The notes below the pieces were generated by a model. It worked only from the letters and a program-made list of their open reading frames with translations. It made no database searches and had not been told where the DNA came from. A stretch of DNA of 64,000 bases from a virus: the IMG/VR virus record IMGVR_UViG_3300031718_000006, positions 3,494-67,493 of that record; one strand, written 5' to 3'. The stretch's first letter is position 1. The number at the start of each line of letters is the position of its first letter. Both the position numbers and the translations under genes were made by a program. This document shows, in pieces, positions 1 to 64,000 of the stretch.

Positions 1-459
1 ATATTTACAAGTCGGGCAATACTCCGAGGCAGGCTTAACTTCACCCGCCCCGGTTGCGACGGGGGAGGACTTTAGCGCCTTTTCCTTCGCATCTTGCGGT
101 ATCTGCGGGGACGCATCAGGCCCACTAAGACGGTCAGCCCCAGCAGTAGAATTAACCCGGCCCACTGCATCCACATTTGCATCCTCCACTTTTGTGACCA
201 CATCCGACATCGGGCCGAGATGCCCCGACTCAGCAGGCAACGTCACGTCCGCCATAACCAACGGAATCAGCGAGTCCTTTTTCCAGCAAGAATGTGTGTG
301 AAAATCCGGGCCTGATTTGGTGTACCAGATATCTACGCCATAGATAGTCTCGCCGTTATCCGCCGTTACGATGCCCATGATTGTCAGTCCCTGGGGCACC
401 CATTCGTTATTCAGGTAGAAACTCCCGACTGTGAAGTGCTGCGGTTTCATCGCGTTCAT
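1..459 (-). CDS. hypothetical protein, runs off the window edge
   Basis: Hand translation from ATG at 457-459 (MNAMKPQHFTVG...) stays open to position 1; ATGA overlap with the upstream gene. Confidence 0.6.
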   Translation of the reverse strand, partial: MNAMKPQHFTVGSFYLNNEWVPQGLTIMGIVTADNGETIYGVDIWYTKSGPDFHTHSCWKKDSLIPLVMADVTLPAESGHLGPMSDVVTKVEDANVDAVGRVNSTAGADRLSGPDASPQIPQDAKEKALKSSPVATGAGEVKPASEYCPTCKY

Positions 460-626
460 TCATACCTCCCACAACTGCAACCATCCACGAGGCAATGACC
501 CAACTCCAAGTTGAGGTCGTAGAGGTCTGACGAGTGATCGGCGCGGGCATGTCCGCAACTGCAAGATGAATCAATCGTCAGCGTGTATTCATTACCAAAC
601 AAATCAGTTACACATTCATCGCTCAT
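456..626 (-). CDS. small Cys/His-rich protein
   Basis: Hand translation MSDECVTDLF...CSCGHARADH...HCLVDGCSCGRYE; coupled to both neighbours. Confidence 0.6.
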   Translation of the reverse strand: MSDECVTDLFGNEYTLTIDSSCSCGHARADHSSDLYDLNLELGHCLVDGCSCGRYE

Positions 627-844
627 TGGCCTGCCTCCGCCTTCCTCGATGCCAAAACGTAGATAATCCGCTTCTCCACGCCCAGCCGATGCAAGAATGA
701 TCGCCCCGGAAACCTTCTCCCGAGGTAAATATCTGAAATGTGTTGCGGGCTTACGCCAAGTTCTTCGGCAAGCTCTTTGGCTGTCCGGTCGCCTTGACGC
801 TTTCGCATGAGGTCTACAATCTCTGATTCCTTAATCCGTCTCAT
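623..844 (-). CDS. XRE/Cro-like HTH regulator
   Basis: TAKELAEELGVSPQHISDIYLGRRFP helix-turn-helix; start ATG 842-844. Confidence 0.85.
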   Translation of the reverse strand: MRRIKESEIVDLMRKRQGDRTAKELAEELGVSPQHISDIYLGRRFPGRSFLHRLGVEKRIIYVLASRKAEAGQ

Positions 845-850
845 GTATGC

Positions 851-880
851 ACAATAGCGTATAAGCTGACGTGCTGTCAA
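851..880 (-). promoter_or_regulatory. sigma70-type promoter of the Cro-like gene (probably leaderless)
   Basis: TTGACA-N18-TATTGT, then 6 nt to the ATG. Confidence 0.6.
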
Positions 881-958
881 TAAAAATCCGCGAAAATAAG
901 TATTTCCCTGTATTCACCTGTTAACATTGGAGTTGTACTATTGCCAAAGGGAGGGAAA

Positions 959-1123
959 ATGCCTAACTACGCGGCACTGCGAACGGAGAAGATTATCGAG
1001 TGGTACGAACGTCTGCGGAGCGATGCCGACCGCACGCCCGATGACGAAAAGCTCCTGTTCGAGCTAGGCAAGCGCCTTCCCGCAGACTACCCTATCGGGG
1101 ATTCAGAAGAGATTGCGGCATAA
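959..1123 (+). CDS. hypothetical protein
   Basis: GGAGG SD before ATG 959; divergent from the Cro-like gene and followed by a hairpin. Confidence 0.6.
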   Translation: MPNYAALRTEKIIEWYERLRSDADRTPDDEKLLFELGKRLPADYPIGDSEEIAA

Positions 1124-1127
1124 ATGA

Positions 1128-1160
1128 AATCGGGAGCCGCTGTAGTGTAGGCTCCCGATT
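1128..1160. terminator. hairpin between convergent units (probable terminator)
   Basis: Perfect 11-bp inverted repeat AATCGGGAGCC/GGCTCCCGATT. Confidence 0.7.
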
Positions 1161-1370
1161 CCGTACTGCGCTTGGCGATTGGCCTATCCTCTAGAGAACC
1201 GTCTGAGACTTGAATTCCCGTTTCGCCTGACTCAAAGGCTACAGCCCCTTAGCGAATCAGTGTCGGCACCCTTTACTCTCAGCCGCCTCGGGTGCGAAAT
1301 GTCCGTCAGTTTCCCCTCAGTCTTACAGGCCGCTCTGTTTGTGGAATATCTCTCGACGTTCCGTCGATGG
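1161..1370 (-). ncRNA. candidate structured ncRNA, family unknown
   Basis: Nested helices GGCCU/AGGCC, CUGAG/CUCAG, UUUCGC/GCGAAA, GCACCC/GGGUGC, CUGAUUC/GAGUCAG; TTGACA upstream at 1388-1393 and hairpin downstream; no convincing ORF. Confidence 0.45.
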
Positions 1371-1486
1371 AAATAATGTAACACGCTTGTCAAGTTCCGC
1401 GACCTAAAAATAGGAGGAGCCGCCAGCGTGTGCCAGCGGCTCAATGAAAAGACAGCTTCTTACCCTTATTGGTGGAGTCTACACCT

Positions 1487-1954
1487 TCACTGAGGGGCTG
1501 TAAAATTAATTTTAATGCTCGAAAGCACCTGCGCTGCCGCCGTAACCGTAACCGTCTCGGTATCCTGAAGCAAAGTCCCCGCTGAATTGGTTACCTGAGC
1601 GTTCAGGTTGGCGACTCCCGCCGACACTGCGGTTACATCTTCGTTGGCTGGCACTGATCCGTCTGGGGCAATAGTAGCGAATGCGGAATTGTCAATCGCC
1701 CAAGTCGGGGTTGGGATAGCTCCCAGAAACGGCGCACCGTTCTGGTCGAAACCGTCAATGGATGCAACGGTCTTTTGTCCTACTGCGAGTGTTACTGGGC
1801 CTTCTGCCATGCAATCTCCTCTTTGAAATGCGATTTTAATGAAGCTTAGTACAGGGGTAAGTTGTTGAAGGATTTGCCGTTCAAGCGAGATTTGCTCCCG
1901 CTCGTCGGCCTCGATACGTTCTAGAATTCGGTCTTCTTCCGGCTCACGGTTCAT
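1487..1954 (-). CDS. Ig-like (Big_2-type) domain protein; internal start likely at 1810
   Basis: VTLAVGQK...PTWAIDNSAFATI...VTAVSAGVANLNA...TVTVT pattern; GAGGAG SD before the internal MAEG. Confidence 0.65.
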   Translation of the reverse strand: MNREPEEDRILERIEADEREQISLERQILQQLTPVLSFIKIAFQRGDCMAEGPVTLAVGQKTVASIDGFDQNGAPFLGAIPTPTWAIDNSAFATIAPDGSVPANEDVTAVSAGVANLNAQVTNSAGTLLQDTETVTVTAAAQVLSSIKINFTAPQ

Positions 1955-1958
1955 AACG

Positions 1959-2159
1959 TCATTTCTGAATCAGGAAGTGGACGGCCATCCAACCAATAAT
2001 CATGCCTCGCGCCCACAATGGCAAGTAGGTGCGACAAATATAGGTGATGGTGACATAATCTTTGCCGAATACTCCCAGCATCTCGAAAGTAAACACCACG
2101 GCCATTGAGACGCAGAGCGCCACGTAATCCCAGTGCAGGAAGTGCGGAGCGGGAATCAT
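1959..2159 (-). CDS. small membrane protein
   Basis: Two hydrophobic segments; ATGA overlap. Confidence 0.65.
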   Translation of the reverse strand: MIPAPHFLHWDYVALCVSMAVVFTFEMLGVFGKDYVTITYICRTYLPLWARGMIIGWMAVHFLIQK

Positions 2160-2716
2160 ATCTTCTTCACCGCCGCCGTAGTCGCTGTAGTCGCTAGCTT
2201 GGCAATCTCAGCGCCTTTATTTTCACTGCCCCTAGTGGTTCCGTAAAAGTAGTTCGCGGCCCCAACCAGCAGAGTCCCAATGGTGCCGACCATCGTGTAG
2301 ATAATGGCCTTGTTGTCTGACGGCACCGGATACCTAACCAGATAGTGAACCATGTAGGTAAACACGCCCACCAAACCGTAGAAGCCAATTTCAGGCGTGT
2401 AATCCCTGACTGCTACCTCGCGCTTTCGGGCTGAGTCCCTATCCGCCTCTGCAATGGCTTCCAAGTCTTCGGCGTTCTGGTAACCCAGTTGGGCCATTTG
2501 CGCCTGAAAGTCATCTTCGGCTTTGGTGATTGCCGCCCTCTGCTCGGGATTGGCAAAGGCATCGGAAATCGTGTCCAGCGTCTTTGTAGGGTCTAGCTTG
2601 TCAACGCCTAGGGCTTTGCCTACCGCGTTCGCTGCCATCGTTCCTAGAGGCCCCCCAAGCCCCGCAGCTACGCTTAGAAACGGGAATGCCTTCCGCAAGA
2701 TGTCAGAAAAGGCCAT
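2156..2716 (-). CDS. holin-like protein (3TM/GTA-holin-like)
   Basis: GLGGPLG...DRDSARKRE followed by two TM segments and NYFYG; near the endolysin. Confidence 0.7.
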   Translation of the reverse strand: MAFSDILRKAFPFLSVAAGLGGPLGTMAANAVGKALGVDKLDPTKTLDTISDAFANPEQRAAITKAEDDFQAQMAQLGYQNAEDLEAIAEADRDSARKREVAVRDYTPEIGFYGLVGVFTYMVHYLVRYPVPSDNKAIIYTMVGTIGTLLVGAANYFYGTTRGSENKGAEIAKLATTATTAAVKKI

Positions 2717-2880
2717 TAGAGTCCCTTCCCTAAATCCTTGAATGCGGTACTGATGTTTGAAGCCGCCTGCGATCCCAGAGCTTTGGCTTGGGCGAATTTG
2801 ACCCCAGCCGCATGACCGACGTAGTAAAAACAGACTCCGCCTGCCGCAAAACCCCCTGCAATTGCCAGTAGATAGTTCAT
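2716..2880 (-). CDS. small membrane protein of the lysis module
   Basis: MNYLLAIAGGFAAGGVCFYY hydrophobic N-terminus; overlaps both neighbours. Confidence 0.6.
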   Translation of the reverse strand: MNYLLAIAGGFAAGGVCFYYVGHAAGVKFAQAKALGSQAASNISTAFKDLGKGL

Positions 2881-3290
2881 TGCCACTCCCCAATGCGAAT
2901 TTGAACTGCCAAACGTGAAGCTCTTGCCCCAACTTCCTTCGCCCACTTCGAGTTTTCCATCTCCGCTGCAGCGTCGTCCCATTTGCCTTGTTCTAGCGCC
3001 CCCAGCATGTTGCGGAACTCCGCCAACCCGCCTAAGCCTAAGTTAAAGGCCATATTTTGCAATACGCCATTCCGCGCATCGTCGAGCGTTTCAGTCCACG
3101 GAAAGAACTTCTTAAGCCCCTCGGTCACATAGGCGATATCGTTCTGTAAAAGCAGGTCAGATTCGGCCATTGTCAGACCCTTATCCGTAAGGTTTCTCCC
3201 GACGCCCACGGTGACCTTGCCCACGGTATCCACGTAGGCCCGTAGTCTTACGCCTTCATCCCGTTTCAGTTGTTCAGCCAGATTATCCAG
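2877..3290 (-). CDS. endolysin, T4-type lysozyme fold (probable CTG start)
   Basis: LKRDEGVRLRAYVDTVGKVTVGVGRNL (E-x8-D-x5-T triad), NMAFNLG, SKWAKEVGARA; SD AGGAGG before CTG at 3288-3290. Confidence 0.9.
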   Translation of the reverse strand: MDNLAEQLKRDEGVRLRAYVDTVGKVTVGVGRNLTDKGLTMAESDLLLQNDIAYVTEGLKKFFPWTETLDDARNGVLQNMAFNLGLGGLAEFRNMLGALEQGKWDDAAAEMENSKWAKEVGARASRLAVQIRIGEWQ

Positions 3291-3298
3291 AATCCCTC

Positions 3299-3469
3299 CT
3301 AGCGATGCGGTACGATGGTCAGGGCCGTAGACCCCGGTGCGGTCAACATAAACGCCAATAGGCCAACCCAGAACATGTTACGGCCTATCTCAGCAAGCTT
3401 TGGATTCACGCACAGCGCATACATCAAAACGCCGATCAGCGAAATTAGCAGACTCAAATAGATAATCAT
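3299..3469 (-). CDS. small two-TM membrane protein (holin/antiholin candidate)
   Basis: Two hydrophobic helices; AGGAG SD. Confidence 0.65.
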   Translation of the reverse strand: MIIYLSLLISLIGVLMYALCVNPKLAEIGRNMFWVGLLAFMLTAPGSTALTIVPHR

Positions 3470-3480
3470 TTTTGGCTCCT

Positions 3481-4137
3481 TTAGTCCCACGTCAATGTCA
3501 GATTGTTGATGATTTCCGCAAACTGTCCGGCCTTCTGGTTCAAATCCACCTGAATCTGGATCATGGCCCGATTAAAGTCTTTCCAGTTCGACTGCTGCGC
3601 CGCCACGTTCTGAAGGCTCGCCGGAGTCGCCCATAACACTTCATCCAACTCCACGCCAATGTTTGAAATTGTTCGCTTCGAGAAGTCGAACGTATAGTTG
3701 ATTTCAACGTGATGCACCAGGTTCGGAATATATGGCCCTGGCGCGTTTCCAGTTTCCAGCCATCCGCCCGTTGGCCCTGCCACTTCAATCATTCCGCCTT
3801 TGGAATAGTCCAATTGGACGCTGCCGTTGTATTTGTAGCCTTGCGCGTCAGTCAAAATGATGTCGGTCTCAATGGCTTGGGCAAATTGCAGAGAATTCAA
3901 ATCCACCGAAATATCATAGCTAAGGCACAGCCGGGAAGCGCCTTCGGGGATCGGACGCGATAAGTAGATTTCCCCCGCCGCATATCCACCCTGAGTTTTG
4001 CATCCCTGAATGAAAAGCCCTAGAACGCTGGTCTGAGTGAGTTGAAAGACTTGCGGGAAGGCATCCCCGATCCCGCCTTGCGTGCCTAGATTCGTTCCCC
4101 AGCCCGGTAAAATCTGAATATCAGAATCCGTCGTCAC
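3481..4137 (-). CDS. beta-sandwich (lectin-like) hypothetical protein
   Basis: GTG start overlapping the upstream stop; beta-rich composition. Confidence 0.6.
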   Translation of the reverse strand: MTTDSDIQILPGWGTNLGTQGGIGDAFPQVFQLTQTSVLGLFIQGCKTQGGYAAGEIYLSRPIPEGASRLCLSYDISVDLNSLQFAQAIETDIILTDAQGYKYNGSVQLDYSKGGMIEVAGPTGGWLETGNAPGPYIPNLVHHVEINYTFDFSKRTISNIGVELDEVLWATPASLQNVAAQQSNWKDFNRAMIQIQVDLNQKAGQFAEIINNLTLTWD

Positions 4138-4331
4138 AAAATCCCTTTCTGCCGTGTCGGTAAAGTCATAAGCGGCAAGCCGTGCCGTTCGCAGTAATCT
4201 GCCATCAAATATTCGTGCTCCACGCGAAATAACGTGATCTTCCGCGAGAGGCTGTAGACCATGCCCATAAGAGCGAATACGGGGACACTGACCAGTATTT
4301 GCCCTAGCGATATGTCCCCGGTGAAATGCAT
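4134..4331 (-). CDS. small membrane protein
   Basis: GDISLGQILVSVPVFALMG TM segment; coupled overlaps. Confidence 0.6.
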   Translation of the reverse strand: MHFTGDISLGQILVSVPVFALMGMVYSLSRKITLFRVEHEYLMADYCERHGLPLMTLPTRQKGIL

Positions 4332-4546
4332 TAGCGGTGTGGCGGCTTATCGGAATCCAGCTCCCAGTTGTTTGCACTCTCATCTTGCTGGGTCGGGGAG
4401 TAGGGAACAGTGCCGTTAGCGGTGGTTTTGTATACCGTCCCGTTATCGTTCCACAGGTAGTCGCTGTCCGGCCATGAATCCCGATAGGCGGTTTCGTTGG
4501 GATTTTCTGAGGTTGTCAGGCCCGTCCACATGGTTGAATAGTTCAT
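4331..4546 (-). CDS. hypothetical protein (possibly Thoeris anti-defence Tad2/DUF2829-like)
   Basis: AYRDSW...PYSPTQQDESANNWEL resembles the R..W...W.P.Q.D..A.DW pattern of DUF2829; weak. Confidence 0.4.
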   Translation of the reverse strand: MNYSTMWTGLTTSENPNETAYRDSWPDSDYLWNDNGTVYKTTANGTVPYSPTQQDESANNWELDSDKPPHR

Positions 4547-4920
4547 CGTGTCTCCTTGGCGTACTGAATGGGATTGTGGTTTTCATCGCGGACTAGAATG
4601 TATCCCAGATTGTCGGGGCCAACATCCTGACACCAGTCGTAGTCCATGTATTTGAGAAGTTTAAACATTCGCCCCGCTTGCGCCTCCTCCGTCACTATGT
4701 GATCCGGGCAGGCATTAAATGAAAACTCTGCCCATTGATGGGTATCGGGGTCTTGTACGGAAAGCTCGAAAAGCGAGAGGCTGTCGCGGCGCAAGATGCG
4801 GACGTTTTCCATCCTGACCAGCGTTGCGGTTCGCTTTCTTGCCATGACCGCATAGCCGATCACCGATACGACGATGACCGCCAGCAGAAGCCCGATGCTA
4901 ATCTCCCTCGGGGTAGACAT
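4543..4920 (-). CDS. membrane-anchored hypothetical protein
   Basis: ISIGLLLAVIVVSVIGYAV TM segment followed by a Cys-containing domain; start uncertain. Confidence 0.55.
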   Translation of the reverse strand: MSTPREISIGLLLAVIVVSVIGYAVMARKRTATLVRMENVRILRRDSLSLFELSVQDPDTHQWAEFSFNACPDHIVTEEAQAGRMFKLLKYMDYDWCQDVGPDNLGYILVRDENHNPIQYAKETR

Positions 4921-5191
4921 TATGCGGTTCAAATCCTTCGACTTTGAGAGCATGGAGAGCCTGTCGAATTCGTTCATTAATGATTCGTTGCCGTTGCTGG
5001 TCTCGCTGATACTGGGCATGATATGGGACAAAGAGCTTCCTGACCTCAGATTTAATAACCATGCGTACGACCCAAGCACCAACAGCGTAAAGGCTAGTAA
5101 GACTAGCGACCAAAACAGCAAGCACGATGGACTCGGCGTTAGGCTCAGGCAAGGCCACCCCACTGAAAATGCCAACATATGCCACATTCAA
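4898..5191 (-). CDS. membrane protein with coiled coil
   Basis: TM segment then QRDQQRQRIINERIRQ; GAGG SD. Confidence 0.55.
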   Translation of the reverse strand: MNVAYVGIFSGVALPEPNAESIVLAVLVASLTSLYAVGAWVVRMVIKSEVRKLFVPYHAQYQRDQQRQRIINERIRQALHALKVEGFEPHNVYPEGD

Positions 5192-5210
5192 GTCCTCTCT
5201 CTAGACGAAG

Positions 5211-6863
5211 TTAAGGGTACAAACTCGCAAACATGCCGATTGCTGATGCTGATGGCGAGTCAGTCGCCGACTGAAACTCATACGCGCCCTCATCCCAGCA
5301 TGGCAGGCTACCCTGGGATGAACATGTACCAGAACTAGGACGGGTAACGTAGGTGCGCGTACTCCCAAGGGTAGTGTCGTTTTGTAAACTGGCGAGGTTG
5401 CCCGTCGCGACCGACCCCAGATTTACACTTTGGAGGATCACCGCCGAGCCGAGATTGGGGGCACCGTTTGTTCCGAGTCCCAACCCCGCGTCAGAGGTAG
5501 TGCGCTGGGAATGTGAATCACCTCCAGTTGTAGACTTCCACGAGGCGAATGATCCTAGGAAGGATTGGGAGCCTGTCGTACCATAGACCCAGCAATTTGA
5601 TGTTCCATTGCAGTCGTTACCGAATGCGTTGTAATCACTATTCAGCGTGCCAGTGCCTAGCCGTAGGTTCATCCCCTGCGGGCACTTATTCTCAACATTA
5701 CCTTTAAAGTTATACGTCCCGGCGTTGGCCGTGTTCCCTAACGCCCATCCGACCGTGCCGCCGTCAGTCGAAGACGGGCAGAGGAGGGTATTGTTATAAA
5801 CGTCCAGCACTCCGCCGACGATTCCAAACAATCCCACCCAGCCGTTAGGATTGACTCCATCCGCTTGCGATGCGTCGAAGACATTGTTCCAGACGTAGAA
5901 ATTACTGCCATTCGTCTGGTTCGGTGATCCCTGCTCGATGAATAGGAATCCCGACGAGCACGCGCCTGAGAACGTTCCGGTGAACCAGTTGTTATAGATA
6001 TAGACCCCGTTCATCGTGGTGCCGGAGACGCCGTAAGTGTGGAGACCGTCGAGGTGATAAACGCAGCCGGAGGTTTCCCAGTTTAAATTGCTGCCGAATT
6101 TATTCCCCGCGAGGAAGAAACACGGAGCGGCGCATCCGGTGCCGGGAGTAGCGAATAGAACTGCGTGATCCCAGTTGTAGATATAGTTCTGGTTGGCGGG
6201 AGTTGTGCCTGTCGTATCCCCTACGACGAAGTTAGTATCGCCGTTATTGTAGAGGATGTAAACGCACCAACCGCAATCGTGGATCGTATTCCCCGTCAGC
6301 GTCCAGTTCGACCCGCTCATATAAATCGCGTTCATCTGAGTCGCTGTGCCGCCGAGCGGGGAAGAGTAATTCTGGATCGCCACGTAGATATTAGCGATGG
6401 TGATATTTTTGACGGTGCAGTTGGTGCAGGTTGCACCATAGACGCCGATGGAAATGTGCTGGTTCGCAAGTCCGTCTCCGTTGGCCGTGTTCTGGATTGT
6501 GCCAGTGCCTTTGCCATCGAGGACGATGTAACTCAGTCCGTGAATATCGATGGCTCCATTAGTTCCGGACCAGTAGGGTGCCGATAAACTGGCACCAGTA
6601 CAAAAGTTGATTGTGATCGGGTTACCGGACGAACCACTACCGAGAACCGTGAACAGCGTCGCTCCGGCGCTGCCTACAAAGTTATCCGCCAGCCAGATAA
6701 CGTCCCCACCGCTGTTCGTTATTCCGTTCCAAGTTGCTGGGGTGATCGCAGTTTGTCCACTACAAGACCCAAAGCCAGAAATAGTTCCGGCAGTCGAGGC
6801 TATGTACCGTGTCGTGGCCGAACAAAAACTGCAAAGGATGAAAATTACTATTCCAGTCTTCAT
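5211..6863 (-). CDS. parallel beta-helix (pectin-lyase-like) protein with signal-peptide-like N-terminus; tailspike/depolymerase candidate
   Basis: Repeated Asn-ladder strands (NCTVKNITIAN, NWTLTGNTIHD, YIYNNWF, VWNNVF); C-terminal WDEGAYEF. Confidence 0.75.
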   Translation of the reverse strand: MKTGIVIFILCSFCSATTRYIASTAGTISGFGSCSGQTAITPATWNGITNSGGDVIWLADNFVGSAGATLFTVLGSGSSGNPITINFCTGASLSAPYWSGTNGAIDIHGLSYIVLDGKGTGTIQNTANGDGLANQHISIGVYGATCTNCTVKNITIANIYVAIQNYSSPLGGTATQMNAIYMSGSNWTLTGNTIHDCGWCVYILYNNGDTNFVVGDTTGTTPANQNYIYNWDHAVLFATPGTGCAAPCFFLAGNKFGSNLNWETSGCVYHLDGLHTYGVSGTTMNGVYIYNNWFTGTFSGACSSGFLFIEQGSPNQTNGSNFYVWNNVFDASQADGVNPNGWVGLFGIVGGVLDVYNNTLLCPSSTDGGTVGWALGNTANAGTYNFKGNVENKCPQGMNLRLGTGTLNSDYNAFGNDCNGTSNCWVYGTTGSQSFLGSFASWKSTTGGDSHSQRTTSDAGLGLGTNGAPNLGSAVILQSVNLGSVATGNLASLQNDTTLGSTRTYVTRPSSGTCSSQGSLPCWDEGAYEFQSATDSPSASAIGMFASLYP

Positions 6864-7642
6864 GGTTTAAAGGTTATAACTGTGCCCGCATTAGGCCCGG
6901 TAGTGCCTGAAAAATTTGTCCCGAATGTGGCTGCTTGCGCTCCTGCTGTAGTTTGGGCGTAATACTCTCCAGCTAAGTTTAAATTACCGCCACCGGCCTC
7001 GACCCCTAGAGTGAACGGACTTCCGGCTGTAAACCAGCCATTAGCAAAACCGAATCCGTTGTCTAATATACCGATGGCAACATAAAACGATCCGTTTGAC
7101 CCCGTTGTGATCGACCCCGGAGTTGGAACGTTCGTGTTGGCGTTTGTACCCGTATGCTTCTGGTCAAATGCTCCGGCGGTCAATTCGTATAGATCAACTG
7201 CGCCACTGGCGAAGGACGCACCGAAGGCCACGGACACCGTATTCGTTCCGGTAAACGCCTTTAGACTTGTGGTATATACGAATTCTGTGTTGCAGTTCGC
7301 AAAGTGCGTTCCTGTGATTGTTGCTAAGGTCGTAGCGTCGATAGTGTAAGTGTTGCCAGAGGTGTCAGTAACCGTTGTTATCGAAACAGGATTGCCTGTG
7401 GTACTACACCACGCCACTGCCACGACTCCAATATCGCCAACCGTGTTATTGGTAAATGAATCTATAAAACTAGCCGAACCTCCAGCATAAGTCCCGGAAT
7501 GGTGCTGTACAAGAGTTACTGCCGAACCAGATGGCACGCCTCCTCCAATTCCAGCCTTGCCACCAATGCCAGCCTTGCCTCCGATCCCCTGAGCGAGACT
7601 GCTGGCGACCAATACCGCGAAGATAATTAAGCGTCGGATCAT
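6860..7642 (-). CDS. beta-rich virion/secreted protein with signal peptide
   Basis: MIRRLIIFAVLVASSLA/Q followed by GIGGKA repeats; ATGA overlaps. Confidence 0.75.
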   Translation of the reverse strand: MIRRLIIFAVLVASSLAQGIGGKAGIGGKAGIGGGVPSGSAVTLVQHHSGTYAGGSASFIDSFTNNTVGDIGVVAVAWCSTTGNPVSITTVTDTSGNTYTIDATTLATITGTHFANCNTEFVYTTSLKAFTGTNTVSVAFGASFASGAVDLYELTAGAFDQKHTGTNANTNVPTPGSITTGSNGSFYVAIGILDNGFGFANGWFTAGSPFTLGVEAGGGNLNLAGEYYAQTTAGAQAATFGTNFSGTTGPNAGTVITFKP

Positions 7643-10600
7643 GGGATTGAATACTGCGCTGAGACGATAAATTGATCGAGCGTGCAAGTCCCACCCGCTG
7701 TTGAGATATAAATGCCGATGATGTCTCCGGCAGCGAACGTCAGAGTTTGAGCCGTGCTAGTCCCAGTTCCCTTAGTCTGTGTGGTAGAAACCGCAGTTAC
7801 GGTTGATCCAACGTTTGTCGTCCCGTCGAACACATTAAATATCGGGACAGTTGAGCACGTTCCGCCAAGCGATGTCACTACTTGTAGATTTGTAAAGTGA
7901 CCCGCCGCATTTGCGACCGTCGAAGCGAGGACAGCGTTGATAGCTAGCGTTCCTAACACTCCGACACCAGAACTAAGCGTTCCGCTGGTGGGGCTAATAG
8001 TCTCCGTCATCGTGCCAGACGAGTTAGTGAATAGAGAGAATCCGGTCGCGGGTGCTCCTGCTAGCACGCGGAGTTGGGAGGTCACTGAGGTTGGAGCTTG
8101 AATACAAATCGAGGTTGCGGCGTTGCAAGGCGCGACCGCCGAACTGGTAGTTCCTTGCGGGAAGTCGATGAATCCCGCCGTGGTGCCGTTAGAGACGTGA
8201 ACCGGGCCGACGTATCCGCCAGTGTCAGTAGTGGTCACGTTGGTCGCGTTATCGGTGATTGAGGAATTAGTCGGCGCTCCACCTGCTCCGCCGCCTTTTG
8301 GCAAGACGTTGGTGTTAAGAATCCCTGAGGATGACTCCTGCGTGGTGGAGTTGAAATAGGGGATTCCGCCAGAGGTCACAGTGCCGGATACGGTCAGCGG
8401 GAAAGCACTCCCGCCTGCGGCGCCACGAAGGATTGCAAAGTAATTCGTATTGTCAGAATAGACGAACGCGCACTGGCCGGTGGTCAGGGCCAGCGTGGAC
8501 GCGCCACTTGTGTAGGCCGCTCCTGTTGTGTAGCTGATCGTGCTCGTGGTCGGTGTGATGGTCGCCGTGCCAGCTCCGATGTCGCATCCGACGAAAGTGA
8601 AATTGTTGGCAAAGTTGGTTGATCCGGCCTGCGGAAGAGTGACCGCGATGGAGGAGGCGTTCGAGAATGTCACGTAGGACGCTCGGTCGGTGAGCGCGAT
8701 GGTGTAAGTCGTTCCCGTCTGCGCGTCGGTCGGCACGCCAGCGGGAAGGAATACCGGAGCCGCCGCTGCGCTGCCGGAGGCTGTTTCGGTGAAGAATTGC
8801 GTTACGCCGTTGAGTGTGGACGGGCCGAGTAGTCCGCTCAATGCCGTACCAGTTCCAGCTCCAGAATAATAGGGAATGGCATATTGAGTGCTGGAATTGG
8901 TCTGCCCTGTTGGACAACCGGACGCTCCGGTACAGGTGAACGTTCCACCAGAGACATTGATGCCGTTGGCAAAGTTCGGCAGGTTGCTCCCGCAATCAGA
9001 AATCTCATATCCGTTGCTGGCATACACATACATTGCTACCTGATTACACGTCCACGATTGATTGCTTGCGCCGTTGAAGATCGTTATGGCTCCGGGCTGA
9101 TTGGAAATCGTAGAAACGTTGATGCCGCTTGTTCCCACTCCTAGGGAGTTAGGGAAGTGGGTTCCTGTATTCGTCCACGTAACACTGCCGTCTGAACAAG
9201 TTGCGCCAATGGAGTATGCGGTGCATCCGCCACCGCTCCAGTTAGGTTCCGACCCGCCACTGGTGCCGCTGATCGTCGCGAAGAAAACATAATTGCTGGC
9301 ATTGTTTACGGTGGGAAGAATCACGGTTGCGTAGGAATAAGTCTGAGTCGAACTCCAATCGTTGAGCGCGGTCAGTGCGGGCCGATGCGACCCACCGAGG
9401 AGAATATTCGCTAACGGGGGATTGTTGGCGTTCGAGTCGATCTGTCGGATGTTTACGCCAGACGCTCCAGCCTGCATCCCCACGCAGATGTTGCCTAAGT
9501 TCGACCCTGCCTGATAATGAATACCCTGGATGGCGTTGACCGCGTTGTACCCGACCGCTATTCCGCCTGTCGCTTCTACGTCAATTCCGCACTGGGTATT
9601 TTCGTTGATGGTGAAATCTTCAAGCGTGCCGTGGCTCCAAGTGTCCCACAGCAGCATTCCGACGTGAAACGCTCCGTATTTAGCGGTGCCATCGTTCACG
9701 CAATTGCCCTTGCTCTGGTTGCAGTAGTCCTCGCCGTGCTTGAAGGAGTCGTTATTTTGCGGCACGCTCGTCCAGATGTGATAGGTGGCCGAAGAAATCC
9801 GATAGATCGCGTGTGAGCCTGAATTGTCGATGAGGCATTGTTCTTCACAGGCGGAATTGTCGTAACCAAGCATCCCGTAGCCGAAGGCATGGACTTCGCC
9901 AACGTTCAAAAGTTTCGCGCCGAAGATGCCGCAGTTATTTGCATTGGGAGTGCCACTGAGGGCTATACACTCTTGCCCACCACTAGCGCCGCCGAGAAGA
10001 TCGAATGCACGCGGCCCTTGATACCAAAGCGCCGTAGGGCCAGCGACAGTAGCGCTCGATCCGCACGCAGTTGGATTGGCGCATGACACCGCATCGGGTG
10101 CCCATATCCAGAATGTTTCTGTTCCCGCCCCGCTGTTGGTGCTCGGCCCCGGATTACCCGGACAGTCGGAATCGGCGGCGGGCATGACACGGAATTTTCC
10201 GTTGTTCGCAGGGGCGGTGAAGTTGGAATTGTCGATAAATTCCCCACCGCGCAACTCAGCAGTGGTTCCGGCGGTTGAGTTGACCCAAGGAATCGTGACC
10301 GCCGCGCAACTGGCATTACCGCCGCTCTGGGGAACAATGGAAAGCGTCGAAATGCTGGAGTTGCCACAGAAATTATCCGTTCCGCCCGTCCCACCTGAAC
10401 CTGCCGTCCAGCAGCGGGTACCCGAGATCGCATAGAACTGCGAAGCGATGGTGACATTGACTCCGCCGAAGTCAATTACCGACGTATTGGCCTGTATCCA
10501 CGGAGTTTGCGGATTCAGCGTGCATTTACTCGCAACAGTCCCAACGCAACTGAAAAAGATGCGGCCAAAGAAGGGGGGGTTTACGCTGATGGGCGTAGTC

Positions 10601-11115
10601 GCAAATGCCCCTGTCGGATCAACCGAACAAGGGTTGCTTCCAAGAGTCAGCACTGCGGAGATATCGGAATGCGGATTCGCCGCTGCCGCCGCTGCTACCT
10701 GTACGCAAATGTCGGCCCCTGAGTAGAGATATGCGGGAATGGGGCCAGTGAAGCCAGCCAAGTAAGTCTGACCTGATCCAGTTGCAGATATCCCCTGCCC
10801 CAAGGCTGTGGCCGATGGAACTTGAGCCGTATTGGTTAGCGTCACGCTGCCACTTGTTCCGCCTCCAGATAAACCACTCCCAGCCGTTACCCCGGTAATC
10901 GTCCCTGACCCTCCACCCCCGCCGCAACTTGAGCCATTCGGCAACACGCAAACGAGTTGGTTCGCAGAGTTAAGGTATTGATACGCCTGATTGATGGCAG
11001 GATTCTGCGGAGCCTTAGTCTGCTTATTGAAAAGCATGACTTGAACGTTCGGAGCGATAACAGACTGCGCCATCGCCATAACAGAGAGAAACAGGATTGA
11101 GAGTAAGCGTTTCAT
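7639..11115 (-). CDS. large Gly/Ser/Thr/Cys-rich tail-fibre-like protein with signal peptide
   Basis: MKRLLSILFLSVMAMA/Q; GTITGVTAGSGLSGGGTSGSVTL and QTGTTYTIALTD fibre motifs. Confidence 0.8.
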   Translation of the reverse strand: MKRLLSILFLSVMAMAQSVIAPNVQVMLFNKQTKAPQNPAINQAYQYLNSANQLVCVLPNGSSCGGGGGSGTITGVTAGSGLSGGGTSGSVTLTNTAQVPSATALGQGISATGSGQTYLAGFTGPIPAYLYSGADICVQVAAAAAANPHSDISAVLTLGSNPCSVDPTGAFATTPISVNPPFFGRIFFSCVGTVASKCTLNPQTPWIQANTSVIDFGGVNVTIASQFYAISGTRCWTAGSGGTGGTDNFCGNSSISTLSIVPQSGGNASCAAVTIPWVNSTAGTTAELRGGEFIDNSNFTAPANNGKFRVMPAADSDCPGNPGPSTNSGAGTETFWIWAPDAVSCANPTACGSSATVAGPTALWYQGPRAFDLLGGASGGQECIALSGTPNANNCGIFGAKLLNVGEVHAFGYGMLGYDNSACEEQCLIDNSGSHAIYRISSATYHIWTSVPQNNDSFKHGEDYCNQSKGNCVNDGTAKYGAFHVGMLLWDTWSHGTLEDFTINENTQCGIDVEATGGIAVGYNAVNAIQGIHYQAGSNLGNICVGMQAGASGVNIRQIDSNANNPPLANILLGGSHRPALTALNDWSSTQTYSYATVILPTVNNASNYVFFATISGTSGGSEPNWSGGGCTAYSIGATCSDGSVTWTNTGTHFPNSLGVGTSGINVSTISNQPGAITIFNGASNQSWTCNQVAMYVYASNGYEISDCGSNLPNFANGINVSGGTFTCTGASGCPTGQTNSSTQYAIPYYSGAGTGTALSGLLGPSTLNGVTQFFTETASGSAAAAPVFLPAGVPTDAQTGTTYTIALTDRASYVTFSNASSIAVTLPQAGSTNFANNFTFVGCDIGAGTATITPTTSTISYTTGAAYTSGASTLALTTGQCAFVYSDNTNYFAILRGAAGGSAFPLTVSGTVTSGGIPYFNSTTQESSSGILNTNVLPKGGGAGGAPTNSSITDNATNVTTTDTGGYVGPVHVSNGTTAGFIDFPQGTTSSAVAPCNAATSICIQAPTSVTSQLRVLAGAPATGFSLFTNSSGTMTETISPTSGTLSSGVGVLGTLAINAVLASTVANAAGHFTNLQVVTSLGGTCSTVPIFNVFDGTTNVGSTVTAVSTTQTKGTGTSTAQTLTFAAGDIIGIYISTAGGTCTLDQFIVSAQYSIP

Positions 11116-11116
11116 G

Positions 11117-11809
11117 CTAGACCAGTATTTTCCCGATGATTTTCGAGCTTCCCGGTGCGGCAATTCCAGAGACAAAGAACCGCAAGAAGTTTGCCCGCAC
11201 TCCGACGATAATGACTCCCTGAGTCCCCGAAGGCGCTCCGCCAGCAATTGCTGCCACGCCAGAAATCTGCTGATATTCGCTGTCTACGTCAATCGCTGCG
11301 CCTTGCAGAACAACCGTTGCCGCTCCGGGGAGAGGAGTAAATGAAACATCGGCGCGAACCGTCTGCCCGTTGTCTGGGCCAACATTAGCTTGCAGTCCGA
11401 CCGCGATTGATGCGCCAGCAAACAAAGTCTCGCCAAGTTCGATCTGCGGAGCCGTTGCAAGGCCCGGAGAAACCGTGGTGCCGATATTCGAGTTTGCCAA
11501 CGTAAACTGAATTGTCCCTACGCCGTTTTCCGGGGTGTTGGTGAATGAAACTGCCGAAATGGTCGCATTGGTGACGTTGAAGTAGGCAGGCACCGCACCA
11601 GTGATTGAGACTAATTGCCCCGCAACCGGGAGTTGGCCTTCTTTAACAATCACGCCAATCGTGGCAGTGGTTCCGGAAAGTGCAACCGAAGTGATTGTCA
11701 TGTAAGTCGGTGCAACGATTCGGTTTAAACTACCAAGAAGATAGGTCGGCAAACCTGGAGTCGCCTGCAAAACACTGCGGTTGGCAATATTGATTTGATA
11801 CGCTGGCAT
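11117..11809 (-). CDS. virion/tail protein
   Basis: TITSVALSGTTAT...AGQLVSITGA beta module, similar to repeats in the 17096-21145 protein. Confidence 0.7.
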   Translation of the reverse strand: MPAYQINIANRSVLQATPGLPTYLLGSLNRIVAPTYMTITSVALSGTTATIGVIVKEGQLPVAGQLVSITGAVPAYFNVTNATISAVSFTNTPENGVGTIQFTLANSNIGTTVSPGLATAPQIELGETLFAGASIAVGLQANVGPDNGQTVRADVSFTPLPGAATVVLQGAAIDVDSEYQQISGVAAIAGGAPSGTQGVIIVGVRANFLRFFVSGIAAPGSSKIIGKILV

Positions 11810-11841
11810 GAAGTGCTCCCTCAGTAAGTGATCGGGAAACC

Positions 11842-13305
11842 TTAAAAATCTGCCTCTTTGGGGATGTAGATGATCGGCTTCCCTAGTTGCTGGAGTTGTT
11901 TACCTGCTCCGGGTTTACGGCTTCGTGCCAAGTCATGCAATTCTTCGCGGGGCACAGATGCCATGTAGCCTTCATTTTCTCCGCCGAAGCCGGGGCGTGG
12001 CTCAGGAATGAAGGTTGGGGAATCGGGTACCGACTTGCCGATTGGCCGCGTTTCCCTAGTGCCTATTTTCCCAAGTGCGCTAGGCGTGGATTTCTCAAAA
12101 TTTTTCATCTGCACTAAGCGATCTGCTGGGAGCGGACGGTATTGTAGTTCGCTTGCTTGCGGAGGCGCTTCTGGCCCTTGAGCAAGGCCGCTGGCAGCAT
12201 CAATTGCCTGAGCGGGTGGAGTTGGGATTGACCCCAATGCACTTGGGTTGGATTTCAGGCTGGCATTCATGCGCCCGAGTGCGGTTGGAGATTCAGCAGG
12301 CGTGCCAATGGTTCCTAATGCGCTCGGATTAGAACGCAGAGAGCGATTCATCGTTTCCGTCGCTGCAACTTCGGCGGGGTCGGCTGGCAACGGAGTGCTC
12401 ACGCGAGTCCGAATCTTGGAAGCGCGGCCTTCGGATACCGCTTGCGATAGTGGGCTTGGTGCGGCTCTTTCCGGTGGGATGCGTACCGGAATCGGCGCAG
12501 CACGGCGCTCCTTGATGGCCTGCGCGACTGGATCAATTGGAGCTTGGTCAGTAACGCGAGTCGGCAACGGAGCAGCCCTCCCTTCCGCCACAGCCTCATT
12601 CGTTCTAGAAATCATGCGGCCTAACGGAGAAGATTCGCGCCAGTATTTCGGAGCATCCTTAACTAAACTGAATGGCTTGGTGATGTCAGTGTTGAGCACC
12701 ATGTTACCCGCAGTTCGCAGGACGCGGCCTACCGGAACATCCTTTGCCGCCCGCGTTACTGGCCCTATGGCTTCAAGCGGAGCTACCGTGCCCGCTGCAT
12801 TTGCCACTGCACCACCTACATCACCAGTTCCAGCCTGTTCCCCGAGCTTTGCAGCCCACGGCCCAACTAGCGGAACCGCCGATGCTAGAACATGACCATA
12901 GCCCGACATTTTGTTCCCAGAAGAGAAGTCTTTCCCGGCTTTTCGCACTTCTTCTTCGGCGGGTTGAATTGCGAACTTGTTCAGCGTCGAATCTTTGCCC
13001 GTAAACCAATTGGGATTGTTTACTAAATCCTCTCCGACTCCATATGCGCCTTTAACTAGTCCCTTTACTCCTTCTCCGAAATTGGAGAGCATATTTCCCG
13101 GAGTGAATCCGTAGTTCTTCGGCAGTTCCTTTGGCTGATCGGCCATCGGCGCTTTAGTTACATGCGCTAAGAAGTTCGCTTGATCTTCTGGATTCAGTCC
13201 TGAAAATGCCGGACTGTGCGCCTGCAAAAAACGGGTCTGGTCATTGGGATTGAGACCCAAGAATGCTTTGCTGTTTTGCAGATCATTGGCGGAGAGGTCA
13301 GCCAT
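11842..13305 (-). CDS. internal virion (ejection) protein, putative
   Basis: Ala/Gly/Pro-rich; position in the podovirus ejectosome block; internal repeats. Confidence 0.6.
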   Translation of the reverse strand: MADLSANDLQNSKAFLGLNPNDQTRFLQAHSPAFSGLNPEDQANFLAHVTKAPMADQPKELPKNYGFTPGNMLSNFGEGVKGLVKGAYGVGEDLVNNPNWFTGKDSTLNKFAIQPAEEEVRKAGKDFSSGNKMSGYGHVLASAVPLVGPWAAKLGEQAGTGDVGGAVANAAGTVAPLEAIGPVTRAAKDVPVGRVLRTAGNMVLNTDITKPFSLVKDAPKYWRESSPLGRMISRTNEAVAEGRAAPLPTRVTDQAPIDPVAQAIKERRAAPIPVRIPPERAAPSPLSQAVSEGRASKIRTRVSTPLPADPAEVAATETMNRSLRSNPSALGTIGTPAESPTALGRMNASLKSNPSALGSIPTPPAQAIDAASGLAQGPEAPPQASELQYRPLPADRLVQMKNFEKSTPSALGKIGTRETRPIGKSVPDSPTFIPEPRPGFGGENEGYMASVPREELHDLARSRKPGAGKQLQQLGKPIIYIPKEADF

Positions 13306-14942
13306 TAGTGTTTAACCTGAGAGTTTTTCCATTTGTTTACCAGATCATCGAGGCTTCCGCCAGATGGAGTGTTCGCGGGTGCCCCACCCCCTCCCGGCTC
13401 GTTGCCCATCGCTCCCATACGCTCCATCCACGGTTTGATGTGGTTGATTGTGGCAATCAAGTTCTCAGGAGTCTGCTTTGGCGCATTGATGGCGCGGTCA
13501 AATTCTTCGCGGAGATTTTCCGGCAATCGGCCTCGCGCATGAGCCAAGGCAACCGCCGCAGAAAGCATCATCAAGTCAGCACGAAGCCCGGCGAATTGCG
13601 GGTTGTCCATACCGATCTTGCCCTGCATAAAGTCATTCCACCGTCCCGCTACAGGGCCGAGGCTATCTTTTAGCGTAGTAATTTCATTGATGACATCCGG
13701 GATGCCCTGTGCTGCGACTTGCGCCTGTGCTGCCACGTTCCTCATCTGGGTTGTCGGCCTGCCCTCAGTGGCGAAGCCTGACACGGTTTGCGTGCCGGGT
13801 GCCAACTGCGTTCCGGGGCGGGCTACTTCCGCCTGTCCGCTAGGTGTGATGACCATGACTTGCGGCGGTCGCTGCGGAGCTTGTTCAGCCTTGGCCCATT
13901 CTGCCCTCGCCAGCGCACGATTATGCGAGGTATCTGGGTAATGGTTATCTTTTAGCCAACTAGAATAGAATTGCTCGAAATCGTTGGCAGTCTTCGGTTG
14001 AGATTCTTTTTGGAGGCTCGTGATCGTATCCGCAAGCTGCTTTACCTTGGGGTCTTGATTAGGATCGACTCCGCGCTTCACCGCATCTTGAACTGCGGCG
14101 GAATACTGATCTTGAACCGTCTTTAGTTGTGGGTTTTCCAGATTCTTGGTTTCCTGTTTAGTCTTTTCGGTAGTGGCTTCGCGCTCTGGAACTTCAGCCT
14201 CAGTCGCGGCGGTAGTAGTGGCTTCCTGTCCAAGCTTAGTGCCTTGTTCTTCTTCCTTTGCACCACCCGCTGCCTTAGCGTTTAGATTCGCTTGTGTGCC
14301 GGGAATGTCATGCATCAAGTTAGGGACTAGCGCATCACCTGCAACGTTGCCGATCTCTCCGAAGGCATGACCTATTTTGCCAAAGACTCCGGGGTGATTG
14401 CCTATTGTTCCCCACGGTGTAGATTGCAAATAATGCGCCTTTTGTTCGCGCAACACTCCTTCTGCGGTGCTGAGCGCCCCGATTTTCTTCGTATAATCCG
14501 GGTCGCGCCAATCCAAGCCGACCATTGAACCCCGTAATGCAGCCTCTTTCTCTCCAAAATTACGCAGCGTATTCTGTCTATCTTGGTGTGCCCTAAACTC
14601 TTCTTCCGCCTTCGGGTTTTCAGCAAGATGCTCCGCCTGTCCCATCTTTTGAGTGGGAATCTCCTGTCCGGGAGGTACCTCGGTTCCAAGCACGGAACCG
14701 GGGAGAGCAGGAGCGGCAGCAGGCGGAGGCGTCTCGGGGCCAACGGCAACGTCGGGGGGAATGGCTTCAGGTTCACGACTCGTTCGCAAATCAGTAAGAG
14801 CGGTTTTGTCTCCGGGGGCTTCGGCGGCGACACGCATCCCTTTTGCTGGTTTGCCTGTATCCATGCGGACAAGTCCCGGCTCTACCGCAGAGGGCAGTTT
14901 AGGGTAGCCTTCGTCGTCTTTCTTTTTGTCGTCGTCTGTCAT
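13305..14942 (-). CDS. internal virion (ejection) protein, putative
   Basis: Helical, Ala/Gln-rich; synteny. Confidence 0.6.
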   Translation of the reverse strand: MTDDDKKKDDEGYPKLPSAVEPGLVRMDTGKPAKGMRVAAEAPGDKTALTDLRTSREPEAIPPDVAVGPETPPPAAAPALPGSVLGTEVPPGQEIPTQKMGQAEHLAENPKAEEEFRAHQDRQNTLRNFGEKEAALRGSMVGLDWRDPDYTKKIGALSTAEGVLREQKAHYLQSTPWGTIGNHPGVFGKIGHAFGEIGNVAGDALVPNLMHDIPGTQANLNAKAAGGAKEEEQGTKLGQEATTTAATEAEVPEREATTEKTKQETKNLENPQLKTVQDQYSAAVQDAVKRGVDPNQDPKVKQLADTITSLQKESQPKTANDFEQFYSSWLKDNHYPDTSHNRALARAEWAKAEQAPQRPPQVMVITPSGQAEVARPGTQLAPGTQTVSGFATEGRPTTQMRNVAAQAQVAAQGIPDVINEITTLKDSLGPVAGRWNDFMQGKIGMDNPQFAGLRADLMMLSAAVALAHARGRLPENLREEFDRAINAPKQTPENLIATINHIKPWMERMGAMGNEPGGGGAPANTPSGGSLDDLVNKWKNSQVKH

Positions 14943-14950
14943 CTGTCCAT

Positions 14951-15592
14951 CTACTGTTTGGGCTGGAAAGCCTTGACCAAATTCGCTCCTGTATCAACCG
15001 CACCAAGAAGATTCTGAAACCATCCTGATTTACCAGCCTGAATCTGGTCGTTGATGTCCTGACTTTGAATGCCCATCGCTTTCAGTTGAGCGCCAGTATC
15101 GACTCCATAAAGCCCTGCCATCCCTTCAGCGCCTTCCTGATTCAAAGCCTTTGCGCCCATGATGTCTTCGTTGCCGACTCCAAGGTTTGCTCGGCTCATC
15201 GTGGCGGCGCGGTCTCTTGCATTCTGATCGAGCGCAGAAGAAAATCCTGAAGTGTTGCGCGTTCTTGCGTCCTGAGAAGCCGCCTCACCCATTGCTGAGG
15301 CACCTGTACCGCCAGTGGCGCTTCCTGCGTAATTCAGCATCTCGCCCAACTGCGAGGGGTCGAAGGTGTGCTTCGCGTTCATCTCCGACTTGTAGAACGG
15401 AGTTAATTGAGAGCGTTCATTGGCTGCGTTAGAGCCTTCTTGCGATGCCACTCCGCCAGCGGTACTCTCGGCATTTTGGGCTTCTGAAGTGGCAGAGCGG
15501 TCACAGAGTTCCAGAGGGCCAGAATAATCATGCCATTCATGTTCTAAAACGTTGCCTTCAATATCCCATACAATCCGTGTCGTTACCCGCAT
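14951..15592 (-). CDS. DNA pilot/ejection protein, putative
   Basis: Ala/Gly/Gln/Ser-rich with C-terminal GWFQNLLGAV; synteny. Confidence 0.6.
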   Translation of the reverse strand: MRVTTRIVWDIEGNVLEHEWHDYSGPLELCDRSATSEAQNAESTAGGVASQEGSNAANERSQLTPFYKSEMNAKHTFDPSQLGEMLNYAGSATGGTGASAMGEAASQDARTRNTSGFSSALDQNARDRAATMSRANLGVGNEDIMGAKALNQEGAEGMAGLYGVDTGAQLKAMGIQSQDINDQIQAGKSGWFQNLLGAVDTGANLVKAFQPKQ

Positions 15593-16011
15593 TCAGCAGG
15601 CTCCTTCGTCATGCGTGACCAACTGTGAAACCCATCCCGATCCCTGCTGAATCCCAGCGACTTGAGGCGCTTTGCGAAACTCTTTTCGATCACGACTGGC
15701 ACCCAACAAACGCACTGATCCACACCTTTTTCCCAGTACGCTTCTTCCATGAACGCCTCGTTTAATTGCTGTACGGCAGCCCATCGCTGCTCGGGATTCG
15801 CGTTGTCGTGTGATACCCATAGATACAGTTCGGTCTCGATTTTTCCCGCTACGATAGCCACAACTTCGCCATCAACTTCGACGACTTTCTTGATAATGAA
15901 AAGCGGAGAGAAGAGGTCTGGGAACTTGAAATTAAAATGATTGGCCTCATGTATCTCCTTTGCTTTCTCTATGTCAGAGGAAGCAAAATCCCTTACGTGG
16001 ACGTTTTCCAT
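15583..16011 (-). CDS. GNAT-fold-like tail assembly protein
   Basis: VRDFASSDI...VVEVDGEVVA...RLKSLGF; typical position before ejection proteins; AGGAGTCTC SD. Confidence 0.6.
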   Translation of the reverse strand: MENVHVRDFASSDIEKAKEIHEANHFNFKFPDLFSPLFIIKKVVEVDGEVVAIVAGKIETELYLWVSHDNANPEQRWAAVQQLNEAFMEEAYWEKGVDQCVCWVPVVIEKSFAKRLKSLGFSRDRDGFHSWSRMTKEPAECG

Positions 16012-16036
16012 GAGACTCCTGACATTGCTTGTAAAA

Positions 16037-16618
16037 CTAAACAGTCCTTTTCGGGCCTCCGACCGCGCCTCTTGACTGCACCAACCCAATTCCCTGCCCA
16101 CCTTGCCCCGGCTTGGCCGTACCCGCCGCCTGCGAAGGTAAAAGCGTCATTGCGGTTAGTCCACTAAGCACAATCTTGGTTGGCCCTTGCGATCCGCCAA
16201 ATACCGTTGGCTCCGAAGGGAGGCTTCCGTGATACTGCACGATCCCACGAAGATAATAAGTAACCGGAAGCGGGGTTGAATCATTTGTCGGCAGAGTCAC
16301 AAATCCGGAACGGCTTGCACCCGTATCGACGGGATGCGGTGCCGAGAAATTAGGGTCATTGGCCGAGATTTCCGTGATGTACTGAACCCCCCTTTGGAGA
16401 GGGACATTATGGGTATGCACAAAATGAACTATTTCGCCCGGAACTGTGAGCGTATTGGTTGCGGAATCGTAAGCTCCCGCCACTTGGGTGTTATTTATCG
16501 GCGGCGGGGCAGGGATGCTCCCAAACACCCCCACAGCCGCGCTCTGTGCCACCCTGTTGATGCCGTTGACCATCCGCCGCAGTAATGAGCCTAGAAGTGG
16601 CTGATCCTGCTCCACCAT
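16037..16618 (-). CDS. virion protein, putative
   Basis: Fills the tail block; beta-rich. Confidence 0.6.
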   Translation of the reverse strand: MVEQDQPLLGSLLRRMVNGINRVAQSAAVGVFGSIPAPPPINNTQVAGAYDSATNTLTVPGEIVHFVHTHNVPLQRGVQYITEISANDPNFSAPHPVDTGASRSGFVTLPTNDSTPLPVTYYLRGIVQYHGSLPSEPTVFGGSQGPTKIVLSGLTAMTLLPSQAAGTAKPGQGGQGIGLVQSRGAVGGPKRTV

Positions 16619-16663
16619 CGCTAGTTCGCGGCTTCCGTCGATGTAGTTGCCTTGGGGAATAAA

Positions 16664-17092
16664 TCACCTCCTTGAAGCGTGCGCGAATTTATTGGGCGGA
16701 GCGTCGTAAATGCCGTTGGCCGCGTCATCGTGGTACTGTTGGCCGTAAACGTCGGCGTCGTCCGGATTGGCGAATTTTCCCATGTGTTGCCCAGTTGACA
16801 TGTAATGCCGCCACGCCTGATCGCTGGAATGTAGTTGGCCATTGTAGATTCGCGGATATAAAACTTCCATTCCGCTAGGGTCTTCGCGGCTCTCCGAATA
16901 AACTGTCCCGTAACTTCCGGGTGCGCCTACGCGGGAACTATTCCATGTGGACATATCCTTGCCGCCAACGGGAACGCGAGGCCGACCATACAACTCAATC
17001 GTTGGCGGAACGACTGGCCCTCCCATGCGAGGAGAGCGCGATTGCGCCGAGGTTCCGATACGGCCAAACCCTAAATCATCGTCAAGTGGCAT
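16664..17092 (-). CDS. hypothetical protein
   Basis: ORF starts 4 nt after the nozzle stop; YMSTGQHMGKF...ADVYGQQYH motif. Confidence 0.6.
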   Translation of the reverse strand: MPLDDDLGFGRIGTSAQSRSPRMGGPVVPPTIELYGRPRVPVGGKDMSTWNSSRVGAPGSYGTVYSESREDPSGMEVLYPRIYNGQLHSSDQAWRHYMSTGQHMGKFANPDDADVYGQQYHDDAANGIYDAPPNKFAHASRR

Positions 17093-17095
17093 AGG

Positions 17096-20000
17096 TTACC
17101 CCGCATTCGGATTAAGCGCATTCAGTTGATCCGCCGCACCGACCAGAATCAGCTTGCTGAGATTGAATGCCGCCCCGAGTGCAAACGTTGAATACACGAC
17201 AAAGACTCTATTCCCGGCAATGTTCAGCGGGCGGATAATATCGTCAATCGGAGTCTGCTGAAGCGTGATCCCGCCGGGAACCGTCCACGCGCTTGTATTA
17301 AACGCCAGACTCTTGGGATTCAGGATGAAGTTCGGGTAAACCTTGACATTGCAAAGTCCTGATCCTGAGACCAATTGCTGCAACAGCGAATACCGCTTTC
17401 GGTGGAAACCTAACAACGGGTTTTGCGATGCTTTCGCGGAATTCACGAACCCGAACGTTGAATAAACGCTGTCAATCGGCGTGCCATCATCCCCGAGGGA
17501 CGACGCGCTCATTTGGTAGATTTTGCCACTGCCGTTTCCGTTACAGAACGTTAATTGCTCAGAAATATAGTCGATGTCGGTAATCAGTCCAGCATAGGGA
17601 GATGCGATGTTCCACAAACTGCATTTCAGCCTCATGTCTGTGGACATCAACGTCCCGAACATGGTGGTATGGACTGCCCGCCCGCTAATCAGTTCTTGGA
17701 AGTCATCCAATCCTTGATAATTCCACATGATGACTACGTTAGGGGTAGTCGGCGCGGCGTTCACTGGAGCCAGCGGTAGCCATTTATTCGGCGTAGGTAA
17801 AGGAATTCCGCAGACTAGGCGGCGATTGGCTAAGTCGTTTCTTAACCAAATGCTGTGCCCAGCATTCCAGTTGATTGATTCCCAGATTTCTTTCTGCTGA
17901 AAGTCAATCCTGATCGGCTGACCGCCATTGAACCCAAACACTCCATTCCGGCAGGCGGTGACAACCCATTCCTCGCCGTAATCGTAGGAATGGATGCCAA
18001 CTGCCCCGACGCGGTTAGAGACCTCACGCAGCGACCATCCTCCGCCAGGGCCGCTAGGTTCAACTCCGGGAATGTCTTGAGTGACCTGCATCGAAGACGA
18101 TTGCAAGAAGTAAAGCTGGTCATGCAGTTCAAACGCTCCAAAAGCAGTCTGGGTATTATGCGAAGCCAGCCCAAGATTTCCCGTTACTCCGTCGAAGGCT
18201 TCAAAATTATCCGCATACGAGACTCGGATGTTGGTCGAAAGCACAGGTTGTGCGGTCGGGAAAATCTCGATGCGATCTATTTCAACATCGTTTGAGTAGC
18301 CGATATTCTGCGCCCACAAGCGAAGCAACAGGCCTACCGGAACCCCTTGCGTGAATGGGCTTGTCAGCAATGTTCCTGTATAGGTCATCATCGTTTGCGT
18401 CATTGAGGCAAACGGCAGCACGAATGACCCGTAAGTCGCTCCGTATCCGGAGACTGTTCCTGTACCTGAAATCAATCCTGTATTGAATTCGGTGAGATCG
18501 ACAATGAGAGACCCTACGGCTCCGCCGCTGGGAACTCTGGCTGTAACCCTCACTGAGTACAAAACGTTCGGGAGGATGATGGGAACGTTATAAGCGTCCT
18601 GATAGGCGTTCTGCACGATCATCCCAAGACTCGCCTGAGTAGCCCCTAGCAGGTTTTGGATGTAGTACGAATTGCCAAATACGGGCGAGATCAGCAAAGT
18701 CGCGCCAATATTGATCGGGGTTGCAATTCCGGAATCAGACGTATTGCCTTGATTGGCATGGGTAAAGCTTGTGCAGACAGCCTGAAACGATGATGTTCCT
18801 GCCACGGTGATGGTAAAGACCAGACCATCGAGCAATAAGCCAGTCGTCGTGCCCAGTCCGGAGATTGCTACCTGCTGGCCTTTGACAAAAACGTTTGTTG
18901 CGACAAACGTAACAATCGAGACCCCGGCGACGTTAGTTATCGAAAATGCGGTGATCGAAACTGGATTCCCGGCATTGATGTTTGAGGCTGCGTCAATCCC
19001 CCACCCTAGCGGGGCCAGATTGCTGCCAGCGTTGGGTATGTATCCGCCATCAAAAGTCAGGTTATTGAAGTTGTTGATTTTGTTCAGTTCTCCGCCATAA
19101 AACATGCGGTCGGCGTAGGGGATGCACCATGCCACTTCGCCAAGCTCGATCTGGTTGAAAAGATCGTTGCCCTGAACGTCAATTTCCTCTCCCGATAAAA
19201 GAACCGCATCCGTGAAGGTGAACTTCGCGCTGGTGGTTATGTTGTCGTCTACATAGGTTGCCGAGTACAGGTAGTTTTGATTTAAGACCTGAAACGATAC
19301 CGGAGTGTCGATGGTGTAGAAAAACGGCCCCGGAATTCCGTTTGGCCCAGCCCCGGTGAAAGCAATCCATCGCCTGATTACGTCGGGCGGCCCAATCGGA
19401 ATATTGGAAGCGTAAATGTAGGTCGATACTCCGGTAGTGGTGAAAGTTACGGGCGCAGAGCAGGCAGTCTTGAAACCATTGCGAGTCTCAAAGAATACAA
19501 CCGCTTGCCGGGTTCCGGGAGCGATAGAAGTGAAAGCGCCAGCGATAGTGACCAAGCCTGTGCCGCCATCGTTTCCAAAGATAGGATTAGAGCCTGGATT
19601 CCCAAAAGAAACCGCGCCGGGATCAAAAGTGAATACCAACCCACTGGTCTGGGCCTGCCCGTTTTCACTGGAATCGAGCGCGATATTTTGATTTGTCTGC
19701 CCCAGCGCATCAATCGTGAAAGTACCCGATGTATTAGTGCCGGAAACGTTTGCAATCGACGCATCGACGACATTGAAGATTCCGTTGCCGTTAAGGGTCT
19801 GAATGACGGTTACCAGATCGCCAATCTGCGGGATGATGGCTCGACCTTGACCGCTCCATGTATAGCCGTAAATCGCGTTACCGTTTGTCATCTGGGTTGA
19901 ACTGATTTCATATACCCCAGACAGTAATGCGTCTGTGACAGCCCAATTTGAATTCCATCCAGCAGGCGTTGCTCCCGTAATGGTTACCTGATCTCCGGTC

Positions 20001-21145
20001 TCAAGATTCGGGATTGGGTCTTTCAGCACCGCAGTAGCTAGGGTCTGTTGATAGAACCCCGGTGCGTTGTCAGGGCCGCCGTAGAAATAGTAAGCAGATG
20101 CCGCTGCCTGAAATGTGAAGTAGTAAAAACTCTCTCCACCTGAGCCGGGAGCGTGCCCAAATCCCACAGAGGTCAATAACTGCGTGCCATATCCAAACGG
20201 AGCGTTGGTGATGTAAACGTACAGACTGCCTAGCGTGTTGAAGGCAGTCACTAGAGCCTGATCTACGATGGTCGAATAGTAAACCGTGATTACGTTGCCG
20301 GGAGTCTGCGAGTTTGGCCCCGATGACCACAGCAATGCCGCAAAGTGTCCGGGGTCGTTTGGATCGGACATCTGCGCGGGTTGAGAGATGGAAGCAAGCG
20401 GGTAAGTATATTGCGGAGTGGCGATTCCACTATCGGACGGCCCTGAATAGCCAGTAAATGCGATCTGGAACTGAGTTCCCGATAATCCCGTCCCTAAGAC
20501 GTTAAACGCCTTGCCGTTGAAAAATGTGGATACGGCGAATCCTGACAGCACCACAATCTCGCCAGCAGTTAGGGCGTTATTCCCCTGAAAGGTAACAATT
20601 GAACCCGAGCCAACCCAGCTTGCGATTGTGACCTGCGTTGCGGATGAAGACACCGACCCCGTAAACGATGGCGGAGCGCCGGGACCGACCTGAGACACCC
20701 GATCAAGCGTGTACTGGCCGATGGCAGGCTGGGGATTATATTGTCGGGGAATATCGACTCCCTTGACCTGATCGCTGAAGCACATGTACTCCACATCGTC
20801 CATTGTCTGTGAGTCCATGAACGAGCCGGGAGCAACAGTAGGAGCCAAAGGTTCCAAGATGTGCGGTAGACCGATAACCTGTTCGCTCCAGATTGTTCCT
20901 CCCGCATCGAGAGCGACTGTGTAGAGAGTCCCGCTATCCAGTGGGAAGGATTTAATGAAGTTGAAATTGAAAGTCTGGGTAGGAGGAATGCAGAGACCGA
21001 CCAGCGACTCCCGGACTAACTGAACTGCTCTAGCGTGTGTAACCTGATTGATTTGGGATTCGCGGAGAAGTTGGTCTACCCTTGCGTTGGTAGTTTGCTT
21101 GATCGGGGCTTCACGAACGAGTTGGTCTGTTCGGGCATTCGACAT
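17096..21145 (-). CDS. tail nozzle / stabilisation protein (main part) with inserted beta repeats
   Basis: YADRMFY, IRVSYADNFEAF, VSNRVGAVG, RNGVFGFNGG, IWESINW propeller motifs typical of P22 gp10-like proteins. Confidence 0.75.
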   Translation of the reverse strand: MSNARTDQLVREAPIKQTTNARVDQLLRESQINQVTHARAVQLVRESLVGLCIPPTQTFNFNFIKSFPLDSGTLYTVALDAGGTIWSEQVIGLPHILEPLAPTVAPGSFMDSQTMDDVEYMCFSDQVKGVDIPRQYNPQPAIGQYTLDRVSQVGPGAPPSFTGSVSSSATQVTIASWVGSGSIVTFQGNNALTAGEIVVLSGFAVSTFFNGKAFNVLGTGLSGTQFQIAFTGYSGPSDSGIATPQYTYPLASISQPAQMSDPNDPGHFAALLWSSGPNSQTPGNVITVYYSTIVDQALVTAFNTLGSLYVYITNAPFGYGTQLLTSVGFGHAPGSGGESFYYFTFQAAASAYYFYGGPDNAPGFYQQTLATAVLKDPIPNLETGDQVTITGATPAGWNSNWAVTDALLSGVYEISSTQMTNGNAIYGYTWSGQGRAIIPQIGDLVTVIQTLNGNGIFNVVDASIANVSGTNTSGTFTIDALGQTNQNIALDSSENGQAQTSGLVFTFDPGAVSFGNPGSNPIFGNDGGTGLVTIAGAFTSIAPGTRQAVVFFETRNGFKTACSAPVTFTTTGVSTYIYASNIPIGPPDVIRRWIAFTGAGPNGIPGPFFYTIDTPVSFQVLNQNYLYSATYVDDNITTSAKFTFTDAVLLSGEEIDVQGNDLFNQIELGEVAWCIPYADRMFYGGELNKINNFNNLTFDGGYIPNAGSNLAPLGWGIDAASNINAGNPVSITAFSITNVAGVSIVTFVATNVFVKGQQVAISGLGTTTGLLLDGLVFTITVAGTSSFQAVCTSFTHANQGNTSDSGIATPINIGATLLISPVFGNSYYIQNLLGATQASLGMIVQNAYQDAYNVPIILPNVLYSVRVTARVPSGGAVGSLIVDLTEFNTGLISGTGTVSGYGATYGSFVLPFASMTQTMMTYTGTLLTSPFTQGVPVGLLLRLWAQNIGYSNDVEIDRIEIFPTAQPVLSTNIRVSYADNFEAFDGVTGNLGLASHNTQTAFGAFELHDQLYFLQSSSMQVTQDIPGVEPSGPGGGWSLREVSNRVGAVGIHSYDYGEEWVVTACRNGVFGFNGGQPIRIDFQQKEIWESINWNAGHSIWLRNDLANRRLVCGIPLPTPNKWLPLAPVNAAPTTPNVVIMWNYQGLDDFQELISGRAVHTTMFGTLMSTDMRLKCSLWNIASPYAGLITDIDYISEQLTFCNGNGSGKIYQMSASSLGDDGTPIDSVYSTFGFVNSAKASQNPLLGFHRKRYSLLQQLVSGSGLCNVKVYPNFILNPKSLAFNTSAWTVPGGITLQQTPIDDIIRPLNIAGNRVFVVYSTFALGAAFNLSKLILVGAADQLNALNPNAG

Positions 21146-21148
21146 TGG

Positions 21149-22219
21149 CTAGACATTCACGGATAGTCCGATTTCACAGCCTCCAGCGACAGAAGCGGGT
21201 TCAGTGACCCACATGGCTCCAGTGTTTGGGTCGATAGTCGAGACTTGGTTGTAATAGGCGTAGGACTGCGAGAGATTGACGCTGTTGCCGCCGACCTGAT
21301 CGACGTTGTTGTTGCGATAGATAGCCACAATCCCGCGAGTTCCAGCCGCGTCTTCCTCCGCCATAAACCACGTATTCAATGCAAAACATTGAGTTGCACT
21401 GAGAGTTGGGAACGTCAGGGACATTCTGGCGTTGAGTGTGGCTGAAGAATTGTAATCTGCTGTGTTCGGCCCGATGTTAGCGCAGTTGCCGTAATCTGTC
21501 CCTTGCGGAGTGGTAAATGCCCAAGCATTCAATCCGCCCGTCGCAGAGTCGCCTGTCGGTACATCGGTCTGGATGCGCGTGTTTCCAAGAAAAGCATTCA
21601 GCGGTGCCGCACCCGTCAAATCAAGCATGTAGAAATCGTCGAAGTAAACGCTGATATTAGTGTTTTGGCTCCCGATGTAGACTTGGTTGACTGACGCAAA
21701 AGACGAATTAACGGTCAGGATGACATTCGTATTCAGTCGAACGATCACCTGTGTCGCAGAGAAAGAAATCTCATACAGATTGTAAGTCGATGGCACAACG
21801 GTGTTCTGGGCCGTCAGACTGCCTATCTGACTGCTGGCGTTTCCGTTCAGCAACCCCCCTGCGGCATAAGCTCCCAACTGCCCCAAATTGTTGTAGCCGA
21901 GCGTGAGAATCGTTGAAGTAGACGAAGCTAGCGTAAGGAAACTCTGAATATTGGTCGAGCTTGGCAATGTCGGCGTCCAGAATGCAAACGCAACGATCAT
22001 CGAAGAAAGGTTTGTGCCTAGCGTTCTGCCAAGGTAGGCGTTCTGGGAGCAGTTCAGCCCCTTACCAGTGAATCTCGCCCAAGAAGGATTTGCTGAGATT
22101 CCAAACCCGCCACCGTTAAACTGATCCCACATACCAGCAATTGAGCCGGAGGTTAAATTCCCGGTTGCCAGCATGTCGAAGCCGCAAGTCCAGAGGCCGT
22201 TTTGGAAGACTGACGCCAT
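21149..22219 (-). CDS. virion structural protein with a lectin-like beta-sandwich
   Basis: GFD near the N-terminus, YNLYEI, YFDDFYMLD...FLGN, DPNTGAMW. Confidence 0.7.
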   Translation of the reverse strand: MASVFQNGLWTCGFDMLATGNLTSGSIAGMWDQFNGGGFGISANPSWARFTGKGLNCSQNAYLGRTLGTNLSSMIVAFAFWTPTLPSSTNIQSFLTLASSTSTILTLGYNNLGQLGAYAAGGLLNGNASSQIGSLTAQNTVVPSTYNLYEISFSATQVIVRLNTNVILTVNSSFASVNQVYIGSQNTNISVYFDDFYMLDLTGAAPLNAFLGNTRIQTDVPTGDSATGGLNAWAFTTPQGTDYGNCANIGPNTADYNSSATLNARMSLTFPTLSATQCFALNTWFMAEEDAAGTRGIVAIYRNNNVDQVGGNSVNLSQSYAYYNQVSTIDPNTGAMWVTEPASVAGGCEIGLSVNV

Positions 22220-22222
22220 AGT

Positions 22223-22414
22223 TTACAAATCCGATCCGCAGAGCGCGTAAGCAGAAACCAATCCCGCCCGCGTGAAAACCGATCCAATGATGAAATCGCA
22301 GTCCTGACACCACGGAGATGAGCCTTCGGGCAGGCTTTCGGGGTCTGCCTGAGTTATCAGACCCCCAAAAGCATCGAGAAAGACGCTCTGTTTTGCCTGT
22401 ACCGTGTGCGACAT
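22223..22414 (-). CDS. small protein resembling the N-terminal segment of a nozzle protein
   Basis: FGGLITQADPESLPEGSSPWCQDCDFIIGSVFTRAG. Confidence 0.65.
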   Translation of the reverse strand: MSHTVQAKQSVFLDAFGGLITQADPESLPEGSSPWCQDCDFIIGSVFTRAGLVSAYALCGSDL

Positions 22415-22845
22415 TAGTTATTCTTTGTGAACCACGCTTCAAATTGGATCACGTCGTTGATGATGTACTGCGGGATGACGGCTCCGCCGTATTCAATCAG
22501 CGGCCCGGATGAGTTCGAGGAAGCATCCGCAGAGATATAGGCGTGCAGATTCCCGAACACGTTGTCCCAGATGTAGACGATTCCAGACGGAGGCGATGCG
22601 GCAGAGTGAACGTCAACGTTGATTGGAGTAATACTTCCTGTCGATGACGGCGTGGTGCTTCCGGGAGGGATGGCCTTGAGTCCTTCGATGTTCGCCCAGC
22701 TAAGCGGCCAGCCAGTCCCATTCGGCCCCGAAGGATAATGCCCTTGGGTAACGCTGATGGTGCCACGCAAAACCTCGCAACGTTGAGTGTTATCTACGCC
22801 TTTCGGGTAGGGAAATACGGTGATTGTCGCGGTAGAATCGGCCAT
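22414..22845 (-). CDS. virion protein, putative
   Basis: GAGGAGG SD; located in the head-tail block. Confidence 0.65.
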   Translation of the reverse strand: MADSTATITVFPYPKGVDNTQRCEVLRGTISVTQGHYPSGPNGTGWPLSWANIEGLKAIPPGSTTPSSTGSITPINVDVHSAASPPSGIVYIWDNVFGNLHAYISADASSNSSGPLIEYGGAVIPQYIINDVIQFEAWFTKNN

Positions 22846-22919
22846 TTTGGATACGCCTCCTCAGCGTAATCGTTAAGGGTTCCCGTCTTCTCGGCGGGTT
22901 ACATTGATTGTTGAAAAAC

Positions 22920-23762
22920 CTAGAAAGTATTGGTTGTTCCCGCGTTTGAGGTGGTTCCGGCCCCGGCAGGATAGGGTTCGCGGTGATATTCAATCGTCTG
23001 GGCGCGACGGATGATTTCCAGCTTCAAATCCGACAAAGCGGCTTCGGCGTTGGCCTTCAAATCTGCCACGGGAGGAGTCATGCCGGAAATGGCCGAGGAA
23101 ATCTTGTAAGCGGTCTTATAGGCCAGAACATCTTCGCAGTCCATGATCGGGACGTAGGTATTGGGGAAGTTGACCGGAGAGACGAACTGCGTCAGTGCAG
23201 CCTTGTAGCGGATTCTGATAGTTATGGGCGCGATGGAGCCTACAAAGAACAGGGCGTCCCCGCCACCTGCTCCCGGCGTAAAACTGGCCCCACCACGCCA
23301 TTCCCACACACCTAAACGAGTGCTCTGTTGAAGTGGCGAGGGAAGTCCTGCCTGCGGCTGAAACATTGGCACAAAGGGTAGTCCGGAGCCTGTTTGCTGC
23401 TCCCAGAGAAATTCAGGGAAAAGCAGGTCGCCGGGAAGTACAGGGGAAGGCTGTAAGGTAAGGCCATCGAAATATCCCTGCTGGGAAAGATATGTTTGAA
23501 CGTTTGGCCCTGTCGCCCCGTTTGCTGGAAGATTTATAAGTACGTTATCGCGGATCAGGGATGGAGAGCCAACGTTGCGGAGTTGACGGTAGAGTTCACG
23601 AATTGAGGCATTGAGCGCCGGAAGGGTTTGCGGAGATGTGTCTGTAGTGATCTGACCTTCTCCGGGGGTATTTGTCGCACCTGCAAGCCAGTCATTCTGA
23701 TAGACTCTGACCAAATTCATAATGACTTCTAGCGAAGGGTATGTACCAGTCAGAGTTCCCAC
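22920..23762 (-). CDS. head-tail adaptor (tail tubular A-like)
   Basis: ALNASIREL, LPGDL, WEWR, IRIRY, LAYKTAY pattern; synteny. Confidence 0.7.
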   Translation of the reverse strand: MGTLTGTYPSLEVIMNLVRVYQNDWLAGATNTPGEGQITTDTSPQTLPALNASIRELYRQLRNVGSPSLIRDNVLINLPANGATGPNVQTYLSQQGYFDGLTLQPSPVLPGDLLFPEFLWEQQTGSGLPFVPMFQPQAGLPSPLQQSTRLGVWEWRGGASFTPGAGGGDALFFVGSIAPITIRIRYKAALTQFVSPVNFPNTYVPIMDCEDVLAYKTAYKISSAISGMTPPVADLKANAEAALSDLKLEIIRRAQTIEYHREPYPAGAGTTSNAGTTNTF

Positions 23763-23774
23763 ATTGCCTCCAAA

Positions 23775-23985
23775 ATTTCGGCCCTCTTTATCGTCCTGCC
23801 GTCTGACCCGTTTTAGGGCTAGGTAAGAGCCGTTTCCGGCTCCGGCATCGTTGCCGGGTGCGCCGCTTAGGGCCAGTTCACGGTTCTTCGGACGTTAAAG
23901 ATGTTTCATCTGGCGCTATCCTCCGAGCTTAGTCGGCGGAGTCTCAATCGACCTTTCGGCCCACGAAGTTTTCACGCCAGAAGAT
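23775..23985 (-). ncRNA. candidate structured intergenic RNA
   Basis: UCUGGCG/CGCCAGA, CUUUAACGUCC/GGACGAUAAAG, CUGGCCC/GGGUCAG, CCGGCA/UGCCGG, AGCCG-GAAA-CGGCU, GGCC-GAAA-GGUC. Confidence 0.5.
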
Positions 23986-23988
23986 CGT

Positions 23989-24843
23989 TTACGAAGGTTT
24001 TTCGCCCTTAGTCCACCAGTCAAAGCCAGCCTCTTTCGCTTCGGCTTTGGTCTTGACGCCAGCCTGCACCGCCGCCTGCCAACCCGCAACAGAAGGCTCG
24101 ACGCAGATAAAGCCAAGTTCTTTGTTGACGTGGAACTTCCGGCCAAAAGGCTTCTGCTCTCCGCAATTCGGACACTCCTCTGGGCGAGTACCCTTCCGCC
24201 GCCAAGTGAACGATTCGCCAAAGTATTCGGCCATGTACGCAAAATCAGGGTTCGACCCCAATTCTTCATTCAGTTGGGCCTTATTGGTCACTTCAAGGGT
24301 CTGCGCCCGCGTCCGAAGTCCGTTGTAATACGCTTCCATGCGGTCGTAGGCTGCGCGAACGTCCTGAATAGTCGGAGGGTTCGTCAGGGCGAAAAACACG
24401 CCCTTTTGCGAGAGATTGTTGCCGACTGAGAACACGTCTTTGTCGGGGATGATCGTGTTCAAATCCAAGGACTTATTGTCTGGATTTACGATGTCCATGA
24501 CGTAACGTCTTGCATCCACGCGAATTTGTCCGATTTCAGAGGTTTGGCTGTCAAATTTCGGCATCAGCATGGGTTGCGGAAATGATGTGACGTAGTGGTA
24601 TTTTTCGTTGGCCTTCATTCCCGGCAAATACGGGTCGGTATCGGTCACGCCGGGGATATTGACTACTTCGTAAGGGCCAGCTTTGGGGAAAGTGCGTGCG
24701 GAAACGTTGTACAGGTAGACATGGTATTCAGCGATGTGGCGAGGTTGCCATTCCATCCCGCTATATGCGGTATTTCCCCCAAGGGCGGTGGTATTGGTGG
24801 ATACTGCTTTACCTTCGTCGGCAAGACCTACGGTAACTGGCAT
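23989..24843 (-). CDS. hypothetical protein with C-terminal Zn ribbon
   Basis: CPNCG...H...C; SD AGGAG. Confidence 0.75.
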   Translation of the reverse strand: MPVTVGLADEGKAVSTNTTALGGNTAYSGMEWQPRHIAEYHVYLYNVSARTFPKAGPYEVVNIPGVTDTDPYLPGMKANEKYHYVTSFPQPMLMPKFDSQTSEIGQIRVDARRYVMDIVNPDNKSLDLNTIIPDKDVFSVGNNLSQKGVFFALTNPPTIQDVRAAYDRMEAYYNGLRTRAQTLEVTNKAQLNEELGSNPDFAYMAEYFGESFTWRRKGTRPEECPNCGEQKPFGRKFHVNKELGFICVEPSVAGWQAAVQAGVKTKAEAKEAGFDWWTKGEKPS

Positions 24844-24876
24844 AGATGAGACTCCTTCTCATCTATGATTGAGAAA

Positions 24877-25590
24877 CTACCGAATCTGAAGCCCCGTCTT
24901 GAAGGATTTAGCGGCGTTTGCGGCTTGCGCCCACGTTCTTTGCAATTCCGCCATCTTTTTGTCGATCACGGTTGACCGGATGCCCTGCCGACCATAGGAA
25001 ACCGCCCCAGTGAACGGCAAAGCCTTATCCCGCAGATGACGCTCAATCTCCGCAACTTTCTCGTCTTCATCGCGCTTGCGGGCTTGGATATAGGCTTCCT
25101 TGCGCTTCTCCATTGAAATTTCCTTGGCCTTTACGATGATCGGAATCACCAACTCGAAAGTCCAAGTAGAGAGCGGCATGGTGTGGAATGAAAGTTTACC
25201 GTCTTCCATCTCGTGCCAGCGCAAATTATAGAGAAGTTCGACCCTGCCAGAATACGGGAATTCGCCCAATTGCTGAAGGCCGGTCGCTTCATCTAGATAC
25301 TGGACATAGTACGACTCGGGAGTTCCGTATTCGATTGCCTCGTGAAATTGTCCCAAGCACCAACAAGGCTCCCCGCTGCCACGTAAAATGTCCCGGTAAC
25401 CTTCAAAATGAGCTTCATCGACTGACCAACTTCCGCCCGAGCGGAACGATCCGTGGCCGTGACCATATTGTCCCCACCAGATGACGAAATTTGGCTCGTC
25501 ATAGCGATTTACGCCGCCTAGTTGAGTCAGTAATCGCTGAAACTCCCCTGGAGGCATGTCGCGTTCGTAGCCGATTCTGCGCCAAGTCAT
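24877..25590 (-). CDS. hypothetical protein
   Basis: ATGA overlap with the groEL stop. Confidence 0.75.
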   Translation of the reverse strand: MTWRRIGYERDMPPGEFQRLLTQLGGVNRYDEPNFVIWWGQYGHGHGSFRSGGSWSVDEAHFEGYRDILRGSGEPCWCLGQFHEAIEYGTPESYYVQYLDEATGLQQLGEFPYSGRVELLYNLRWHEMEDGKLSFHTMPLSTWTFELVIPIIVKAKEISMEKRKEAYIQARKRDEDEKVAEIERHLRDKALPFTGAVSYGRQGIRSTVIDKKMAELQRTWAQAANAAKSFKTGLQIR

Positions 25591-27278
25591 TTCGGTCGTT
25601 CCTGTGCCACGAGGCAATGGGTTATGAGCATTAACGCTGACACGCTTGCTGCGCTCTCCAATGCCACTCTAACAACCCGCAAGGGGTCGAGTACGCCTTG
25701 CTCCACCAAATCGCCAAACTCGCGTGTACGGGCATTCCAGCCGTAATTCGCGTTGGCAGAAAATTCTCCCTCAAGCTTTGGCGTCCCCTCTATCCGATAG
25801 AAACCGCCGGGTATATTTGATTGCTTGAGTGATTCAGCGTCTATCTTACAGCCGTTCCAAATAGCAGGCGCATTAGTTACACCCTTTAGAATGAAATCCG
25901 GAGACTCCCCGCCATTTTCAGCTAAGGTTCGCAATGGGGCAGAGCAGGCTTTTTTGATAATCTGAGCGCCGATCTTTTCGTCGCCCTCTAGTTCTAGGGC
26001 CACGAAAGCCGCCGCTTCCCATGCTCGAAGGAGTGCAATCCCGCCTCCAACTAGAACCCCTTCGTCTTTGGCGCACTTTGCCGCAAGCATGGCATCCTCT
26101 ACTCGCTCTTTTCGGGCGTTCATCTCAAGTTCCGTAGCCGCCCCGACTTTGATAACGGCAATTCCTCCGGCAAGTCGAGCCAATCTGCCCTGTAACCTGA
26201 GTCTCTGCGCTTCGTCGGTCGCTTCCGTGACCTGATTCCGCAATTCTGCGAGGCGTTTATTGAGAAACTGGTTCTCTCCGACATCGGCAATCATGGTGGT
26301 CGATAAAGGTTTGACCACTACCCGCTTGGCGTGGCCGAAGTGTTCAACCCGAATGTCTTTTGCCTTGAGTCCCGACATTTCGGTAATGACTTTTGCTCCA
26401 GTCATGGCCGCGATGTCTTGCAGGTGATCGAATCCTCCCGGAGTTTTGACCGCACAGGCTTTCAGGAGTTTCCGCTCTGAGTTAACCGCCAGAATCGCTA
26501 AAGCTTCGTCGGTAACGTCTTCTGCGATGACCAGAAGCGATTTGCCTTCCTGTGCCAACTGTTGAATGACTGGAAGCATGTCCTTAATGGTGACCAGCTT
26601 CTTTTCATGCAACAGCACCGCAACGTCTTCCAAGATGCACTCATTACGCTCCGGATTATTGACGAAATAAGGCGAAAGGAATCCGGTTGAGAATTGCAGA
26701 CCATCAACGATTTCAAGTGAAGATTCCGGCTTGCGGCTGATCTCGACGGTGACTACTCCGTCATCCCCGGCTTTTTCCATTGCAGTTGCGATGAGGTTTC
26801 CGAGGTACTCGTCGTTGTTGGCGGAGATAGTGGCAACTTGACGCAGCATATCTCCAGAGACTTCTATTGCCATCCGGTTGAGGGATTCCACGACAGCCAC
26901 GGTAGCTCGTTCGATACCACGCTTAAGTGCGACCGGATTAGCGCCAACTGTGATGGCTTTAAGCCCTTCGGAGAAGATAGCTTGAGCAAGCAGAGTTGCA
27001 GTAGTAGTTCCATCCCCTGATGAATCGACTGCTTCACGCGCTACCCCCTTCAAAAGATTTACGCCCATATTCTCGTGCGGGTCGTTTGCTTCGATCTGGT
27101 TAGCTACAGTTACACCGTCACGCGAGGAAACTGAAAGATTGTCGCCAAAGCGTTCATAAATGCAGTTGTTCCCATCGGGGCCGAGGGTACGCTTGACCGC
27201 ATTTGCGATCAAATCAACGCCTTTGAGGAGTTTGGTGCGGGCTTCAGGGCCAGAGACGATCAGTTTAGGCATGGTCAC
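25587..27278 (-). CDS. groEL: phage chaperonin GroEL
   Basis: TLGP, RDGVTVA, GDGTTTAT, ATISAN, LAGGIAVIKVGAATE, ERVEDA, GGG, GVLDP motifs. Confidence 0.97.
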   Translation of the reverse strand: MTMPKLIVSGPEARTKLLKGVDLIANAVKRTLGPDGNNCIYERFGDNLSVSSRDGVTVANQIEANDPHENMGVNLLKGVAREAVDSSGDGTTTATLLAQAIFSEGLKAITVGANPVALKRGIERATVAVVESLNRMAIEVSGDMLRQVATISANNDEYLGNLIATAMEKAGDDGVVTVEISRKPESSLEIVDGLQFSTGFLSPYFVNNPERNECILEDVAVLLHEKKLVTIKDMLPVIQQLAQEGKSLLVIAEDVTDEALAILAVNSERKLLKACAVKTPGGFDHLQDIAAMTGAKVITEMSGLKAKDIRVEHFGHAKRVVVKPLSTTMIADVGENQFLNKRLAELRNQVTEATDEAQRLRLQGRLARLAGGIAVIKVGAATELEMNARKERVEDAMLAAKCAKDEGVLVGGGIALLRAWEAAAFVALELEGDEKIGAQIIKKACSAPLRTLAENGGESPDFILKGVTNAPAIWNGCKIDAESLKQSNIPGGFYRIEGTPKLEGEFSANANYGWNARTREFGDLVEQGVLDPLRVVRVALESAASVSALMLITHCLVAQERPK

Positions 27279-27693
27279 CGCCTACACATCCCGCCGTTAT
27301 GCAATCGTGGTGCTCCAAGTGTGGCCGCTTCGCCTTCAACGGCCTTACTCCGCGAAGGTCTTGTAGCCGCACAATGAAATACTCCCCATCTGGGAAGTCT
27401 TGGTCTTTTGAGACTTCGTACTTCTCCGCCGTGTGCTCTCCGTAGCGCACAATGTCTCCAACTTTGATAAACCGCTCCATCGGGAACCACTGATTGCCGA
27501 GCACCACTCCGTCGCCAGCGCAAACCACTGTTCCAATGGCCTCCGGTTCGCGGTATTTATCAGGAATGGCAAACGCGCTCGGCTCCCGCACAGATTCAAT
27601 CCGCCGCAGCAAAAGCCTGTCTAGAATGGTTTTAAATGGTTCGTACTCTTGAACTTCTCGGGATGGGCGCAGATCGACTACTTCAGGTTCCAT
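27265..27693 (-). CDS. groES: co-chaperonin GroES
   Basis: DRLLLRR, GTVVCAGDG, IKVGDIVRY, YFIVRLQDLRG; directly upstream of groEL. Confidence 0.9.
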   Translation of the reverse strand: MEPEVVDLRPSREVQEYEPFKTILDRLLLRRIESVREPSAFAIPDKYREPEAIGTVVCAGDGVVLGNQWFPMERFIKVGDIVRYGEHTAEKYEVSKDQDFPDGEYFIVRLQDLRGVRPLKAKRPHLEHHDCITAGCVGGDHA

Positions 27694-27720
27694 TGAGACT
27701 CCTTTTTCGGATGAATTATA

Positions 27721-27746
27721 CCCCGACTGCCATAAGACAATCGGGG
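27721..27746 (-). terminator. hairpin after Ro60
   Basis: CCCCGA/TCGGGG inverted repeat; weak U tract. Confidence 0.4.
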
Positions 27747-27753
27747 CATTGGT

Positions 27754-29091
27754 TTACTTTTCGATTTCACGGATGAAGTCTACGCACGCCTCACTCCAGC
27801 CGTCGATATGCGTCCATTTCCCGTAGCCGATCCCGTTCTGATAGGGAGCGACGTTGATGAAGTATCCCTTACCGCTCGACAGAGGGATTCCAGAGCCATC
27901 CGCAGCCTGTTCATCCGTAATCACGACTAAGCGGTCATAGCGTTCTCGCTGGTTAATGAGATCAACCGCCTGCCGCGTGCAAGTGCTCGAATGTGGCTGA
28001 CTGTTCACGATAGCGTCCCGCAAGGCAAACCCTCGCCGCGAGGGAATCAGCACAGCCTTGTCGCTGAAGGTGTAAACCACGGCCTCTTGGCATACCTCCC
28101 GCAGCAACATTGCCACTCCGCAAGCGGCGTCCATTCGGGAAATCTCGGACTTGCCAGACACCGCACCACTCATCGAGCCTGAGACATCCAACAGTAGTAC
28201 CGTCTTGCCGCCGATATTCTCCTGCTCTCCGAGGCACTTCAGCATCGCCTGCTCCAACTCAGGTTCTAGCTTAGGAGCGTAACGCGCCGCCGAGATGAAG
28301 CGAAACGGCAATACCCGATCCACTTTCATCTTCAGTAATCCTTCGCGGATAGCATCCATTGAAACTCCCGCCTCCTGCATGTTCCGCAGATTGCGAAGCA
28401 GCGCCAAGGCTCCGAGTTTGTTCTCCGCCAGCAAACCTTCCCAATGGGCCTTTTTGTCCTCTTCGGACTTTTTGCCTTCACCCGCCGAGAGCTTAACCTC
28501 CCAAGTCTCCGGTGCAGGCAAAGTCCCATCAACCAACTGCTTCCAGACGGCCTCCTGCTCTTTGTTCTTGGGTTTGGCGTGGCAGAGAAACAGTACGTCC
28601 CGCAACTTCACCGCATTGTCGCGGTTGTACTTCGCCAAGTCGTATGCCGAGAACTTCTGAAACGCCGAAGCCAGTCCCTTTTTGACCTGCGCCGAAAGGG
28701 TCTTTTTCCCTGGCTGGTCTTTCCAGTAAAGCGCAACAAACTCAGAAAGTTCGTCGGCCCGTTGAATGACAGCCGCCAAAGTCTCCGATACAAGTCCGGC
28801 CTCTGCATCTTTTCGCCGTGCCAGTTCCCGCACAAGAAATAACGGCATGTGGCGAAGTTTCTGCTTCTCTCGGCACTCAACTGCAAGTAGAGCGATCTTT
28901 TCGGCTGAGACGTTCTTAGTCGCCTCAAGGATGGATTCCGCAATCGACTTGCCGTCAACGTAGAACGTATCTTCAAACAGCATGGTTGAGAGTGTCAGGC
29001 GCCGAAGCTGTAGCTCGGAGTTGATCCGAGTAGCGACTGCGCCTTCATGGGTTAATACTGGAGTGGATTTGACTTTCAGGTTGGAACGCAT
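27754..29091 (-). CDS. rsr: Ro60/TROVE RNA-binding protein with vWA domain
   Basis: THEGA, LFEDTFY, YDLAKY, LRDVLFLCH, ETWE, ALLRNLRN, LPFRF, MIDAS motif DVSGSM, VITDEQ. Confidence 0.96.
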   Translation of the reverse strand: MRSNLKVKSTPVLTHEGAVATRINSELQLRRLTLSTMLFEDTFYVDGKSIAESILEATKNVSAEKIALLAVECREKQKLRHMPLFLVRELARRKDAEAGLVSETLAAVIQRADELSEFVALYWKDQPGKKTLSAQVKKGLASAFQKFSAYDLAKYNRDNAVKLRDVLFLCHAKPKNKEQEAVWKQLVDGTLPAPETWEVKLSAGEGKKSEEDKKAHWEGLLAENKLGALALLRNLRNMQEAGVSMDAIREGLLKMKVDRVLPFRFISAARYAPKLEPELEQAMLKCLGEQENIGGKTVLLLDVSGSMSGAVSGKSEISRMDAACGVAMLLREVCQEAVVYTFSDKAVLIPSRRGFALRDAIVNSQPHSSTCTRQAVDLINQRERYDRLVVITDEQAADGSGIPLSSGKGYFINVAPYQNGIGYGKWTHIDGWSEACVDFIREIEK

Positions 29092-29128
29092 ACTACCTCC
29101 GCCAAAGGCTGGTTGCCTTGGAATTTTG

Positions 29129-29266
29129 TGCCGGGAATAAACGATGCAGGTGCTTTTATGGCTTCTGCTCTACCAGTTGAGCTACTGTCCAATTTCTAAG
29201 GTTGGGCAGGATGGACTCGAACCATCATCCAAAGCTCCCGAAGTATCCCACATCTTCGCCACGGCA
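29129..29266 (-). ncRNA. yrlA: Y RNA, YrlA-type with permuted tRNA-like domain
   Basis: Ends pair (UGCCG/CGGCA); T-arm GGUUCGAGUCC precedes D-arm AGCUCAACUGGUAGAGC; adjacent to Ro60. Confidence 0.88.
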
Positions 29267-29273
29267 ACTTTGA

Positions 29274-29354
29274 TCTCGGGGAACACGCGACAAGGGGTCT
29301 GGGCTTTCGCCCGTTCATAGGCAATGAAGGAACCCTCGTCTATCGCCACCGAGA
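29274..29354 (-). ncRNA. Y RNA-like element 2 (no tRNA module)
   Basis: UCUCG-GUGGCGAUAG...CGCGUGUUCCC-CGAGA; shares the terminal-stem motif of the YrlA copy. Confidence 0.75.
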
Positions 29355-29360
29355 ACTTTA

Positions 29361-29429
29361 ATCCAGGGAACAAGCGCCAAGAGAGAGTTTTCATTTCGAG
29401 TGAAGTATCTCTCAGCTACGCCACCGGAA
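29361..29429 (-). ncRNA. Y RNA-like element 1 (minimal)
   Basis: UCCG-GUGGCGUAG-CUGAGAGAUACUUC...CGCUUGUUCCC-UGGA; same motif. Confidence 0.75.
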
Positions 29430-29431
29430 TC

Positions 29432-29587
29432 TTATGTCTTATTGCGGGCGTCAATCGCTTCTTTGACCAAGGCCGTCAGCATATTCGCCACACTCGGCCT
29501 AGTCTCCTTTTTCGCCAGTTCCGCAGCCATGCGGTAATAATCCAGCGGAAGCCTTACAAACGTCACCCGCGTACTCTGTTTCGCCAC
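29432..29587 (-). CDS. ribbon-helix-helix regulator (Arc/CopG-like)
   Basis: TFVRLPLDYYRMAAELAKKETRPSVANMLTALVKEAI; GTG start 7 nt after the -10 box. Confidence 0.8.
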   Translation of the reverse strand: MAKQSTRVTFVRLPLDYYRMAAELAKKETRPSVANMLTALVKEAIDARNKT

Positions 29588-29594
29588 GCCTGCA

Positions 29595-29623
29595 AATTTA
29601 CAACGAAGTGACAGGGTTGTCAA
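29595..29623 (-). promoter_or_regulatory. sigma70 promoter with palindromic operator
   Basis: TTGACA-N17-TAAATT; TGACA-N4-TGTCA at 29609-29622. Confidence 0.75.
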
Positions 29624-30182
29624 GGTTTATTACATCGTATGATTTTAGATACGCCAGCGCCCGCTCTGCCCATGTGCCTGAGTGGGCAATATATTCGCCT
29701 TCGGCTAGGAACATCTCGAATTGCCCTAGCCTATGATTGCACCTTAAGCACAAAAGACCACGGACGCACTTGCCGCAAGATTTACGTTTATGGCCCGGAC
29801 AACAAATATGGCTGTGGTCGATACAGAGGCGAATGTACTTTTTGCTGCATACCGTCGCAGGGCACAGAGCGCAATGAAGCCCTTGCTGTTCAAGTTTGGC
29901 AGCATACCAGCCCCTAGGGACTCGATACTTGAGCGCATTGCCGTCTTTTTTGTATAGCTCCAAATCTCGTAGACGTGCTCCGGATCGGCAAATTTTGCAT
30001 CCCTTGTCGAATCCTGATGGTTGTTCAAATTGTTTGTGCCAACCGCACCACTTAAACCCCTTGCGGCGATAAGCGATCTGTTCTTCTTTGGAAAATCCGT
30101 ACTGATAGAGCTTGCTATTGAAGAGATGGGGTACGCCCTTGCCAGCGCGACCCCCGATTGCATTGGTGATTCGATTCGCCAT
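29598..30182 (-). CDS. Endonuclease VII-like His-Me finger (homing) endonuclease
   Basis: QQGLHCALC...IDHSH...VRGLLCLRCNHRLG. Confidence 0.88.
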   Translation of the reverse strand: MANRITNAIGGRAGKGVPHLFNSKLYQYGFSKEEQIAYRRKGFKWCGWHKQFEQPSGFDKGCKICRSGARLRDLELYKKDGNALKYRVPRGWYAAKLEQQGLHCALCPATVCSKKYIRLCIDHSHICCPGHKRKSCGKCVRGLLCLRCNHRLGQFEMFLAEGEYIAHSGTWAERALAYLKSYDVINLDNPVTSL

Positions 30183-30244
30183 TTGAGACTCCTTTGTATT
30201 TGGTGTATTTATGATACCAGAACATGGAGATATAGCAAGCAAGA

Positions 30245-30270
30245 AAAATCCCCGACTCGCGCCGGGGATT
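30245..30270 (-). terminator. intrinsic terminator after the capsid gene
   Basis: AAUCCCCG/CGGGGAUU followed by U-rich run. Confidence 0.75.
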
Positions 30271-30297
30271 AAAGTCAGCTAAATTGTTTATTTACAA

Positions 30298-31665
30298 CTA
30301 GATGACCGGCTGTGTTGCATTAGAAATATAAATCCCAGACCGGGGGGCACTATCAACTAAGTTCCACGATGATACATAAGCGAACATGTGAGAACTTAGG
30401 TAACTGTTACTCCCAGAAGGAGATACAGGGATATCGGGTACGGGCACCACGATCTGGCCTCCACCGAAATCGTACAATTCCAGCGGAGCGAGTTCGCCCA
30501 TGTACCAGTTGTCCATGACGAGGCCGTCGATGCGACCGGGGGTAGCAGTCCAAGAGATGTGGAGTTTGCGACCGCCGAACTCATCCTGAAAGTTTTTGTA
30601 GGCCATGTCCTGCGTGGCTTCGCCTTTGACGTTTTCGCGGAGGGCGAATTGCACGTTGTACTGGAGGTTAGCCATTGAGTAGCCTTGATCTGGCCCGGTG
30701 TACCAGATCATGGACTTCTCGGCTTCGGAATCTGGCCCGAGAGCGCGACCCAAAAGGGTTCTAGCGCGGGGGGCAAGTCCGGGGGTTACAGGGGCGTTGA
30801 GGTTGATGGTAGGGGTGCTCAAACGTCCGGGGTAAGTGGCGCGGTTCAATCCGCCAATGGTTCCGGTGTTTGAGTTAACCTGCCAAGCCTTAATGCCTAA
30901 GATTGAAGCAGATGCGGCGGCGTTGGTGGTATTGGAGTTGTAAATGAACAGGTAATCGCCAGTCTGAGTTGCTCCGCCGGATGAAGGCAGTACAGTGGAG
31001 GAGTAAATCGTCTGCGATACCGGATCAATGTAGCTGATGGTGAACGATCCGCGAGGCGAGGCGGAGGTTTCTGATGGGTAAACGGTAACGTTCTGCTGAT
31101 CGGAGAACGCAGCCGCAATATTCAGGCCGACAATGGACGAAAATGAAGGCCCAGCCGCTCCGGTTCCGCTGTTGACGGTTGCGGTCGAAGGAATCTGGTC
31201 AATCATGCCGGAACCGTCGGAATTTACTAAACCCTCAAGTCCCTGCATGGCGGAGTCCAGAGAGTTCTTCATTTCCTGCGCTTTGACTTCAAGCAGGCCG
31301 CGTTCTTTGCCATTAGTCGCCTGCTGTGCCAGCCATGAGATTTCGCAGACCGAGTAAGTGAATACCGGCGCGACGGCGAACGATGCCCACTGAGAACCAC
31401 TGCCGCGACCCAAAGAATCGGCGTTGCCAGTTCCTTGGTTCAGGGCCGCACCGCTCTGCACGCGGAACGGTACACGGAACGGAGCACGCGCCGTTCCGCC
31501 AGCCGATGTCTCGTTGGCGATCTTGACGCTATGCGCCATCTTTTTGAACAACGAATAACCCGTTGTTCCCTTCCAGATTAAGTCTGGGATTTTCTCACTG
31601 AAGCTTTCAATTTCTACGGATTCTACTGCCGATTCCAAAAGTGGGTTCGCTGAAGCGATAGCCAT
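30298..31665 (-). CDS. major capsid protein
   Basis: 455 aa; follows portal and scaffold; ILGIKAW...IGGLNRATY, C-terminal PRSGIYISN; strong terminator. Confidence 0.8.
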   Translation of the reverse strand: MAIASANPLLESAVESVEIESFSEKIPDLIWKGTTGYSLFKKMAHSVKIANETSAGGTARAPFRVPFRVQSGAALNQGTGNADSLGRGSGSQWASFAVAPVFTYSVCEISWLAQQATNGKERGLLEVKAQEMKNSLDSAMQGLEGLVNSDGSGMIDQIPSTATVNSGTGAAGPSFSSIVGLNIAAAFSDQQNVTVYPSETSASPRGSFTISYIDPVSQTIYSSTVLPSSGGATQTGDYLFIYNSNTTNAAASASILGIKAWQVNSNTGTIGGLNRATYPGRLSTPTINLNAPVTPGLAPRARTLLGRALGPDSEAEKSMIWYTGPDQGYSMANLQYNVQFALRENVKGEATQDMAYKNFQDEFGGRKLHISWTATPGRIDGLVMDNWYMGELAPLELYDFGGGQIVVPVPDIPVSPSGSNSYLSSHMFAYVSSWNLVDSAPRSGIYISNATQPVI

Positions 31666-31820
31666 AGAGATTCCTTTGATTTCGAGCTAGGCTTCGATTG
31701 TGAGACGCAACCGACCCTGCGTGGAGACCCCTGTTACTTCAAAGGAACCGTTTCAAAGGCGCTTAGTTTTTAGGAGGCTCGACTCCCATCTACTTTGGTT
31801 CTATATAGGAATTGAGAAAC

Positions 31821-31905
31821 TGGCGGAGAGTGAAGGAATCGAACCCTCATCCTTGCGGGAGCGGCGGTTTTCAAGACCGTTTGCCAACCTTTGGCCGCAC
31901 TCTCC
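31821..31905 (-). tRNA. tRNA-Ser(UGA)
   Basis: Acceptor GGAGAGU/ACUCUCC-G-CCA; loop CU-UGA-AA; long variable arm; T-loop UUCGAUU. Confidence 0.9.
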
Positions 31906-31911
31906 GAAATC

Positions 31912-31986
31912 TGGTCGGGATGGCAGGAGTTGAACCTGCGTGGACATGTTCCCAAGACATGTGGGTGGCCGCTACCCTACATCCCG
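31912..31986 (-). tRNA. tRNA-Pro(UGG)
   Basis: CGGGAUG/CAUCCCG-A-CCA; CAUGU-CUUGGGA-ACAUG. Confidence 0.93.
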
Positions 31987-31990
31987 ACTC

Positions 31991-32065
31991 TGGTGGACAC
32001 AGAGAGAATCGAACTCTCAACTCTCGGGTGCAAACCGAGCGTTTTCCCGTTAGAACTACGCGCCC
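31991..32065 (-). tRNA. tRNA-Ala(UGC)
   Basis: G3:U70; CUCGG-UUUGCAC-CCGAG; ACCA end. Confidence 0.93.
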
Positions 32066-32071
32066 AAAACT

Positions 32072-32147
32072 TGGAGCCAGCGGAGATAATCGAAACCCCA
32101 CGCGTCCGCTTACAGGGCGGTTGCTCTTCCACTTGAGCTACGCTGGC
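32072..32147 (-). tRNA. tRNA-Thr(UGU), atypical (C33, U53-A61)
   Basis: GCCAGCG/CGCUGGC-U-CCA; anticodon loop CC-UGU-AA. Confidence 0.85.
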
Positions 32148-32177
32148 AATAAAAAAGCCCCCGATTTCTCGGAGGCT
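32148..32177 (-). terminator. attenuator terminator (3:4 hairpin) immediately before the tRNA array
   Basis: AGCCUCCGA-GAAA-UCGGGGGCU-UUUUU. Confidence 0.88.
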
Positions 32178-32199
32178 GTCTTGTGTCTGCTAAACAAGC

Positions 32200-32265
32200 T
32201 TACACGGACATACCCCCGCCTGTCGCTGGCGTTGAGGATGTCGGTGTCGATGAAAGATGAATCAT
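32200..32265 (-). CDS. attenuator leader peptide MIHLSSTPTSSTPATGGGMSV (may start at GTG 32277)
   Basis: Codons TCA TCG ACA CCG ACA TCC TCA ACG CCA GCG ACA; overlaps alternative hairpins. Confidence 0.8.
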   Translation of the reverse strand: MIHLSSTPTSSTPATGGGMSV

Positions 32266-32283
32266 TGGCGCGGCCACTCGGAA

Positions 32284-32315
32284 AGTCTACTCGCTTAGAA
32301 TAACATCGCTGTCAA
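32284..32315 (-). promoter_or_regulatory. candidate promoter/operator of the leader-tRNA unit
   Basis: TTGACA at 32310-32315; TGtTATTCT and TAGACT -10 candidates (spacing non-canonical); TAACA-N4-TGTCA. Confidence 0.55.
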
Positions 32316-32319
32316 GCCC

Positions 32320-32391
32320 TCACCGCAGCGCCCGCGCAAGCAACTGGATGAAGACGAAAAGCAGCAGGATTTTCAATACCGCGCAGATCAA
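32320..32391 (-). CDS. 23-aa hydrophobic peptide, putative
   Basis: MICAVLKILLLFVFIQLLARALR; TTG start overlaps the scaffold stop. Confidence 0.35.
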   Translation of the reverse strand: MICAVLKILLLFVFIQLLARALR

Positions 32392-33713
32392 CGAGGCTTG
32401 TTACCCCACGAAACATAGCGCCCGTTTCTGAGGTAGGCTCGGCCTGCAATGAACTCGGTATCGCTGGTCTTCTGCCAGTCGATTTCGTTGCGGTCAGGCT
32501 TTGAACTCGTGTATTGCGGCTTCACTCCGGCAGGTGCGGGTGCTCCCGGCTTTGGTGCTCCGGGTTTCGGCGTAGGTTTTGCTCCGCCCTTGAGGTAATT
32601 CGGGTAGCGTGTCTCGATCATGGATTTCACGATCCGAGCGGCCATCGTTTTGACCTTCGAGGCGTGATATTGCTGGATTTTGTTCTTGTCGGGGTTCTTT
32701 ACCGCAAAGAAGGCATCCATTTGCGACTGATAGCTCTTGTCGGCTTCCAACTCAGAGAAAAGACGGCTCTTAATCCCCCTAGCGAGGTCTTGTTTGCCTT
32801 CAAGTGAGAGTTGATTGAAAAAAGTCTTGTAATTTTTGAAGTATTTGCCGAGTTCTGTACCCAGTTCGCGGTTGTTATCGCCTTCGCAAGCTGTTGCTAT
32901 GCCAGTTTGGAACTCTTTCTGCTTGGTAGTCTGGAATTCTGTGCGTTCTTTTTCGAAAGCCTGCCGCTCAGGGTCGAGTTTGTCCTTGTCCGATGACTTG
33001 ACGCTGTTTTCCAGGTTGCCGAACCAGTCCGTCATCTCCTGAAGTAAGGCTTTTGCAGTATCAAGATCAGGCTTTTCGCCGCTAAGTGACTTCGCAAGCG
33101 CCCCTAAGACTTTCGGCAGCCCGACTTCCACCATGCCTTGGTAGAAATGCGGCTTCATGGTCTCGTAATAGGCTTTTTGGTCAACCTCGCGCAGGTCTTC
33201 AAGATAGGGGCCAGCCAACTTAGCAAAAGCTTCTGGATGGCCATTCGATTTCATGTCCTCATAAAGACTTCTCAGGACGCTGCGGTCGCCCGCATAGAGA
33301 GCATTATCGGTTTCGTTGACTGATTTGATTGTGGATTGAAGCTGGGATAGCCCTTCTGCCCCTCCCACAGCCTCTAGGAGCGCCTTGCTCTCCCTAGCTG
33401 CCGCTACGGTAGGGAATTCGGCCTTGTACGCCGTATAGCGCCCGTATGCGTTGTTTAACTCCCTTGCGATTGGAGCATTCTTAGGGTCTGAATCGCGGAA
33501 ATTCTTGAGTGCGGAGCGGATCGCGGCGGGATTCGTCCGTCCATCGACAGGTTTATCGCCGGGAGTTTCAGTTTCCGGTTCCGCAGCAGGTTCGTCAAGT
33601 TCCGTAGGACTTTCGGTGACTTCTTCCGCCGGAGTTTCAACAGGGGTTTCAGTTGGGGTTTCAGTAACCGGAGCAGCAATATCCATCAATGCAGAAACAT
33701 CACCAGCGGCCAT
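32388..33713 (-). CDS. capsid scaffolding protein, putative
   Basis: Acidic Pro/Glu N-terminus, helical core, between portal and capsid genes. Confidence 0.7.
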   Translation of the reverse strand: MAAGDVSALMDIAAPVTETPTETPVETPAEEVTESPTELDEPAAEPETETPGDKPVDGRTNPAAIRSALKNFRDSDPKNAPIARELNNAYGRYTAYKAEFPTVAAARESKALLEAVGGAEGLSQLQSTIKSVNETDNALYAGDRSVLRSLYEDMKSNGHPEAFAKLAGPYLEDLREVDQKAYYETMKPHFYQGMVEVGLPKVLGALAKSLSGEKPDLDTAKALLQEMTDWFGNLENSVKSSDKDKLDPERQAFEKERTEFQTTKQKEFQTGIATACEGDNNRELGTELGKYFKNYKTFFNQLSLEGKQDLARGIKSRLFSELEADKSYQSQMDAFFAVKNPDKNKIQQYHASKVKTMAARIVKSMIETRYPNYLKGGAKPTPKPGAPKPGAPAPAGVKPQYTSSKPDRNEIDWQKTSDTEFIAGRAYLRNGRYVSWGNKPR

Positions 33714-33778
33714 CAGTGAGACTCCTAACGGGCAAGCCCGTGAATTAGCGATACCCTGCTAATAGAGAGTCGTAAAAC

Positions 33779-36418
33779 TCACTGAGGCTTCTTATCGTGA
33801 AGCTGTTGCGCCCAGATCGAATCAGGTATGACTTTTTTAGCCACGTCAGAATTTAGCGTCTTGGTGGCGTGTTCCTCGAAGTCCTGCGGATTCGCAGGCA
33901 CCCCGCCAGCCGTGACTATCGCCGCTTGCTCTGGAGCAGGCATTTTGTCAGCCGGGACACTAAAGCTGACCTTGGGCGGAGGCGGTGGAGGAGCGGCTGC
34001 CGCAGCCAGCTTTTTGGCCGAAGCGTCATGCTCTTTCCAGTGCAATAGAACGTTCTGAAACGCTGCTTTCTGTTCAGGGCTTCCATATTCAAACTTGCGG
34101 CCATCCGCTGAGTTCAGCCACTTAAAGCAAATCTTTGCCTCAACCTGATCGTTCTCCGACCCATCTCCACGTACCGGAACCGTCGAAATCTGGTCAGGCA
34201 TCTGCGCCATTTTCTGCTGGAGCGCCTGTAACATTGCCGGAGCCTGTTGAACCTGTTGCTGAGTCTGCGGGTCTGGCTCCTGTCCGATTTGTAAGGACTG
34301 TTGAATAACCCCCTTCATACCTTCCTGCGCCTGTTCAATCGTTGCCTGTAATTTCAATTTCTGCGGGTTATCCTGCGGGCCGGAGCGCAGTAGTATCTCA
34401 AACTCCGCTCTCTGCTTTTCGACCGAATCCGCTCCATCAATCGTGAAGTCGTTCAACCGGATGGCCGATTTAATCGCAGCCAGATTTTCAGGATCAAGAA
34501 CCATTTCAGAGAACTTGCTTCCCGGCGCGGCCATCGCCTTATCGACCACCGACATGACACGGTTTTCTTTCTGCGCCCAACTCTCGGGGAATTCAGGGTT
34601 TGATTCAGGGAAGCACAGGACATTTCCTTTCAGGCTGTTCAGTTTGATCGAAACCCGACCTTTGCCGGGGATTACGTCGTTGATGTCTTTGCTGGCGCAC
34701 TTAGCGGTCAGCATTGCCGCCTGTCTTGCCGCCAGAGCGAACAGTGATTGCAGGGAATTCCACGGGCATCCCTGCCGCTGCATCGCCTGATCTCTTTGTA
34801 CCGCAACGCCTTCGGAACCGACTTGCCCGGTAATCTGAGCGCCGAACAGGGACGGCAAAGCGCCAGAAATCTGCTCCGACAAAGACGTTATGCACCACTG
34901 AATGAATGTGATAAGCCACGGCTGCGGAGTGGGGGTCGGCTCAATGAAGATCAGTTGATCGACCGGGATACCTGGCTGTCGCTGAAACGGCCCAATCGAG
35001 CCGGGGATATTGGTCTGGTTCTTTAACGCTTCAACATTGAAAGCGTCCGCGTCCATCCACTTTTTAGAAACCGTCCGCTTGGCGAAATCCAAGGCCAAAG
35101 CTACCAGTTCATTGATGTAATCCTGAATCGGAAGCAAAGACTCTAGAAGTGCTCTGCGGTTCTGTCCTGATCCGGGGAATGGATGTCCGATAGCGCAGTG
35201 ATCGTCCATGCCTTCGTTTCTGGCAAAAGCAAACTCCGGCCCTGCTTTGACCAGCAAAGCCCCGTCAGGGAACTTTTCCAGCAATTCCTTACGCGCTTTG
35301 GGTTTAACGCAATCGTCGAAGAACATTGCCCTGCGGATGTAGGTGTGCTTTTTGACACAATGGCGGTTGATAGCATCCCCGGTAACGTACTGCCCCGGAA
35401 CCGCCTGACTCACGTTCTCTCGGGCGATGCGGTCTAATTCGGTTTCCCCGGTAGCGTCTCCGCCGCCCTGAATCTTTTGTTTCATCCAAGGGAACTGCGC
35501 CTTGAGCATGGCAACGTCTTTGTCTTCAAGGATTGAAATGCAGCCCATTTGATACTGCCCGTCTACAAAGATTGGGACTTTGTGGTAGAGCTTGCCCATC
35601 GCAGTAGTGCGGACGCGGCCACGCGGACGCCTGACCGAAGACTGATCGAGCGGCGATTCGTTGGCGTCTTGATACTCAGTGCTTCCCTCAGTGTTGGTAG
35701 GTTCGCTTGGAGGATTGTCTTCATTTTCGGGGACGACTGGTTCTTCCTCTTCCTCGTAGCCATATTCTTCTCCATTCAGCTCATAGCGCGTCCAAAATAA
35801 CGCTCGATCATCGGTGCAGAATATCGACGCCGCATCCTGAAGAATCTTTTGCAGATCGTTGTTTTTGGCCCAGATGTCTTTCAGATCACCTGCCACTGAA
35901 GCTAAAGTCTGGTCAGGGCCATGTTCCGGGTTTGCCGGAAAGAACTCTACGCGGGGCACTTCACGCGACAGCGCAGCAATGATGATTTCGCCCTTCTCGC
36001 CATAAACATCTGTGCGGTAAACCTTACTGAGAAGCTGTTGATTGCCTGCCGAAAATGGCGTTCCGCTGCCGGGAAGTGTCCAGCCGCCGCCGTTGGGCTT
36101 GTAGAGAAGAAATTGATATCCGCGCTTGTAATGATTTGCTTTCCAGGACTGCTCAATTTCTATTCTACGTGGCGCTACGTCGGATTTTGAGAAGATTGAA
36201 TCAATTTCTAGCAGAGCTGACTTAGCATCTTCAGAGAGCGGAGAAGTGTCTCGCGTGCCGTCATCGTCGAACTGTTCAGGAACCCAAACTTTGCCAGTTG
36301 ATAAATAGTGCGGTTCTGGCACAAAATCGAAAGCGGCGTACATGCCGATTTCGTCAATGCCATCGTCTTTCTGGTCGTCCGTATTGACTTCTTGGGTGCG
36401 TGCTTCAAGGTCGGCCAT
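33779..36418 (-). CDS. portal protein
   Basis: 879 aa after terminase; LLPIQDYINEL, EQISGA, Gln-rich C-terminal barrel region. Confidence 0.82.
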   Translation of the reverse strand: MADLEARTQEVNTDDQKDDGIDEIGMYAAFDFVPEPHYLSTGKVWVPEQFDDDGTRDTSPLSEDAKSALLEIDSIFSKSDVAPRRIEIEQSWKANHYKRGYQFLLYKPNGGGWTLPGSGTPFSAGNQQLLSKVYRTDVYGEKGEIIIAALSREVPRVEFFPANPEHGPDQTLASVAGDLKDIWAKNNDLQKILQDAASIFCTDDRALFWTRYELNGEEYGYEEEEEPVVPENEDNPPSEPTNTEGSTEYQDANESPLDQSSVRRPRGRVRTTAMGKLYHKVPIFVDGQYQMGCISILEDKDVAMLKAQFPWMKQKIQGGGDATGETELDRIARENVSQAVPGQYVTGDAINRHCVKKHTYIRRAMFFDDCVKPKARKELLEKFPDGALLVKAGPEFAFARNEGMDDHCAIGHPFPGSGQNRRALLESLLPIQDYINELVALALDFAKRTVSKKWMDADAFNVEALKNQTNIPGSIGPFQRQPGIPVDQLIFIEPTPTPQPWLITFIQWCITSLSEQISGALPSLFGAQITGQVGSEGVAVQRDQAMQRQGCPWNSLQSLFALAARQAAMLTAKCASKDINDVIPGKGRVSIKLNSLKGNVLCFPESNPEFPESWAQKENRVMSVVDKAMAAPGSKFSEMVLDPENLAAIKSAIRLNDFTIDGADSVEKQRAEFEILLRSGPQDNPQKLKLQATIEQAQEGMKGVIQQSLQIGQEPDPQTQQQVQQAPAMLQALQQKMAQMPDQISTVPVRGDGSENDQVEAKICFKWLNSADGRKFEYGSPEQKAAFQNVLLHWKEHDASAKKLAAAAAPPPPPPKVSFSVPADKMPAPEQAAIVTAGGVPANPQDFEEHATKTLNSDVAKKVIPDSIWAQQLHDKKPQ

Positions 36419-36424
36419 GAGAGG

Positions 36425-36616
36425 TTAGTGCCAACTTTTCATTGCTTTCGCGGAAGCGATCATGCGACCCAAATGACCGTGATGATGTCCCGCCAGCTTC
36501 GACTCGGGTATTTTCTCGCCTTCGGGAACGTGCAAAGCGCGATGCAGCGCACCGGGGCGTTCCTTAAACGAACCCTTTGACCAGAGATCGACCGTCTTAG
36601 TTGCGTGCTTAAACAC
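36425..36616 (-). CDS. small basic protein
   Basis: RPGALHRALHVPEGEKIP motif recognised from phage head regions. Confidence 0.7.
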   Translation of the reverse strand: MFKHATKTVDLWSKGSFKERPGALHRALHVPEGEKIPESKLAGHHHGHLGRMIASAKAMKSWH

Positions 36617-36776
36617 GGCTTCCTCCAGCGTGTTGGAACTTCTTTTCTTTGCGCTCCGGCAAGTCTTTCGGGGAACCTGTTGCGCCTATCCACTCATCGA
36701 CACCTGCCGAGCCTAATTTCTTCTCTGCATCGTCAGTGTGCAGCCACCGGAATTGAGCCTTGCTTTCCGCAGGCAT
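36609..36776 (-). CDS. small protein (not in the ORF track)
   Basis: Hand translation MPAESKAQFRWLH...KDLPERKEKKFQHAGGSRV. Confidence 0.7.
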   Translation of the reverse strand: MPAESKAQFRWLHTDDAEKKLGSAGVDEWIGATGSPKDLPERKEKKFQHAGGSRV

Positions 36777-36779
36777 AAC

Positions 36780-37076
36780 TTAGTCCAGTTTGTCGGTGTA
36801 AGTCACCGTCGCCTTGGCGAACTTGGTTTTGTCCGTCACGCTGGTAGCGTGAATGGTCGATTTTCCAAGTCCATTGTCAAGCGGAGGATGGAAAGCGCCT
36901 TCAGGCGTGATGACTCCCCCGCCCTGCTCGATAGACCAGATGACCCCGGCATTGGCAGGATCGTTTTTCACCTCTGCCGAGAACTGTTGAGTGTTTCGCG
37001 GCGTACTCGCCTTCTGAATGTAGGGCTGCTTGATTGGCCCAGCTACTTCGGGCGTGATAGTGACTGAAATGTCCAT
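36780..37076 (-). CDS. Ig-like domain protein
   Basis: ISVTITP...TQQFSAEV...VIWSI...G.F.PP...IHATSVTD. Confidence 0.75.
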   Translation of the reverse strand: MDISVTITPEVAGPIKQPYIQKASTPRNTQQFSAEVKNDPANAGVIWSIEQGGGVITPEGAFHPPLDNGLGKSTIHATSVTDKTKFAKATVTYTDKLD

Positions 37077-37085
37077 GATGGCTCC

Positions 37086-37526
37086 TTAGTCGAGTGGCTC
37101 GGCCTCGTAATCTTCCTCGGGTTCCGGCTCTTTTTCGTGTTTGGGCTTGTGTTCCTTCATCCTTGGTTCTTTTTCCTCTTCCATGCCGTCCATCTGAATC
37201 CCAGCGGCGTGCGCTGCGTGCATGTGGGCCTCATCCGCACTCGCATGGTCGGAATGATGTTCCATCCCATCAGCATGAACCGAGTGAACGTGATGCATCC
37301 CGCCTTCATGGTCATGGGTAATATGGACTTCCTGTGCAGGGCCATGCTCTGCCGCCATCTGTTTCACTTCGTCGTGGATTCCCGGATGGACCTCCTCTTC
37401 CATGCGTTCTTCTTCGGGCTGGTTGATTTCATGGGCTTCGGCACGCGGGCCTTCGTCGGCGTGGGCCTTATCGTATCGCTTCATGCGAAATGAGGAATTG
37501 AAATGCTTACCTTCCGCGTTTTTCAT
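37086..37526 (-). CDS. His/Glu-rich protein
   Basis: Dense His clusters. Confidence 0.7.
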   Translation of the reverse strand: MKNAEGKHFNSSFRMKRYDKAHADEGPRAEAHEINQPEEERMEEEVHPGIHDEVKQMAAEHGPAQEVHITHDHEGGMHHVHSVHADGMEHHSDHASADEAHMHAAHAAGIQMDGMEEEKEPRMKEHKPKHEKEPEPEEDYEAEPLD

Positions 37527-37822
37527 TGGTTTTTATCGGCCTCCGCCTGCGCTTCCTGCTCTGCGTAATGTTTTGCCTGAATTGCGGCCCATGAATCTTC
37601 AGATTCTATGGATGATTGAAAAACCGGAGCCGGAGTGTCGGGACGCTTGCCGAAAATCCCACCGCGCTGAAGCGGAATCAGGATCATGGTGTATTCTTCG
37701 ATCTTTCCCCGCAATTGCTGGATTTCTTCTTTTAAATCCGCAATATAGACCTCGCGATCGTGGATTCTGGTCTGGTAATCGTTCCGCAGTGACAAAATCT
37801 CCTCTTCGAGATGCTGCGACAT
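37523..37822 (-). CDS. coiled-coil hypothetical protein
   Basis: Heptad pattern; ATGA overlap. Confidence 0.6.
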   Translation of the reverse strand: MSQHLEEEILSLRNDYQTRIHDREVYIADLKEEIQQLRGKIEEYTMILIPLQRGGIFGKRPDTPAPVFQSSIESEDSWAAIQAKHYAEQEAQAEADKNQ

Positions 37823-37866
37823 GCGGGAACCGAATAATTGCCGGAAAAACCGCCGGATTCTCTCGC

Positions 37867-39582
37867 CTACATCAATTTCGTTTGCCAGAAGGGTACCTCA
37901 TTTTGTTTGAATTGGTCTTTGCTGTGCTGCTCCTGATAGCGGGCCTTCATCGCAGCGAAATGCGCTGCAAAGGGAGTCATGCCTTTGGTCTTTTGCTTCA
38001 AAATCTCACTATCTGGAGTAGCGCGATCCTTGAATTCTCCATAAATCCCTAACCTGAAGGCATCATAGCGGTCATCGGCCTTGGTATTGACCTTCAGAAC
38101 GTCGTCAAGGCTCTTTTGATTGCGTTCAAGTGATGGCAGGGCTTGAATAATTCCCGGACAGGTCTTCAAAATGACCAATTTCCCGGTTTTTAGCAGGTTA
38201 TAGAGATACCCTGCCGATCCAATACGATCCATCGTGCCTCTTGAGACCGGAGGCAGACCCCTAGCCCTGAGAAGTTTCGTGTATTCATCCGCCGGGGAGT
38301 GCGCCTCCATGACGCGGGAGAACTTTTCGTGCGAAAAGTAGATGGCTGAGACCTTACATCGCTTTCCTGAGATTTCATTGAATTGTTTCGACCACTGCGG
38401 GAGTTTCGGATAGTAGGCACTGGCCGAAATCATGTCCGCAAAGTCGATATTCGAGTGCCCTACGCTCTCCGGCGCAACTTCCTTAAAACAAACAATCTTG
38501 CTTACGAAATCATCCGCCCCATCTGCGTTCTTCAGCGGCTTTTTTACTAAGGCTTTGGTGAACAGATAGAAGGCGTTCCAGTGTCCCATGCCCCAGTCTT
38601 GACCGCCCCACACCGCTTGCCAGTCTTGCCAGATAATGGCTTCCGGATCTTGCCGCAAATCTATAGTGTGGTACTCCTCGCTGAAACAATCGAAGAACTG
38701 ACCCTGTACGCCATCCATTTTGCCAAGCAGGAATTTCTCCATCTTGGCCTTCGGCATGGCCTTCAGGCGGGCGATGATGCCAGGATCGCGCTTTCGATAC
38801 GGAGCGTTGTCGAGAACTGTTGTGTGGTTGAAGGAATAATCTTTTGGGTCATAGACGCAGCGCCAGCCGTCTGCCGCAGGTACCCAAAATTTGCCGGACT
38901 TCTCTTTGCGGATTCCTTCTTCTCGCTCCCACGGCTCTTGCTTAACGAAAATCGTGTGGTAATACTCCCAGAAAGCACCAATAGGGTTAGTACATCCCGC
39001 CATCTGCGGGATAGGAAGATTGCCGAACTTGTCCGCTTCGCACGATGCGTTTACGAGATTTCTCATGCGGAGCCGCTGCCACATTTCGGGACTGAATTGG
39101 GCGCATTCGTCAACGAGAATGTAGGTGAAAGCTTGGCCTAGATATTTTTCTATGTCCCTCTCAGAATTTGTAGAACATCCTGCAAACACAACCTTTGAGC
39201 CATTGTGTTTGAACGTAGCTAAGCGCGTAGTTTTATTGAAGTTGTACAATTCTTCTGGAACGAAGTTTTTGAAGTCTTGAATCGCGCCTTGATCCAGCTC
39301 AGGAATGGTTCGGCGAAGAACCAGGATGTCGCATCCTGCCCACCCAAGACAGAAGTTCATTACTCCGTACATGAGCTTTCCCAGAGTTTTTCCGCCCCGC
39401 TGGCCGCCGCACTCTAATACCTGATCGGTTACCTGCTGCCAATAGGTTCCCCCGTTGCGCTCGACGTAGCGATACATCCGCGACTGCGCTTCAGTGAACT
39501 CAAAATCAATATGGATTTTGCCCTGTGGGGTTCTAGGCTTGAGGGGCGGTGCCATGTTCGGCCTTGGCCCTTTCTTCGGCAA
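37867..39582 (-). CDS. terL: terminase large subunit
   Basis: Walker A GGQRGGKT, Walker B ILVDE, CTNP coupling motif, nuclease GQDWG and DDRYDA. Confidence 0.93.
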   Translation of the reverse strand: MPKKGPRPNMAPPLKPRTPQGKIHIDFEFTEAQSRMYRYVERNGGTYWQQVTDQVLECGGQRGGKTLGKLMYGVMNFCLGWAGCDILVLRRTIPELDQGAIQDFKNFVPEELYNFNKTTRLATFKHNGSKVVFAGCSTNSERDIEKYLGQAFTYILVDECAQFSPEMWQRLRMRNLVNASCEADKFGNLPIPQMAGCTNPIGAFWEYYHTIFVKQEPWEREEGIRKEKSGKFWVPAADGWRCVYDPKDYSFNHTTVLDNAPYRKRDPGIIARLKAMPKAKMEKFLLGKMDGVQGQFFDCFSEEYHTIDLRQDPEAIIWQDWQAVWGGQDWGMGHWNAFYLFTKALVKKPLKNADGADDFVSKIVCFKEVAPESVGHSNIDFADMISASAYYPKLPQWSKQFNEISGKRCKVSAIYFSHEKFSRVMEAHSPADEYTKLLRARGLPPVSRGTMDRIGSAGYLYNLLKTGKLVILKTCPGIIQALPSLERNQKSLDDVLKVNTKADDRYDAFRLGIYGEFKDRATPDSEILKQKTKGMTPFAAHFAAMKARYQEQHSKDQFKQNEVPFWQTKLM

Positions 39583-39826
39583 TCAACTGTTCGGCGGCTT
39601 CTTTGAATTCGTTCGTTGCCTGTTCAAGCATCGGCGCGGGCACGAATTTCGCAAGGATGAAACGGTGCAGGGTGAGCACCTGTCCGTGGTTGTTGAGCAT
39701 CGCTCGCAGCATGTTCAGTTCTTTTTCGATGTCATGGCAAACTTCTGCAAGCTCATCCCGCGACACCATGTAGTTGCTTTTGCCGTTAGTTCCCATAATC
39801 CTCCGAGTAATGTTTTTCTTCGACAA
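39533..39826 (-). CDS. hypothetical protein
   Basis: Helical ORF upstream of terL. Confidence 0.55.
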   Translation of the reverse strand: MSKKNITRRIMGTNGKSNYMVSRDELAEVCHDIEKELNMLRAMLNNHGQVLTLHRFILAKFVPAPMLEQATNEFKEAAEQLIAEERAKAEHGTAPQA

Positions 39827-40337
39827 AATCAGGGGCCTCGACAGTCTCGGTTTTCACTTCTTCCGTCGCTTCCAGTTTCGGGCGGTTGACCGTGACCTGC
39901 GGCGGTTCTTCTCCCATCGCCTTTTTGAAGGCTTCTGGATCAAACGATTCCAACAGCAATCGGGCCGCCGCGACCGCCGTAGAATGGTTCTTGCTTTGCG
40001 TGGCGATCTTGGTCATATTGTCAATGATGCGGACAAATTTTGTCTTGGCATCTTTGATTGACGATTGCTCAAAAAGCCTCTGCCGGATGATCTCTTTATC
40101 ATCGCCGATCTTCGGTCTTGCACCTGAATAATTCGGCGATCCTACTGTCCGGTTTTCGGTGTTTCCGGCCTGGGGTCGTACTCGCCCAACCCACGCAACC
40201 TTCGCCAGCAGCGCGGGGCAAGGCAGCATCTCATAGAGAGCGTCCTTGGGGGTCATAAATTTTGGCATGGGGCGCTTGCGGGCGAGATTTTTTTCCTCTC
40301 TGTCCGCATGGACAGCGAGATTTGCCGATTCTTCCAT
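39786..40337 (-). CDS. terminase small subunit candidate
   Basis: GSPNYSGARPK and AVAAARLLLE motifs; position; AGGAGTCTC SD. Confidence 0.55.
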   Translation of the reverse strand: MEESANLAVHADREEKNLARKRPMPKFMTPKDALYEMLPCPALLAKVAWVGRVRPQAGNTENRTVGSPNYSGARPKIGDDKEIIRQRLFEQSSIKDAKTKFVRIIDNMTKIATQSKNHSTAVAAARLLLESFDPEAFKKAMGEEPPQVTVNRPKLEATEEVKTETVEAPDFVEEKHYSEDYGN

Positions 40338-40385
40338 GAGACTCCTTCTATACTATGATCGTAAAACTACAAAAAGGAGTCTCGT

Positions 40386-41057
40386 GTGAAGAAACCAGTC
40401 ACCCTTCCAGAAGGAACTCGCAAGGGGAGTCTTCTGTTGCTGCGGCCAATCGGTAAAAAGAAAGGCTTTAGGACATTATGGTTATGCATTTGCGATTGCG
40501 GCAAAGAACATAGAACGCTGCAAAAAAATTTCTCCAAGAAGGTCAAACCGCCAAGGCGGTGCAATTCGTGCAAGCATAAGAAATATGGTTCATTTTCAGC
40601 CGCAAACGGAGTTCCAAGCCCCGAGTATCATGCTTATGTAGAGGCGCGGAAACGATGTAACGATCCAAGGCATACTAGCTTCAAAATCTACGGAGGTCGC
40701 GGAATAAAGTTCAGATTTGACTCATTTGATGAATTTATTGCGGAAGTCGGGCCGCGCCCTACGGGAGCAAAAAGAACCATCTCAATCGACCGTATCAACA
40801 ACGAGGGCAACTATGAGCCGGGTAACGTGCGATGGGCGACAGCAACGCAGCAATGTCATCGCAGAAGAGGATGGAGCAAAAACACCGAATACCGTGGGCT
40901 TAACCCAAGCGGCAGTAGATGGAATGCTGTAATTAGAAAAGACCGCCAAATATACAAACTAGGAATTTTTGACAGCGAAATTGAAGCAGCCCAAGCCTAC
41001 GATGCGAAAGCCGTAGAACTCTATGGTGCAGATGCGATGCTTAACTTTCCCAGATAA
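40386..41057 (+). CDS. HNH homing endonuclease with AP2 domain
   Basis: WLCICDCG, YGGRGI, SIDRINNEGNYEPGNVRWAT, LGIFDSEIEAAQAYD. Confidence 0.93.
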   Translation: MKKPVTLPEGTRKGSLLLLRPIGKKKGFRTLWLCICDCGKEHRTLQKNFSKKVKPPRRCNSCKHKKYGSFSAANGVPSPEYHAYVEARKRCNDPRHTSFKIYGGRGIKFRFDSFDEFIAEVGPRPTGAKRTISIDRINNEGNYEPGNVRWATATQQCHRRRGWSKNTEYRGLNPSGSRWNAVIRKDRQIYKLGIFDSEIEAAQAYDAKAVELYGADAMLNFPR

Positions 41058-41938
41058 TAATGCGAACTTGAGGTCACTGGTAAATCAGGGTGTTCGGCAT
41101 GGAAACACTGCACACAGACCGCTCGATATGTCTTGTTCTCAGTCAATAGAGCTTTGTTGCACCGTTCGCATCTTGCCATGTTTGGAGCCGGAGCGCCGTT
41201 CATTAAAGCCTTCAGCGTCGATGGGTTAGCCAACGCCAGTTTGATGATTTCGATTTGCTCATCGAGTGTTCCTTCAAGCGCTTGTCCTCCCGCATGGTAA
41301 CCGTGAAATCCGATATGGACTGCCCTGGGTTTGCGCGGCCAGATACAGCGTTTTGATTCCGACTCACAGACCCGCAGAGTCAATCCATCCTGCTCGTAGT
41401 GCATTGAACGTCTGCGGTGCGATTGCGGATAAGCGCGGTCGAGATACCCTTGCATGTCGGAGTAGTATTCAGGACGGGCGTGCTGCACGATACCGTAAAG
41501 CGATTTTCTTGGGATGCAGGCGCAGACCGACAGATACCACGGAATCACCAAGTCTGGGCCTTCGCTGACAACTGCATTGGGGGAATACTGCCATCCACAT
41601 GCTGCAAAGACTTCCGGATGGGCCTCTAGCGCCTGACGGCACCACGAAAAGAACGTTGGATCGACCATCGCATCATCTTCAACGATGAATACCCTATCGG
41701 CCTGTTCCAGATAGCCGAACTTCAACGCCTCCATGACGTTTAAACTGTTTCCGTGGAATTCGTGCTTGATGGTCTTGCACTGCGTGACTCCAAAGCGTTC
41801 ACAGACATCCGATTCATCGCTATTGCGGTCGGCAAAGACGTAGACTCGCATCTCTGGATCGGCGGCCTTGATATGTTCGAGGCAGCAGGCAAGCAAGGCG
41901 CTGCGCTGGAATGTCGGGACGATACAAAGTTCCCTCAT
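41021..41938 (-). CDS. glycosyltransferase (GT-A fold)
   Basis: IVPTFQR, VFAD, FIVEDD. Confidence 0.8.
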   Translation of the reverse strand: MRELCIVPTFQRSALLACCLEHIKAADPEMRVYVFADRNSDESDVCERFGVTQCKTIKHEFHGNSLNVMEALKFGYLEQADRVFIVEDDAMVDPTFFSWCRQALEAHPEVFAACGWQYSPNAVVSEGPDLVIPWYLSVCACIPRKSLYGIVQHARPEYYSDMQGYLDRAYPQSHRRRSMHYEQDGLTLRVCESESKRCIWPRKPRAVHIGFHGYHAGGQALEGTLDEQIEIIKLALANPSTLKALMNGAPAPNMARCERCNKALLTENKTYRAVCVQCFHAEHPDLPVTSSSHYYLGKLSIASAP

Positions 41939-42549
41939 TTCCACTTCTCCTCAAACAGACGATTATTGACGTTGCACAGTTCTTCCATGCTGGTTCCCTT
42001 TTCCCTCGCCACACGAAGAAACGAAGTCCCGCCAGAGTGCTTTGCTTTCACCGCTTCCGTTGGTTGAGTGCGGTAGCCGAGGGCTTCCATCCGCCTACAC
42101 CAATCCATGTCATCCTGCCCGTACCCCTCAAAACGTTCGTCCATCGGCCCTACAGCTTCAATCACTGACCGCTTGAAATACCCGCAGACAAATGGCGACT
42201 GCCCCCAGAGTTGCACCGTAGCAATCCCGATTGAGTCATCTGAATACGCTAGTTCCTGCAAAGTCTTAACGAATGGCCCTTCAAAGCGAATATCGTCTCC
42301 GCATAGAACTACGTCGCCTTTCGCCACTTGCCATCCGAAGTTAACGTTTGCAGCGTACACAAAAGGTTCCTCGCCATCTACGACCGTCCACAGTGTGCCG
42401 GGATAGTAGTCGGGATAAAGTGACACGGGAATCAAGTTGCCATCCCGCACTAGAATCTTCGGCACATCCGGTTCGTACTGCTCGACGTTGGCGCGGAAAC
42501 CTTCTAACAGATCAGGGAACCGACTCAGCACCACAACTTGCGGATTCAT
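41935..42549 (-). CDS. glycosyltransferase family 2
   Basis: YAANVNFG, LCGDD, GPMDERFEGYGQDDMDWCRR. Confidence 0.9.
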   Translation of the reverse strand: MNPQVVVLSRFPDLLEGFRANVEQYEPDVPKILVRDGNLIPVSLYPDYYPGTLWTVVDGEEPFVYAANVNFGWQVAKGDVVLCGDDIRFEGPFVKTLQELAYSDDSIGIATVQLWGQSPFVCGYFKRSVIEAVGPMDERFEGYGQDDMDWCRRMEALGYRTQPTEAVKAKHSGGTSFLRVAREKGTSMEELCNVNNRLFEEKWK

Positions 42550-43202
42550 GGCTGGTCTCCGTCGAGATGGTGAATGCGGATCATGTCCCCGTGAACGGGA
42601 TTATAGATACCCAGTTTCATGCTTTCATTTGAGACCCCGGCAAGAATGTTCTCAATATAGTCGCATGTTCCGGCAAGATACTTCTCATTGATCTCACGGT
42701 AGAATGCCGTGGATGCTAGGTGCGGGTTCTGGCTCCATTGCACCGTGCGTATTAAATGCGTTTTCTCGCCGTTGTACATCACCCGCTCTCGCATCATGCG
42801 CTCATGCAGAGGGTGGATTCGCGGGGCGGCGTGGAACTTGATGTAATTGAATTCACCAGAGAGGATCAGCACCCCCAGTTCGTCCCACTCTATGTCAGGA
42901 TAGAATTCCCAATCGTCTTCGACGTAAAGAATCAGCGGAGTAGTGACCCGCTCAAGAGTGAACCCAATCATCCCGGATTGGTGCTTATGCTCTCCGAATA
43001 GTTCGCCCCGCGTGACTCTTGGCCGAACCGCATCAATAAATTCCACATATTCCTTCGGAAGAGGATTGGCCCCATCGCACATGAGATGTATCGGCGCTTC
43101 CGGTAAGTGCGACCGCACACTGGCAATCGTCTGATCAATGATCCGCGTGCTCGGATGCGAAGGGCGGGGCGAAGTTGAGATGAGAACTGTAACGTCAATC
43201 AT
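42546..43202 (-). CDS. glycosyltransferase (GT-A fold)
   Basis: LMCDG, ILYVEDDW, WSQNPHL. Confidence 0.78.
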   Translation of the reverse strand: MIDVTVLISTSPRPSHPSTRIIDQTIASVRSHLPEAPIHLMCDGANPLPKEYVEFIDAVRPRVTRGELFGEHKHQSGMIGFTLERVTTPLILYVEDDWEFYPDIEWDELGVLILSGEFNYIKFHAAPRIHPLHERMMRERVMYNGEKTHLIRTVQWSQNPHLASTAFYREINEKYLAGTCDYIENILAGVSNESMKLGIYNPVHGDMIRIHHLDGDQP

Positions 43203-43789
43203 GGGTAGATGCTCGGCTGCTTGCGGGCAATTACCAGCCCTCTGGGAGTATCGAAATACAAGTACTGTAGCCCTAGTTCGCGCAACAAAGGAGGCATGTA
43301 CTTTTCTCTCAAAAATCCATGAATGCCGTGATCGTGTACTGCGATGACTCCACCCTCCGTCATCTTCGGCAGAATCGCCCGTAATTCGTAGCAGCGGTTC
43401 TCGTCCGGCCCTGAATCAAGGAAAGCCAAACCGATGCCATCAGGAACCGTGGCAATCAACTCCAGGCCCGTGCATTGCTTGATGCTGACTGCGTTCAGGT
43501 CATGCTCCGCCATGCGTGCCCATGTGCGGGTAATGGAATCGTGGGCAACGTCGCACGTATACACCACCCCGAATCCGTTGTCCTTACATCCGCGTGCCAA
43601 CCGCTCTGTGCCGAATCCGTGGTAGCAGCCTGTTTCGACCACGCGCTGAGGTTTAAGCATGACCACGAGAGCATAGAGAAAATCCAAAACTTCGACTTCG
43701 GTAGCTTGTTCGTCATAGCATTTCCATAGTTGCGGGAATGGGCAGACTGAGGTTGCAATACAGACTTCCGGCTTAGTTGGTTCGTTCAT
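43199..43789 (-). CDS. class I SAM-dependent methyltransferase (Methyltransf_24-like)
   Basis: VVETGCYHGFGT, AFLDS, GGVIAVHD. Confidence 0.88.
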   Translation of the reverse strand: MNEPTKPEVCIATSVCPFPQLWKCYDEQATEVEVLDFLYALVVMLKPQRVVETGCYHGFGTERLARGCKDNGFGVVYTCDVAHDSITRTWARMAEHDLNAVSIKQCTGLELIATVPDGIGLAFLDSGPDENRCYELRAILPKMTEGGVIAVHDHGIHGFLREKYMPPLLRELGLQYLYFDTPRGLVIARKQPSIYP

Positions 43790-44370
43790 CGTGACCTCCA
43801 CATCACAATCAGGCGGTCATCAGAGCGCGGCGGAGCAACAGACGACTTCGGCTCAATGACCTTGCATGGCATCTTCAATCCATCCGCAATTTCATCCGCA
43901 GTGCCTTCTTGAACGTCCTCAATGACATAAATCCCTTCAGTTGCCAGATGCGCTCTCAGGAAGTTGGCGGCGGCGATCTGGTCTTTTACCAGATGCGATC
44001 CATCGTCGATTATCAAATCAAACAGATGGCATCGTTTACGGACGAACCCCTGCAAGGCTTTGGCGTTCCCTGCATCGCATTCCTCCAATTCGACGCGCTT
44101 TGTATCGAACTTGGTTTCTGCAATGACCTCCGGAACGATGTCGATGCCGTAGATTTGCGCCTCGGGAAAGTATTCTTCCCACATCCGCAGAGACGCTCCT
44201 GTGCAGACTCCGATTTCAAGGATGCGGCGAATCAATCTGCCGGAAAGAACCCGCGAATAGAACGGCGTGTAGGGATGTCCAGTACAACCTCGCCAATAGG
44301 GAGATTTATCGGTATCGTGCTTCAACCCTAGAGCGCAGAGTTGCGTCATCGGAATAGCGAAGTCATTCAT
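43786..44370 (-). CDS. SAM-dependent sugar O-methyltransferase-like
   Basis: TDK...HPYTPFY, ILEIGV, FDLIIDDGSH, GIYVIED. Confidence 0.88.
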   Translation of the reverse strand: MNDFAIPMTQLCALGLKHDTDKSPYWRGCTGHPYTPFYSRVLSGRLIRRILEIGVCTGASLRMWEEYFPEAQIYGIDIVPEVIAETKFDTKRVELEECDAGNAKALQGFVRKRCHLFDLIIDDGSHLVKDQIAAANFLRAHLATEGIYVIEDVQEGTADEIADGLKMPCKVIEPKSSVAPPRSDDRLIVMWRSR

Positions 44371-44557
44371 GCAGGCTGTTCTCCAGATCGTTTAAGTAGA
44401 AATCCTTTTGCGCGGCGGAAAGTCTGTGCAGTTCCCAGCAGGCGGGACAAAGCGAATGTGGCCGACCGCATATTGAACAGAAAGCGTTCATTAGAGGGCA
44501 GGATTTGTAGATTTCCTTGCAGTCTTCACAAAGAAATTCCCATGTCGCGTAGTTCAT
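44363..44557 (-). CDS. small Zn-finger protein
   Basis: Three CxxC pairs; coupled overlaps. Confidence 0.55.
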   Translation of the reverse strand: MNYATWEFLCEDCKEIYKSCPLMNAFCSICGRPHSLCPACWELHRLSAAQKDFYLNDLENSLHE

Positions 44558-45432
44558 AACGCCCCCAAGTCGATCAGGTCGCGTGCCAGCCAAGTCGAGC
44601 GGAACTTGATCTTGTAATTCCTCCACCAGTAGTTGGCCTCCCGCTGTCGGCGCTCAAAGTCTCCGAGAATTTCCGCCATCACCTGCGGCAACGTGCTCCA
44701 GTCCTCGATCACAGAAAAAGGATGTTTGCCTAAAACCAAGTCCCAGTATCCGGGCACATGGTCGGGACTGTAGGCATCGAGAATCGGCACACAACCCGCC
44801 TCAAGAGCTTCAGCAAAGCGGAAAGAGTCAGGCGTGGCAGGCCCGGAAGGACACGGCACCACTTTAGCCTGCCGCATATAGCGATAATAGTCCTCATGCG
44901 CGAATCCACTCCCGAAGGTATCAGTGGCCAGAAAGATATTTTTGTAATCGACCGGAACCGAACTGAGAGCGTGGACAAATTCCTTTCGTCTTGAATGTGT
45001 CACTTGCCCAGCAAACATCCAATCGAGAGGTCGCCCATTCTCCGCAGGCAATTTCTGATGAATCCCTGCTGGATAGCCTTCGATCATGTATCTGGAGGCT
45101 TCGGCTTTTCCCGGCTTCGGGGTTTGCAGCCACAGTCTATGATTCGGATGGTAGAGAAGGTGATAAGGAAATTCGCAAGCCTCGTCTCCAACGCTGATGA
45201 AAATTACCCAAGACAGAGGCGCGGCGTACTTGTTCAGCCTTTCCGCAACGTTTGCCCCTTGCGAACAACTGCTCTGATTCTGCCCATGAAATACGATGAC
45301 CGCACCGTTGGCCTCTAGCGGAAGTGTCGGCATGACGCAGTGCTCGACTTCCACGCTATCGAGCATTTCGTTGAGCATGGCGGCGGCGCTGCACGATATT
45401 CTCTCGGGGAACCAGACTACGGGTATATTCAC
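44554..45432 (-). CDS. exostosin-like (GT47) glycosyltransferase
   Basis: WMFAGQ, CPSG...DSFRFAEALEAGCVPI. Confidence 0.82.
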   Translation of the reverse strand: MNIPVVWFPERISCSAAAMLNEMLDSVEVEHCVMPTLPLEANGAVIVFHGQNQSSCSQGANVAERLNKYAAPLSWVIFISVGDEACEFPYHLLYHPNHRLWLQTPKPGKAEASRYMIEGYPAGIHQKLPAENGRPLDWMFAGQVTHSRRKEFVHALSSVPVDYKNIFLATDTFGSGFAHEDYYRYMRQAKVVPCPSGPATPDSFRFAEALEAGCVPILDAYSPDHVPGYWDLVLGKHPFSVIEDWSTLPQVMAEILGDFERRQREANYWWRNYKIKFRSTWLARDLIDLGAL

Positions 45433-47288
45433 CTGACCTCCATAGTGCGTAACAGGGTTTCCATGCGATTGTGATAGGTTTCGTTAGACTTGACCCAATT
45501 CATTCCAGCTTCGCGGCAGAAATCACGCGCTTTATCATTTTCGAGAAGGAATTCGATGCGATCCTGAAGATGTCTCAGGTCTCCAGCGGGAAAAGTAATC
45601 AGCCCTGCATAGTCGAGCCCCTTGGAGGCTGGATGAACGAGAACTCCGCCGCGCCCCATTGTTTCCGGCACTCGATCACTCCAGTAGTAGTCCGACCCAC
45701 CGAAGCAGGAATCTCCAACGACAACATTGATGGATGCATACAGGTCATTGAGGCTATCTCCTCTAATGCCTGTAAATATACGAAAACGTTCGCCATAAGC
45801 GCCTCGCAAAAACTCGATTAACTCGCCCCGAAATTTGTACTCTGGATGGTATCCTTCCGCGCCGACGAATCCGACATCGACCTTCCACTCATCTCGCGGA
45901 GTTCCGATGAAGCAGTGACGTTTGGCGACTCCAGGTGGAAGCCATACGTGCTTAACGCCTTTCTCTTTGAAGCCCTCTTGATTTCCACCATCAGCAGTAA
46001 AAACTTTGTCAGTTCTCCAGAAAGGATGCTGTCCGATCTTCGCTTCCCGCTGGTCAAGAATGTTCAGACCCCAGTAGCGGTCTAGATGGAATGAACAGGT
46101 TTTAACCCGCTTGACTGCGAGTTTCTTCCAGAGATCATCGAGCGGCATCTTTCCGGGTGTAATCCATCCATGCGTGCTCACAAAAATCAGCAACGATACG
46201 TCACGGCATCCGGTGTAGATTTCTTCGGTCGAGTCTTCGTTTTCCTGAAACGTAACGACCGGATGCCCCATGTCTCTCAACGTCCATGCAAGTTCGTTTT
46301 CGGTTGAGTGTTCGGCGCTGAAGTTCCCTAGAATTGCAATGGTCGGTTTGGTCATAACCTCGATTCTTGGCTTCAGGAACTCACCAAACAGCTTCTTGAA
46401 CTCCGCATTGCCTTTCTCAAACTTCGATCTCGCTTCACACTGCATTTTCGCAATGACGTGTGAAGGCTGCGCCAGCATCTTTGGCACCATTTCCCGAATA
46501 TCCTTGGCGCTGACATCGTGTAAAGTCCCCATGTTCTTTTTGGTCTGCCGAATCGAAGGCACTTCAAACGGGGCTTTGATTTCAGCCATTGGGCCTGCGC
46601 CCGTTGTCAAAATCACCGCCCCAACCGACAAAGCTTCATGCAGAGCGTGCCCAAAACCTTCATAAGCAGAAGGCAGGACGTGGTAGAGATGGGAATTTTG
46701 CAATTCGATAATCTGCTCATCCGTGGCGCGTTTGATAAAAGTGACTCCGGGCGTCTGTTCAAACGTCACAGTGGTGCTATTAGAGACCACGGTAAGCGGC
46801 GCGTCGGGTGCATCGAGTCCGTTCCAGTAGCGATACGATCTCCACGCCTCAATGACTGCGGGAGTATTACGGTAGCCGCTGTTTCCGCCGATATGCAGGA
46901 AGCGTTTCTGGCGTTTTACTTTCGTATCACGTTTGTCTTTGGTCAGGAATCCTACATACTCAACGCGAGGAAAGACCCCCCGGAGGGTCGATGCTGCCTC
47001 TCGGGTTTTGGCAAACACAATCTCGAAGTGGCGTTGAATCGGTCGAACATTTTCAGGGCGGAGCCATTCGCAATTCGCTAAGTACCAGCGTCGGGGAGCT
47101 AGGCCTATCAGGACTTGATTAACGACCTCGAAGAAAATAGCGACATCGAAGTCCTTGCGCCCTTCCCACGGCAGATCGAATTGAATCAGTTCAACCTCAT
47201 GGGATAGAGAAACCAAATAGTCGCGCAGAAGTTCCGCTTCGACCTGTAACCCGATGCCATTGAGATTTGAAATGATGGCGAAGTTCAT
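45429..47288 (-). CDS. two-domain GT-B glycosyltransferase (GT4-like + CgeB-like)
   Basis: PSAYEGFGHALHEALSVGA; DVGFVG...YWSDRVPETMGRGG...TYHNR. Confidence 0.88.
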   Translation of the reverse strand: MNFAIISNLNGIGLQVEAELLRDYLVSLSHEVELIQFDLPWEGRKDFDVAIFFEVVNQVLIGLAPRRWYLANCEWLRPENVRPIQRHFEIVFAKTREAASTLRGVFPRVEYVGFLTKDKRDTKVKRQKRFLHIGGNSGYRNTPAVIEAWRSYRYWNGLDAPDAPLTVVSNSTTVTFEQTPGVTFIKRATDEQIIELQNSHLYHVLPSAYEGFGHALHEALSVGAVILTTGAGPMAEIKAPFEVPSIRQTKKNMGTLHDVSAKDIREMVPKMLAQPSHVIAKMQCEARSKFEKGNAEFKKLFGEFLKPRIEVMTKPTIAILGNFSAEHSTENELAWTLRDMGHPVVTFQENEDSTEEIYTGCRDVSLLIFVSTHGWITPGKMPLDDLWKKLAVKRVKTCSFHLDRYWGLNILDQREAKIGQHPFWRTDKVFTADGGNQEGFKEKGVKHVWLPPGVAKRHCFIGTPRDEWKVDVGFVGAEGYHPEYKFRGELIEFLRGAYGERFRIFTGIRGDSLNDLYASINVVVGDSCFGGSDYYWSDRVPETMGRGGVLVHPASKGLDYAGLITFPAGDLRHLQDRIEFLLENDKARDFCREAGMNWVKSNETYHNRMETLLRTMEVR

Positions 47289-47857
47289 TTTGGCAAGTAG
47301 AAGTATTCCCGCTCATCCTTGGGAACATTCCCCAGATTCAAAAGCGCCCTAACAGGTATTCGGACTTTAAGCTTTCTGGTTCGCAGCACAACCAGAACCT
47401 CCGCGACCTTACCCTTGATCTTGATTACCTCTCCGCAGAGCATATGTTCGGGGCCAAACAGAATCCTGACAAACGAAGTCTCCTGTATCCCAGCGGACCA
47501 CTTCTCAGCTTCGGCCTCGGCTTGAACCTTGACGTTTCGCGCAAACTCATCCTCAATGGGCAAAATCTTGCCCTTAGCATCTGAGAGCGGCCCGACCACG
47601 CCGTAGATACTGCCTAAACCTTTCAGGTCTTCGAGTTTCCGTGACCTTGCCAGTAGATATGGGGAAATCAGTTCTACCCCGGAAAGGTCTTTGGATTTAA
47701 CGGGAAATAGTAACTGGAAAGGTTCGCCGGAGAGTCTAGACTTGGCCCAGCGTGAAATATGCAGGGTAACTTCTTCGATTCGCGCTTCTGATACCAATTC
47801 AACAGCAACCCAAGGCAGATTCGTAAGTAGAGACACTCTGCCCTGTTGAATCAGCAT
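47285..47857 (-). CDS. NusG-family (NGN+KOW) transcription antiterminator paralog
   Basis: WVAV, LISPYLLAR, GVVG (NGN-like); VRILFGP...GEVIKI...AEVLV (KOW-like). Confidence 0.7.
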   Translation of the reverse strand: MLIQQGRVSLLTNLPWVAVELVSEARIEEVTLHISRWAKSRLSGEPFQLLFPVKSKDLSGVELISPYLLARSRKLEDLKGLGSIYGVVGPLSDAKGKILPIEDEFARNVKVQAEAEAEKWSAGIQETSFVRILFGPEHMLCGEVIKIKGKVAEVLVVLRTRKLKVRIPVRALLNLGNVPKDEREYFYLPK

Positions 47858-48396
47858 CCTTTTCCTATCGGCCCGTCAGTAGTCATGGGGGCAAAGCACT
47901 GCTCGAATTCTTCATGGGTAATCGAAATTGAAAACGATCCGAGAATTTCCGGTTCTTTGATTGTCAGGGGTTTTGGGTGGTCACGGTTGGCGGCAAACTT
48001 AAGCATCTTCTGGTAAGCGTCGGAGGCTATGGCGGCATCGCCGTTAGCCAGAATTTCGCAGATAGCTTCAGTACCCAGCGAAATTCCTTCCCAGAATGAC
48101 CCATTCCACCCTCCCATCAGCCGTGCAATCTGCTTGTAGGTTCTGCCGAGAAGGTAATACTGGAAGAAGATGTCCTGAATTGAATGTGGAAGATAGCTGA
48201 CGAGTTCTAAAAACCTTGCCGGATTCTCGACTGCTAGGTTTGCAATCGCCAAAGACCTGTCGAGAGTAGCGTCGGTTTCAAACGAAAGCAGGCTTCGTCC
48301 CGCCAGGGACGCTTCGGGATCGCGGGCAAACAGTTCTACCGCCCGTGATTCAGAGTTCATTTCGTATGCCGATTGTGGTTTTTGAATATCGTCCAT
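47851..48396 (-). CDS. sigma70 region 4-like HTH protein
   Basis: LPHSIQDIFFQYYLLGRTYKQIARLMG. Confidence 0.6.
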   Translation of the reverse strand: MDDIQKPQSAYEMNSESRAVELFARDPEASLAGRSLLSFETDATLDRSLAIANLAVENPARFLELVSYLPHSIQDIFFQYYLLGRTYKQIARLMGGWNGSFWEGISLGTEAICEILANGDAAIASDAYQKMLKFAANRDHPKPLTIKEPEILGSFSISITHEEFEQCFAPMTTDGPIGKGC

Positions 48397-48474
48397 ACGG
48401 CGGAGTCTAGCACTTTAGTTACCGTCAAATCTAGAAAGACCCGACGCGGAGGTAATCTCGGTCGGGTCTTTACC

Positions 48475-48831
48475 TTACAAGCCGCGTCCGTTAAGCGCGA
48501 TCCCAGCATTCGCCCACATCACCGCCGCACGCACGAAGCTGAGAGCCGTCCGTTTGTCATCTCCCCACGGTGCATGACGGTCGATTACCCGAGCGAACGT
48601 TTTGGCTGCTTCGCGGATTTCCACATAGTGTGGAATTGCCGCAGGGTCATTGTGGTAGGTGAAAACGTCGTCAATCGGGTCGCGCGGATTGAGTATGTTA
48701 TCTCCCGGCATCGCTGTTTGGATTGGCGCGTAGGCTTTCTCTTGGCACGCTTGACCCACTCCGCCCCTCAGTTGATCCGCCTCATAATCGAGAGCGGATA
48801 TTTGCTTTTCTATTTGCTGCAAACGGCTCAT
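48475..48831 (-). CDS. Acb2/Tad1-like helical-hairpin protein (candidate nucleotide sponge)
   Basis: FTYH...IREAA...AP..DKRTAL...AVMWANAGIA. Confidence 0.6.
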   Translation of the reverse strand: MSRLQQIEKQISALDYEADQLRGGVGQACQEKAYAPIQTAMPGDNILNPRDPIDDVFTYHNDPAAIPHYVEIREAAKTFARVIDRHAPWGDDKRTALSFVRAAVMWANAGIALNGRGL

Positions 48832-48842
48832 TTGTTCCCCTT

Positions 48843-49049
48843 TCAATTTGGCTCTGACTTTGAAATAAACTCCCGCATCATGTTGCACACATCCTGACGT
48901 TGGCAGTTCGCCGTGTAAAACATGCTCCCCGCTTCCCCAAACTCCGCGATCAGCAATGCGAATCCAAAACCATCCGGCATCGTTTCGCGTAAGCGGTCGC
49001 CAATATCCTTCAGCCTTTTCTCCACTTCAGGATTGCGAACTTCAAACAT
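48843..49049 (-). CDS. hypothetical protein
   Basis: GFGFALLIAEFG...YTANCQR. Confidence 0.7.
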   Translation of the reverse strand: MFEVRNPEVEKRLKDIGDRLRETMPDGFGFALLIAEFGEAGSMFYTANCQRQDVCNMMREFISKSEPN

Positions 49050-49605
49050 TGATTGCGTCCTTTCCGCCTGGAGTAGCTTCTGGCTTCGGCTTTTCAGCCC
49101 ACATCAACCTGTAGCCTTCAAGCATGACCGGATTGAAATCGTCCTTATCGGTAATGTCCCAAAGCTCCCCATTCTTCATGCGGAAGATGACTTTAACCCC
49201 TTGCAGCATGGTATGGAGATTTTTGACCCACTGCTCAAGGTTTATCGGGTAAGGGATAATATCGAGTTTCTGCGGGTCGCGGCCTGCATTTCTGGCAATC
49301 GAAGGCACGTTGAAAACCAACCGTTGCAGCCATGCTTCCATCCTGCGGTTGGCAAAATACCTGCGGTAGTTCTCATAATCCCACGCGCTCAGAACCTCAG
49401 CCGCGTCGAACTTGCTCCCTAGCCGGATGTTCTGCTCAAACAGTTCGGGCACAGGGATCATCAGGTTGGTCAGGATTCCATTGTCCAGACTCTTTAGGTT
49501 GATGCGGATGTAGGTCTTAAATTCTCCCCGCACGATTACCACGTCGATGATCTGCCCGAAATGCGCTTCCGGATTATGCTCCGGCTTAGGCTTGATGAAC
49601 ATCAA
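49042..49605 (-). CDS. hypothetical protein
   Basis: Coupled ORF. Confidence 0.65.
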   Translation of the reverse strand: MMFIKPKPEHNPEAHFGQIIDVVIVRGEFKTYIRINLKSLDNGILTNLMIPVPELFEQNIRLGSKFDAAEVLSAWDYENYRRYFANRRMEAWLQRLVFNVPSIARNAGRDPQKLDIIPYPINLEQWVKNLHTMLQGVKVIFRMKNGELWDITDKDDFNPVMLEGYRLMWAEKPKPEATPGGKDAINV

Positions 49606-49970
49606 ATCCCCCGACTCGCATCTTTGAACCCTGTGGCTTTACAAAGCTGGCACCCGTAGATTGTGCAGGTCTTGAAACGGTGGGCGGCCCCCACGCTCGG
49701 AGCGTTCACAACTTCTCGAACCTCATAGCATTCAGGCACTCTGAACTCTCTTTTGGTCTCCGCCGCCTCCGCGATCTGCTCAATCGTTACCGGCTCGTCC
49801 GGCTCCTCGACCTGCTTTTTCTCCCACACCCGATCCCAAACCGCCGCCCGCAACGCCAAGGAAACAAACTCCTTCTGACTCAACTTCTCCGCCGCACACT
49901 TCTTCTGCACCAAATGCAATAGCTTCGGCGTCACCACTACGTTAATGTTCGGCCCCTTGTGTTTTGCCAA
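49602..49970 (-). CDS. RHH-like protein with C-terminal Cys cluster
   Basis: INVVVTPKLLHLVQKKCAAEKLSQKEFVSLAL; GGAGG SD. Confidence 0.55.
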   Translation of the reverse strand: MAKHKGPNINVVVTPKLLHLVQKKCAAEKLSQKEFVSLALRAAVWDRVWEKKQVEEPDEPVTIEQIAEAAETKREFRVPECYEVREVVNAPSVGAAHRFKTCTIYGCQLCKATGFKDASRGI

Positions 49971-49971
49971 A

Positions 49972-50142
49972 CTACTCCCTCCAAATAAGCAGCATCGAAC
50001 AGATTGCGGCCACTCCTACGCAGGTCAAAAATCCGACCGCGCATATATAAAACCACACGCCTTGGGGCTGTCCGGTTAGCAACAATAGGACAATAAAGGC
50101 CAAAACTCCAGAACTTGCCAATACGCGGTCGCTGGTTCTCAT
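49972..50142 (-). CDS. small two-TM protein (not in the ORF track)
   Basis: Hand translation MRTSDRVLASSGVLAFIVLLLL...SMLLIWRE. Confidence 0.55.
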   Translation of the reverse strand: MRTSDRVLASSGVLAFIVLLLLTGQPQGVWFYICAVGFLTCVGVAAICSMLLIWRE

Positions 50143-50322
50143 CTACTTCGGCTCCCGCTTCGTCAAACACGCCGTCGGAAACTGACACGAATGCGGACTC
50201 CCGTCATGCACCCAAGTCGTCACTACCCAACCCAAATGACCAAGCCGCTCTACCGTCATCCTCGGACTCCCACTCTTCAACCACACCACATCACCAACCT
50301 CAAACCCTTTTTCCTTCGCCAT
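50143..50322 (-). CDS. YodC/DUF2158-like protein (not in the ORF track)
   Basis: Hand translation FEVGDVVWLKSGSPRMTV. Confidence 0.8.
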   Translation of the reverse strand: MAKEKGFEVGDVVWLKSGSPRMTVERLGHLGWVVTTWVHDGSPHSCQFPTACLTKREPK

Positions 50323-50365
50323 TCGTATAACTACCGCCTTTTCAATACTTCACAGACTCCCACGT

Positions 50366-50394
50366 AATCTATACCGCTTAGCACACTTAGTCAA
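50366..50394 (-). promoter_or_regulatory. sigma70 promoter
   Basis: TTGACT-N17-TAGATT. Confidence 0.65.
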
Positions 50395-50587
50395 GCTGTT
50401 TTCGGGACGTATCACAGATGGGTGCGCGCAGGAGTCCCAGCGTCTCTATCAAAGGGAATACCCGTATCCGGTCGAGCTTCTAGCCTGAAGATATTCCGCG
50501 CCCAAGGGGCCGTAGTGAGGCTGCAGGAGTTGCGGAAGGGTCTGAGGCTGGGTAAGTTACACTGATGCGCTGTAGGACAATGTAGCT

Positions 50588-50980
50588 CTATAGCCAGCCC
50601 TTTAGTCTGCGGTCAGTGCGAGTGAAAGCTAGATTGCAGTCATTGCAGCCCCAGCCATCTTTGTGTCGGACTAGGATGTGCTCCTGGCAAGCTGGACATA
50701 ATGGTCCGCCTGGTTCGGGATCGTTCGCCGGATCGATTGGAGTTTCCCGGTCGGAGTCTAAATCAATTCCTGCTGCGATGCGTTCAAGCTTCTCCCGAAT
50801 TTCTCCCGCCGAAGGTTCTGGTAGTTTTGGCTGAGCTGCCGGCTTGTTAACTTTGCCGGAGTTCCATTGCCGGCTTCTACATCCTCTTTTGGGACAAGAC
50901 TCCGGTTCCTCTGGAGTTCGCTGAATCCATCGCCAGCCGCATTGGTCACACTCGTTAACTTCGCATTGAATCTTCGTCAT
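50588..50980 (-). CDS. double Zn-ribbon protein, probable DNA-binding regulator
   Basis: CDQCGWRW...CPKRGCRSRQWN and CPAC...CNDC. Confidence 0.75.
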   Translation of the reverse strand: MTKIQCEVNECDQCGWRWIQRTPEEPESCPKRGCRSRQWNSGKVNKPAAQPKLPEPSAGEIREKLERIAAGIDLDSDRETPIDPANDPEPGGPLCPACQEHILVRHKDGWGCNDCNLAFTRTDRRLKGWL

Positions 50981-51062
50981 GTGTGCAGTGTACACAGACA
51001 GCGTGTGCAGAGTACACAGGATTCGTGTACCGAGTACACATAAAGATGTGTGCAGAGTACAC
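50981..51062. repeat. four near-palindromic 15-bp repeats, period 22-23 bp
   Basis: GTGTRC-N3-GTACAC at 50981, 51003, 51025, 51048. Confidence 0.9.
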
Positions 51063-51346
51063 ACTTGGTCCTAACGGTACCACTTGGCCGCCATGCAACT
51101 CGCTCCGTTCACGCCCAACCATCCGCCAGTTTTCGGCCGCTTACAGCAAGCTTTCAGGCGATTGAAACAGGGCGATGCTATTTAGATTCAACGTTTTGCG
51201 TTTAGTGAGTTAGATTTCAGGCTTGAACTGACTGTAAATCGAGAGTCTGAATTGAAGGGAAAAGCCTTTTGAAGCTGAGAATCTAGTGATTGCTGATAAC
51301 AAAGGGTTTTGAGTCTATAAAAGCTTAGTGACCTGCAAGGGAAAGA

Positions 51347-51373
51347 AAAGCCCTACGATGTTCTGTAGGGCTT
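51347..51373 (-). terminator. intrinsic terminator
   Basis: AAGCCCUAC/GUAGGGCUU followed by UUCUUU. Confidence 0.7.
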
Positions 51374-51393
51374 GAGGTTTAGATTGTGCGAGG

Positions 51394-51573
51394 TTATAGG
51401 TTTTGGTCTCCGAAGAACGTACCGATATCTGGGTCGCTTTCGTTGTCTTCGGAGACGATATAGAACCGTTCTTCAACGTGATCTGCGGGCTTTAGGGCCT
51501 TGTTTGCTTCGTCCCTGACCGTTTGGGCTGCTTTGCGTGCATCGGTCTCTGGGAGGGCGATTACCGTGCACGT
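51394..51573 (-). CDS. 59-aa protein with apparent ACG start
   Basis: Open frame (T)CTVIALPETDARKAAQ...FFGDQNL fills the gap up to the terminator. Confidence 0.5.
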   Translation of the reverse strand, partial: TCTVIALPETDARKAAQTVRDEANKALKPADHVEERFYIVSEDNESDPDIGTFFGDQNL

Positions 51574-51809
51574 TAGTCGCCCCCTAGAGAAGATGGGAAC
51601 AACCGATCAGCGCAAACGTCACAGAACAATTCTGTAAACTTGTACGCTATTGCAACCATACCTAACCGTCCTTCATGCCAAACAACGATTAAGCAGATAA
51701 TCGCTAGCAATACCGCGATGTGGACCACTACCCGATGACGTTTGACCGCTTTCGCGATTGGCTGAACTATGGGAATAACCTTGGGAGCAAGCTTTGCGGT
51801 AATGTTCAT
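51573..51809 (-). CDS. small membrane protein
   Basis: VVVHIAVLLAIICLIVVW. Confidence 0.6.
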   Translation of the reverse strand: MNITAKLAPKVIPIVQPIAKAVKRHRVVVHIAVLLAIICLIVVWHEGRLGMVAIAYKFTELFCDVCADRLFPSSLGGD

Positions 51810-52771
51810 CGGAGAACCTCCACGAAAGATTGCAGTTCAGCCCATCCTGTAATCGCAGCAATGACCGCGATAACCATCAATTCGACCGTGAGCCGCAAGC
51901 CCGCACGTCTGATTAGCAATGGTTCCTCCGGTTCGTCGGTATCTTCGTCCGGTTCAGGTAATGCCCAGCAATAACCTCCGTCATCTTCCCAGCGGTTCAG
52001 GTCTTTTTCTGAAGGTTCGCAGAAAAGCCGCGAAATCGCTTCGCTGTAACCTAGCTGATCTTTGATTGGCAGTAGTTCGCCGTAAAGCTCATCCGTAGTC
52101 ATAGTCCAGCAATGGGAAGGCCCAGAGCCTAAACCGTGGAACTGCTGTACACTCGCTTGCTCCCACAGGGACAATTCCGTCCAAGGTCTAGTCTGGCATG
52201 GCTGAAGACCTAACAGGAGTGCATACCAACCGCGTTCCCTGATCGTTAGGCCGTCCCACCATTCGCCACTTGTGGGAGGTTCTGCTTTGTACAAACGCGC
52301 CCAATGATGTTCAAGTGTCGGTACCGGAGGAAGTAACCCAGCAAGCGGAGATTCGCCTAACATGTAACCTTTCAGGGCTGAATCCCTGATTTTCTTGTCC
52401 AAGTCTGGGTTAACCTTTTCAGCCAAGTACCATGCGTCTTGCTCTGCTGGTAGCCTTACTCCAGCTTGCGCTAAAAGTGGGTTATGGCTGGGAATCCTGA
52501 ACAATCGGCAAAGATAGTGCCCAATTTCATGAGCAACTATCGTTAGGCCGTCATTGATAGTCATCGTATGCCCCAGAATCTTCGAATCCACATCGGGAGC
52601 TAGGATAATGCGGTTTTCCCCTTGGAAATTGTCGGTACGGCTAGGCATTGTCCCGCCGGTAGTGTCCAGATAAAAACTAACTTCTCCGATTTTCTTCATT
52701 TTACTGCTAGGTACTGGGTTCTCCGCATCATGCTTTGAGACTTCTACCGATACCGCTTTAACTTTTGACAT
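51806..52771 (-). CDS. HExxH metallopeptidase-like protein (ImmA/IrrE-like) with C-terminal TM
   Basis: IVAHEIGH...AEQDAWYLA. Confidence 0.65.
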   Translation of the reverse strand: MSKVKAVSVEVSKHDAENPVPSSKMKKIGEVSFYLDTTGGTMPSRTDNFQGENRIILAPDVDSKILGHTMTINDGLTIVAHEIGHYLCRLFRIPSHNPLLAQAGVRLPAEQDAWYLAEKVNPDLDKKIRDSALKGYMLGESPLAGLLPPVPTLEHHWARLYKAEPPTSGEWWDGLTIRERGWYALLLGLQPCQTRPWTELSLWEQASVQQFHGLGSGPSHCWTMTTDELYGELLPIKDQLGYSEAISRLFCEPSEKDLNRWEDDGGYCWALPEPDEDTDEPEEPLLIRRAGLRLTVELMVIAVIAAITGWAELQSFVEVLR

Positions 52772-53198
52772 TGTGTAAGCCTTTGCAGTCCCGAATCAAC
52801 TCATCCAACCGTCCCGAACTGTCAAGGCCACATTACTATCTGTCAATAGATGATTGCAAGTAGCAATCTAGCAACACTAGAAGATATATTTCCACAGTTT
52901 CCACAGATTGGCGCTAAAGTATGGTATTGTAATTGCTGTGAGGATAAATTCTACCCCTGCGTGCTCTATCGGATTCCCATTCGGTATGAATATTTTACAC
53001 TTTGTGAATCCTCGTGACTTATCGCGTCATCTTATCTCGTGACGCCAAAAAGTAGGAACGAAGGTAAAAACGAAAACCAAAGATAATTACGGGACTCCTA
53101 ACGTAAAACACGTCAGTAGGCTGACTGGCTCAGAAGGCTGGATTTTAGAGTCGCACAGCGCCGTTAGGAGGGTCGCGCAGCAATTTTAGGGAGGGTTT
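52772..53198. promoter_or_regulatory. divergent early control region
   Basis: AT-rich, ORF-free; two TTGACA on the - strand, TGgTATTGT on the + strand. Confidence 0.6.
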
Positions 53199-53408
53199 AT
53201 GAGCAAGAAACATTTTATTGAATTGGCCAACACTATGCGGGAAACGCGGCCAATCGCTTCAGAAGATTCAGACAGGTTCAAGCAATGGATGAAGGATGTA
53301 ATTGCCTTGGCTGATTTCTGCGCCCGCCAAAACTCGAATTTCAAAAGAGACCGCTGGCTAGGCTTTATCAATGGCCAGAACGGCCCAAACGGAGGAACAA
53401 CAAAGTGA
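53199..53408 (+). CDS. hypothetical protein
   Basis: MSKKHFIELA...QNSNFKRDRW; GGAGG SD. Confidence 0.75.
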   Translation: MSKKHFIELANTMRETRPIASEDSDRFKQWMKDVIALADFCARQNSNFKRDRWLGFINGQNGPNGGTTK

Positions 53409-53788
53409 AAGACAAACTAGGCTTTGCGGTCGGGTATCTATTCCGAACCGTCGAAGAATCTATCAGCCGACTGGCTGGTATCGAGGGACTCAAGGAAAGC
53501 GATCTCACTAGCGAATTAGCGGAGATGCTTTCTAGGTCTCTACCACCTAAACCCGCGAAGCGGAAGCTTGAGACCGCAGACCCTTTTCCTGTGAAACGCA
53601 CAGCGAAAAAGGCAAAGATCAAGCGTGGCCCAATCGTGCAAGCGGTCTGCCGTAAGTGCGGATTCACTGCACCAAATCGTGCGGAGATAACGCGGCACTA
53701 TAACCTTGAACACCGAACCTATCCCAAGGGTGGATGGGGTTTGGGTAAGAAAGGCGCAACCAAGAAACGTATCCAATTAGTTGCGTAA
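53405..53788 (+). CDS. basic protein with C2H2-type finger
   Basis: CRKCGF...HYNLEH. Confidence 0.65.
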   Translation: MKDKLGFAVGYLFRTVEESISRLAGIEGLKESDLTSELAEMLSRSLPPKPAKRKLETADPFPVKRTAKKAKIKRGPIVQAVCRKCGFTAPNRAEITRHYNLEHRTYPKGGWGLGKKGATKKRIQLVA

Positions 53789-53822
53789 GACCAATTCCAA
53801 AATTGAGAAGGAGTCTAAAAAC

Positions 53823-54275
53823 ATGCCAACATCACTGAGTATCGTGAAGAAGTTTTTCCCAAATGTTTCATCTGTGGCAGACGCTAAAAAGCCCGTCCAT
53901 GTCGAAGTGACCAAGAAAGATTCTTCGTCTTCGACAGTCAAGAATCACAAAGGCTGTGCAATGGCCGTAGCCTGCAAACGCACATTCAAGCTCGATGGCG
54001 TGATTATCTCAGTCAATCGAGCCTATCTCGTGCAAGGCGACAAAGCGGTCAGGTACTCATTGCCGGAATCTGTTTCAAGGGAAGTGGTTTCCTTTGACCG
54101 TCAGGCAGGCTTTGCCGAGGGTGAATACGCTTTAGTCGTTCCGCCCAAGAGTAGGCCGTCAACGAAACGGCCCAAAGACATGAAGCGGCACGGCGAATCG
54201 GAGGGTTATGAGCCTACCTTCCACCATCACACCGATGGAATCCGCGCCGCGATAGGTAGCAAAAATGCCGTCTAG
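53823..54275 (+). CDS. hypothetical protein
   Basis: AAGGAG SD before ATG 53823. Confidence 0.7.
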   Translation: MPTSLSIVKKFFPNVSSVADAKKPVHVEVTKKDSSSSTVKNHKGCAMAVACKRTFKLDGVIISVNRAYLVQGDKAVRYSLPESVSREVVSFDRQAGFAEGEYALVVPPKSRPSTKRPKDMKRHGESEGYEPTFHHHTDGIRAAIGSKNAV

Positions 54276-54441
54276 CGAGTGGTACTGCCCGAAGTGTGGG
54301 GAGGAATTAGTCGAGGTTCGTCTCGATGAAGGCGATTTTCCGTCTTACCTGTCTTGTGCGATCCGCTACACAATCCACGGGACAGGCGCGGATGGCTCAT
54401 TGTTTGTCATGGGCGCAGAAACATTGAAGATTACATTTTGA
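54265..54441 (+). CDS. small Zn-ribbon protein (not in the ORF track)
   Basis: Hand translation MPSSEWYCPKCGEEL... Confidence 0.55.
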   Translation: MPSSEWYCPKCGEELVEVRLDEGDFPSYLSCAIRYTIHGTGADGSLFVMGAETLKITF

Positions 54442-54455
54442 AAGGACGGGAAAAC

Positions 54456-54707
54456 ATGAAACAAGAACAGACATTAGGCCGCGCTATTGCCACCTTACGT
54501 GCAAGCAAAGGTATTAGACAGCAAGACTTGGCTAAAAAGATCGGCGCTGGGGCTTCGCATATCTCACTCATTGAAGCGGGGAAACGTGAGCCATCTTTGG
54601 CGCTATTGCGGAAACTCGCTCATGCACTTGAAACCCCATTGGATGAACTCTTGGGACTATCCCAAAAGCTTGCCAGTGGGCAAAGAATCACAAATGGCAG
54701 GCATTAA
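54456..54707 (+). CDS. XRE-family HTH regulator
   Basis: QQDLAKKIGAGASHISLIEAGKREPSLALLRKLAHAL. Confidence 0.92.
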   Translation: MKQEQTLGRAIATLRASKGIRQQDLAKKIGAGASHISLIEAGKREPSLALLRKLAHALETPLDELLGLSQKLASGQRITNGRH

Positions 54708-54759
54708 GGTCAGACGAGAGAGTCGCACAGCAACTTAACGGGTTGGGAGGCCCGAAAAC

Positions 54760-55002
54760 ATGAAACTCAGGGGAGAATTACGTTCAAATCCGACCATGCG
54801 CGAGATTCAGGTTATCGCCTTGGTTGCGCTGGGGTTTGAGAGCGTTGGAATCGCACAGCGGTTAGGCATCACCCTCAAAACCGTGGAAACTCACCGCACT
54901 AACGTCTACCGCCGCATGAACTTTAAATCAGTTGTCGATATTGCCCATTGGGCGCTGGCAAAAGGAATCGTTGAAAACAAGTACCAGGGAGGCCTACTGT
55001 GA
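54760..55002 (+). CDS. LuxR-type HTH regulator
   Basis: TMREIQV...IAQRLGITLKTVETHRTNVYRRM. Confidence 0.9.
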   Translation: MKLRGELRSNPTMREIQVIALVALGFESVGIAQRLGITLKTVETHRTNVYRRMNFKSVVDIAHWALAKGIVENKYQGGLL

Positions 55003-55238
55003 CCAGAGGCAAAATGCTTAAATTGCGCTTGAATGATCTCTCTAAATACCCCGCTGGCTTGCCTAGGAGCGCCTCTGACGAGTTCCTGCGCTCCCGCTGG
55101 GTCTTTACCCCTACCGAATCGCTAGAATCGAAACCTGGCGTGTTTCGCTCATGGAAAATCCCCGCCCTGATCGTCGGCGGGGTCATCTTCTGGTTCCTAG
55201 TCAGTTACCTAAGCCACCATCTGCTCTGGTTGGGATGA
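54999..55238 (+). CDS. membrane-anchored hypothetical protein
   Basis: C-terminal TM; GTGA overlap. Confidence 0.55.
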   Translation: MTRGKMLKLRLNDLSKYPAGLPRSASDEFLRSRWVFTPTESLESKPGVFRSWKIPALIVGGVIFWFLVSYLSHHLLWLG

Positions 55239-55382
55239 TTTCGCGGAGTTCGTTCAAGATATGCGATACGTGAGAACTACTCACTCCAAACCTGATTGCA
55301 ATGCGGTTGGCTTTCACGCCTTTGCGGGCTAACTCCAGCATTTTCAGCTTGTCAGCCGAAGTAGAAGGCCGCCCCGGTGAAT

Positions 55383-55586
55383 CTACGGATCGGCGGGATG
55401 GGCGCGGTTGTACTCGGCTTGCAGCTCTGCGGCCTTCGCGTGTGCTTTAGAGCAGCCGAGAATTCCTGACTCGATGACCGTCTCCGAAGTTTCGTCTTTG
55501 TTCCGCCGCGAGCGCACAATGCGATACGTCCACGATTCCGGGATGGCGCGGTAGCGGGCGAGAGTGGCGTCGAGATCGTCGCTCAT
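55383..55586 (-). CDS. hypothetical protein
   Basis: Last ORF of the convergent - strand block. Confidence 0.5.
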   Translation of the reverse strand: MSDDLDATLARYRAIPESWTYRIVRSRRNKDETSETVIESGILGCSKAHAKAAELQAEYNRAHPADP

Positions 55587-55594
55587 ACGAGTTT

Positions 55595-55825
55595 TTAGCC
55601 GCCTAACTCCTGAAAGATGTACCGGACGCGTTCCCAATAAGGCAGAGAGCGGTGATCTTCGGAGAGGTTGGGATTGTATGCGAGTCTTTGCGCTTCAGCC
55701 CATTTGCCGGGATAGGCTGCAATGTTCAGCCCTTCTTTCGCGGCAGATTCTCGTCCCGCTTCCCTTCGTGCTTGACAGCGATCACAAGTGCAACCCGGAT
55801 CGTGCGGCCCAATTCCTAGTGACAT
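55595..55825 (-). CDS. hypothetical protein
   Basis: HDPGCTCDRC; AAGGAG SD. Confidence 0.6.
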   Translation of the reverse strand: MSLGIGPHDPGCTCDRCQARREAGRESAAKEGLNIAAYPGKWAEAQRLAYNPNLSEDHRSLPYWERVRYIFQELGG

Positions 55826-56031
55826 AGCCTTCTCCTTAGCCCTTGATTCCGTTGGCAGACCCAGTGACTAGCGCCGTTCCAAGGTTCGCCGTCTCGCTCG
55901 ATTCGGTCATCCCGCCACGCTGCTCCCATTCCTCTACGGCGTTGATGCTCAAAGGTGGCATTCCCCAAGGCCAGCGGCTTCCCGCAGAGGCAGCAGCGCC
56001 TGTCCTTCATTTCGCGCTGTACCCTTCCCAC
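55816..56031 (-). CDS. HNH-like small protein
   Basis: CCLCGKPL...TFEH...NGASHWVC. Confidence 0.5.
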   Translation of the reverse strand: MGRVQREMKDRRCCLCGKPLALGNATFEHQRRRGMGAAWRDDRIERDGEPWNGASHWVCQRNQGLRRRLCH

Positions 56032-56417
56032 TCAAAATTCGCCCACAATCGCCCGTCTGCCCTCCGGCCATAGTCGTTGACGTAAATCACCAGCGAGTTG
56101 CCGCCGATCGTCACAGGCTCAAGCCAGCCGAGGCGGAGGTCTACGTAGGCGAAGGTTTGACCGCTGCCCGTCATCACCGCTACCACCAGGCGATGGATTC
56201 CCTTGTTCCAGTCATCCTCATTGCCATAAAATGTCATCGCCCATTTTGGCTGCTGGCTCTTAAGAGTCAAGCAATAGTCAGTATGGCCTTGCGCGGTTGC
56301 AGGATCGGCCCAGAGATGGCGACGGTGAGTTAGCGATCCGCAGGTTGGAGTGGGCACGCTGGACTGTGCATAGGCCGTTGAGATGGCCAGTAGGATGAGC
56401 GCCAAGTATTTAGTCAT
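56007..56417 (-). CDS. secreted protein (signal peptide)
   Basis: MTKYLALILLAISTAYA/Q. Confidence 0.65.
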   Translation of the reverse strand: MTKYLALILLAISTAYAQSSVPTPTCGSLTHRRHLWADPATAQGHTDYCLTLKSQQPKWAMTFYGNEDDWNKGIHRLVVAVMTGSGQTFAYVDLRLGWLEPVTIGGNSLVIYVNDYGRRADGRLWANFEWEGYSAK

Positions 56418-56624
56418 GGTTTCTCCGATTGATACTTTGCGGTTAGCGCCGCATCGCATATAGCTATTTCCGCGCGCGAATGACTCATGCAGGGCTTGCC
56501 GCAAATCTCACACGGAACATAATCCCAATCGGTTTCCTGCATCGACTGCAATAATTCTTGAGCATCTTTGGCGGTCAATCGCATCTGCATACCCCTGCGA
56601 GAATGAGCGATAGCAGTAGAGTCT

Positions 56625-56819
56625 TCATATCTTTGCGAGTTTTTCCTTCATGCGTTTATCGAGATCGGTTTTAGCCGTGTGCGCCAGTCGAAATTGCATA
56701 CAGCCGTCCCACGGAGCTTTAGAATCGCCGCAAACTCGGCACTTACCGTCCTTTGCGTGTCGCTTGCGCCAGTCCCCGCATTCGCAAACATCGTCGGGCG
56801 ACAGTAGGGTCTTAATCAT
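56625..56819 (-). CDS. small Cys-rich protein
   Basis: CECG...H...CRVC...C. Confidence 0.6.
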   Translation of the reverse strand: MIKTLLSPDDVCECGDWRKRHAKDGKCRVCGDSKAPWDGCMQFRLAHTAKTDLDKRMKEKLAKI

Positions 56820-57037
56820 GGTTTCCTCGCCAAAATTTGCGCCGCTTCTTCACATGCGGAGCACGCGTCGGGGTTGAAGTCGTGATTCCGTAACGCCTGA
56901 TGACGCAACGCTTTAACCGCCGCGCATGGAAAACACAGCGAAGAATCTATGCACGCCTTGTTTTCGCAATCAGAAGTGTCACAATTCGGCCATTCGTCGA
57001 TATACACTCTGTCGAAATGCAATCCGTTTGCGCTCAT
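56816..57037 (-). CDS. small Cys-rich protein
   Basis: Several Cys pairs; AGGAG SD. Confidence 0.55.
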   Translation of the reverse strand: MSANGLHFDRVYIDEWPNCDTSDCENKACIDSSLCFPCAAVKALRHQALRNHDFNPDACSACEEAAQILARKP

Positions 57038-57146
57038 CTCGGCTCCTTTGTCTCCGCCCAAAATTCGCACTCGTTAAATTCAGTCCGCTCGGTGCGCCCC
57101 CGGACTAGATCAGACCTGATGGTGGATATGTCTCTGACATTGGGCA

Positions 57147-57566
57147 TCACCTGCCTTTCGTCTCCGCCTTCCCTATCTCCGTAGCACGCAACTCGTTGAT
57201 TCTGTATGAGATTTTGTCGCGCAAGTCGATTAACGCTTCGAGAGACAAGGCGTTCAATGCGGGCTGCACGGTATTCTCGAAATTGTGCTCCGCCCCGCCT
57301 CCGGCTGCTTCCTCTCGCTCCGGCAGGCTCACCGCTGGGGATGCGGCCTCGGCTGGCTCGGCTACCAATTTCGTACAGACCGCCGACCATCTTCCGCCGC
57401 CTAAGTCGTGCATCCACTTCAACGGGATCGCCGCGATAGGTTGTGCAATCGGTTCACCGCAATGTTTACACCGCGTCTCAGCCATCTTCCCCGCCCCCTC
57501 AAAAGTCGTTGATCGTGGATCGTCGCAAGGTATCCCGCAATCCGCTGGTAGGTTCGTTATCGCCAT
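57147..57566 (-). CDS. hypothetical protein
   Basis: CKHCG; start uncertain. Confidence 0.5.
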   Translation of the reverse strand: MAITNLPADCGIPCDDPRSTTFEGAGKMAETRCKHCGEPIAQPIAAIPLKWMHDLGGGRWSAVCTKLVAEPAEAASPAVSLPEREEAAGGGAEHNFENTVQPALNALSLEALIDLRDKISYRINELRATEIGKAETKGR

Positions 57567-57654
57567 CGCCCCGCCCCCTTGGTATCGCCGCTCATCTCAG
57601 TTCCCGCCTTTCTCCTGAACTTCTTTAAGAGTTACATCGTCGGCTTCAACCCAT

Positions 57655-57933
57655 TCAACTGGTTGAGTTGTCGGACGATTTCGGATGTTGCTCAATCAGG
57701 TATCTAAATTTCTTAACATCGGCGCTGTGCAGACCTAGTTTGTCCCAAAGCACTTCCAATTCAATCTTCAGCTCTACTCGCGTAACCTCTATCGCCAGTC
57801 GGATTCCGCGCTCAATCGACTCCTTCACGGCTTTATCTGTCCATTTTGTTTCCGCGAAAATGCGTTCCGCCACTTCCCGTATCCCGTCAGCCGTTGGACT
57901 GTCCCCCCTTCTGCGTGGCCCGTTTATGTCCAT
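57655..57933 (-). CDS. hypothetical protein
   Basis: ORF in the co-oriented block. Confidence 0.5.
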   Translation of the reverse strand: MDINGPRRRGDSPTADGIREVAERIFAETKWTDKAVKESIERGIRLAIEVTRVELKIELEVLWDKLGLHSADVKKFRYLIEQHPKSSDNSTS

Positions 57934-58096
57934 CGCGTAGGTAAATCAATGCCACGCCAACGCTAACTGGTAGCCCTAATCCAATCGACATCCACTCGGC
58001 CATTGACTGCTTTACCCAAAATTCAAGCCAGAGCGATCCGATGTATAAGCCGAATGGAATGCAAACAACAATAATCGCAGCGTTAAGGAATTTCAT
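57887..58096 (-). CDS. two-TM membrane protein
   Basis: Hydrophobic segments. Confidence 0.55.
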   Translation of the reverse strand: MKFLNAAIIVVCIPFGLYIGSLWLEFWVKQSMAEWMSIGLGLPVSVGVALIYLRDGHKRATQKGGQSNG

Positions 58097-59040
58097 ACCG
58101 CCCCCTTCTGCTCAGGTGCCGCCGCTTTCTGCCTCCCCGGATTGAAGGTTTGTTTATCGCCGTGGAAGTAACAATAATGCTCCCGAGGAGTCCTTCCGCA
58201 ATTGGCGCAGGCATGGCCACTAGCCCGCAAAGCGTCGTTAATCAGGTCGAAAGAATCTCTCGGCTCCCATCCGCCCATCACAAAACGGTCGTAAAGTTCA
58301 CGTGCAAGATAGACAACTACATCTTCGCTTTCGAGCGAAATGTTTCTCACCTCTTTCCCTTTTTCAGACGCTGGAGGTGCAGGGAGTGGCATCCAGTGAG
58401 TGACCGTGTGCAATGTCTCTGTCTCGCTGTCGATTCCATAAGAACGAACAGTTGCCCAAGATTGATTATCGGTGAAGAAATCGGCGGTAGAAACTCCGTC
58501 CTCATCCACAATCAAATATTCATCGTTGGAATTGGGTAACTGCTCCTCCACGCGGACCCACCCTGTCTCTCGCGGGGCCGTGCGCCGGATCGCTCCTAAG
58601 ACCGCAGGCATAATCGCGTGCGTAATGATCGATTCAAACTCGCCAGCGTTTAAGTCCTTCGACAGCCGCAAAAGAACCTTCTCAACTTCTTCGTAGGCCG
58701 CTCCCGGACTCTGAGGAGACACGCCAGCATACTCGAAGCATTTGTCATATGTTCGCCCGCAGTCTGGACATTCCTGTTGGGGCACGGATTCAGGTTTGAT
58801 AATCGCGCTGTGGTAGGCCGCGCCCAATTCCTCTTTGCTGGCATTCGGATCGGCAAGTACCATTTGAGCCTCGGCGGGATAAGCGACTGAAACCTGAGGC
58901 GGTTTTACAATTTCATCGACTGCCCTAGCTGCCGTCGCCATACGTTTCCGAAGTTCCGCGTTTTCCTTGCGGAGTTCTTCGACAGTCGGCGGATTATAAG
59001 GCACCCAACTTCCCGGTTGCTGCGCTTCCTTGCTCATCAC
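58093..59040 (-). CDS. DUF551-containing mosaic protein
   Basis: WVRVEEQLP...VTHWMPLPAPP. Confidence 0.8.
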   Translation of the reverse strand: MMSKEAQQPGSWVPYNPPTVEELRKENAELRKRMATAARAVDEIVKPPQVSVAYPAEAQMVLADPNASKEELGAAYHSAIIKPESVPQQECPDCGRTYDKCFEYAGVSPQSPGAAYEEVEKVLLRLSKDLNAGEFESIITHAIMPAVLGAIRRTAPRETGWVRVEEQLPNSNDEYLIVDEDGVSTADFFTDNQSWATVRSYGIDSETETLHTVTHWMPLPAPPASEKGKEVRNISLESEDVVVYLARELYDRFVMGGWEPRDSFDLINDALRASGHACANCGRTPREHYCYFHGDKQTFNPGRQKAAAPEQKGAV

Positions 59041-59261
59041 TTTGCCTCCGCCAAAGGTTCAAAATTCGCCTCAAAGTAGGCTTGTGCGACCAACCAGCGA
59101 TCATCATGATTCGCCGGGTTGCGTGCGATCTTGTCGCCGAGTTTAGGTGAACCGTTTGACTGATCCGCTGCACTGATAGAAACGCTGTGCATGTCGAATC
59201 CCGGCTCCCAATCGGCCATTTCTGCTATCTGCGTGCGGCGATATTTCTGATACTTGCTCAT
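59037..59261 (-). CDS. hypothetical protein
   Basis: GDKIARNPANHDDRWLVAQAYFEANFE; GGAGG SD. Confidence 0.75.
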   Translation of the reverse strand: MSKYQKYRRTQIAEMADWEPGFDMHSVSISAADQSNGSPKLGDKIARNPANHDDRWLVAQAYFEANFEPLAEAK

Positions 59262-59302
59262 TGCTCTCCTCCCAGCCCCATCGAATAAAAATCGTTTTCG
59301 TT

Positions 59303-59911
59303 TCACAATCCCTCGCCCGAAATAGAGGCTTCTGGGTCCCTACCCTCAATCTGCTTGCTCGTGGCAAGATTGGAGAAAAATAGCTTAGGGGCATCGGTGT
59401 ACGGCTCTCTGACAGGATGCGCTGGATTTCCCTTTTTGGTTTCACGAATGCAGAATATGTCGCGGAAGTACAGACTGCCGATGACTTCCAGTGCGCGCCC
59501 CGGACACAATTCAGCGCCGTCACCCCACGCGCATACAATCGTATTGGCGGCTCGGGCTTCGCGGTCTACGTGCAACCCGTTGTCTTCCCCAAGGGCCAAG
59601 GCGTAGTCAGTTTCCAATAGCTTCGCAAGGTCTTTCGGCTGCGTAGCGCGATAGGCGAACAGGTTGGTCACCACAAGTCCTGAGAATCCCCATCGCTTTG
59701 CGAATCCCACGCACCGCCGAATCGTGGCATCGTCGAATACGTCATCCGCCGTGGACGGGTTGAGCATGATGAAATTAACCACGCCGCCATCGCCCATCCA
59801 ACTTCGCCGCAAAACGTACCGATGATTCCCCCATCTTGCCCCTCCCTTGCTACCTATGCGCCCCCGCTGCTCAATACGTATCATCCAGTACGGATTGAAT
59901 CGTATTGGCAA
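59303..59911 (-). CDS. DUF1643 family protein
   Basis: RYVLRRSW, FIMLNPSTAD..DDATIRRC, NLFAYRAT, CAWG, PAHP. Confidence 0.88.
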   Translation of the reverse strand: MPIRFNPYWMIRIEQRGRIGSKGGARWGNHRYVLRRSWMGDGGVVNFIMLNPSTADDVFDDATIRRCVGFAKRWGFSGLVVTNLFAYRATQPKDLAKLLETDYALALGEDNGLHVDREARAANTIVCAWGDGAELCPGRALEVIGSLYFRDIFCIRETKKGNPAHPVREPYTDAPKLFFSNLATSKQIEGRDPEASISGEGL

Positions 59912-60064
59912 CCTTCGTGGTTACATCATCGTCGTCATCTATTAGCCCCGCCGCAACAAGACGACTCACGATCAGGTCTATTTGTGCCTCAATCAACTGA
60001 CGTTTTTCTCGCATCATAATTCACCTTCTCCCTTCAACTCGCTGCTACCTATGCGCTCCACTAG

Positions 60065-60343
60065 CTACTCCCCTGACAATTCTTTCCCCGTTAGTGCCCG
60101 AAGGTCGTTTTCAGTTTGGGCCGACATCCAGCCATCAAGGAAATAGCAATGCGGGGCAGATGGTTTGTACGGCGGAGCGTTCGGCGTAGGCGACACCTTG
60201 ACGATTTTCCCGAACTCAAAGCCATGCCGCCAACCAGGTCGCCCCTTGAATCCCGGCCCAGTTTGCCCCGGCTCGAAACCTCCGTAATACGACCGCACAC
60301 TGACGACTTGCCCAACTTTAAACTTTGGAGGAAGCTTTGCCAT
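60065..60343 (-). CDS. SH3/KOW-like hypothetical protein
   Basis: PKFKVGQVV. Confidence 0.6.
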   Translation of the reverse strand: MAKLPPKFKVGQVVSVRSYYGGFEPGQTGPGFKGRPGWRHGFEFGKIVKVSPTPNAPPYKPSAPHCYFLDGWMSAQTENDLRALTGKELSGE

Positions 60344-60420
60344 CTCTGTCTCTCCCTCTACCCTTCTAGGAACGCTTTTTTGTTTACAAACCATCGCCCG
60401 AACGTGGCTCTATCGGGTCC

Positions 60421-60738
60421 CTACCCCCGGTCAGTCGTGCTCTTGGCCGAGACGATGAAAACCTCTTGCGAGAGAGTTCTGTCTAGGGGAACTCCAACGA
60501 TTCCAAGCCATGCCACGCTGAGCGCTTCTAGGTCGGGTGCGCCGATGACAATGTGCTCAGTTTCGTTCTTGTTCCAGATGGCCATATATCCCTTGAATGC
60601 GATCCGTCCGTGGTCAACGACACGCTCAAAAGACAGAGACGTGCGCCCAGCACGCAAACCATTCTGCGGAGGTAAACCTACATTCTTCCTGTTCTGGCTC
60701 ACCATCTGCGACATCACGTCCACGTCGTATTCCTCCAT
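60421..60738 (-). CDS. hypothetical protein
   Basis: GAGGT SD. Confidence 0.55.
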   Translation of the reverse strand: MEEYDVDVMSQMVSQNRKNVGLPPQNGLRAGRTSLSFERVVDHGRIAFKGYMAIWNKNETEHIVIGAPDLEALSVAWLGIVGVPLDRTLSQEVFIVSAKSTTDRG

Positions 60739-60829
60739 GACTTACCACCTCTCTCCCCGATTGTGGGTAGGGACCCGTTATGCACTATTTCTAGCGATGC
60801 TTTGTAAATGAACAATCTGCTCTACCCTT

Positions 60830-61513
60830 CTAGGATTCACACGCCCTGGCTTCCAAAATTCTGCCAGCGTAATCAGCTACACACGATGCTAGTTCTGGCG
60901 GAATTGTCGCGGCCTTCGCTGTATCTCTTTGTCGGCGCTTCGAGTTTGACCACGCTTGGTTCCACTTGAACTGAGCGCGATACTGCCGTTTTTCTTCTTT
61001 GTTCATCGTCTTCACGGCGCGGGATGAGCCAACGTCTATCCCCTTTTTTATCCCTTGGGCCATAAGCATCGGAACAGCATTTCCCCACAGGTAGAACGGG
61101 CCGCAATGATGTTTGGCGCGGCCAACAAAATGCTGCGCGGCTCGGACGTTCTCCATCACATAGGGCACACCAGAAGCATCTAAGAGCGCCCGCGTATGCT
61201 CGAATAACTCCACGCCAAGGTACGGGTATGGCGGGTTCGGGTGAAAGTGCTTCATTCCGTGAACCGAGAATTCTTCGCAGGGTGAACTCGCACAGACGAA
61301 ATCAACCGTGAACAACTCTGGCATCCCGTACTCGTTGAATATCTCGAACCATGCATCACGGAAAGTAATGTCTAAGACGTTACCCTTGATAAATCTGCAA
61401 CCCTTAGGAATCTCGGGAGGCGCAACTAGGTCGATACCGACACACTCCCAACCGCGCTCCAAGAACGCTTTGGACCATCCAAAACGCCCACAGAATAGAT
61501 CAAGCATTCTCAC
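60830..61513 (-). CDS. DNA (cytosine-5) methyltransferase, compact phage type
   Basis: LDLFCG..G, SSPCEEFS, MENV. Confidence 0.85.
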   Translation of the reverse strand: MRMLDLFCGRFGWSKAFLERGWECVGIDLVAPPEIPKGCRFIKGNVLDITFRDAWFEIFNEYGMPELFTVDFVCASSPCEEFSVHGMKHFHPNPPYPYLGVELFEHTRALLDASGVPYVMENVRAAQHFVGRAKHHCGPFYLWGNAVPMLMAQGIKKGIDVGSSRAVKTMNKEEKRQYRAQFKWNQAWSNSKRRQRDTAKAATIPPELASCVADYAGRILEARACES

Positions 61514-61604
61514 TCTTGCTGTCTCCCATGCGCCAACGAATCAGCCCTTCAACTTCAAGTAGTGCTCAATGACCCGCATCCAGAAACTCTTCTGCGGTTT
61601 GCGC

Positions 61605-62000
61605 TTACCCATTGCATCTGTCCCCCAAAAGTTCCACTTCCTTCCGCCAAACAACTAGCAATAGCTTTAGATCGACTTTAGGCGCGTTCCGAGCCGCAAT
61701 TTGTAGCCGTTCGTACCTTCCGGGATATTTGGCATCAAACCACTCCCGCGCATCGTGAACCTGCTTATGCCAGAAGGATTCGTGACACGGTAACCAGCAA
61801 AGGGTCATCAGATTGTCCGGCTCGAATCTCAGGCGTTTGTAATGGCCCTTTGGTAGAACGTGCGCCGCCCCAAGATGATTGTTCTTGCCGCACTTGTTGC
61901 ACTGAAACCCGTCCCGCGTCCGCACATAAATCGACAGTAGCGAGTCAAGCTCTTTCACCATCGCCGTGTTCTTGCGGGTTTGACTACTGGCCTTAATCAC
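61605..62000 (-). CDS. NinG-like HNH nuclease
   Basis: LDSLLSIYVRTRD..CNKCG..AAH..LRFEPDN..LC..CH. Confidence 0.82.
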   Translation of the reverse strand: MIKASSQTRKNTAMVKELDSLLSIYVRTRDGFQCNKCGKNNHLGAAHVLPKGHYKRLRFEPDNLMTLCWLPCHESFWHKQVHDAREWFDAKYPGRYERLQIAARNAPKVDLKLLLVVWRKEVELLGDRCNG

Positions 62001-62419
62001 AACGATTTGGCTCCCATCTTGGCGATAAACTCCCGGTACTCTGCGCTCAACTTGAAATCCTCGTAGCTACCGAATTTCTTGTTCATACCCGCATCTATCG
62101 CGGCCTTTTCGATTGCGTCCATCGGCTTGAATGACCCGCTGACTTTCTCCTCGGCGTGGATCGTGTTGTACCGCCCTTCCCGGAAGAAAAATCCGTCAAT
62201 CACCATGCCCTGCTGTTCGGCAAGTTCCAACTTCTTCGCCATCCAAATGAACGCTTTCCTCGGCGTGCTCCGCCACTTCTTAGCTACAGCCGAGATTGAA
62301 TCCGCCACCAAGTGTAAGTTGCTCGGATTCTCCGGCCATGCCAGCATATTGGCGCAGATGAAGGTTGCGTATTGAATGACGCTCAACCCGTCCGGTGCGT
62401 TCTCTATTTCAGGGTTCAT
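61997..62419 (-). CDS. hypothetical protein
   Basis: Coupled ORF. Confidence 0.6.
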   Translation of the reverse strand: MNPEIENAPDGLSVIQYATFICANMLAWPENPSNLHLVADSISAVAKKWRSTPRKAFIWMAKKLELAEQQGMVIDGFFFREGRYNTIHAEEKVSGSFKPMDAIEKAAIDAGMNKKFGSYEDFKLSAEYREFIAKMGAKSL

Positions 62420-62865
62420 ACCAGTGCATCCACCAAAATGCGCTCTACCAGCTTCGGATCTAACGTGTCCGCGTTGCTGAAATGTAAGACTTTGTAACCA
62501 TCTCGCATGATGCTCTTTTCGCGTGCCGCATCGTATTCCTTCTGTGTCTCGTGCACACTTCCATCGACCTCAATGACCACGTTACGATTCGTGATGCAGA
62601 AATCGACAATGTACGGGCCAATTTGTTTTTGAGTCGCCAGCGACCAGCGATACTGATCTTTTAGAACCGTCAAGATTTCAAGCATTCGCGCTTCACCTGC
62701 GGTCGGACACGCCCTCATACCTTTGGCGATGTGATATTTCCAACTTTGTTTCTGTTGATAGGTCGCGCCTGTTCTTGTCTTGAGTTTCCTTAGACACTTC
62801 GCAGACCGCTTCATCGCCTTGATCTTTTTCTTACAATCACTGCACAGTATTTGATTTAGGTTCAT
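62416..62865 (-). CDS. DUF559/Vsr-like endonuclease
   Basis: PTAGE, QKQIGPYIVDF, VIEVDGSVH, DAAR, GYKVLHFSN. Confidence 0.85.
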   Translation of the reverse strand: MNLNQILCSDCKKKIKAMKRSAKCLRKLKTRTGATYQQKQSWKYHIAKGMRACPTAGEARMLEILTVLKDQYRWSLATQKQIGPYIVDFCITNRNVVIEVDGSVHETQKEYDAAREKSIMRDGYKVLHFSNADTLDPKLVERILVDALV

Positions 62866-63534
62866 AACCAATTCCTGATTCAGAGGGAGCAAGGAAAAGT
62901 CTGGGCTAGAGACTCGTCCCTGACAGCGCAATAACGGTATTCCGTCATCGTCGGTCGCGTGGTCAGCGTGAAGTGTGACTCGGCTATTTTCGGCTCCCGC
63001 AGAAGTCGAATCCCCTAACGATGGCCCACGGCTCACGCGCCCACTGGCACCGATCCACTCTCTCAGCCGCAATGCTGATTGACTGGACAGAAATGTCCCA
63101 GAGAGGAAACAAAGTCGATATGTTCGAGAAGTTTCAAGTCCGGTAAGGGCTCTAATCGTTGAGTCCGAAATGTTGGTTGCTTCAAGACTCATCGAAGGAA
63201 GCAACCGGAGGGTCTTGGGAGACCCCCCAGAACATTTCGGTGAGAAAAGGCTGGGGATCAGACCAGCACTTGAATCTTGCTTGAGTTGGCTAACCGTTGT
63301 CAAGCCCTTCCTCCAGTTTATTTTTACGCCGCACTTCTCTTCCCTTGCGGTTGCTTTCGGAGAATATGACGCTCTGTCTAACAAGTTCATTGTTTAGAAC
63401 CTTTTGCCCTAATAATGTCGGGGCGGTTCCCATCGGCCTGTACCAAAGTCCCTTGCGCCGCACACCAAAGGCCCAGCGATTCAATACTTGTTCGATGGAA
63501 GGAAATGATTCTCTCTGCCATTCGTCGCTAACTC

Positions 63535-63969
63535 TCATCCAACTTTCACCGCTCTCCGTAGTGCGCTGGCCTGTCCGTACTGCTTCGAGGCTTCCTGTTG
63601 GAACTCGTCGGCGCGTTTCTCGATCTTTTCGGCGCAATCCGCAATGTATTCAAGGAATTGCACGCGGCACTTGGGGTTGATGACTTTCGCCAATACACGC
63701 TGAATCGCTTCAACGTCAATCTGATAACTTCCAGAACCGTTTGCGGAGCGCTTCTCAATGTCAAACGACCATCGGAAGCGCAGACCGCAAGGATGATTAC
63801 CAGAAAACCATCCCGAAGTTGAAATATCCAAACGGTGACTGCCTCCCGGCTCGAATTCCGTAGCGATACTCCAAGGCTTTTCCCCGCATAGGTAAACCTG
63901 ATCGGTTCCCGTAGCGAGATAGTGATTTGCCAACCGCACATACTCCGTAAACGGCTTTTCGTCCATCAT
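63535..63969 (-). CDS. hypothetical protein
   Basis: GAAGGG SD; protein-like composition. Confidence 0.65.
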   Translation of the reverse strand: MMDEKPFTEYVRLANHYLATGTDQVYLCGEKPWSIATEFEPGGSHRLDISTSGWFSGNHPCGLRFRWSFDIEKRSANGSGSYQIDVEAIQRVLAKVINPKCRVQFLEYIADCAEKIEKRADEFQQEASKQYGQASALRRAVKVG

Positions 63970-64000
63970 TCCATTCCCTTCTTTCTGGCCTCTACAAAGA

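Follow-up and report, generated by a model that had tools for sequence, protein, structure and literature searches.

Gene content of the array and its surroundings

We identified exactly four tRNA genes, all on the minus strand, in the window, that is, the whole 64,000-nucleotide stretch of DNA analysed here (positions 3494-67493 of a virus record of 67,493 bases, which is linear, is estimated to be 99% complete and may lack an end) (Table 1). All four were called by ARAGORN and scored at least the gathering score of the Rfam tRNA model (Ser 56.3, Pro 51.5, Ala 45.4 and Thr 36.2 bits), with no further passing match within the window. The two programs bear out the claim of an earlier note on this DNA that Thr-UGU, Ala-UGC, Pro-UGG and Ser-UGA, each with CCA, are the sole tRNAs of the window. 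The tRNA scan of the full genome that the same note had proposed returned no additional, unrelated tRNAs, the whole 67.5-kb record having the same four and no others.

Read on the minus strand, each of the four genes was directly observed to be complete, with CCA encoded at its 3' end, and the genes are tightly packed, with spacers of 4-6 nt. Intact cloverleaves and identity elements are found in all four tRNAs, the exception being C33 of tRNA-Thr, and to judge from the sequence the identity elements look functional. The tRNA-Ser also gave 43 bits on the tRNA-Sec model, under the threshold of that model; its anticodon is UGA and not UCA. Every one of the four anticodons consists of U34 followed by G35. 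By post hoc arithmetic, the chance of this exact set is 1 in 148,995 among 45 candidate tRNA species, and the chance of the column, likewise post hoc, is 1 in 70 given four U34 tRNAs from the eight four-fold codon boxes.

Table 1. Features of the tRNA array and its neighbours (positions in the window)
Feature	Position	Strand	Evidence and remarks
Ro60/TROVE + vWA protein, 445 aa	27754..29091	-	Absent from sister phages
Y-RNA-like (YrlA) candidate	29141..29253	-	tRNA-like domain; directly upstream of Ro60 gene
Endonuclease VII-like ORF	29598..30242	-	Adjoins capsid gene
Major-capsid-like ORF, 455 aa	30298..31665	-	Directly downstream of array, same strand
tRNA-Ser(UGA)	31821-31905	-	ARAGORN, Rfam; CCA-encoded, long variable arm, G73
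tRNA-Pro(UGG)	31912-31986	-	ARAGORN, Rfam; CCA-encoded, C1:G72, A73, G37
tRNA-Ala(UGC)	31991-32065	-	ARAGORN, Rfam; CCA-encoded, G3:U70
tRNA-Thr(UGU)	32072-32147	-	ARAGORN, Rfam; CCA-encoded, G1:C72/C2:G71
Terminator-like G+C hairpin	32156..32177	-	9 pairs, then T-run ending 3 nt before tRNA-Thr
Scaffold-like ORF, 441 aa	32388..33713	-	Upstream of array; named by position between portal and capsid

The array lies inside the late block, 155 nt upstream of the capsid gene, and the virus record encodes terminase, GroEL/ES, capsid and portal relatives. In a protein atlas the capsid-like ORF fell into viral clusters, one of them with SU10_MCP on 10% of its members, and the scaffold-like ORF matched no Pfam or PHROG family. 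The terminator-like hairpin lies within the inserted segment, and in an independent metagenome one contig spans the hairpin and a tRNA-Thr relative. The Endonuclease VII-like ORF is a possible homing nuclease; sister phages carry Endo VII homologues in or beside the same scaffold-capsid junction.

The Ro60 (TROVE) gene and the YrlA-like RNA are found in the phage under study and not in its sisters G001 and G002, neither of which has anything similar to the YrlA-like stretch. The candidate RNA matches RF02553 over the full model length; its 37.6 bits fall short of the gathering score, which is 69 (E 6.6e-6 for 3.6 kb). The same segment was considered as a fifth tRNA and rejected, being tRNA-like but a sub-threshold YrlA match and not a tRNA. 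Folding of positions 29092-29600 was no better than that of shuffles (z 0.35). No RtcB gene was found in the record, and a scan of 48 of its 85 ORFs turned up no family linked to RNA repair or tRNA modification.

Codon demand of the late genes

Both runs holding the phage DNA are soil metagenomes, with no RNA run among them. The anticodon arm of the tRNA-Pro occurs in 59 stretches of a 185,579-species collection, 59/59 of them in Acidobacteriota/Terriglobia, and TROVE genes next to tRNA arrays in Terriglobales share 51-59% identity with the TROVE protein of the phage. From the tRNA-Pro motif and the Ro60 protein we infer that the host clade is probably Terriglobales (Acidobacteriota). Three proxy Terriglobales genomes were used for the host comparison, a proxy at the level of the clade and not the phage's actual host. 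Gene calling followed a greedy longest-ORF rule, and map position decided which genes counted as late or early.

The share of NCN codons was 30.1% of 8,962 late codons versus 22.0% of 7,153 early codons, and NCN was the sole codon column enriched in late genes; a late/early ratio above 1 was seen in no more than five boxes, ACN, TCN, GCN and CCN among them. The tRNA-less sisters show this too: in G001 the NCN late/early ratio is 1.44 and the top four boxes are exactly TCN, GCN, CCN and ACN, and in G002 the ratio is 1.41. NCA and NCU together made up 0.44 of late NCN codons versus 0.22-0.30 in the proxy hosts. The late NCN share and this over-use against the proxies support the alternative that the earlier note had offered, namely demand from virion proteins rich in Ser, Thr, Ala and Pro. 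Ranked by over-use among 61 codons against the three proxies, TCA stood at 2/1/1, ACA at 6/3/2, GCA at 7/8/10 and CCA at 9/13/18. When 45 candidate tRNAs were ranked by late-minus-host demand, Thr-UGU came 3/2/1, Ser-UGA 4/5/4, Pro-UGG 9/8/6 and Ala-UGC 6/14/11, so that for proxy G023 all four array tRNAs were within the top 9 of 45. Relative to the proxy hosts, the phage over-uses the codons of Thr and Ser strongly, those of Pro moderately and those of Ala weakly. Enrichment of NCA within the phage family was considered and rejected, since NCA makes up 5.45% of codons in the phage and 5.42% and 4.75% in the tRNA-less sisters; it accounts for 18-24% of each NCN box in the phage, and the enrichment is seen only against the proxy hosts.

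The four tRNAs placed highest by this demand model were Asn-GUU, Thr-UGU, Gly-UCC and Ser-UGA. The demand fit is imperfect and does not reproduce the exact column, because the higher-ranked Gly-UCC and Asn-GUU are absent from the phage and Ala-UGC ranks only 6-14. The idea that NCA enrichment alone explains the set, named in the earlier note as one that would refute its inference, holds only in part: demand accounts well for Thr and Ser and less well for Pro and Ala, and it predicts two tRNAs that the phage lacks. The tRNAs that recur in the wider phage family (Ala-UGC, Thr-UGU, Asn-GUU and Gly-UCC) are also top-ranked by the demand model.

The best explanation, to which we give a probability of about 0.5, is that the four tRNAs are a functional supplementary set made together with the late virion messages and raising NCN decoding. 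It is supported by these observed codon statistics, by the place of the array in the late block on the strand of the capsid gene, by the probable host clade, by the recurrence of top-ranked tRNAs in the wider family, and by the lack of RtcB in the record and of RNA-repair or tRNA-modification families in the ORFs scanned. With the array tRNAs, more decoding capacity would be available in the UCN (Ser), CCN (Pro), ACN (Thr) and GCN (Ala) boxes. Under the wobble rules, U34 reads A-, G- and U-ending codons and C-ending ones partly, and one U34 tRNA per four-fold box would be the cheapest coverage. The boxes served would be those over-used by the virion genes, whose A/U-ending codons would be rare in the G+C-richer Terriglobales host. 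We infer that the array tRNAs are expressed, charged and of benefit to the phage. Codon compensation or late supply has been put forward for phage tRNA clusters (PMC13015707, PMC10264068). Known clusters are likewise tightly packed, CCA-encoding and matched to late codons over-used versus the presumed host, but the present array differs in having only four genes from a single code column and in lying inside a structural operon between scaffold and capsid.

Several observations count against a supplementary role in late decoding. The capsid gene, with 32% NCN codons, prefers NCC codons (ACC is 16 of its 31 Thr codons), and U34 tRNAs read C-ending codons worst. The total NCN load is 26.85% and 26.4% in the two sisters versus 26.0% in the phage, and the sisters are without any tRNA. 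In addition, 0/20 capsid-gene relatives examined carry tRNAs at the scaffold-capsid junction, which counts against late supply and leaves conservation without support.

An accessory insert at a variable junction

Capsid-gene relatives comprised 8 viral loci and 15 metagenome loci, two of the latter apparently the same contigs as viral ones, to judge from their equal length. The array was present in none of them, and a conserved cassette was therefore rejected. A match of array length was found in none of 50,697 phage records by megablast and blastn, where 0/89 partial matches cover at least 80%. A search of genome contigs by capsid alignment gave no prophage relatives, and a search for cultured relatives left the portal unmatched and gave at most 24% identity for the terminase. 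Members of the wider phage family have from 0 to 25 tRNAs.

Across 16 relatives the distance between scaffold and capsid varies from 160 to 2,133 nt, and the cargo is unrelated from one relative to another: it may be an Endo VII gene or a methyltransferase, or there may be none. The scaffold-capsid junction is hypervariable, and the array sits in it as an accessory insert; both the insertion and the kinships of the tRNAs were observed directly. The nearest relatives of the four tRNAs differ per gene, with identities of 72-93%. The tRNA-Ala has its nearest relative in phage-family record G013 (62/75 identical), and its anticodon arm equals that of the tRNA-Ala in a family member with 15 tRNAs. 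The tRNA-Ser and its counterpart in the 25-tRNA member G006 have an exact 22-nt stretch in common, running from the anticodon arm into the variable one, and this 22-mer was found only in two family contigs.

A singleton array of such mixed kinship, at a junction of variable length and unrelated cargo, would fit an array carried along with hardly any selected function or none, a remnant or mosaic brought to the hot spot by recombination or homing endonucleases, the UGN pattern being a coincidence. The Endo VII-like gene beside the capsid gene is in keeping with this, homing endonucleases being described as companions of tRNA arrays in other systems (PMC8421152), and so is the 1 in 70 chance of the column given four U34 family-box tRNAs. 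Such an origin for the whole set is nevertheless unlikely, since all four genes have kept cloverleaves, identity elements and CCA, the array is tight and lies within the late operon, and the match to late-demand ranks, with all four in the top 9 of 45 for proxy G023, is improbable for random cargo. On the late-supply reading, the array would be a recent accessory insert at a recombination-prone junction, assembled from tRNA lineages circulating among related phages and acidobacterial long tRNA arrays.

Kinship with Terriglobales long tRNA arrays

Long tRNA arrays of Terriglobales contain a tRNA-Pro to which the phage copy is 70/75 identical; the two differ in the acceptor stem and at position 38, where the phage has A and the arrays have C. 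The order Thr-UGU, Ala-UGC, Pro-UGG, Ser-UGA is relatively the same in the phage and in these arrays, and the array versions of the other three tRNAs are distant (Thr 52/76, Ala 54/75 and Ser 63/85, or 68-74% identity). The Terriglobales arrays have 13 to 31 genes and are supernumerary, with 73-100 tRNA matches per genome, whereas the phage array has four genes and not the tens of an L-array. The Terriglobales arrays lie near RtcB-like genes; the phage array has an Endo VII-like gene and TROVE nearby, and the phage has no RtcB. Of the 59 loci with a tRNA-Pro relative, 33 have an RtcB-like gene, 6 have TROVE and 3 have Barstar. Within the arrays C33 is found in Ala-UGC (40/40), Ser-UGA (9/13) and Gly-UCC (21/29), and also in Val-UAC, Thr-GGU, Ile-GAU and Asp-GUC; the counts for Pro-UGG and Thr-UGU are 0/60 and 1/34.

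In almost all tRNAs position 33 is U. The anticodon loop of the phage tRNA-Thr is CCUGUAA, with C33 in place of U33, and A27 and A43 are unpaired, leaving an anticodon stem of 4 bp. Contigs from a second soil metagenome cover this loop, with no difference listed at 32112-32116. A supply role alone leaves C33 and the broken 27:43 pair unexplained, which counts against it. An unrelated 88-kb viral contig has the same 17-nt anticodon arm, letter for letter. This 17-mer has 9 matching stretches, of which 1/9 lies within a tRNA; the other eight do not overlap an ARAGORN-called tRNA, fit chance matches and were rejected as tRNA relatives. Compared with proxy host G023, the tRNA-Thr differs at 8 of 17 anticodon-arm positions, including 32, 33 and 27:43, and the stretch U36-A-A-U-C-A41 of the proxy-host tRNA-Thr is absent from the phage copy. 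The Ala and Pro arms each differ from G023 at 5 of 17 positions. These anticodon-arm differences from the proxy host could equally be ordinary tRNA divergence.

Modification, damage and the choice of anticodons

The earlier note placed the four tRNAs in the (m)cmo5U34 wobble modification class of E. coli. This background holds and can be sharpened: the mcmo5U34 tRNAs of E. coli are exactly those for Ala, Ser, Pro and Thr, selected by CmoM via G35 (PMC5909439, PMC10516636). The phage set has the same four anticodons and the same shared G35, a likeness of sequence only. It is conceivable, but very improbable, that this modification changes during infection and that the phage makes up for the change or takes advantage of it. 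The only bases contacted by CmoM are U33, cmo5U34 and G35 according to the same papers, and C33 of the phage tRNA-Thr falls in that triplet. Against this, K218, the sole CmoM residue contacting U33, tolerated mutation, and U33 was not regarded as a crucial determinant by the authors of PMC10516636. No clear CmoB was found in the proxy hosts: model PF08003 gave only partial, weak matches in 5/5 proxy Terriglobales genomes (20-33 bits, model positions about 95-227 of 315), and control genomes, which we presume to lack CmoB, were matched too. A 194-aa phage methyltransferase was tested as a CmoM-like enzyme and rejected, as it resembles sugar O-methyltransferases instead. Nothing on point was found in the literature on phage tRNAs with cmo5U.

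The set had also been taken in the earlier note to imply a host activity that recognises U34-G35 anticodons. That inference is not supported, and U34 is simply the broadest-reading isoacceptor of each four-fold box. The premise that phage tRNAs can substitute for host tRNAs cut by nucleases is documented (PMC12409363, PMC12445682). A reading built on damage or defence keeps some probability through C33 in the tRNA-Thr, the kinship with arrays linked to RtcB and Ro60, and the phage's own Ro60 and Y-like RNA. Tentatively, a host defence or competitor toxin in Terriglobales might cut or disable the NCN-reading tRNAs, which share G35, the phage bringing a resistant, broad-reading U34 tRNA for each box as a back-up while Ro60 and the Y-like RNA handle damaged RNA.

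G35 is common to all four tRNAs, and CmoM shows that a protein can select exactly these four through it. Moreover, tRNA-Thr(UGU) is a main target of PARIS AriB and P2-OLD, and a rescue tRNA-Thr resists P2-OLD partly through U43A, which removes the 27:43 pair (PMC12409363, PMC12445682). The phage copy resembles these T5-like rescue tRNAs in being a tRNA-Thr(UGU) with an altered arm, and its loss of 27:43, beside C33, parallels U43A of rescue tRNA-Thr6. The array differs from them in lacking Lys-UUU and Asn-GUU, in retaining the CNG motifs in its tRNA-Thr and in having a host other than E. coli. The recurrence of the same 17-nt arm in an unrelated viral contig, the 8/17 differences from the proxy host with loss of U36-A-A-U-C-A41, the RtcB-like, TROVE and Barstar genes and frequent C33 in the long arrays holding the nearest tRNA-Pro relatives, and a TROVE and YrlA-like pair peculiar to this phage versus its sisters would all suit such a back-up.

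On the other side, our literature search found no nuclease with NGN or U34-G35 specificity, and nothing on point for a nuclease hitting Thr, Pro, Ser and Ala tRNAs together or for C33 in phage tRNAs. The anticodon loop is ordinary in all of the phage tRNAs but tRNA-Thr, that is, in three of four, the 5/17 arm differences of Ala and Pro are expected of any diverged tRNA, and within the arrays C33 extends beyond UGN tRNAs and is absent from Pro-UGG and nearly so from Thr-UGU. The phage is without RtcB, and much of the set is already accounted for by codon demand. [quoted passage not shown]

The locus is also like the Ro60 (Rsr)-YrlA modules of bacteria and phages: a YrlA-like RNA lies directly upstream of a gene for a TROVE and vWA protein and shares its strand. 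It differs in that the phage RNA is below the Rfam threshold, and any tie to the tRNA set would be through neighbourhood and shared kinship with acidobacterial array loci only. It is doubtful, though conceivable, that this phage carries a pared-down, mobile form of an acidobacterial "tRNA array + Ro60 + RtcB" island, made up of the four tRNAs together with the Y-RNA-like gene and Ro60. Such an island would be kept because a Terriglobales immune nuclease or a competitor toxin disables G35 tRNAs; a resistant four-way U34 set would restore a quarter of the code, and C33 and the altered stems would be marks of resistance.

Implications

The array comes from a family of uncultured soil phages whose hosts are probably Acidobacteria, a group for which very few phages are known. 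If the array does supply tRNAs for late NCN decoding, it would be a clean small case of codon-matched tRNA carriage, with tRNA-less sisters as natural controls. If it is instead a back-up against tRNA damage, it would suggest that some unrecognised activity targets tRNAs through the middle base of the anticodon, and a function would be gained for array-type tRNAs and for phage Ro60/Y-RNA modules. The phage mini-array is linked to the long tRNA arrays of Terriglobales, and C33 is common in those mobile tRNAs.

The tRNA array and its surroundings

We identified four tRNA genes, each ending in an encoded CCA and separated by spacers of 4-6 nt, lying within a portal-scaffold-capsid gene order. ARAGORN and Rfam confirmed the earlier note's description of a complete UGN set with no other tRNA: nothing else in the 64-kb window passed the Rfam tRNA model at its gathering score, and the entire 67,493-base record (linear, estimated 99% complete) contained the same four only. 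Together they cover every NCN codon. By post hoc arithmetic, this exact set is one of 148,995 four-member choices from 45 candidate tRNA species, or only one of 70 on the prior assumption that all four are U34 tRNAs belonging to the eight four-fold boxes. A hairpin and T-run end 3 nt upstream of tRNA-Thr, and a search for a sigma-70-like promoter gave none; the four tRNAs would be transcribed by read-through together with late messages.

Positions of features in the phage (window coordinates unless prefixed) and in two other loci
Feature	Position	Strand	Basis or remark
tRNA-Thr(UGU)	32072-32147	-	ARAGORN; Rfam tRNA model at gathering score
tRNA-Ala(UGC)	31991-32065	-	ARAGORN; Rfam tRNA model at gathering score
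tRNA-Pro(UGG)	31912-31986	-	ARAGORN; Rfam tRNA model at gathering score
tRNA-Ser(UGA)	31821-31905	-	ARAGORN; Rfam tRNA model at gathering score
Scaffold-like ORF	32388-33713	-	Flanks array
Capsid-like ORF	30298-31665	-	Flanks array, other side
Ro60/TROVE+vWA protein with YrlA-like (Y RNA) candidate directly upstream	27754-29253	-	TROVE kinship, Rfam
YrlA-like candidate RNA	29141-29253		37.6 bits against Rfam gathering score of 69; full model length
GroEL (563 aa) and GroES-like protein	25587-27693	-	Phage-encoded
Three glycosyltransferase-like and two methyltransferase-like genes	41021-47288	-
Cro/C1-type HTH protein	54354-54707	+	Within short plus-strand gene block
YqaJ exonuclease and ERF recombinase pair	G000:C1:519-1868		Left end of phage record
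tRNA-Thr(UGU) with identical C33 arm	L055:11610-11681	-	Rfam 44 bits; missed by ARAGORN
31 tRNAs in a Terriglobales array	L170:1172-6778

Among the other genes, TROVE and the YrlA-like RNA are absent from the sister phages G001 and G002, and only the phage studied here (G000) has both. GroEL is conserved, with 58-66% identity to the proteins of the sister phages. The glycosyltransferase-like cluster, in which one methyltransferase-like gene resembles macrolide-pathway sugar O-methyltransferases, may serve glycosylation of Ser/Thr-rich virion proteins. Scans of 48 of the 85 ORFs turned up no RNA-repair or tRNA-modification family, and an integrase was likewise absent from the ORFs scanned.

Relatives lacking the array and the origin of its genes

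Neither the closest relative, G001 (a complete genome with terminal repeats), nor G002 carries any tRNA; none lies within 10 kb in eight viral loci with capsid proteins 59-81% identical, and tRNAs are likewise absent from 15 metagenome loci (59-83%). In the 16 relatives holding both genes, scaffold and capsid are 160 to 2,133 nt apart, and the gap contains nothing at locus L006, an unknown ORF and a Methyltransf_24 protein at L005, and an Endonuclease VII gene at L009. In the alignment the tRNA block is an insertion 5' of the conserved capsid leader, and on this comparison the array is evidently an accessory insert. That it is a passenger seems unlikely. G000 and G001 are mosaic relatives, since only 25 of the 88 greedy ORFs of G001 are common to G000 (E 1e-5). 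In four of the capsid-gene relatives (L165, L169, L010 and L166) the capsid-gene match spans 1.8-2.0 kb as against 1.37 kb, suggesting that an intron, intein or homing element interrupts the gene; the match in L161 is less clear, at 1.56 kb by one measurement and 1.30 kb by another.

Among all sequences gathered in this analysis, the nearest relatives of the four tRNAs were found in G009 for Thr (55/76 identical), G013 for Ala (62/75), Terriglobales arrays for Pro (70/75) and G006 for Ser (65/85). G003 has an identical Ala anticodon arm, and 22 consecutive nucleotides of tRNA-Ser recur unchanged in G006. The set looks to have been put together or kept from several lineages and not copied in a single block.

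The wider family was defined by a portal alignment (97 relatives, 80 kept), and the 16 records searched whole hold between 0 and 25 tRNAs. G003 and G004 each have 15, including three Thr and Ala-UGC, and G006 has 24 in a single block, including Pro-UGG, Ser-UGA and Thr-UGU, with an Ala-UGC upstream of portal on its contig (locus L071). Smaller sets occur in G007 (Ile, Val, Thr-UGU, Ala-UGC, Asn), G009 (His, Gly-UCC, Thr-UGU, Asn, Met), G014 (Met, Ala-UGC, Asn), G015 (Val, Ala-UGC), G008 (Met), G010 (Asn) and G013 (Ala-UGC). Small sets in this family are thus not generally UGN; Ala-UGC, Thr-UGU and Asn-GUU recur across it.

Long tRNA arrays and the probable host clade

No cultured or prophage relatives of the phage were found. 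Near-identical tRNA-Pro, differing at position 38, is abundant in metagenome contigs, and querying 185,579 species genomes for the Pro anticodon arm, with any base allowed at position 38, gave 59 stretches, all in Acidobacteriota (titles including Terriglobia, Terriglobales and Acidobacteriaceae). Across these loci, which hold 625 tRNAs in total, 44 of the 60 tRNA-Pro copies are identical; in most of the loci tRNA-Pro lies within an array, and 33 loci have 11-31 tRNAs within 8 kb. The arrays are supernumerary, since tRNA matches number 73-100 in every one of the five genomes checked. They fit the 'L-arrays' of PMC8421152, described there as spread horizontally, located close to rtcB and homing endonucleases, and induced by stress in Anabaena. 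Within 8-kb windows an RtcB-like gene is found at 33 of the 59 loci, TROVE at six and Barstar at three; the L170 array is flanked by TROVE, Barstar, an RtcB-like ORF and a SWIM protein. The TROVE protein of the phage shares 51-59% identity with those encoded at these loci. Two independent markers, the tRNA-Pro arm and this TROVE kinship, point to Terriglobales as the probable host clade.

Codon demand of late genes

The earlier note had offered demand from virion proteins as its alternative, and the codon data favor it. With ORFs called by a greedy longest-ORF rule and split by map position, NCN codons make up 30.1% of late and 22.0% of early codons in G000 (ratio 1.37), 29.5% and 20.5% in G001 (1.44), and 30.3% and 21.5% in G002 (1.41). 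The only late-enriched boxes in G000 are ACN (1.85), TCN (1.57), GGN (1.47), GCN (1.19) and CCN (1.09). NCA and NCU together account for 0.44 of NCN codons in phage late genes, compared with 0.22-0.30 in three proxy hosts (G023, G025 and G026; GC 57-60%), each sampled over 100-120 kb.

Against these hosts in that order, over-use among 61 codons ranked 6/3/2 for ACA, 2/1/1 for TCA, 9/13/18 for CCA and 7/8/10 for GCA, while late-minus-host demand among 45 candidate tRNAs ranked 3/2/1 for Thr-UGU, 4/5/4 for Ser-UGA, 9/8/6 for Pro-UGG and 6/14/11 for Ala-UGC. NCA enrichment alone explains the set only in part: NCA and NCU are over-used relative to all three proxies, but there is no NCA enrichment within the phage family, and Gly-UCC (1/4/3) and Asn-GUU (2/1/2) are in high demand yet missing from this phage. 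The capsid gene favors NCC codons. Demand accounts for much of the set and for much of the family's recurrent tRNAs, not for the exact column. We consider it most likely, with a probability of about 0.5, that these are plain supplementary tRNAs suited to virion genes whose codon use is NCN-rich and A/U-ending; they would act in an acidobacterium richer in G+C and would be carried as a recent accessory insert.

Anticodon arms and tRNA-targeting activities

Position 33 of tRNAs is almost universally U. Three of the four phage tRNAs have ordinary anticodon loops, whereas tRNA-Thr has the loop CCUGUAA, with C33, and an unpaired A27/A43; 27:43 is likewise mismatched in tRNA-Ser. An unrelated viral contig of 88 kb (locus L055), which holds about 30 tRNAs, has a tRNA-Thr with an identical 17-nt arm, including C33 and the A/A mismatch. 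In a second soil metagenome, contigs bear a tRNA-Thr relative: three span the Thr loop with no difference listed there, some have 27:43 altered on both sides to G-C, and one includes the upstream hairpin. These contigs depart from the window downstream of that tRNA and therefore do not contain the same array. C33 is thus genuine and recurrent.

The earlier note had read the U34-G35 set as implying a host nuclease or toxin. A damage-resistant back-up set against a tRNA-targeting activity is possible but less probable than supplementation. The mcmo5U34 tRNAs of E. coli are exactly these four and CmoM selects them through G35 (PMC5909439, PMC10516636), and a protein can therefore read out the set; under the back-up reading G35 alone would more likely be the shared mark than the U34-G35 of the earlier note, with U34 following by economy. 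Known nucleases also strike members of the set: P2-OLD cleaves tRNA-Thr(UGU), and phage rescue tRNAs withstand it by a shortened stem (U43A) combined with an altered CNG motif (PMC12445682); PARIS AriB cleaves Lys-UUU, Thr-UGU and Asn-GUU at 40|41 beside U36-A-A-U-C (PMC12409363); and T5 tRNA-Ala(UGC) is cleaved by a bacterial Schlafen. The housekeeping tRNA-Thr of G023 has the U36-A-A-U-C-A stretch and paired CNG motifs; phage tRNA-Thr lacks that stretch and the 27:43 pair but, unlike the rescue tRNAs, keeps CNG. Over positions 27-43, the phage differs from G023 at 8/17 in Thr (CCUGA-UUUGUAA-UCAGG in the host), 5/17 in Ala (CCUGG-UUUGCAA-CCAGG) and 5/17 in Pro (CCUGC-CUUGGGC-GCAGG). In this Acidobacteriaceae genome, the stem pairs 27-30:40-43 (CCUG/CAGG) are common to housekeeping Thr-UGU, Ala-UGC, Pro-UGG and Val-UAC (L240, L245, L258, L235) and occur in no other tRNA read out.

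Against a back-up role, RtcB was not found in G000, and C33 in Terriglobales arrays is a trait of mobile array tRNAs without a tie to UGN: it is present in Ala-UGC (40/40), Val-UAC (6/6), Ile-GAU (5/6), Gly-UCC (21/29), Ser-UGA (9/13), Thr-GGU (17/31) and Asp-GUC (9/29), in a single Thr-UGU (1/34) and in no Pro-UGG (0/60). The CmoB model gave only weak, partial matches in five proxy genomes, and for this reason the E. coli mcmo5U34 class may be inapplicable to this host; a modification-centred role is highly improbable.

In conclusion, supplementation of codon use in virion genes is the reading that we prefer. The kind is already known, and this member is new, with useful natural controls.

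What the first reader, a model, noticed from the sequence alone, without database searches (positions are those of the whole stretch)
32148..32277. Ribosome-dependent attenuator that may sense loss of NCA/NCG-decoding tRNAs and switch on phage backup tRNAs
Seen in sequence: an unannotated 21-codon ORF (32265-32200, -) reads ATG ATT CAT CTT [TCA TCG ACA CCG ACA TCC TCA ACG CCA GCG ACA] GGC GGG GGT ATG TCC GTG TAA. It has 11 consecutive NCN codons, 10 of them NCA/NCG. An in-frame upstream GTG (32277) adds GCC GCG CCA. These are the codons read by the four tRNAs directly downstream. The full trp/his-type architecture is visible. Segment 1 GACAUCCUCAACGCC (32242-32228, inside the control codons) pairs with segment 2 GGCGGGGGUAUGUC (32220-32207). 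Segment 2 alternatively pairs with segment 3 GACAGCCUCCG (32180-32170), forming an antiterminator. Segments 3:4 form AGCCUCCGA-GAAA-UCGGGGGCU plus a U tract that ends 3 nt before tRNA-Thr. Established: in amino-acid operon attenuators, ribosome stalling on control codons frees segment 2 and gives read-through. Inference: here the input is a tRNA class (U34-G35) spanning four amino acids, and the output is the tRNAs themselves. That would be a negative-feedback circuit suited to countering host tRNA-cleaving defence. I know of no described phage tRNA array controlled this way.
Basis: partly seen in the sequence, partly recalled or inferred. Interest (0 to 1): 0.96.

Follow-up and report, generated by a model that had tools for sequence, protein, structure and literature searches.

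The report
Codon-matched leader attenuator before phage tRNAs
A soil phage places its four tRNA genes behind a tiny gene written in the very codons those tRNAs read and wired to a switchable transcription stop, so it probably makes more of these tRNAs when ribosomes read those codons slowly.

Summary
A 21-codon ORF (25 codons from an upstream GTG) carries 11 consecutive Ser/Thr/Pro/Ala codons, 10 of them NCA/NCG. A strong terminator follows and abuts tRNA-Thr(UGU), Ala(UGC), Pro(UGG) and Ser(UGA).

- **Codon cluster:** of 127,930 eleven-codon windows in all six frames of the 64 kb, this is the only one with 10 NCR codons.
- **RNA switch:** the terminator's left arm gains -14.1 kcal/mol from segment 2 once segment 1 is masked (3 of 1000 shuffles reach this). 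It gains only -1.6 with the whole leader present.
- **Calibration:** the same measures on E. coli thrL, trpL and hisL give comparable or weaker values.
- **Public analogue:** a promoter, codon-matched ORF, switchable terminator and tRNA block also occur in four phiCbK-like phages.

Weak points: the cassette is a singleton, and none of the 23 related loci has tRNAs next to the neighbouring 455-aa gene. There is no Shine-Dalgarno, no canonical promoter and no RNA data. The anti-defence idea is untested.

Earlier unchecked notes of this scan report the same kind on at least eight other phage genomes. Ten literature searches found no published account.

Verdict: probably a real leader-peptide attenuator gating tRNA genes (about 0.6), a new variant of a known mechanism.

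The parts
32301..32316 (-). CTTGACA-N4-TGTTA: a TTGACA hexamer (32315-32310) with a half-palindrome. Candidate -35 element or operator at the head of the cassette.
   Evidence: The same CTTGACA-N4-TGTYA occurs at 29623 and 1393 (- strand), both before RNA-producing loci. The consensus scan did not call a sigma-70 promoter here.
32284..32289 (-). TAGACT, candidate -10 element. It would put the transcript start at about 32280-32276, at the GTG of the long form of the ORF.
   Evidence: 5 of 9 - strand TAGACT copies are intergenic, against 19% non-coding by my gene calls. At 48409, TAGACT + 7 nt + ATG heads a gene that has no SD. Inference only; there is no RNA data.
32200..32277 (-). Leader ORF: 25 codons from GTG 32277, or 21 codons from ATG 32265. 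Stop TAA at 32202-32200. Peptide (V/M)AAP-MIHLSSTPTSSTPATGGGMSV.
   Evidence: SD pairing energy is -2.6 (ATG) and -4.7 (GTG), against a median of -6.6 for 63 called genes.
32221..32253 (-). Control codons: 11 consecutive Ser/Thr/Pro/Ala codons, 10 of them NCA/NCG (6 NCA).
   Evidence: the only 11-codon window of 127,930 with 10 NCR codons.
32228..32242 (-). Segment 1 (GACAUCCUCAACGCC), inside the control codons. It pairs with segment 2 and acts as the anti-antiterminator.
   Evidence: Permuting the order of the control codons frees segment 2 in 975 of 1000 trials. Random A/G third bases free it in 1000 of 1000.
32207..32220 (-). Segment 2 (GGCGGGGGUAUGUC), made of the Gly-Gly-Gly-Met-Ser codons. 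It mimics the 3' arm of the terminator.
32170..32180 (-). Segment 3 (GACAGCCUCCG). It pairs either with segment 2 (antiterminator, -23.8 kcal/mol) or with segment 4.
   Evidence: It gains -14.1 kcal/mol when segment 1 is masked; 3 of 1000 dinucleotide shuffles reach this.
32148..32177 (-). Intrinsic terminator: 9-bp stem (32177-32156), GAAA loop, then UUUUUAUU running up to the first base of tRNA-Thr.
   Evidence: The identical hairpin serves as a plain gene-end terminator in 12 unrelated viral contigs.
32072..32147 (-). tRNA-Thr (anticodon UGU), CCA encoded
   Evidence: Rfam 45.4 bits
31991..32065 (-). tRNA-Ala (anticodon UGC), CCA encoded
   Evidence: Rfam 51.5 bits
31912..31986 (-). tRNA-Pro (anticodon UGG), CCA encoded
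   Evidence: Rfam 56.3 bits
31821..31905 (-). tRNA-Ser (anticodon UGA), long variable arm, CCA encoded
   Evidence: Rfam matches only the tRNA-Sec model, at 43 bits against a cut-off of 47.

Best explanation
The stretch 32316-31821 (- strand) is a self-contained cassette inserted between two conserved phage genes. In order it holds a promoter, a short leader ORF, a switchable intrinsic terminator and four tRNA genes.

The proposed mechanism is as follows.
1. Transcripts start near 32278, so the leader is probably translated from a leaderless or nearly leaderless RNA.
2. If the ribosome runs through the Ser/Thr/Pro/Ala codons to the stop at 32200, it covers segment 2. If no ribosome loads, segment 1 holds segment 2. 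In both cases the terminator forms and transcription ends in the U tract, 3-8 nt before tRNA-Thr.
3. If the ribosome stalls on the control codons, roughly codons 8-12, it melts segment 1 and leaves segment 2 free. These codons are mostly NCA/NCG, read by UGN anticodons.
4. Segment 2 then pairs with the terminator's left arm before the right arm is made, and the polymerase reads on into the four tRNA genes.

The output, tRNAs with UGU, UGC, UGG and UGA anticodons, relieves the stall. The result is a negative-feedback supply circuit for one class of decoding capacity.

Shown: the sequence features, their statistics, the alternative pairings and their likeness to textbook attenuators. Inferred: the promoter, translation of the ORF, stalling and read-through.
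For: (1) Codon match.
- The leader holds the densest NCA/NCG cluster of the whole window in any frame (1 of 127,930 windows). It is also one of the two longest NCN runs.
- Its stop lies 52 nt before the only tRNA genes of the window, which read exactly these four codon boxes.
- I calculate that the top-scoring window would fall in the ~250 nt ahead of the array, on the right strand, with probability about 0.002.
- The third-base bias (10 of 11 R, 6 of 11 A) exceeds the phage's usage (52% R; NCA 16-24%). The match is therefore at anticodon level, not only at amino-acid level.

(2) Switch.
- With the whole leader present, the terminator's left arm gains only -1.6 kcal/mol from upstream RNA. With the first 42 nt masked it gains -14.1 (3 of 1000 shuffles reach this).
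- Three other terminators in the window gain -2.9, -2.0 and 0.0.
- The identical terminator in 7 distinct unrelated contexts gains 0 to -5.6.

(3) The control codons are arranged to sequester segment 2. Only 25 of 1000 codon-order permutations, and 0 of 1000 random A/G third-base sets, do so as well.

(4) Calibration on E. coli thrL, trpL and hisL.
- Whole-leader gain: 0.0, -0.4, -0.5 (window -1.6).
- Masked gain: -9.0, -11.0, -6.5 (window -14.1).
- Refolding barrier: 8.7, 5.8, 15.6 (window 7.2).
- Distance from stop to the left arm: 20, 42, 61 nt (window 22).

(5) There is no room for a promoter between the terminator and tRNA-Thr. All tRNA transcription must therefore pass the terminator.

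(6) False-positive control. In 51 tRNA blocks of eight other public records, the best upstream ORF never had a run above 5; the window has 11.

(7) Independent analogue. Four phiCbK-like phages have TTGACA-17 nt-(-10)-7 nt-ATG, then a 31-32-codon ORF rich in the amino acids of the next tRNA block. That block is Phe/Val/Ile/Gln, or Val/Ile/Gln/Asn with a run NNVQQIQVV. An in-ORF mimic of the terminator's right arm gives a masked gain of -25.5 to -29.9.
Against: - No conservation evidence. Of 23 related loci (at least two pairs are the same contig held twice; 19 carry 500 nt or more upstream), 0 have a tRNA next to the 455-aa gene. The slot holds other genes in L001.
- No similar leader turned up in INPHARED. 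Exact or degenerate pattern scans of IMG/VR also found nothing.
- The ATG has no Shine-Dalgarno (-2.6, against a median of -6.6 for the phage's genes).
- The consensus scan finds no sigma-70 promoter, and TTGACA and TAGACT lie 20 nt apart.
- At equilibrium the terminator wins for every modelled ribosome position (P 0.90-0.99; 3-6 kcal/mol in favour). The estimated refolding barrier is only 7.2 kcal/mol. Read-through would have to be kinetic and perhaps partial.
- The terminator sequence itself is generic.
- The codon statistics are post hoc.
- In four arbitrarily chosen phages, 0 of 19 tRNA blocks showed a matched ORF, so such control is not general.
Confidence: 0.6

Rival explanations
1. The hairpin is an ordinary intrinsic terminator or insulator at the end of the upstream operon. 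The tRNAs are made only from terminator-resistant late transcription (a phage antitermination factor) or from leak-through. The short ORF and the alternative pairings are coincidence.
For: - The identical hairpin ends ordinary genes in 12 unrelated viral contigs.
- The upstream 441-aa gene has no other terminator before this one.
- The ORF lacks an SD, and no consensus promoter is called.
- Annotated terminators directly before tRNA genes also occur without a matched ORF, as in phage Moby (L049 6287-6309).
- A weak Sigma70 region-4 hit (17.8 bits against a cut-off of 25.7) suggests phage-specific transcription control.
Against: - It needs three independent coincidences. These are the single densest NCR cluster of the window next to the matching tRNAs, an antiterminator reached by 3 of 1000 shuffles, and control codons ordered to sequester it (25 of 1000 and 0 of 1000).
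- Natural controls with the same terminator lack any partner.
- Pfam did not confirm a NusG-like protein (0 families for the 190-aa ORF).
Confidence: 0.2
2. The leader RNA is a real conditional terminator, but the signal is not ribosome stalling. A protein or RNA factor, or polymerase speed, chooses between the 1:2/3:4 and 2:3 folds. The codon content is a by-product of the C-rich segment 1 pairing with the G-rich segment 2.
For: - The switch statistics do not depend on translation.
- There is no SD.
- GACA occurs five times in the leader RNA, and a sixth time within the TTGACA hexamer upstream, which could be a binding motif.
- The phage encodes RNA-handling proteins nearby: a Ro60/TROVE protein at 27754-29091 and a weak RHH hit.
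Against: - The period-3 C pattern starts 11 nt before segment 1 (32253 against 32242). It lies in frame with an ATG and ends at a stop 22 nt before the terminator arm, the spacing seen in thrL.
- The third-base choice matches the anticodons.
- The phiCbK-like analogue shows the same ORF logic with different amino acids.
- No known riboswitch or leader family matches.
Confidence: 0.1
3. Control is mainly at the promoter. A repressor binds CTTGACA-N4-TGTYA, as TrcR does for the Anabaena trn operon, and co-regulates the tRNA cassette with two other RNA loci. The terminator only trims basal expression.
For: - The motif occurs at 32316, 29623 and 1393, all intergenic and ahead of RNA-producing loci. 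I calculate about 0.04 such sites by chance after 22 TTGACA copies.
- There is a weak RHH_5 hit on 29432-29623 (22 bits against a cut-off of 26).
- The Anabaena tRNA operon is controlled by an RHH repressor at direct repeats over the -10 and the start site (PMC8421152, passages; PMC10272220, abstract).
Against: - This does not explain the codon cluster or the three-way pairing.
- It is compatible with the attenuator and may act on top of it rather than instead of it.
Confidence: 0.08

Closest known systems
E. coli thr operon leader (thrL) and other multivalent leader-peptide attenuators
   Same: A short ORF with a run of control codons for more than one amino acid, followed by Gly codons that form the G-rich segment pairing with the terminator's left arm. 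The stop lies 20 nt (thrL) or 22 nt (window) before that arm. The switch measures are like each other.
   Different: - The output here is tRNA genes, not biosynthetic enzymes.
- The control codons span four amino acids that share a wobble class (NCA/NCG read by UGN anticodons).
- There is no SD.
- There is no sequence or Rfam relationship.
- It sits in a phage.
E. coli trp and his attenuators (trpL, hisL)
   Same: The 1:2 / 2:3 / 3:4 logic. The terminator state is more stable than the antiterminator state at equilibrium, so control must be kinetic.
   Different: One amino acid is sensed, through charging of the host's own tRNA. The regulated genes do not feed back on tRNA abundance.
Anabaena sp. 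PCC 7120 trn operon, a silent tRNA array induced by translational stress
   Same: An accessory tRNA array switched on when decoding is impaired (PMC8421152, passages read; PMC10272220, abstract read).
   Different: Control there is by the RHH repressor TrcR at direct repeats over the -10 and the start site. The words attenuat, leader and terminator occur 0 times in PMC8421152. That paper's supplements, which hold the promoter maps, were not available to me.
Leader ORF before the Phe/Val/Ile/Gln tRNA block of phiCbK-like phages
   Same: A promoter, a leaderless-looking short ORF written in the amino acids of the next tRNA block, an in-ORF mimic of the terminator's right arm, a strong terminator and then tRNAs.
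   Different: - Unrelated sequence and different amino acids.
- A 14-bp terminator lying 130-300 nt before the first annotated tRNA.
- Conserved in four phages of two host genera, whereas the window's cassette is a singleton.

Membership tests
Leader-peptide (ribosome-mediated) transcription attenuators | Short ORF with a cluster of control codons | tested here: met
   11 consecutive S/T/P/A codons in a 21- or 25-codon ORF
Leader-peptide (ribosome-mediated) transcription attenuators | Intrinsic terminator between the ORF and the regulated genes | tested here: met
   9-bp stem, 6 G-C pairs, GAAA loop and U tract at 32177-32148, abutting tRNA-Thr
Leader-peptide (ribosome-mediated) transcription attenuators | Mutually exclusive pairings 1:2, 2:3 and 3:4, with segment 1 overlapping the control codons | tested here: met
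   comparable to thrL, trpL and hisL
Leader-peptide (ribosome-mediated) transcription attenuators | Efficient translation start for the leader (Shine-Dalgarno or leaderless 5' end) | tested here: inconclusive
   SD energy is -2.6 (ATG) and -4.7 (GTG), against a median of -6.6. A leaderless start at GTG 32277 after TAGACT is possible but unproven.
Leader-peptide (ribosome-mediated) transcription attenuators | Promoter directly upstream of the leader | tested here: inconclusive
   TTGACA and TAGACT are present but 20 nt apart. The consensus scan finds 0 promoters in 30500-33500.
Leader-peptide (ribosome-mediated) transcription attenuators | Read-through rises when ribosomes stall on the control codons | not testable with these tools
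   No RNA run holds the stretch. This needs reporter, Term-seq or Ribo-seq work.
Leader-peptide (ribosome-mediated) transcription attenuators | Conservation of the ORF and of the alternative helices in related genomes | tested here: inconclusive
   No homologous leader was found. 0 of 23 related loci carry the cassette. Pattern scans and BLAST found nothing.
Amino-acid operon attenuators in the strict sense (regulated genes are biosynthetic or aminoacyl-tRNA synthetase genes) | Downstream genes make or charge the sensed amino acid | tested here: not met
   The downstream genes are four tRNAs, then a 455-aa protein of unknown family
Rfam leader and riboswitch families (Thr, His, Trp, Phe and Leu leaders; T-box) | Covariance-model score at or above the gathering threshold | tested here: not met
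   Best scores: trpB motif 24.4 bits (59 needed) and Phe_leader 20.6 bits (55 needed). No T-box appears among the 18 matches at E up to 10.
TrcR-type promoter repression of accessory tRNA arrays (Anabaena) | Repeated operator over the promoter, shared with co-regulated genes, plus an RHH repressor | tested here: inconclusive
   CTTGACA-N4-TGTYA at three sites. The RHH_5 hit is below the cut-off. Binding was not tested.

The most novel reading that the evidence does not exclude
Phages widely regulate their tRNA genes by a supply-and-demand circuit not described in print. A tiny, often leaderless test ORF is written in the codons that the downstream tRNAs read, and it decides by classical attenuation whether the polymerase enters the tRNA block. 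The window holds the minimal form: four tRNAs covering one wobble class (UGN anticodons), sensed through NCA/NCG codons. phiCbK-like phages hold a conserved form for Phe/Val/Ile/Gln(/Asn). Such leaders would report tRNA availability itself, whether it is limited by codon-usage mismatch or by host tRNA depletion, rather than amino-acid supply.
Probability: 0.5. Interest if true: 0.85.

Novelty: new variant of a known kind. Interest (0 to 1): 0.72.

Why it matters
If real, this takes the textbook attenuation mechanism and closes the loop on the decoding machinery itself: the sensor reads a codon class and the product is the tRNAs for that class. That would explain how phages dose accessory tRNAs. 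It would also give a simple sequence signature for finding regulated tRNA blocks, namely a short ORF matching the array's anticodons plus a terminator mimic inside the ORF. It would provide a compact part that reports tRNA availability in vivo.

The phiCbK analogue found here sits in a cultured phage with a genetically tractable host, Caulobacter crescentus. The idea can therefore be tested directly, even though the window's own phage is uncultured.

Tried and rejected
**Homologues of the cassette**
- BLAST of 31600-32500 against 50,697 phage records gave only ~80% matches to single tRNAs in 43 records.
- The 441-aa neighbour has no relatives in IMG/VR.
- The 455-aa neighbour has 8 viral and 15 metagenome loci, none with tRNAs.
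- Whole-record tRNA searches of 5 relatives found tRNAs in 2. In the array heads I read, coding sequence runs up to the first tRNA of one head and ends about 90 nt before the other, with no matched leader.
- The degenerate leader pattern gave 0 hits and the 26-nt tRNA-Thr pattern gave 0 hits.
- The exact terminator gave 12 hits, all unrelated gene ends. I used these as controls.

**Expression.** No RNA holder is listed for the stretch; the only run is a DNA run that may be the source sample.

**A recalled precedent.** I remembered a leader-peptide attenuator before E. coli pheU/pheV. The MG1655 sequence shows promoters directly before both tRNA genes and no such ORF. I dropped this.

**Literature.** Ten searches found no paper on leader-peptide attenuation of tRNA genes. 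I saw only listings for most papers, passages of PMC8421152, and the abstract and outline of PMC10272220. Supplements were closed.

**Neighbour identification.** The 441-aa, 455-aa and 879-aa proteins have no PHROG, Pfam or PDB sequence match. I do not name them.

**Equilibrium test.** The equilibrium folding test of the antiterminator was rejected as a criterion after calibration on textbook attenuators.

**Eyeballed tRNA.** A tRNA-like stretch I saw between the phiCbK terminator and tRNA-Phe was not confirmed by Rfam at E up to 0.1.

**Other phiCbK blocks.** The Pro/Pro and Glu/Asp blocks gave only suggestive ORFs.

**Report hand-in.** I added it and sent the same report again.
Full report
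**What is there.**
The window is a 64-kb piece of a 67.5-kb virus record rated 99% complete. It is transcribed almost entirely on the - strand.

ARAGORN finds four tRNA genes and no others. They are Thr-UGU, Ala-UGC, Pro-UGG and Ser-UGA, head to tail at 32147-31821 on the - strand. Three pass Rfam's tRNA threshold. The long-arm Ser gene scores 43 bits on the tRNA-Sec model, against a cut-off of 47.

A 9-bp GC-rich hairpin with a GAAA loop and a U tract (32177-32148) abuts tRNA-Thr. Its stop 22 nt upstream of the hairpin's left arm, an ORF reads ATG ATT CAT CTT, then TCA TCG ACA CCG ACA TCC TCA ACG CCA GCG ACA, then GGC GGG GGT ATG TCC GTG TAA (32265-32200). An in-frame GTG at 32277 adds GCC GCG CCA.

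**Is the codon run more than chance?**
- In all six frames of the window there are 25 runs of 7 or more NCN codons. The run here (11) ties for the longest with AAAAAPPPPPP inside the 879-aa gene.
- Mononucleotide shuffles give 0.05 runs of 11 or more per window.
- Counting only the codons that UGN anticodons read by standard wobble (NCA, NCG), this is the single best of 127,930 eleven-codon windows, with 10 of 11. The next best has 9, at one place, and 8 occurs at eight places.
- In the phage's own genes NCN codons are 27% of all codons, NCR is 52% of NCN, and NCA is 16-24% of each box. From these shares I calculate that 10 or more of 11 NCR has probability about 0.009.
- I also calculate that the top window of the whole sequence falls within the ~250 nt ahead of the only tRNA array, on its strand, with probability about 0.002.

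These statistics are post hoc, but the prediction they test is very specific.

**Is the RNA a switch?**
The minimum-free-energy fold of 32290-32148 contains 1:2 and 3:4 (-46.9 kcal/mol, z -2.8). Alone, 1:2 folds at -16.2, 2:3 at -23.8 and 3:4 at -16.2 kcal/mol.

I measured how much the terminator's left arm gains by pairing with upstream RNA.
- With the whole leader present it gains -1.6 kcal/mol.
- With the first 42 nt masked, as by a stalled ribosome, it gains -14.1. Only 3 of 1000 dinucleotide shuffles reach this.
- Three other terminators in the window gain -2.9, -2.0 and 0.0.
- The identical terminator sequence occurs in 12 unrelated viral contigs as a plain gene-end terminator. In 7 distinct such contexts it gains 0 to -5.6.
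- Permuting the order of the 11 control codons frees segment 2 in 975 of 1000 trials. Redrawing their third bases among A/G frees it in 1000 of 1000. The control codons are therefore arranged to sequester the antiterminator strand.

**Results against the reading.**
- At equilibrium the terminator forms with probability 0.90-0.99 for every modelled ribosome position.
- The terminator state is 3-6 kcal/mol more stable than the antiterminator state.
- The estimated refolding barrier is 7.2 kcal/mol.

**Calibration on textbook attenuators.**
I applied the same scripts to E. coli thrL, trpL and hisL, read from MG1655.

| Measure | thrL | trpL | hisL | window |
|---|---|---|---|---|
| Whole-leader gain (kcal/mol) | 0.0 | -0.4 | -0.5 | -1.6 |
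| Masked gain (kcal/mol) | -9.0 | -11.0 | -6.5 | -14.1 |
| Antiterminator state (kcal/mol) | -23.3 | -15.6 | -16.7 | -23.8 |
| Terminator state (kcal/mol) | -35.6 | -20.3 | -35.1 | -27.0 |
| Refolding barrier (kcal/mol) | 8.7 | 5.8 | 15.6 | 7.2 |

By these measures the window's leader is as good an attenuator as the textbook ones.

The geometry fits a ribosome that protects about 12-15 nt beyond its A site (a recalled figure). Stalls at about codons 8-12 would melt segment 1 and leave segment 2 free. A ribosome at the stop codon covers segment 2.

**Start signals.**
This is the weakest part.
- The phage's genes mostly use a GGAG-type Shine-Dalgarno: median pairing energy -6.6, and 76% of 63 called genes at -4 or better. 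The leader's ATG scores -2.6 and the GTG -4.7 (motif GGAGTCTC-ATG).
- The consensus scan calls no sigma-70 promoter.
- There is a TTGACA at 32315 and a TAGACT at 32289-32284.
- TAGACT is intergenic in 5 of 9 - strand copies, against 19% non-coding sequence.
- At 48409 it sits 7 nt before the ATG of a gene with no SD. Here it sits 6 nt before the GTG.

A leaderless or near-leaderless transcript is therefore plausible but unproven. The only sequencing run that holds the stretch is a DNA run.

**Context and relatives.**
- The 455-aa gene downstream has many relatives: 645 at E up to 0.001 among 8000 scored, the closest at 81% identity.
- I examined 23 related loci, 8 viral and 15 from metagenomes. 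At least two pairs are the same contig in both collections, and 19 carry 500 nt or more of upstream DNA. None has a tRNA gene.
- In L001 the slot between the 441-aa and 455-aa homologues holds two other ORFs.
- A motif G(G/A)GTCTCC ... GTCTC about 60 nt before the 455-aa gene is invariant in 14 of 14 aligned sequences. In the window it lies downstream of the tRNAs.

The roughly 500-nt unit (promoter-like site, leader, terminator, four tRNAs) therefore looks like a lineage-specific cassette inserted in a variable slot. The consequence is that conservation and covariation, the usual proof, cannot be tested for this locus.

No terminator follows tRNA-Ser, so read-through transcripts would continue toward the 455-aa gene.

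**Is the kind real elsewhere?**
I wrote a simple pipeline. For each tRNA block it takes the best short ORF within 330 nt upstream and scores it for the amino acids of the block.
- On four phages chosen only because their tRNA-Ser resembles the window's, 0 of 19 blocks reached a corrected p of 0.05. The window's block gave 0.0037 with a run of 11.
- On four further records, one of them really bacterial DNA, 3 of 32 blocks passed. Two of these look like false positives: an Arg-rich ORF whose position overlaps an annotated gene, and an annotated small protein. No run exceeded 5.

The third, in Caulobacter phage phiCbK, proved to be a close analogue. In order it has:
- TTGACA, 17 nt, TAGGGT, 7 nt, then ATG;
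- a 32-codon ORF, MSKTYRQFVRQIQVVRNIRAGRSRMADEGFRD;
- 28 nt, then a 14-bp terminator;
- the block tRNA-Phe, Val, Ile, Ile, Val, Gln, Gln.

Ccr5 has the same ORF. The Brevundimonas phages Domovoi and Kabachok have MFTYRNNVQQIQVVRFNRAGHSCMGDGGTQI before a Val, Ile, Val, Gln, Asn block. There the run NNVQQIQVV is nine consecutive codons from the block's set, whose background share is 0.12.

In all four phages the codons CGG GCG GGC C inside the ORF mimic the terminator's right arm (masked gain -25.5 to -29.9 kcal/mol). In the full-length fold the Val-Val-Arg codons sequester that mimic while the terminator forms.

This is independent of the earlier notes of this scan. Those notes report codon-matched leader attenuators before tRNA arrays in at least eight other phage genomes. 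I treat them as leads only. My pipeline's first pass missed the Domovoi case because of its 330-nt reach, so the 0 of 19 is an undercount.

**What is known.**
Ten full-text searches found no paper describing leader-peptide attenuation of tRNA genes.

The nearest published system is the silent tRNA array of Anabaena, induced by translational stress. It is controlled at the promoter by the RHH repressor TrcR. The words attenuat, leader and terminator occur 0 times in PMC8421152 (passages read). For PMC10272220 I read the abstract and outline.

The phage does carry a motif shared by three RNA loci, CTTGACA-N4-TGTYA at 32316, 29623 and 1393. It also has a weak RHH hit. A promoter-level layer may therefore coexist with the attenuator.

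A precedent I recalled for E. coli pheU/pheV does not exist in the sequence.

**Verdict.**
The attenuator reading is the best explanation, at a confidence of about 0.6. It rests on sequence statistics, folding controls, calibration against textbook attenuators and an independent conserved analogue.

It lacks conservation at this locus, a clear translation start, a clear promoter and any expression data. The proposal that it counters host tRNA-cleaving defence is untested. A plainer purpose is homeostatic supply of NCA/NCG decoding capacity.

It works like a trp/thr-type attenuator but is not a member of any described leader family. Its regulated genes are tRNAs, so I class it as a new variant of a known kind.

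Noticed in passing
L056 6488-6834 (phiCbK JX100813.1); L060 up to 941 (Ccr5); L050 12407-12846 (Domovoi); L061 10030-10469 (Kabachok): A conserved promoter, a leaderless-looking 31-32-codon ORF rich in the amino acids of the next tRNA block, an in-ORF mimic of the terminator's right arm, and a 14-bp terminator. The block is Phe/Val/Ile/Gln, or Val/Ile/Gln/Asn. In Domovoi and Kabachok the ORF is annotated as a longer 'hypothetical protein'.
   Followed up: partly
L056 3283-3345 and L050 about 4950-5030: A conserved small ORF, MT(H/Y).LT.YEREA..DTT.A, lies before an annotated terminator and tRNA-Glu/tRNA-Asp in both phiCbK and Domovoi. It may be a second leader with few control codons.
   Followed up: no
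L049 6285-6306 (Stenotrophomonas phage Moby): An annotated terminator 5 nt before tRNA-Trp/tRNA-Cys has an upstream pairing partner within 60 nt worth about -16 kcal/mol. No clearly codon-matched ORF was seen; the best is a 12-codon ORF with 2 Cys.
   Followed up: no
window 32301-32316, 29608-29624, 1378-1394 (- strand): CTTGACA-N4-TGTYA occurs three times, each intergenic and ahead of an RNA-producing locus: the tRNA cassette, the region before Ro60, and a candidate ncRNA. I calculate about 0.04 such sites by chance.
   Followed up: partly
window 48409-48394 (- strand): TGcTAGACT, then 7 nt, then the ATG of the 181-aa gene, with no SD (-0.4). The gene has a weak Sigma70 region-4 hit. This looks like an extended -10 promoter giving a leaderless mRNA. 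TAGACT is intergenic in 5 of 9 - strand copies.
   Followed up: partly
window 31730-31690 (- strand) and 13 related loci: G(G/A)GTCTCC, about 15 nt, then GTCTC, some 60 nt before the 455-aa gene, is invariant in 14 of 14 aligned sequences. GGAG-T-CTCC is a palindrome. It may be a late promoter or operator.
   Followed up: no
window, 8 gene starts on the - strand (e.g. 40345, 33725, 30192, 27702, 24855, 16019): The extended ribosome-binding motif GGAGTCTC sits 0-4 nt before the start codon of several genes.
   Followed up: no
window 27754-29091 and 29432-29623 (- strand): A Ro60/TROVE protein (Pfam 51.8 bits) and, upstream, a small ORF with a sub-threshold RHH_5 hit.
   Followed up: partly
L059 (CAKLQF020000004.1, filed as Acinetobacter phage MD-2021a): The fetched 14 kb carries his genes, envZ/ompR and msbA. 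It looks like bacterial chromosome rather than phage.
   Followed up: no
L001 2835-3847: In the closest relative, the slot that holds the tRNA cassette in the window holds two ORFs of 145 and 190 aa instead. The slot is a hotspot for accessory cargo.
   Followed up: no
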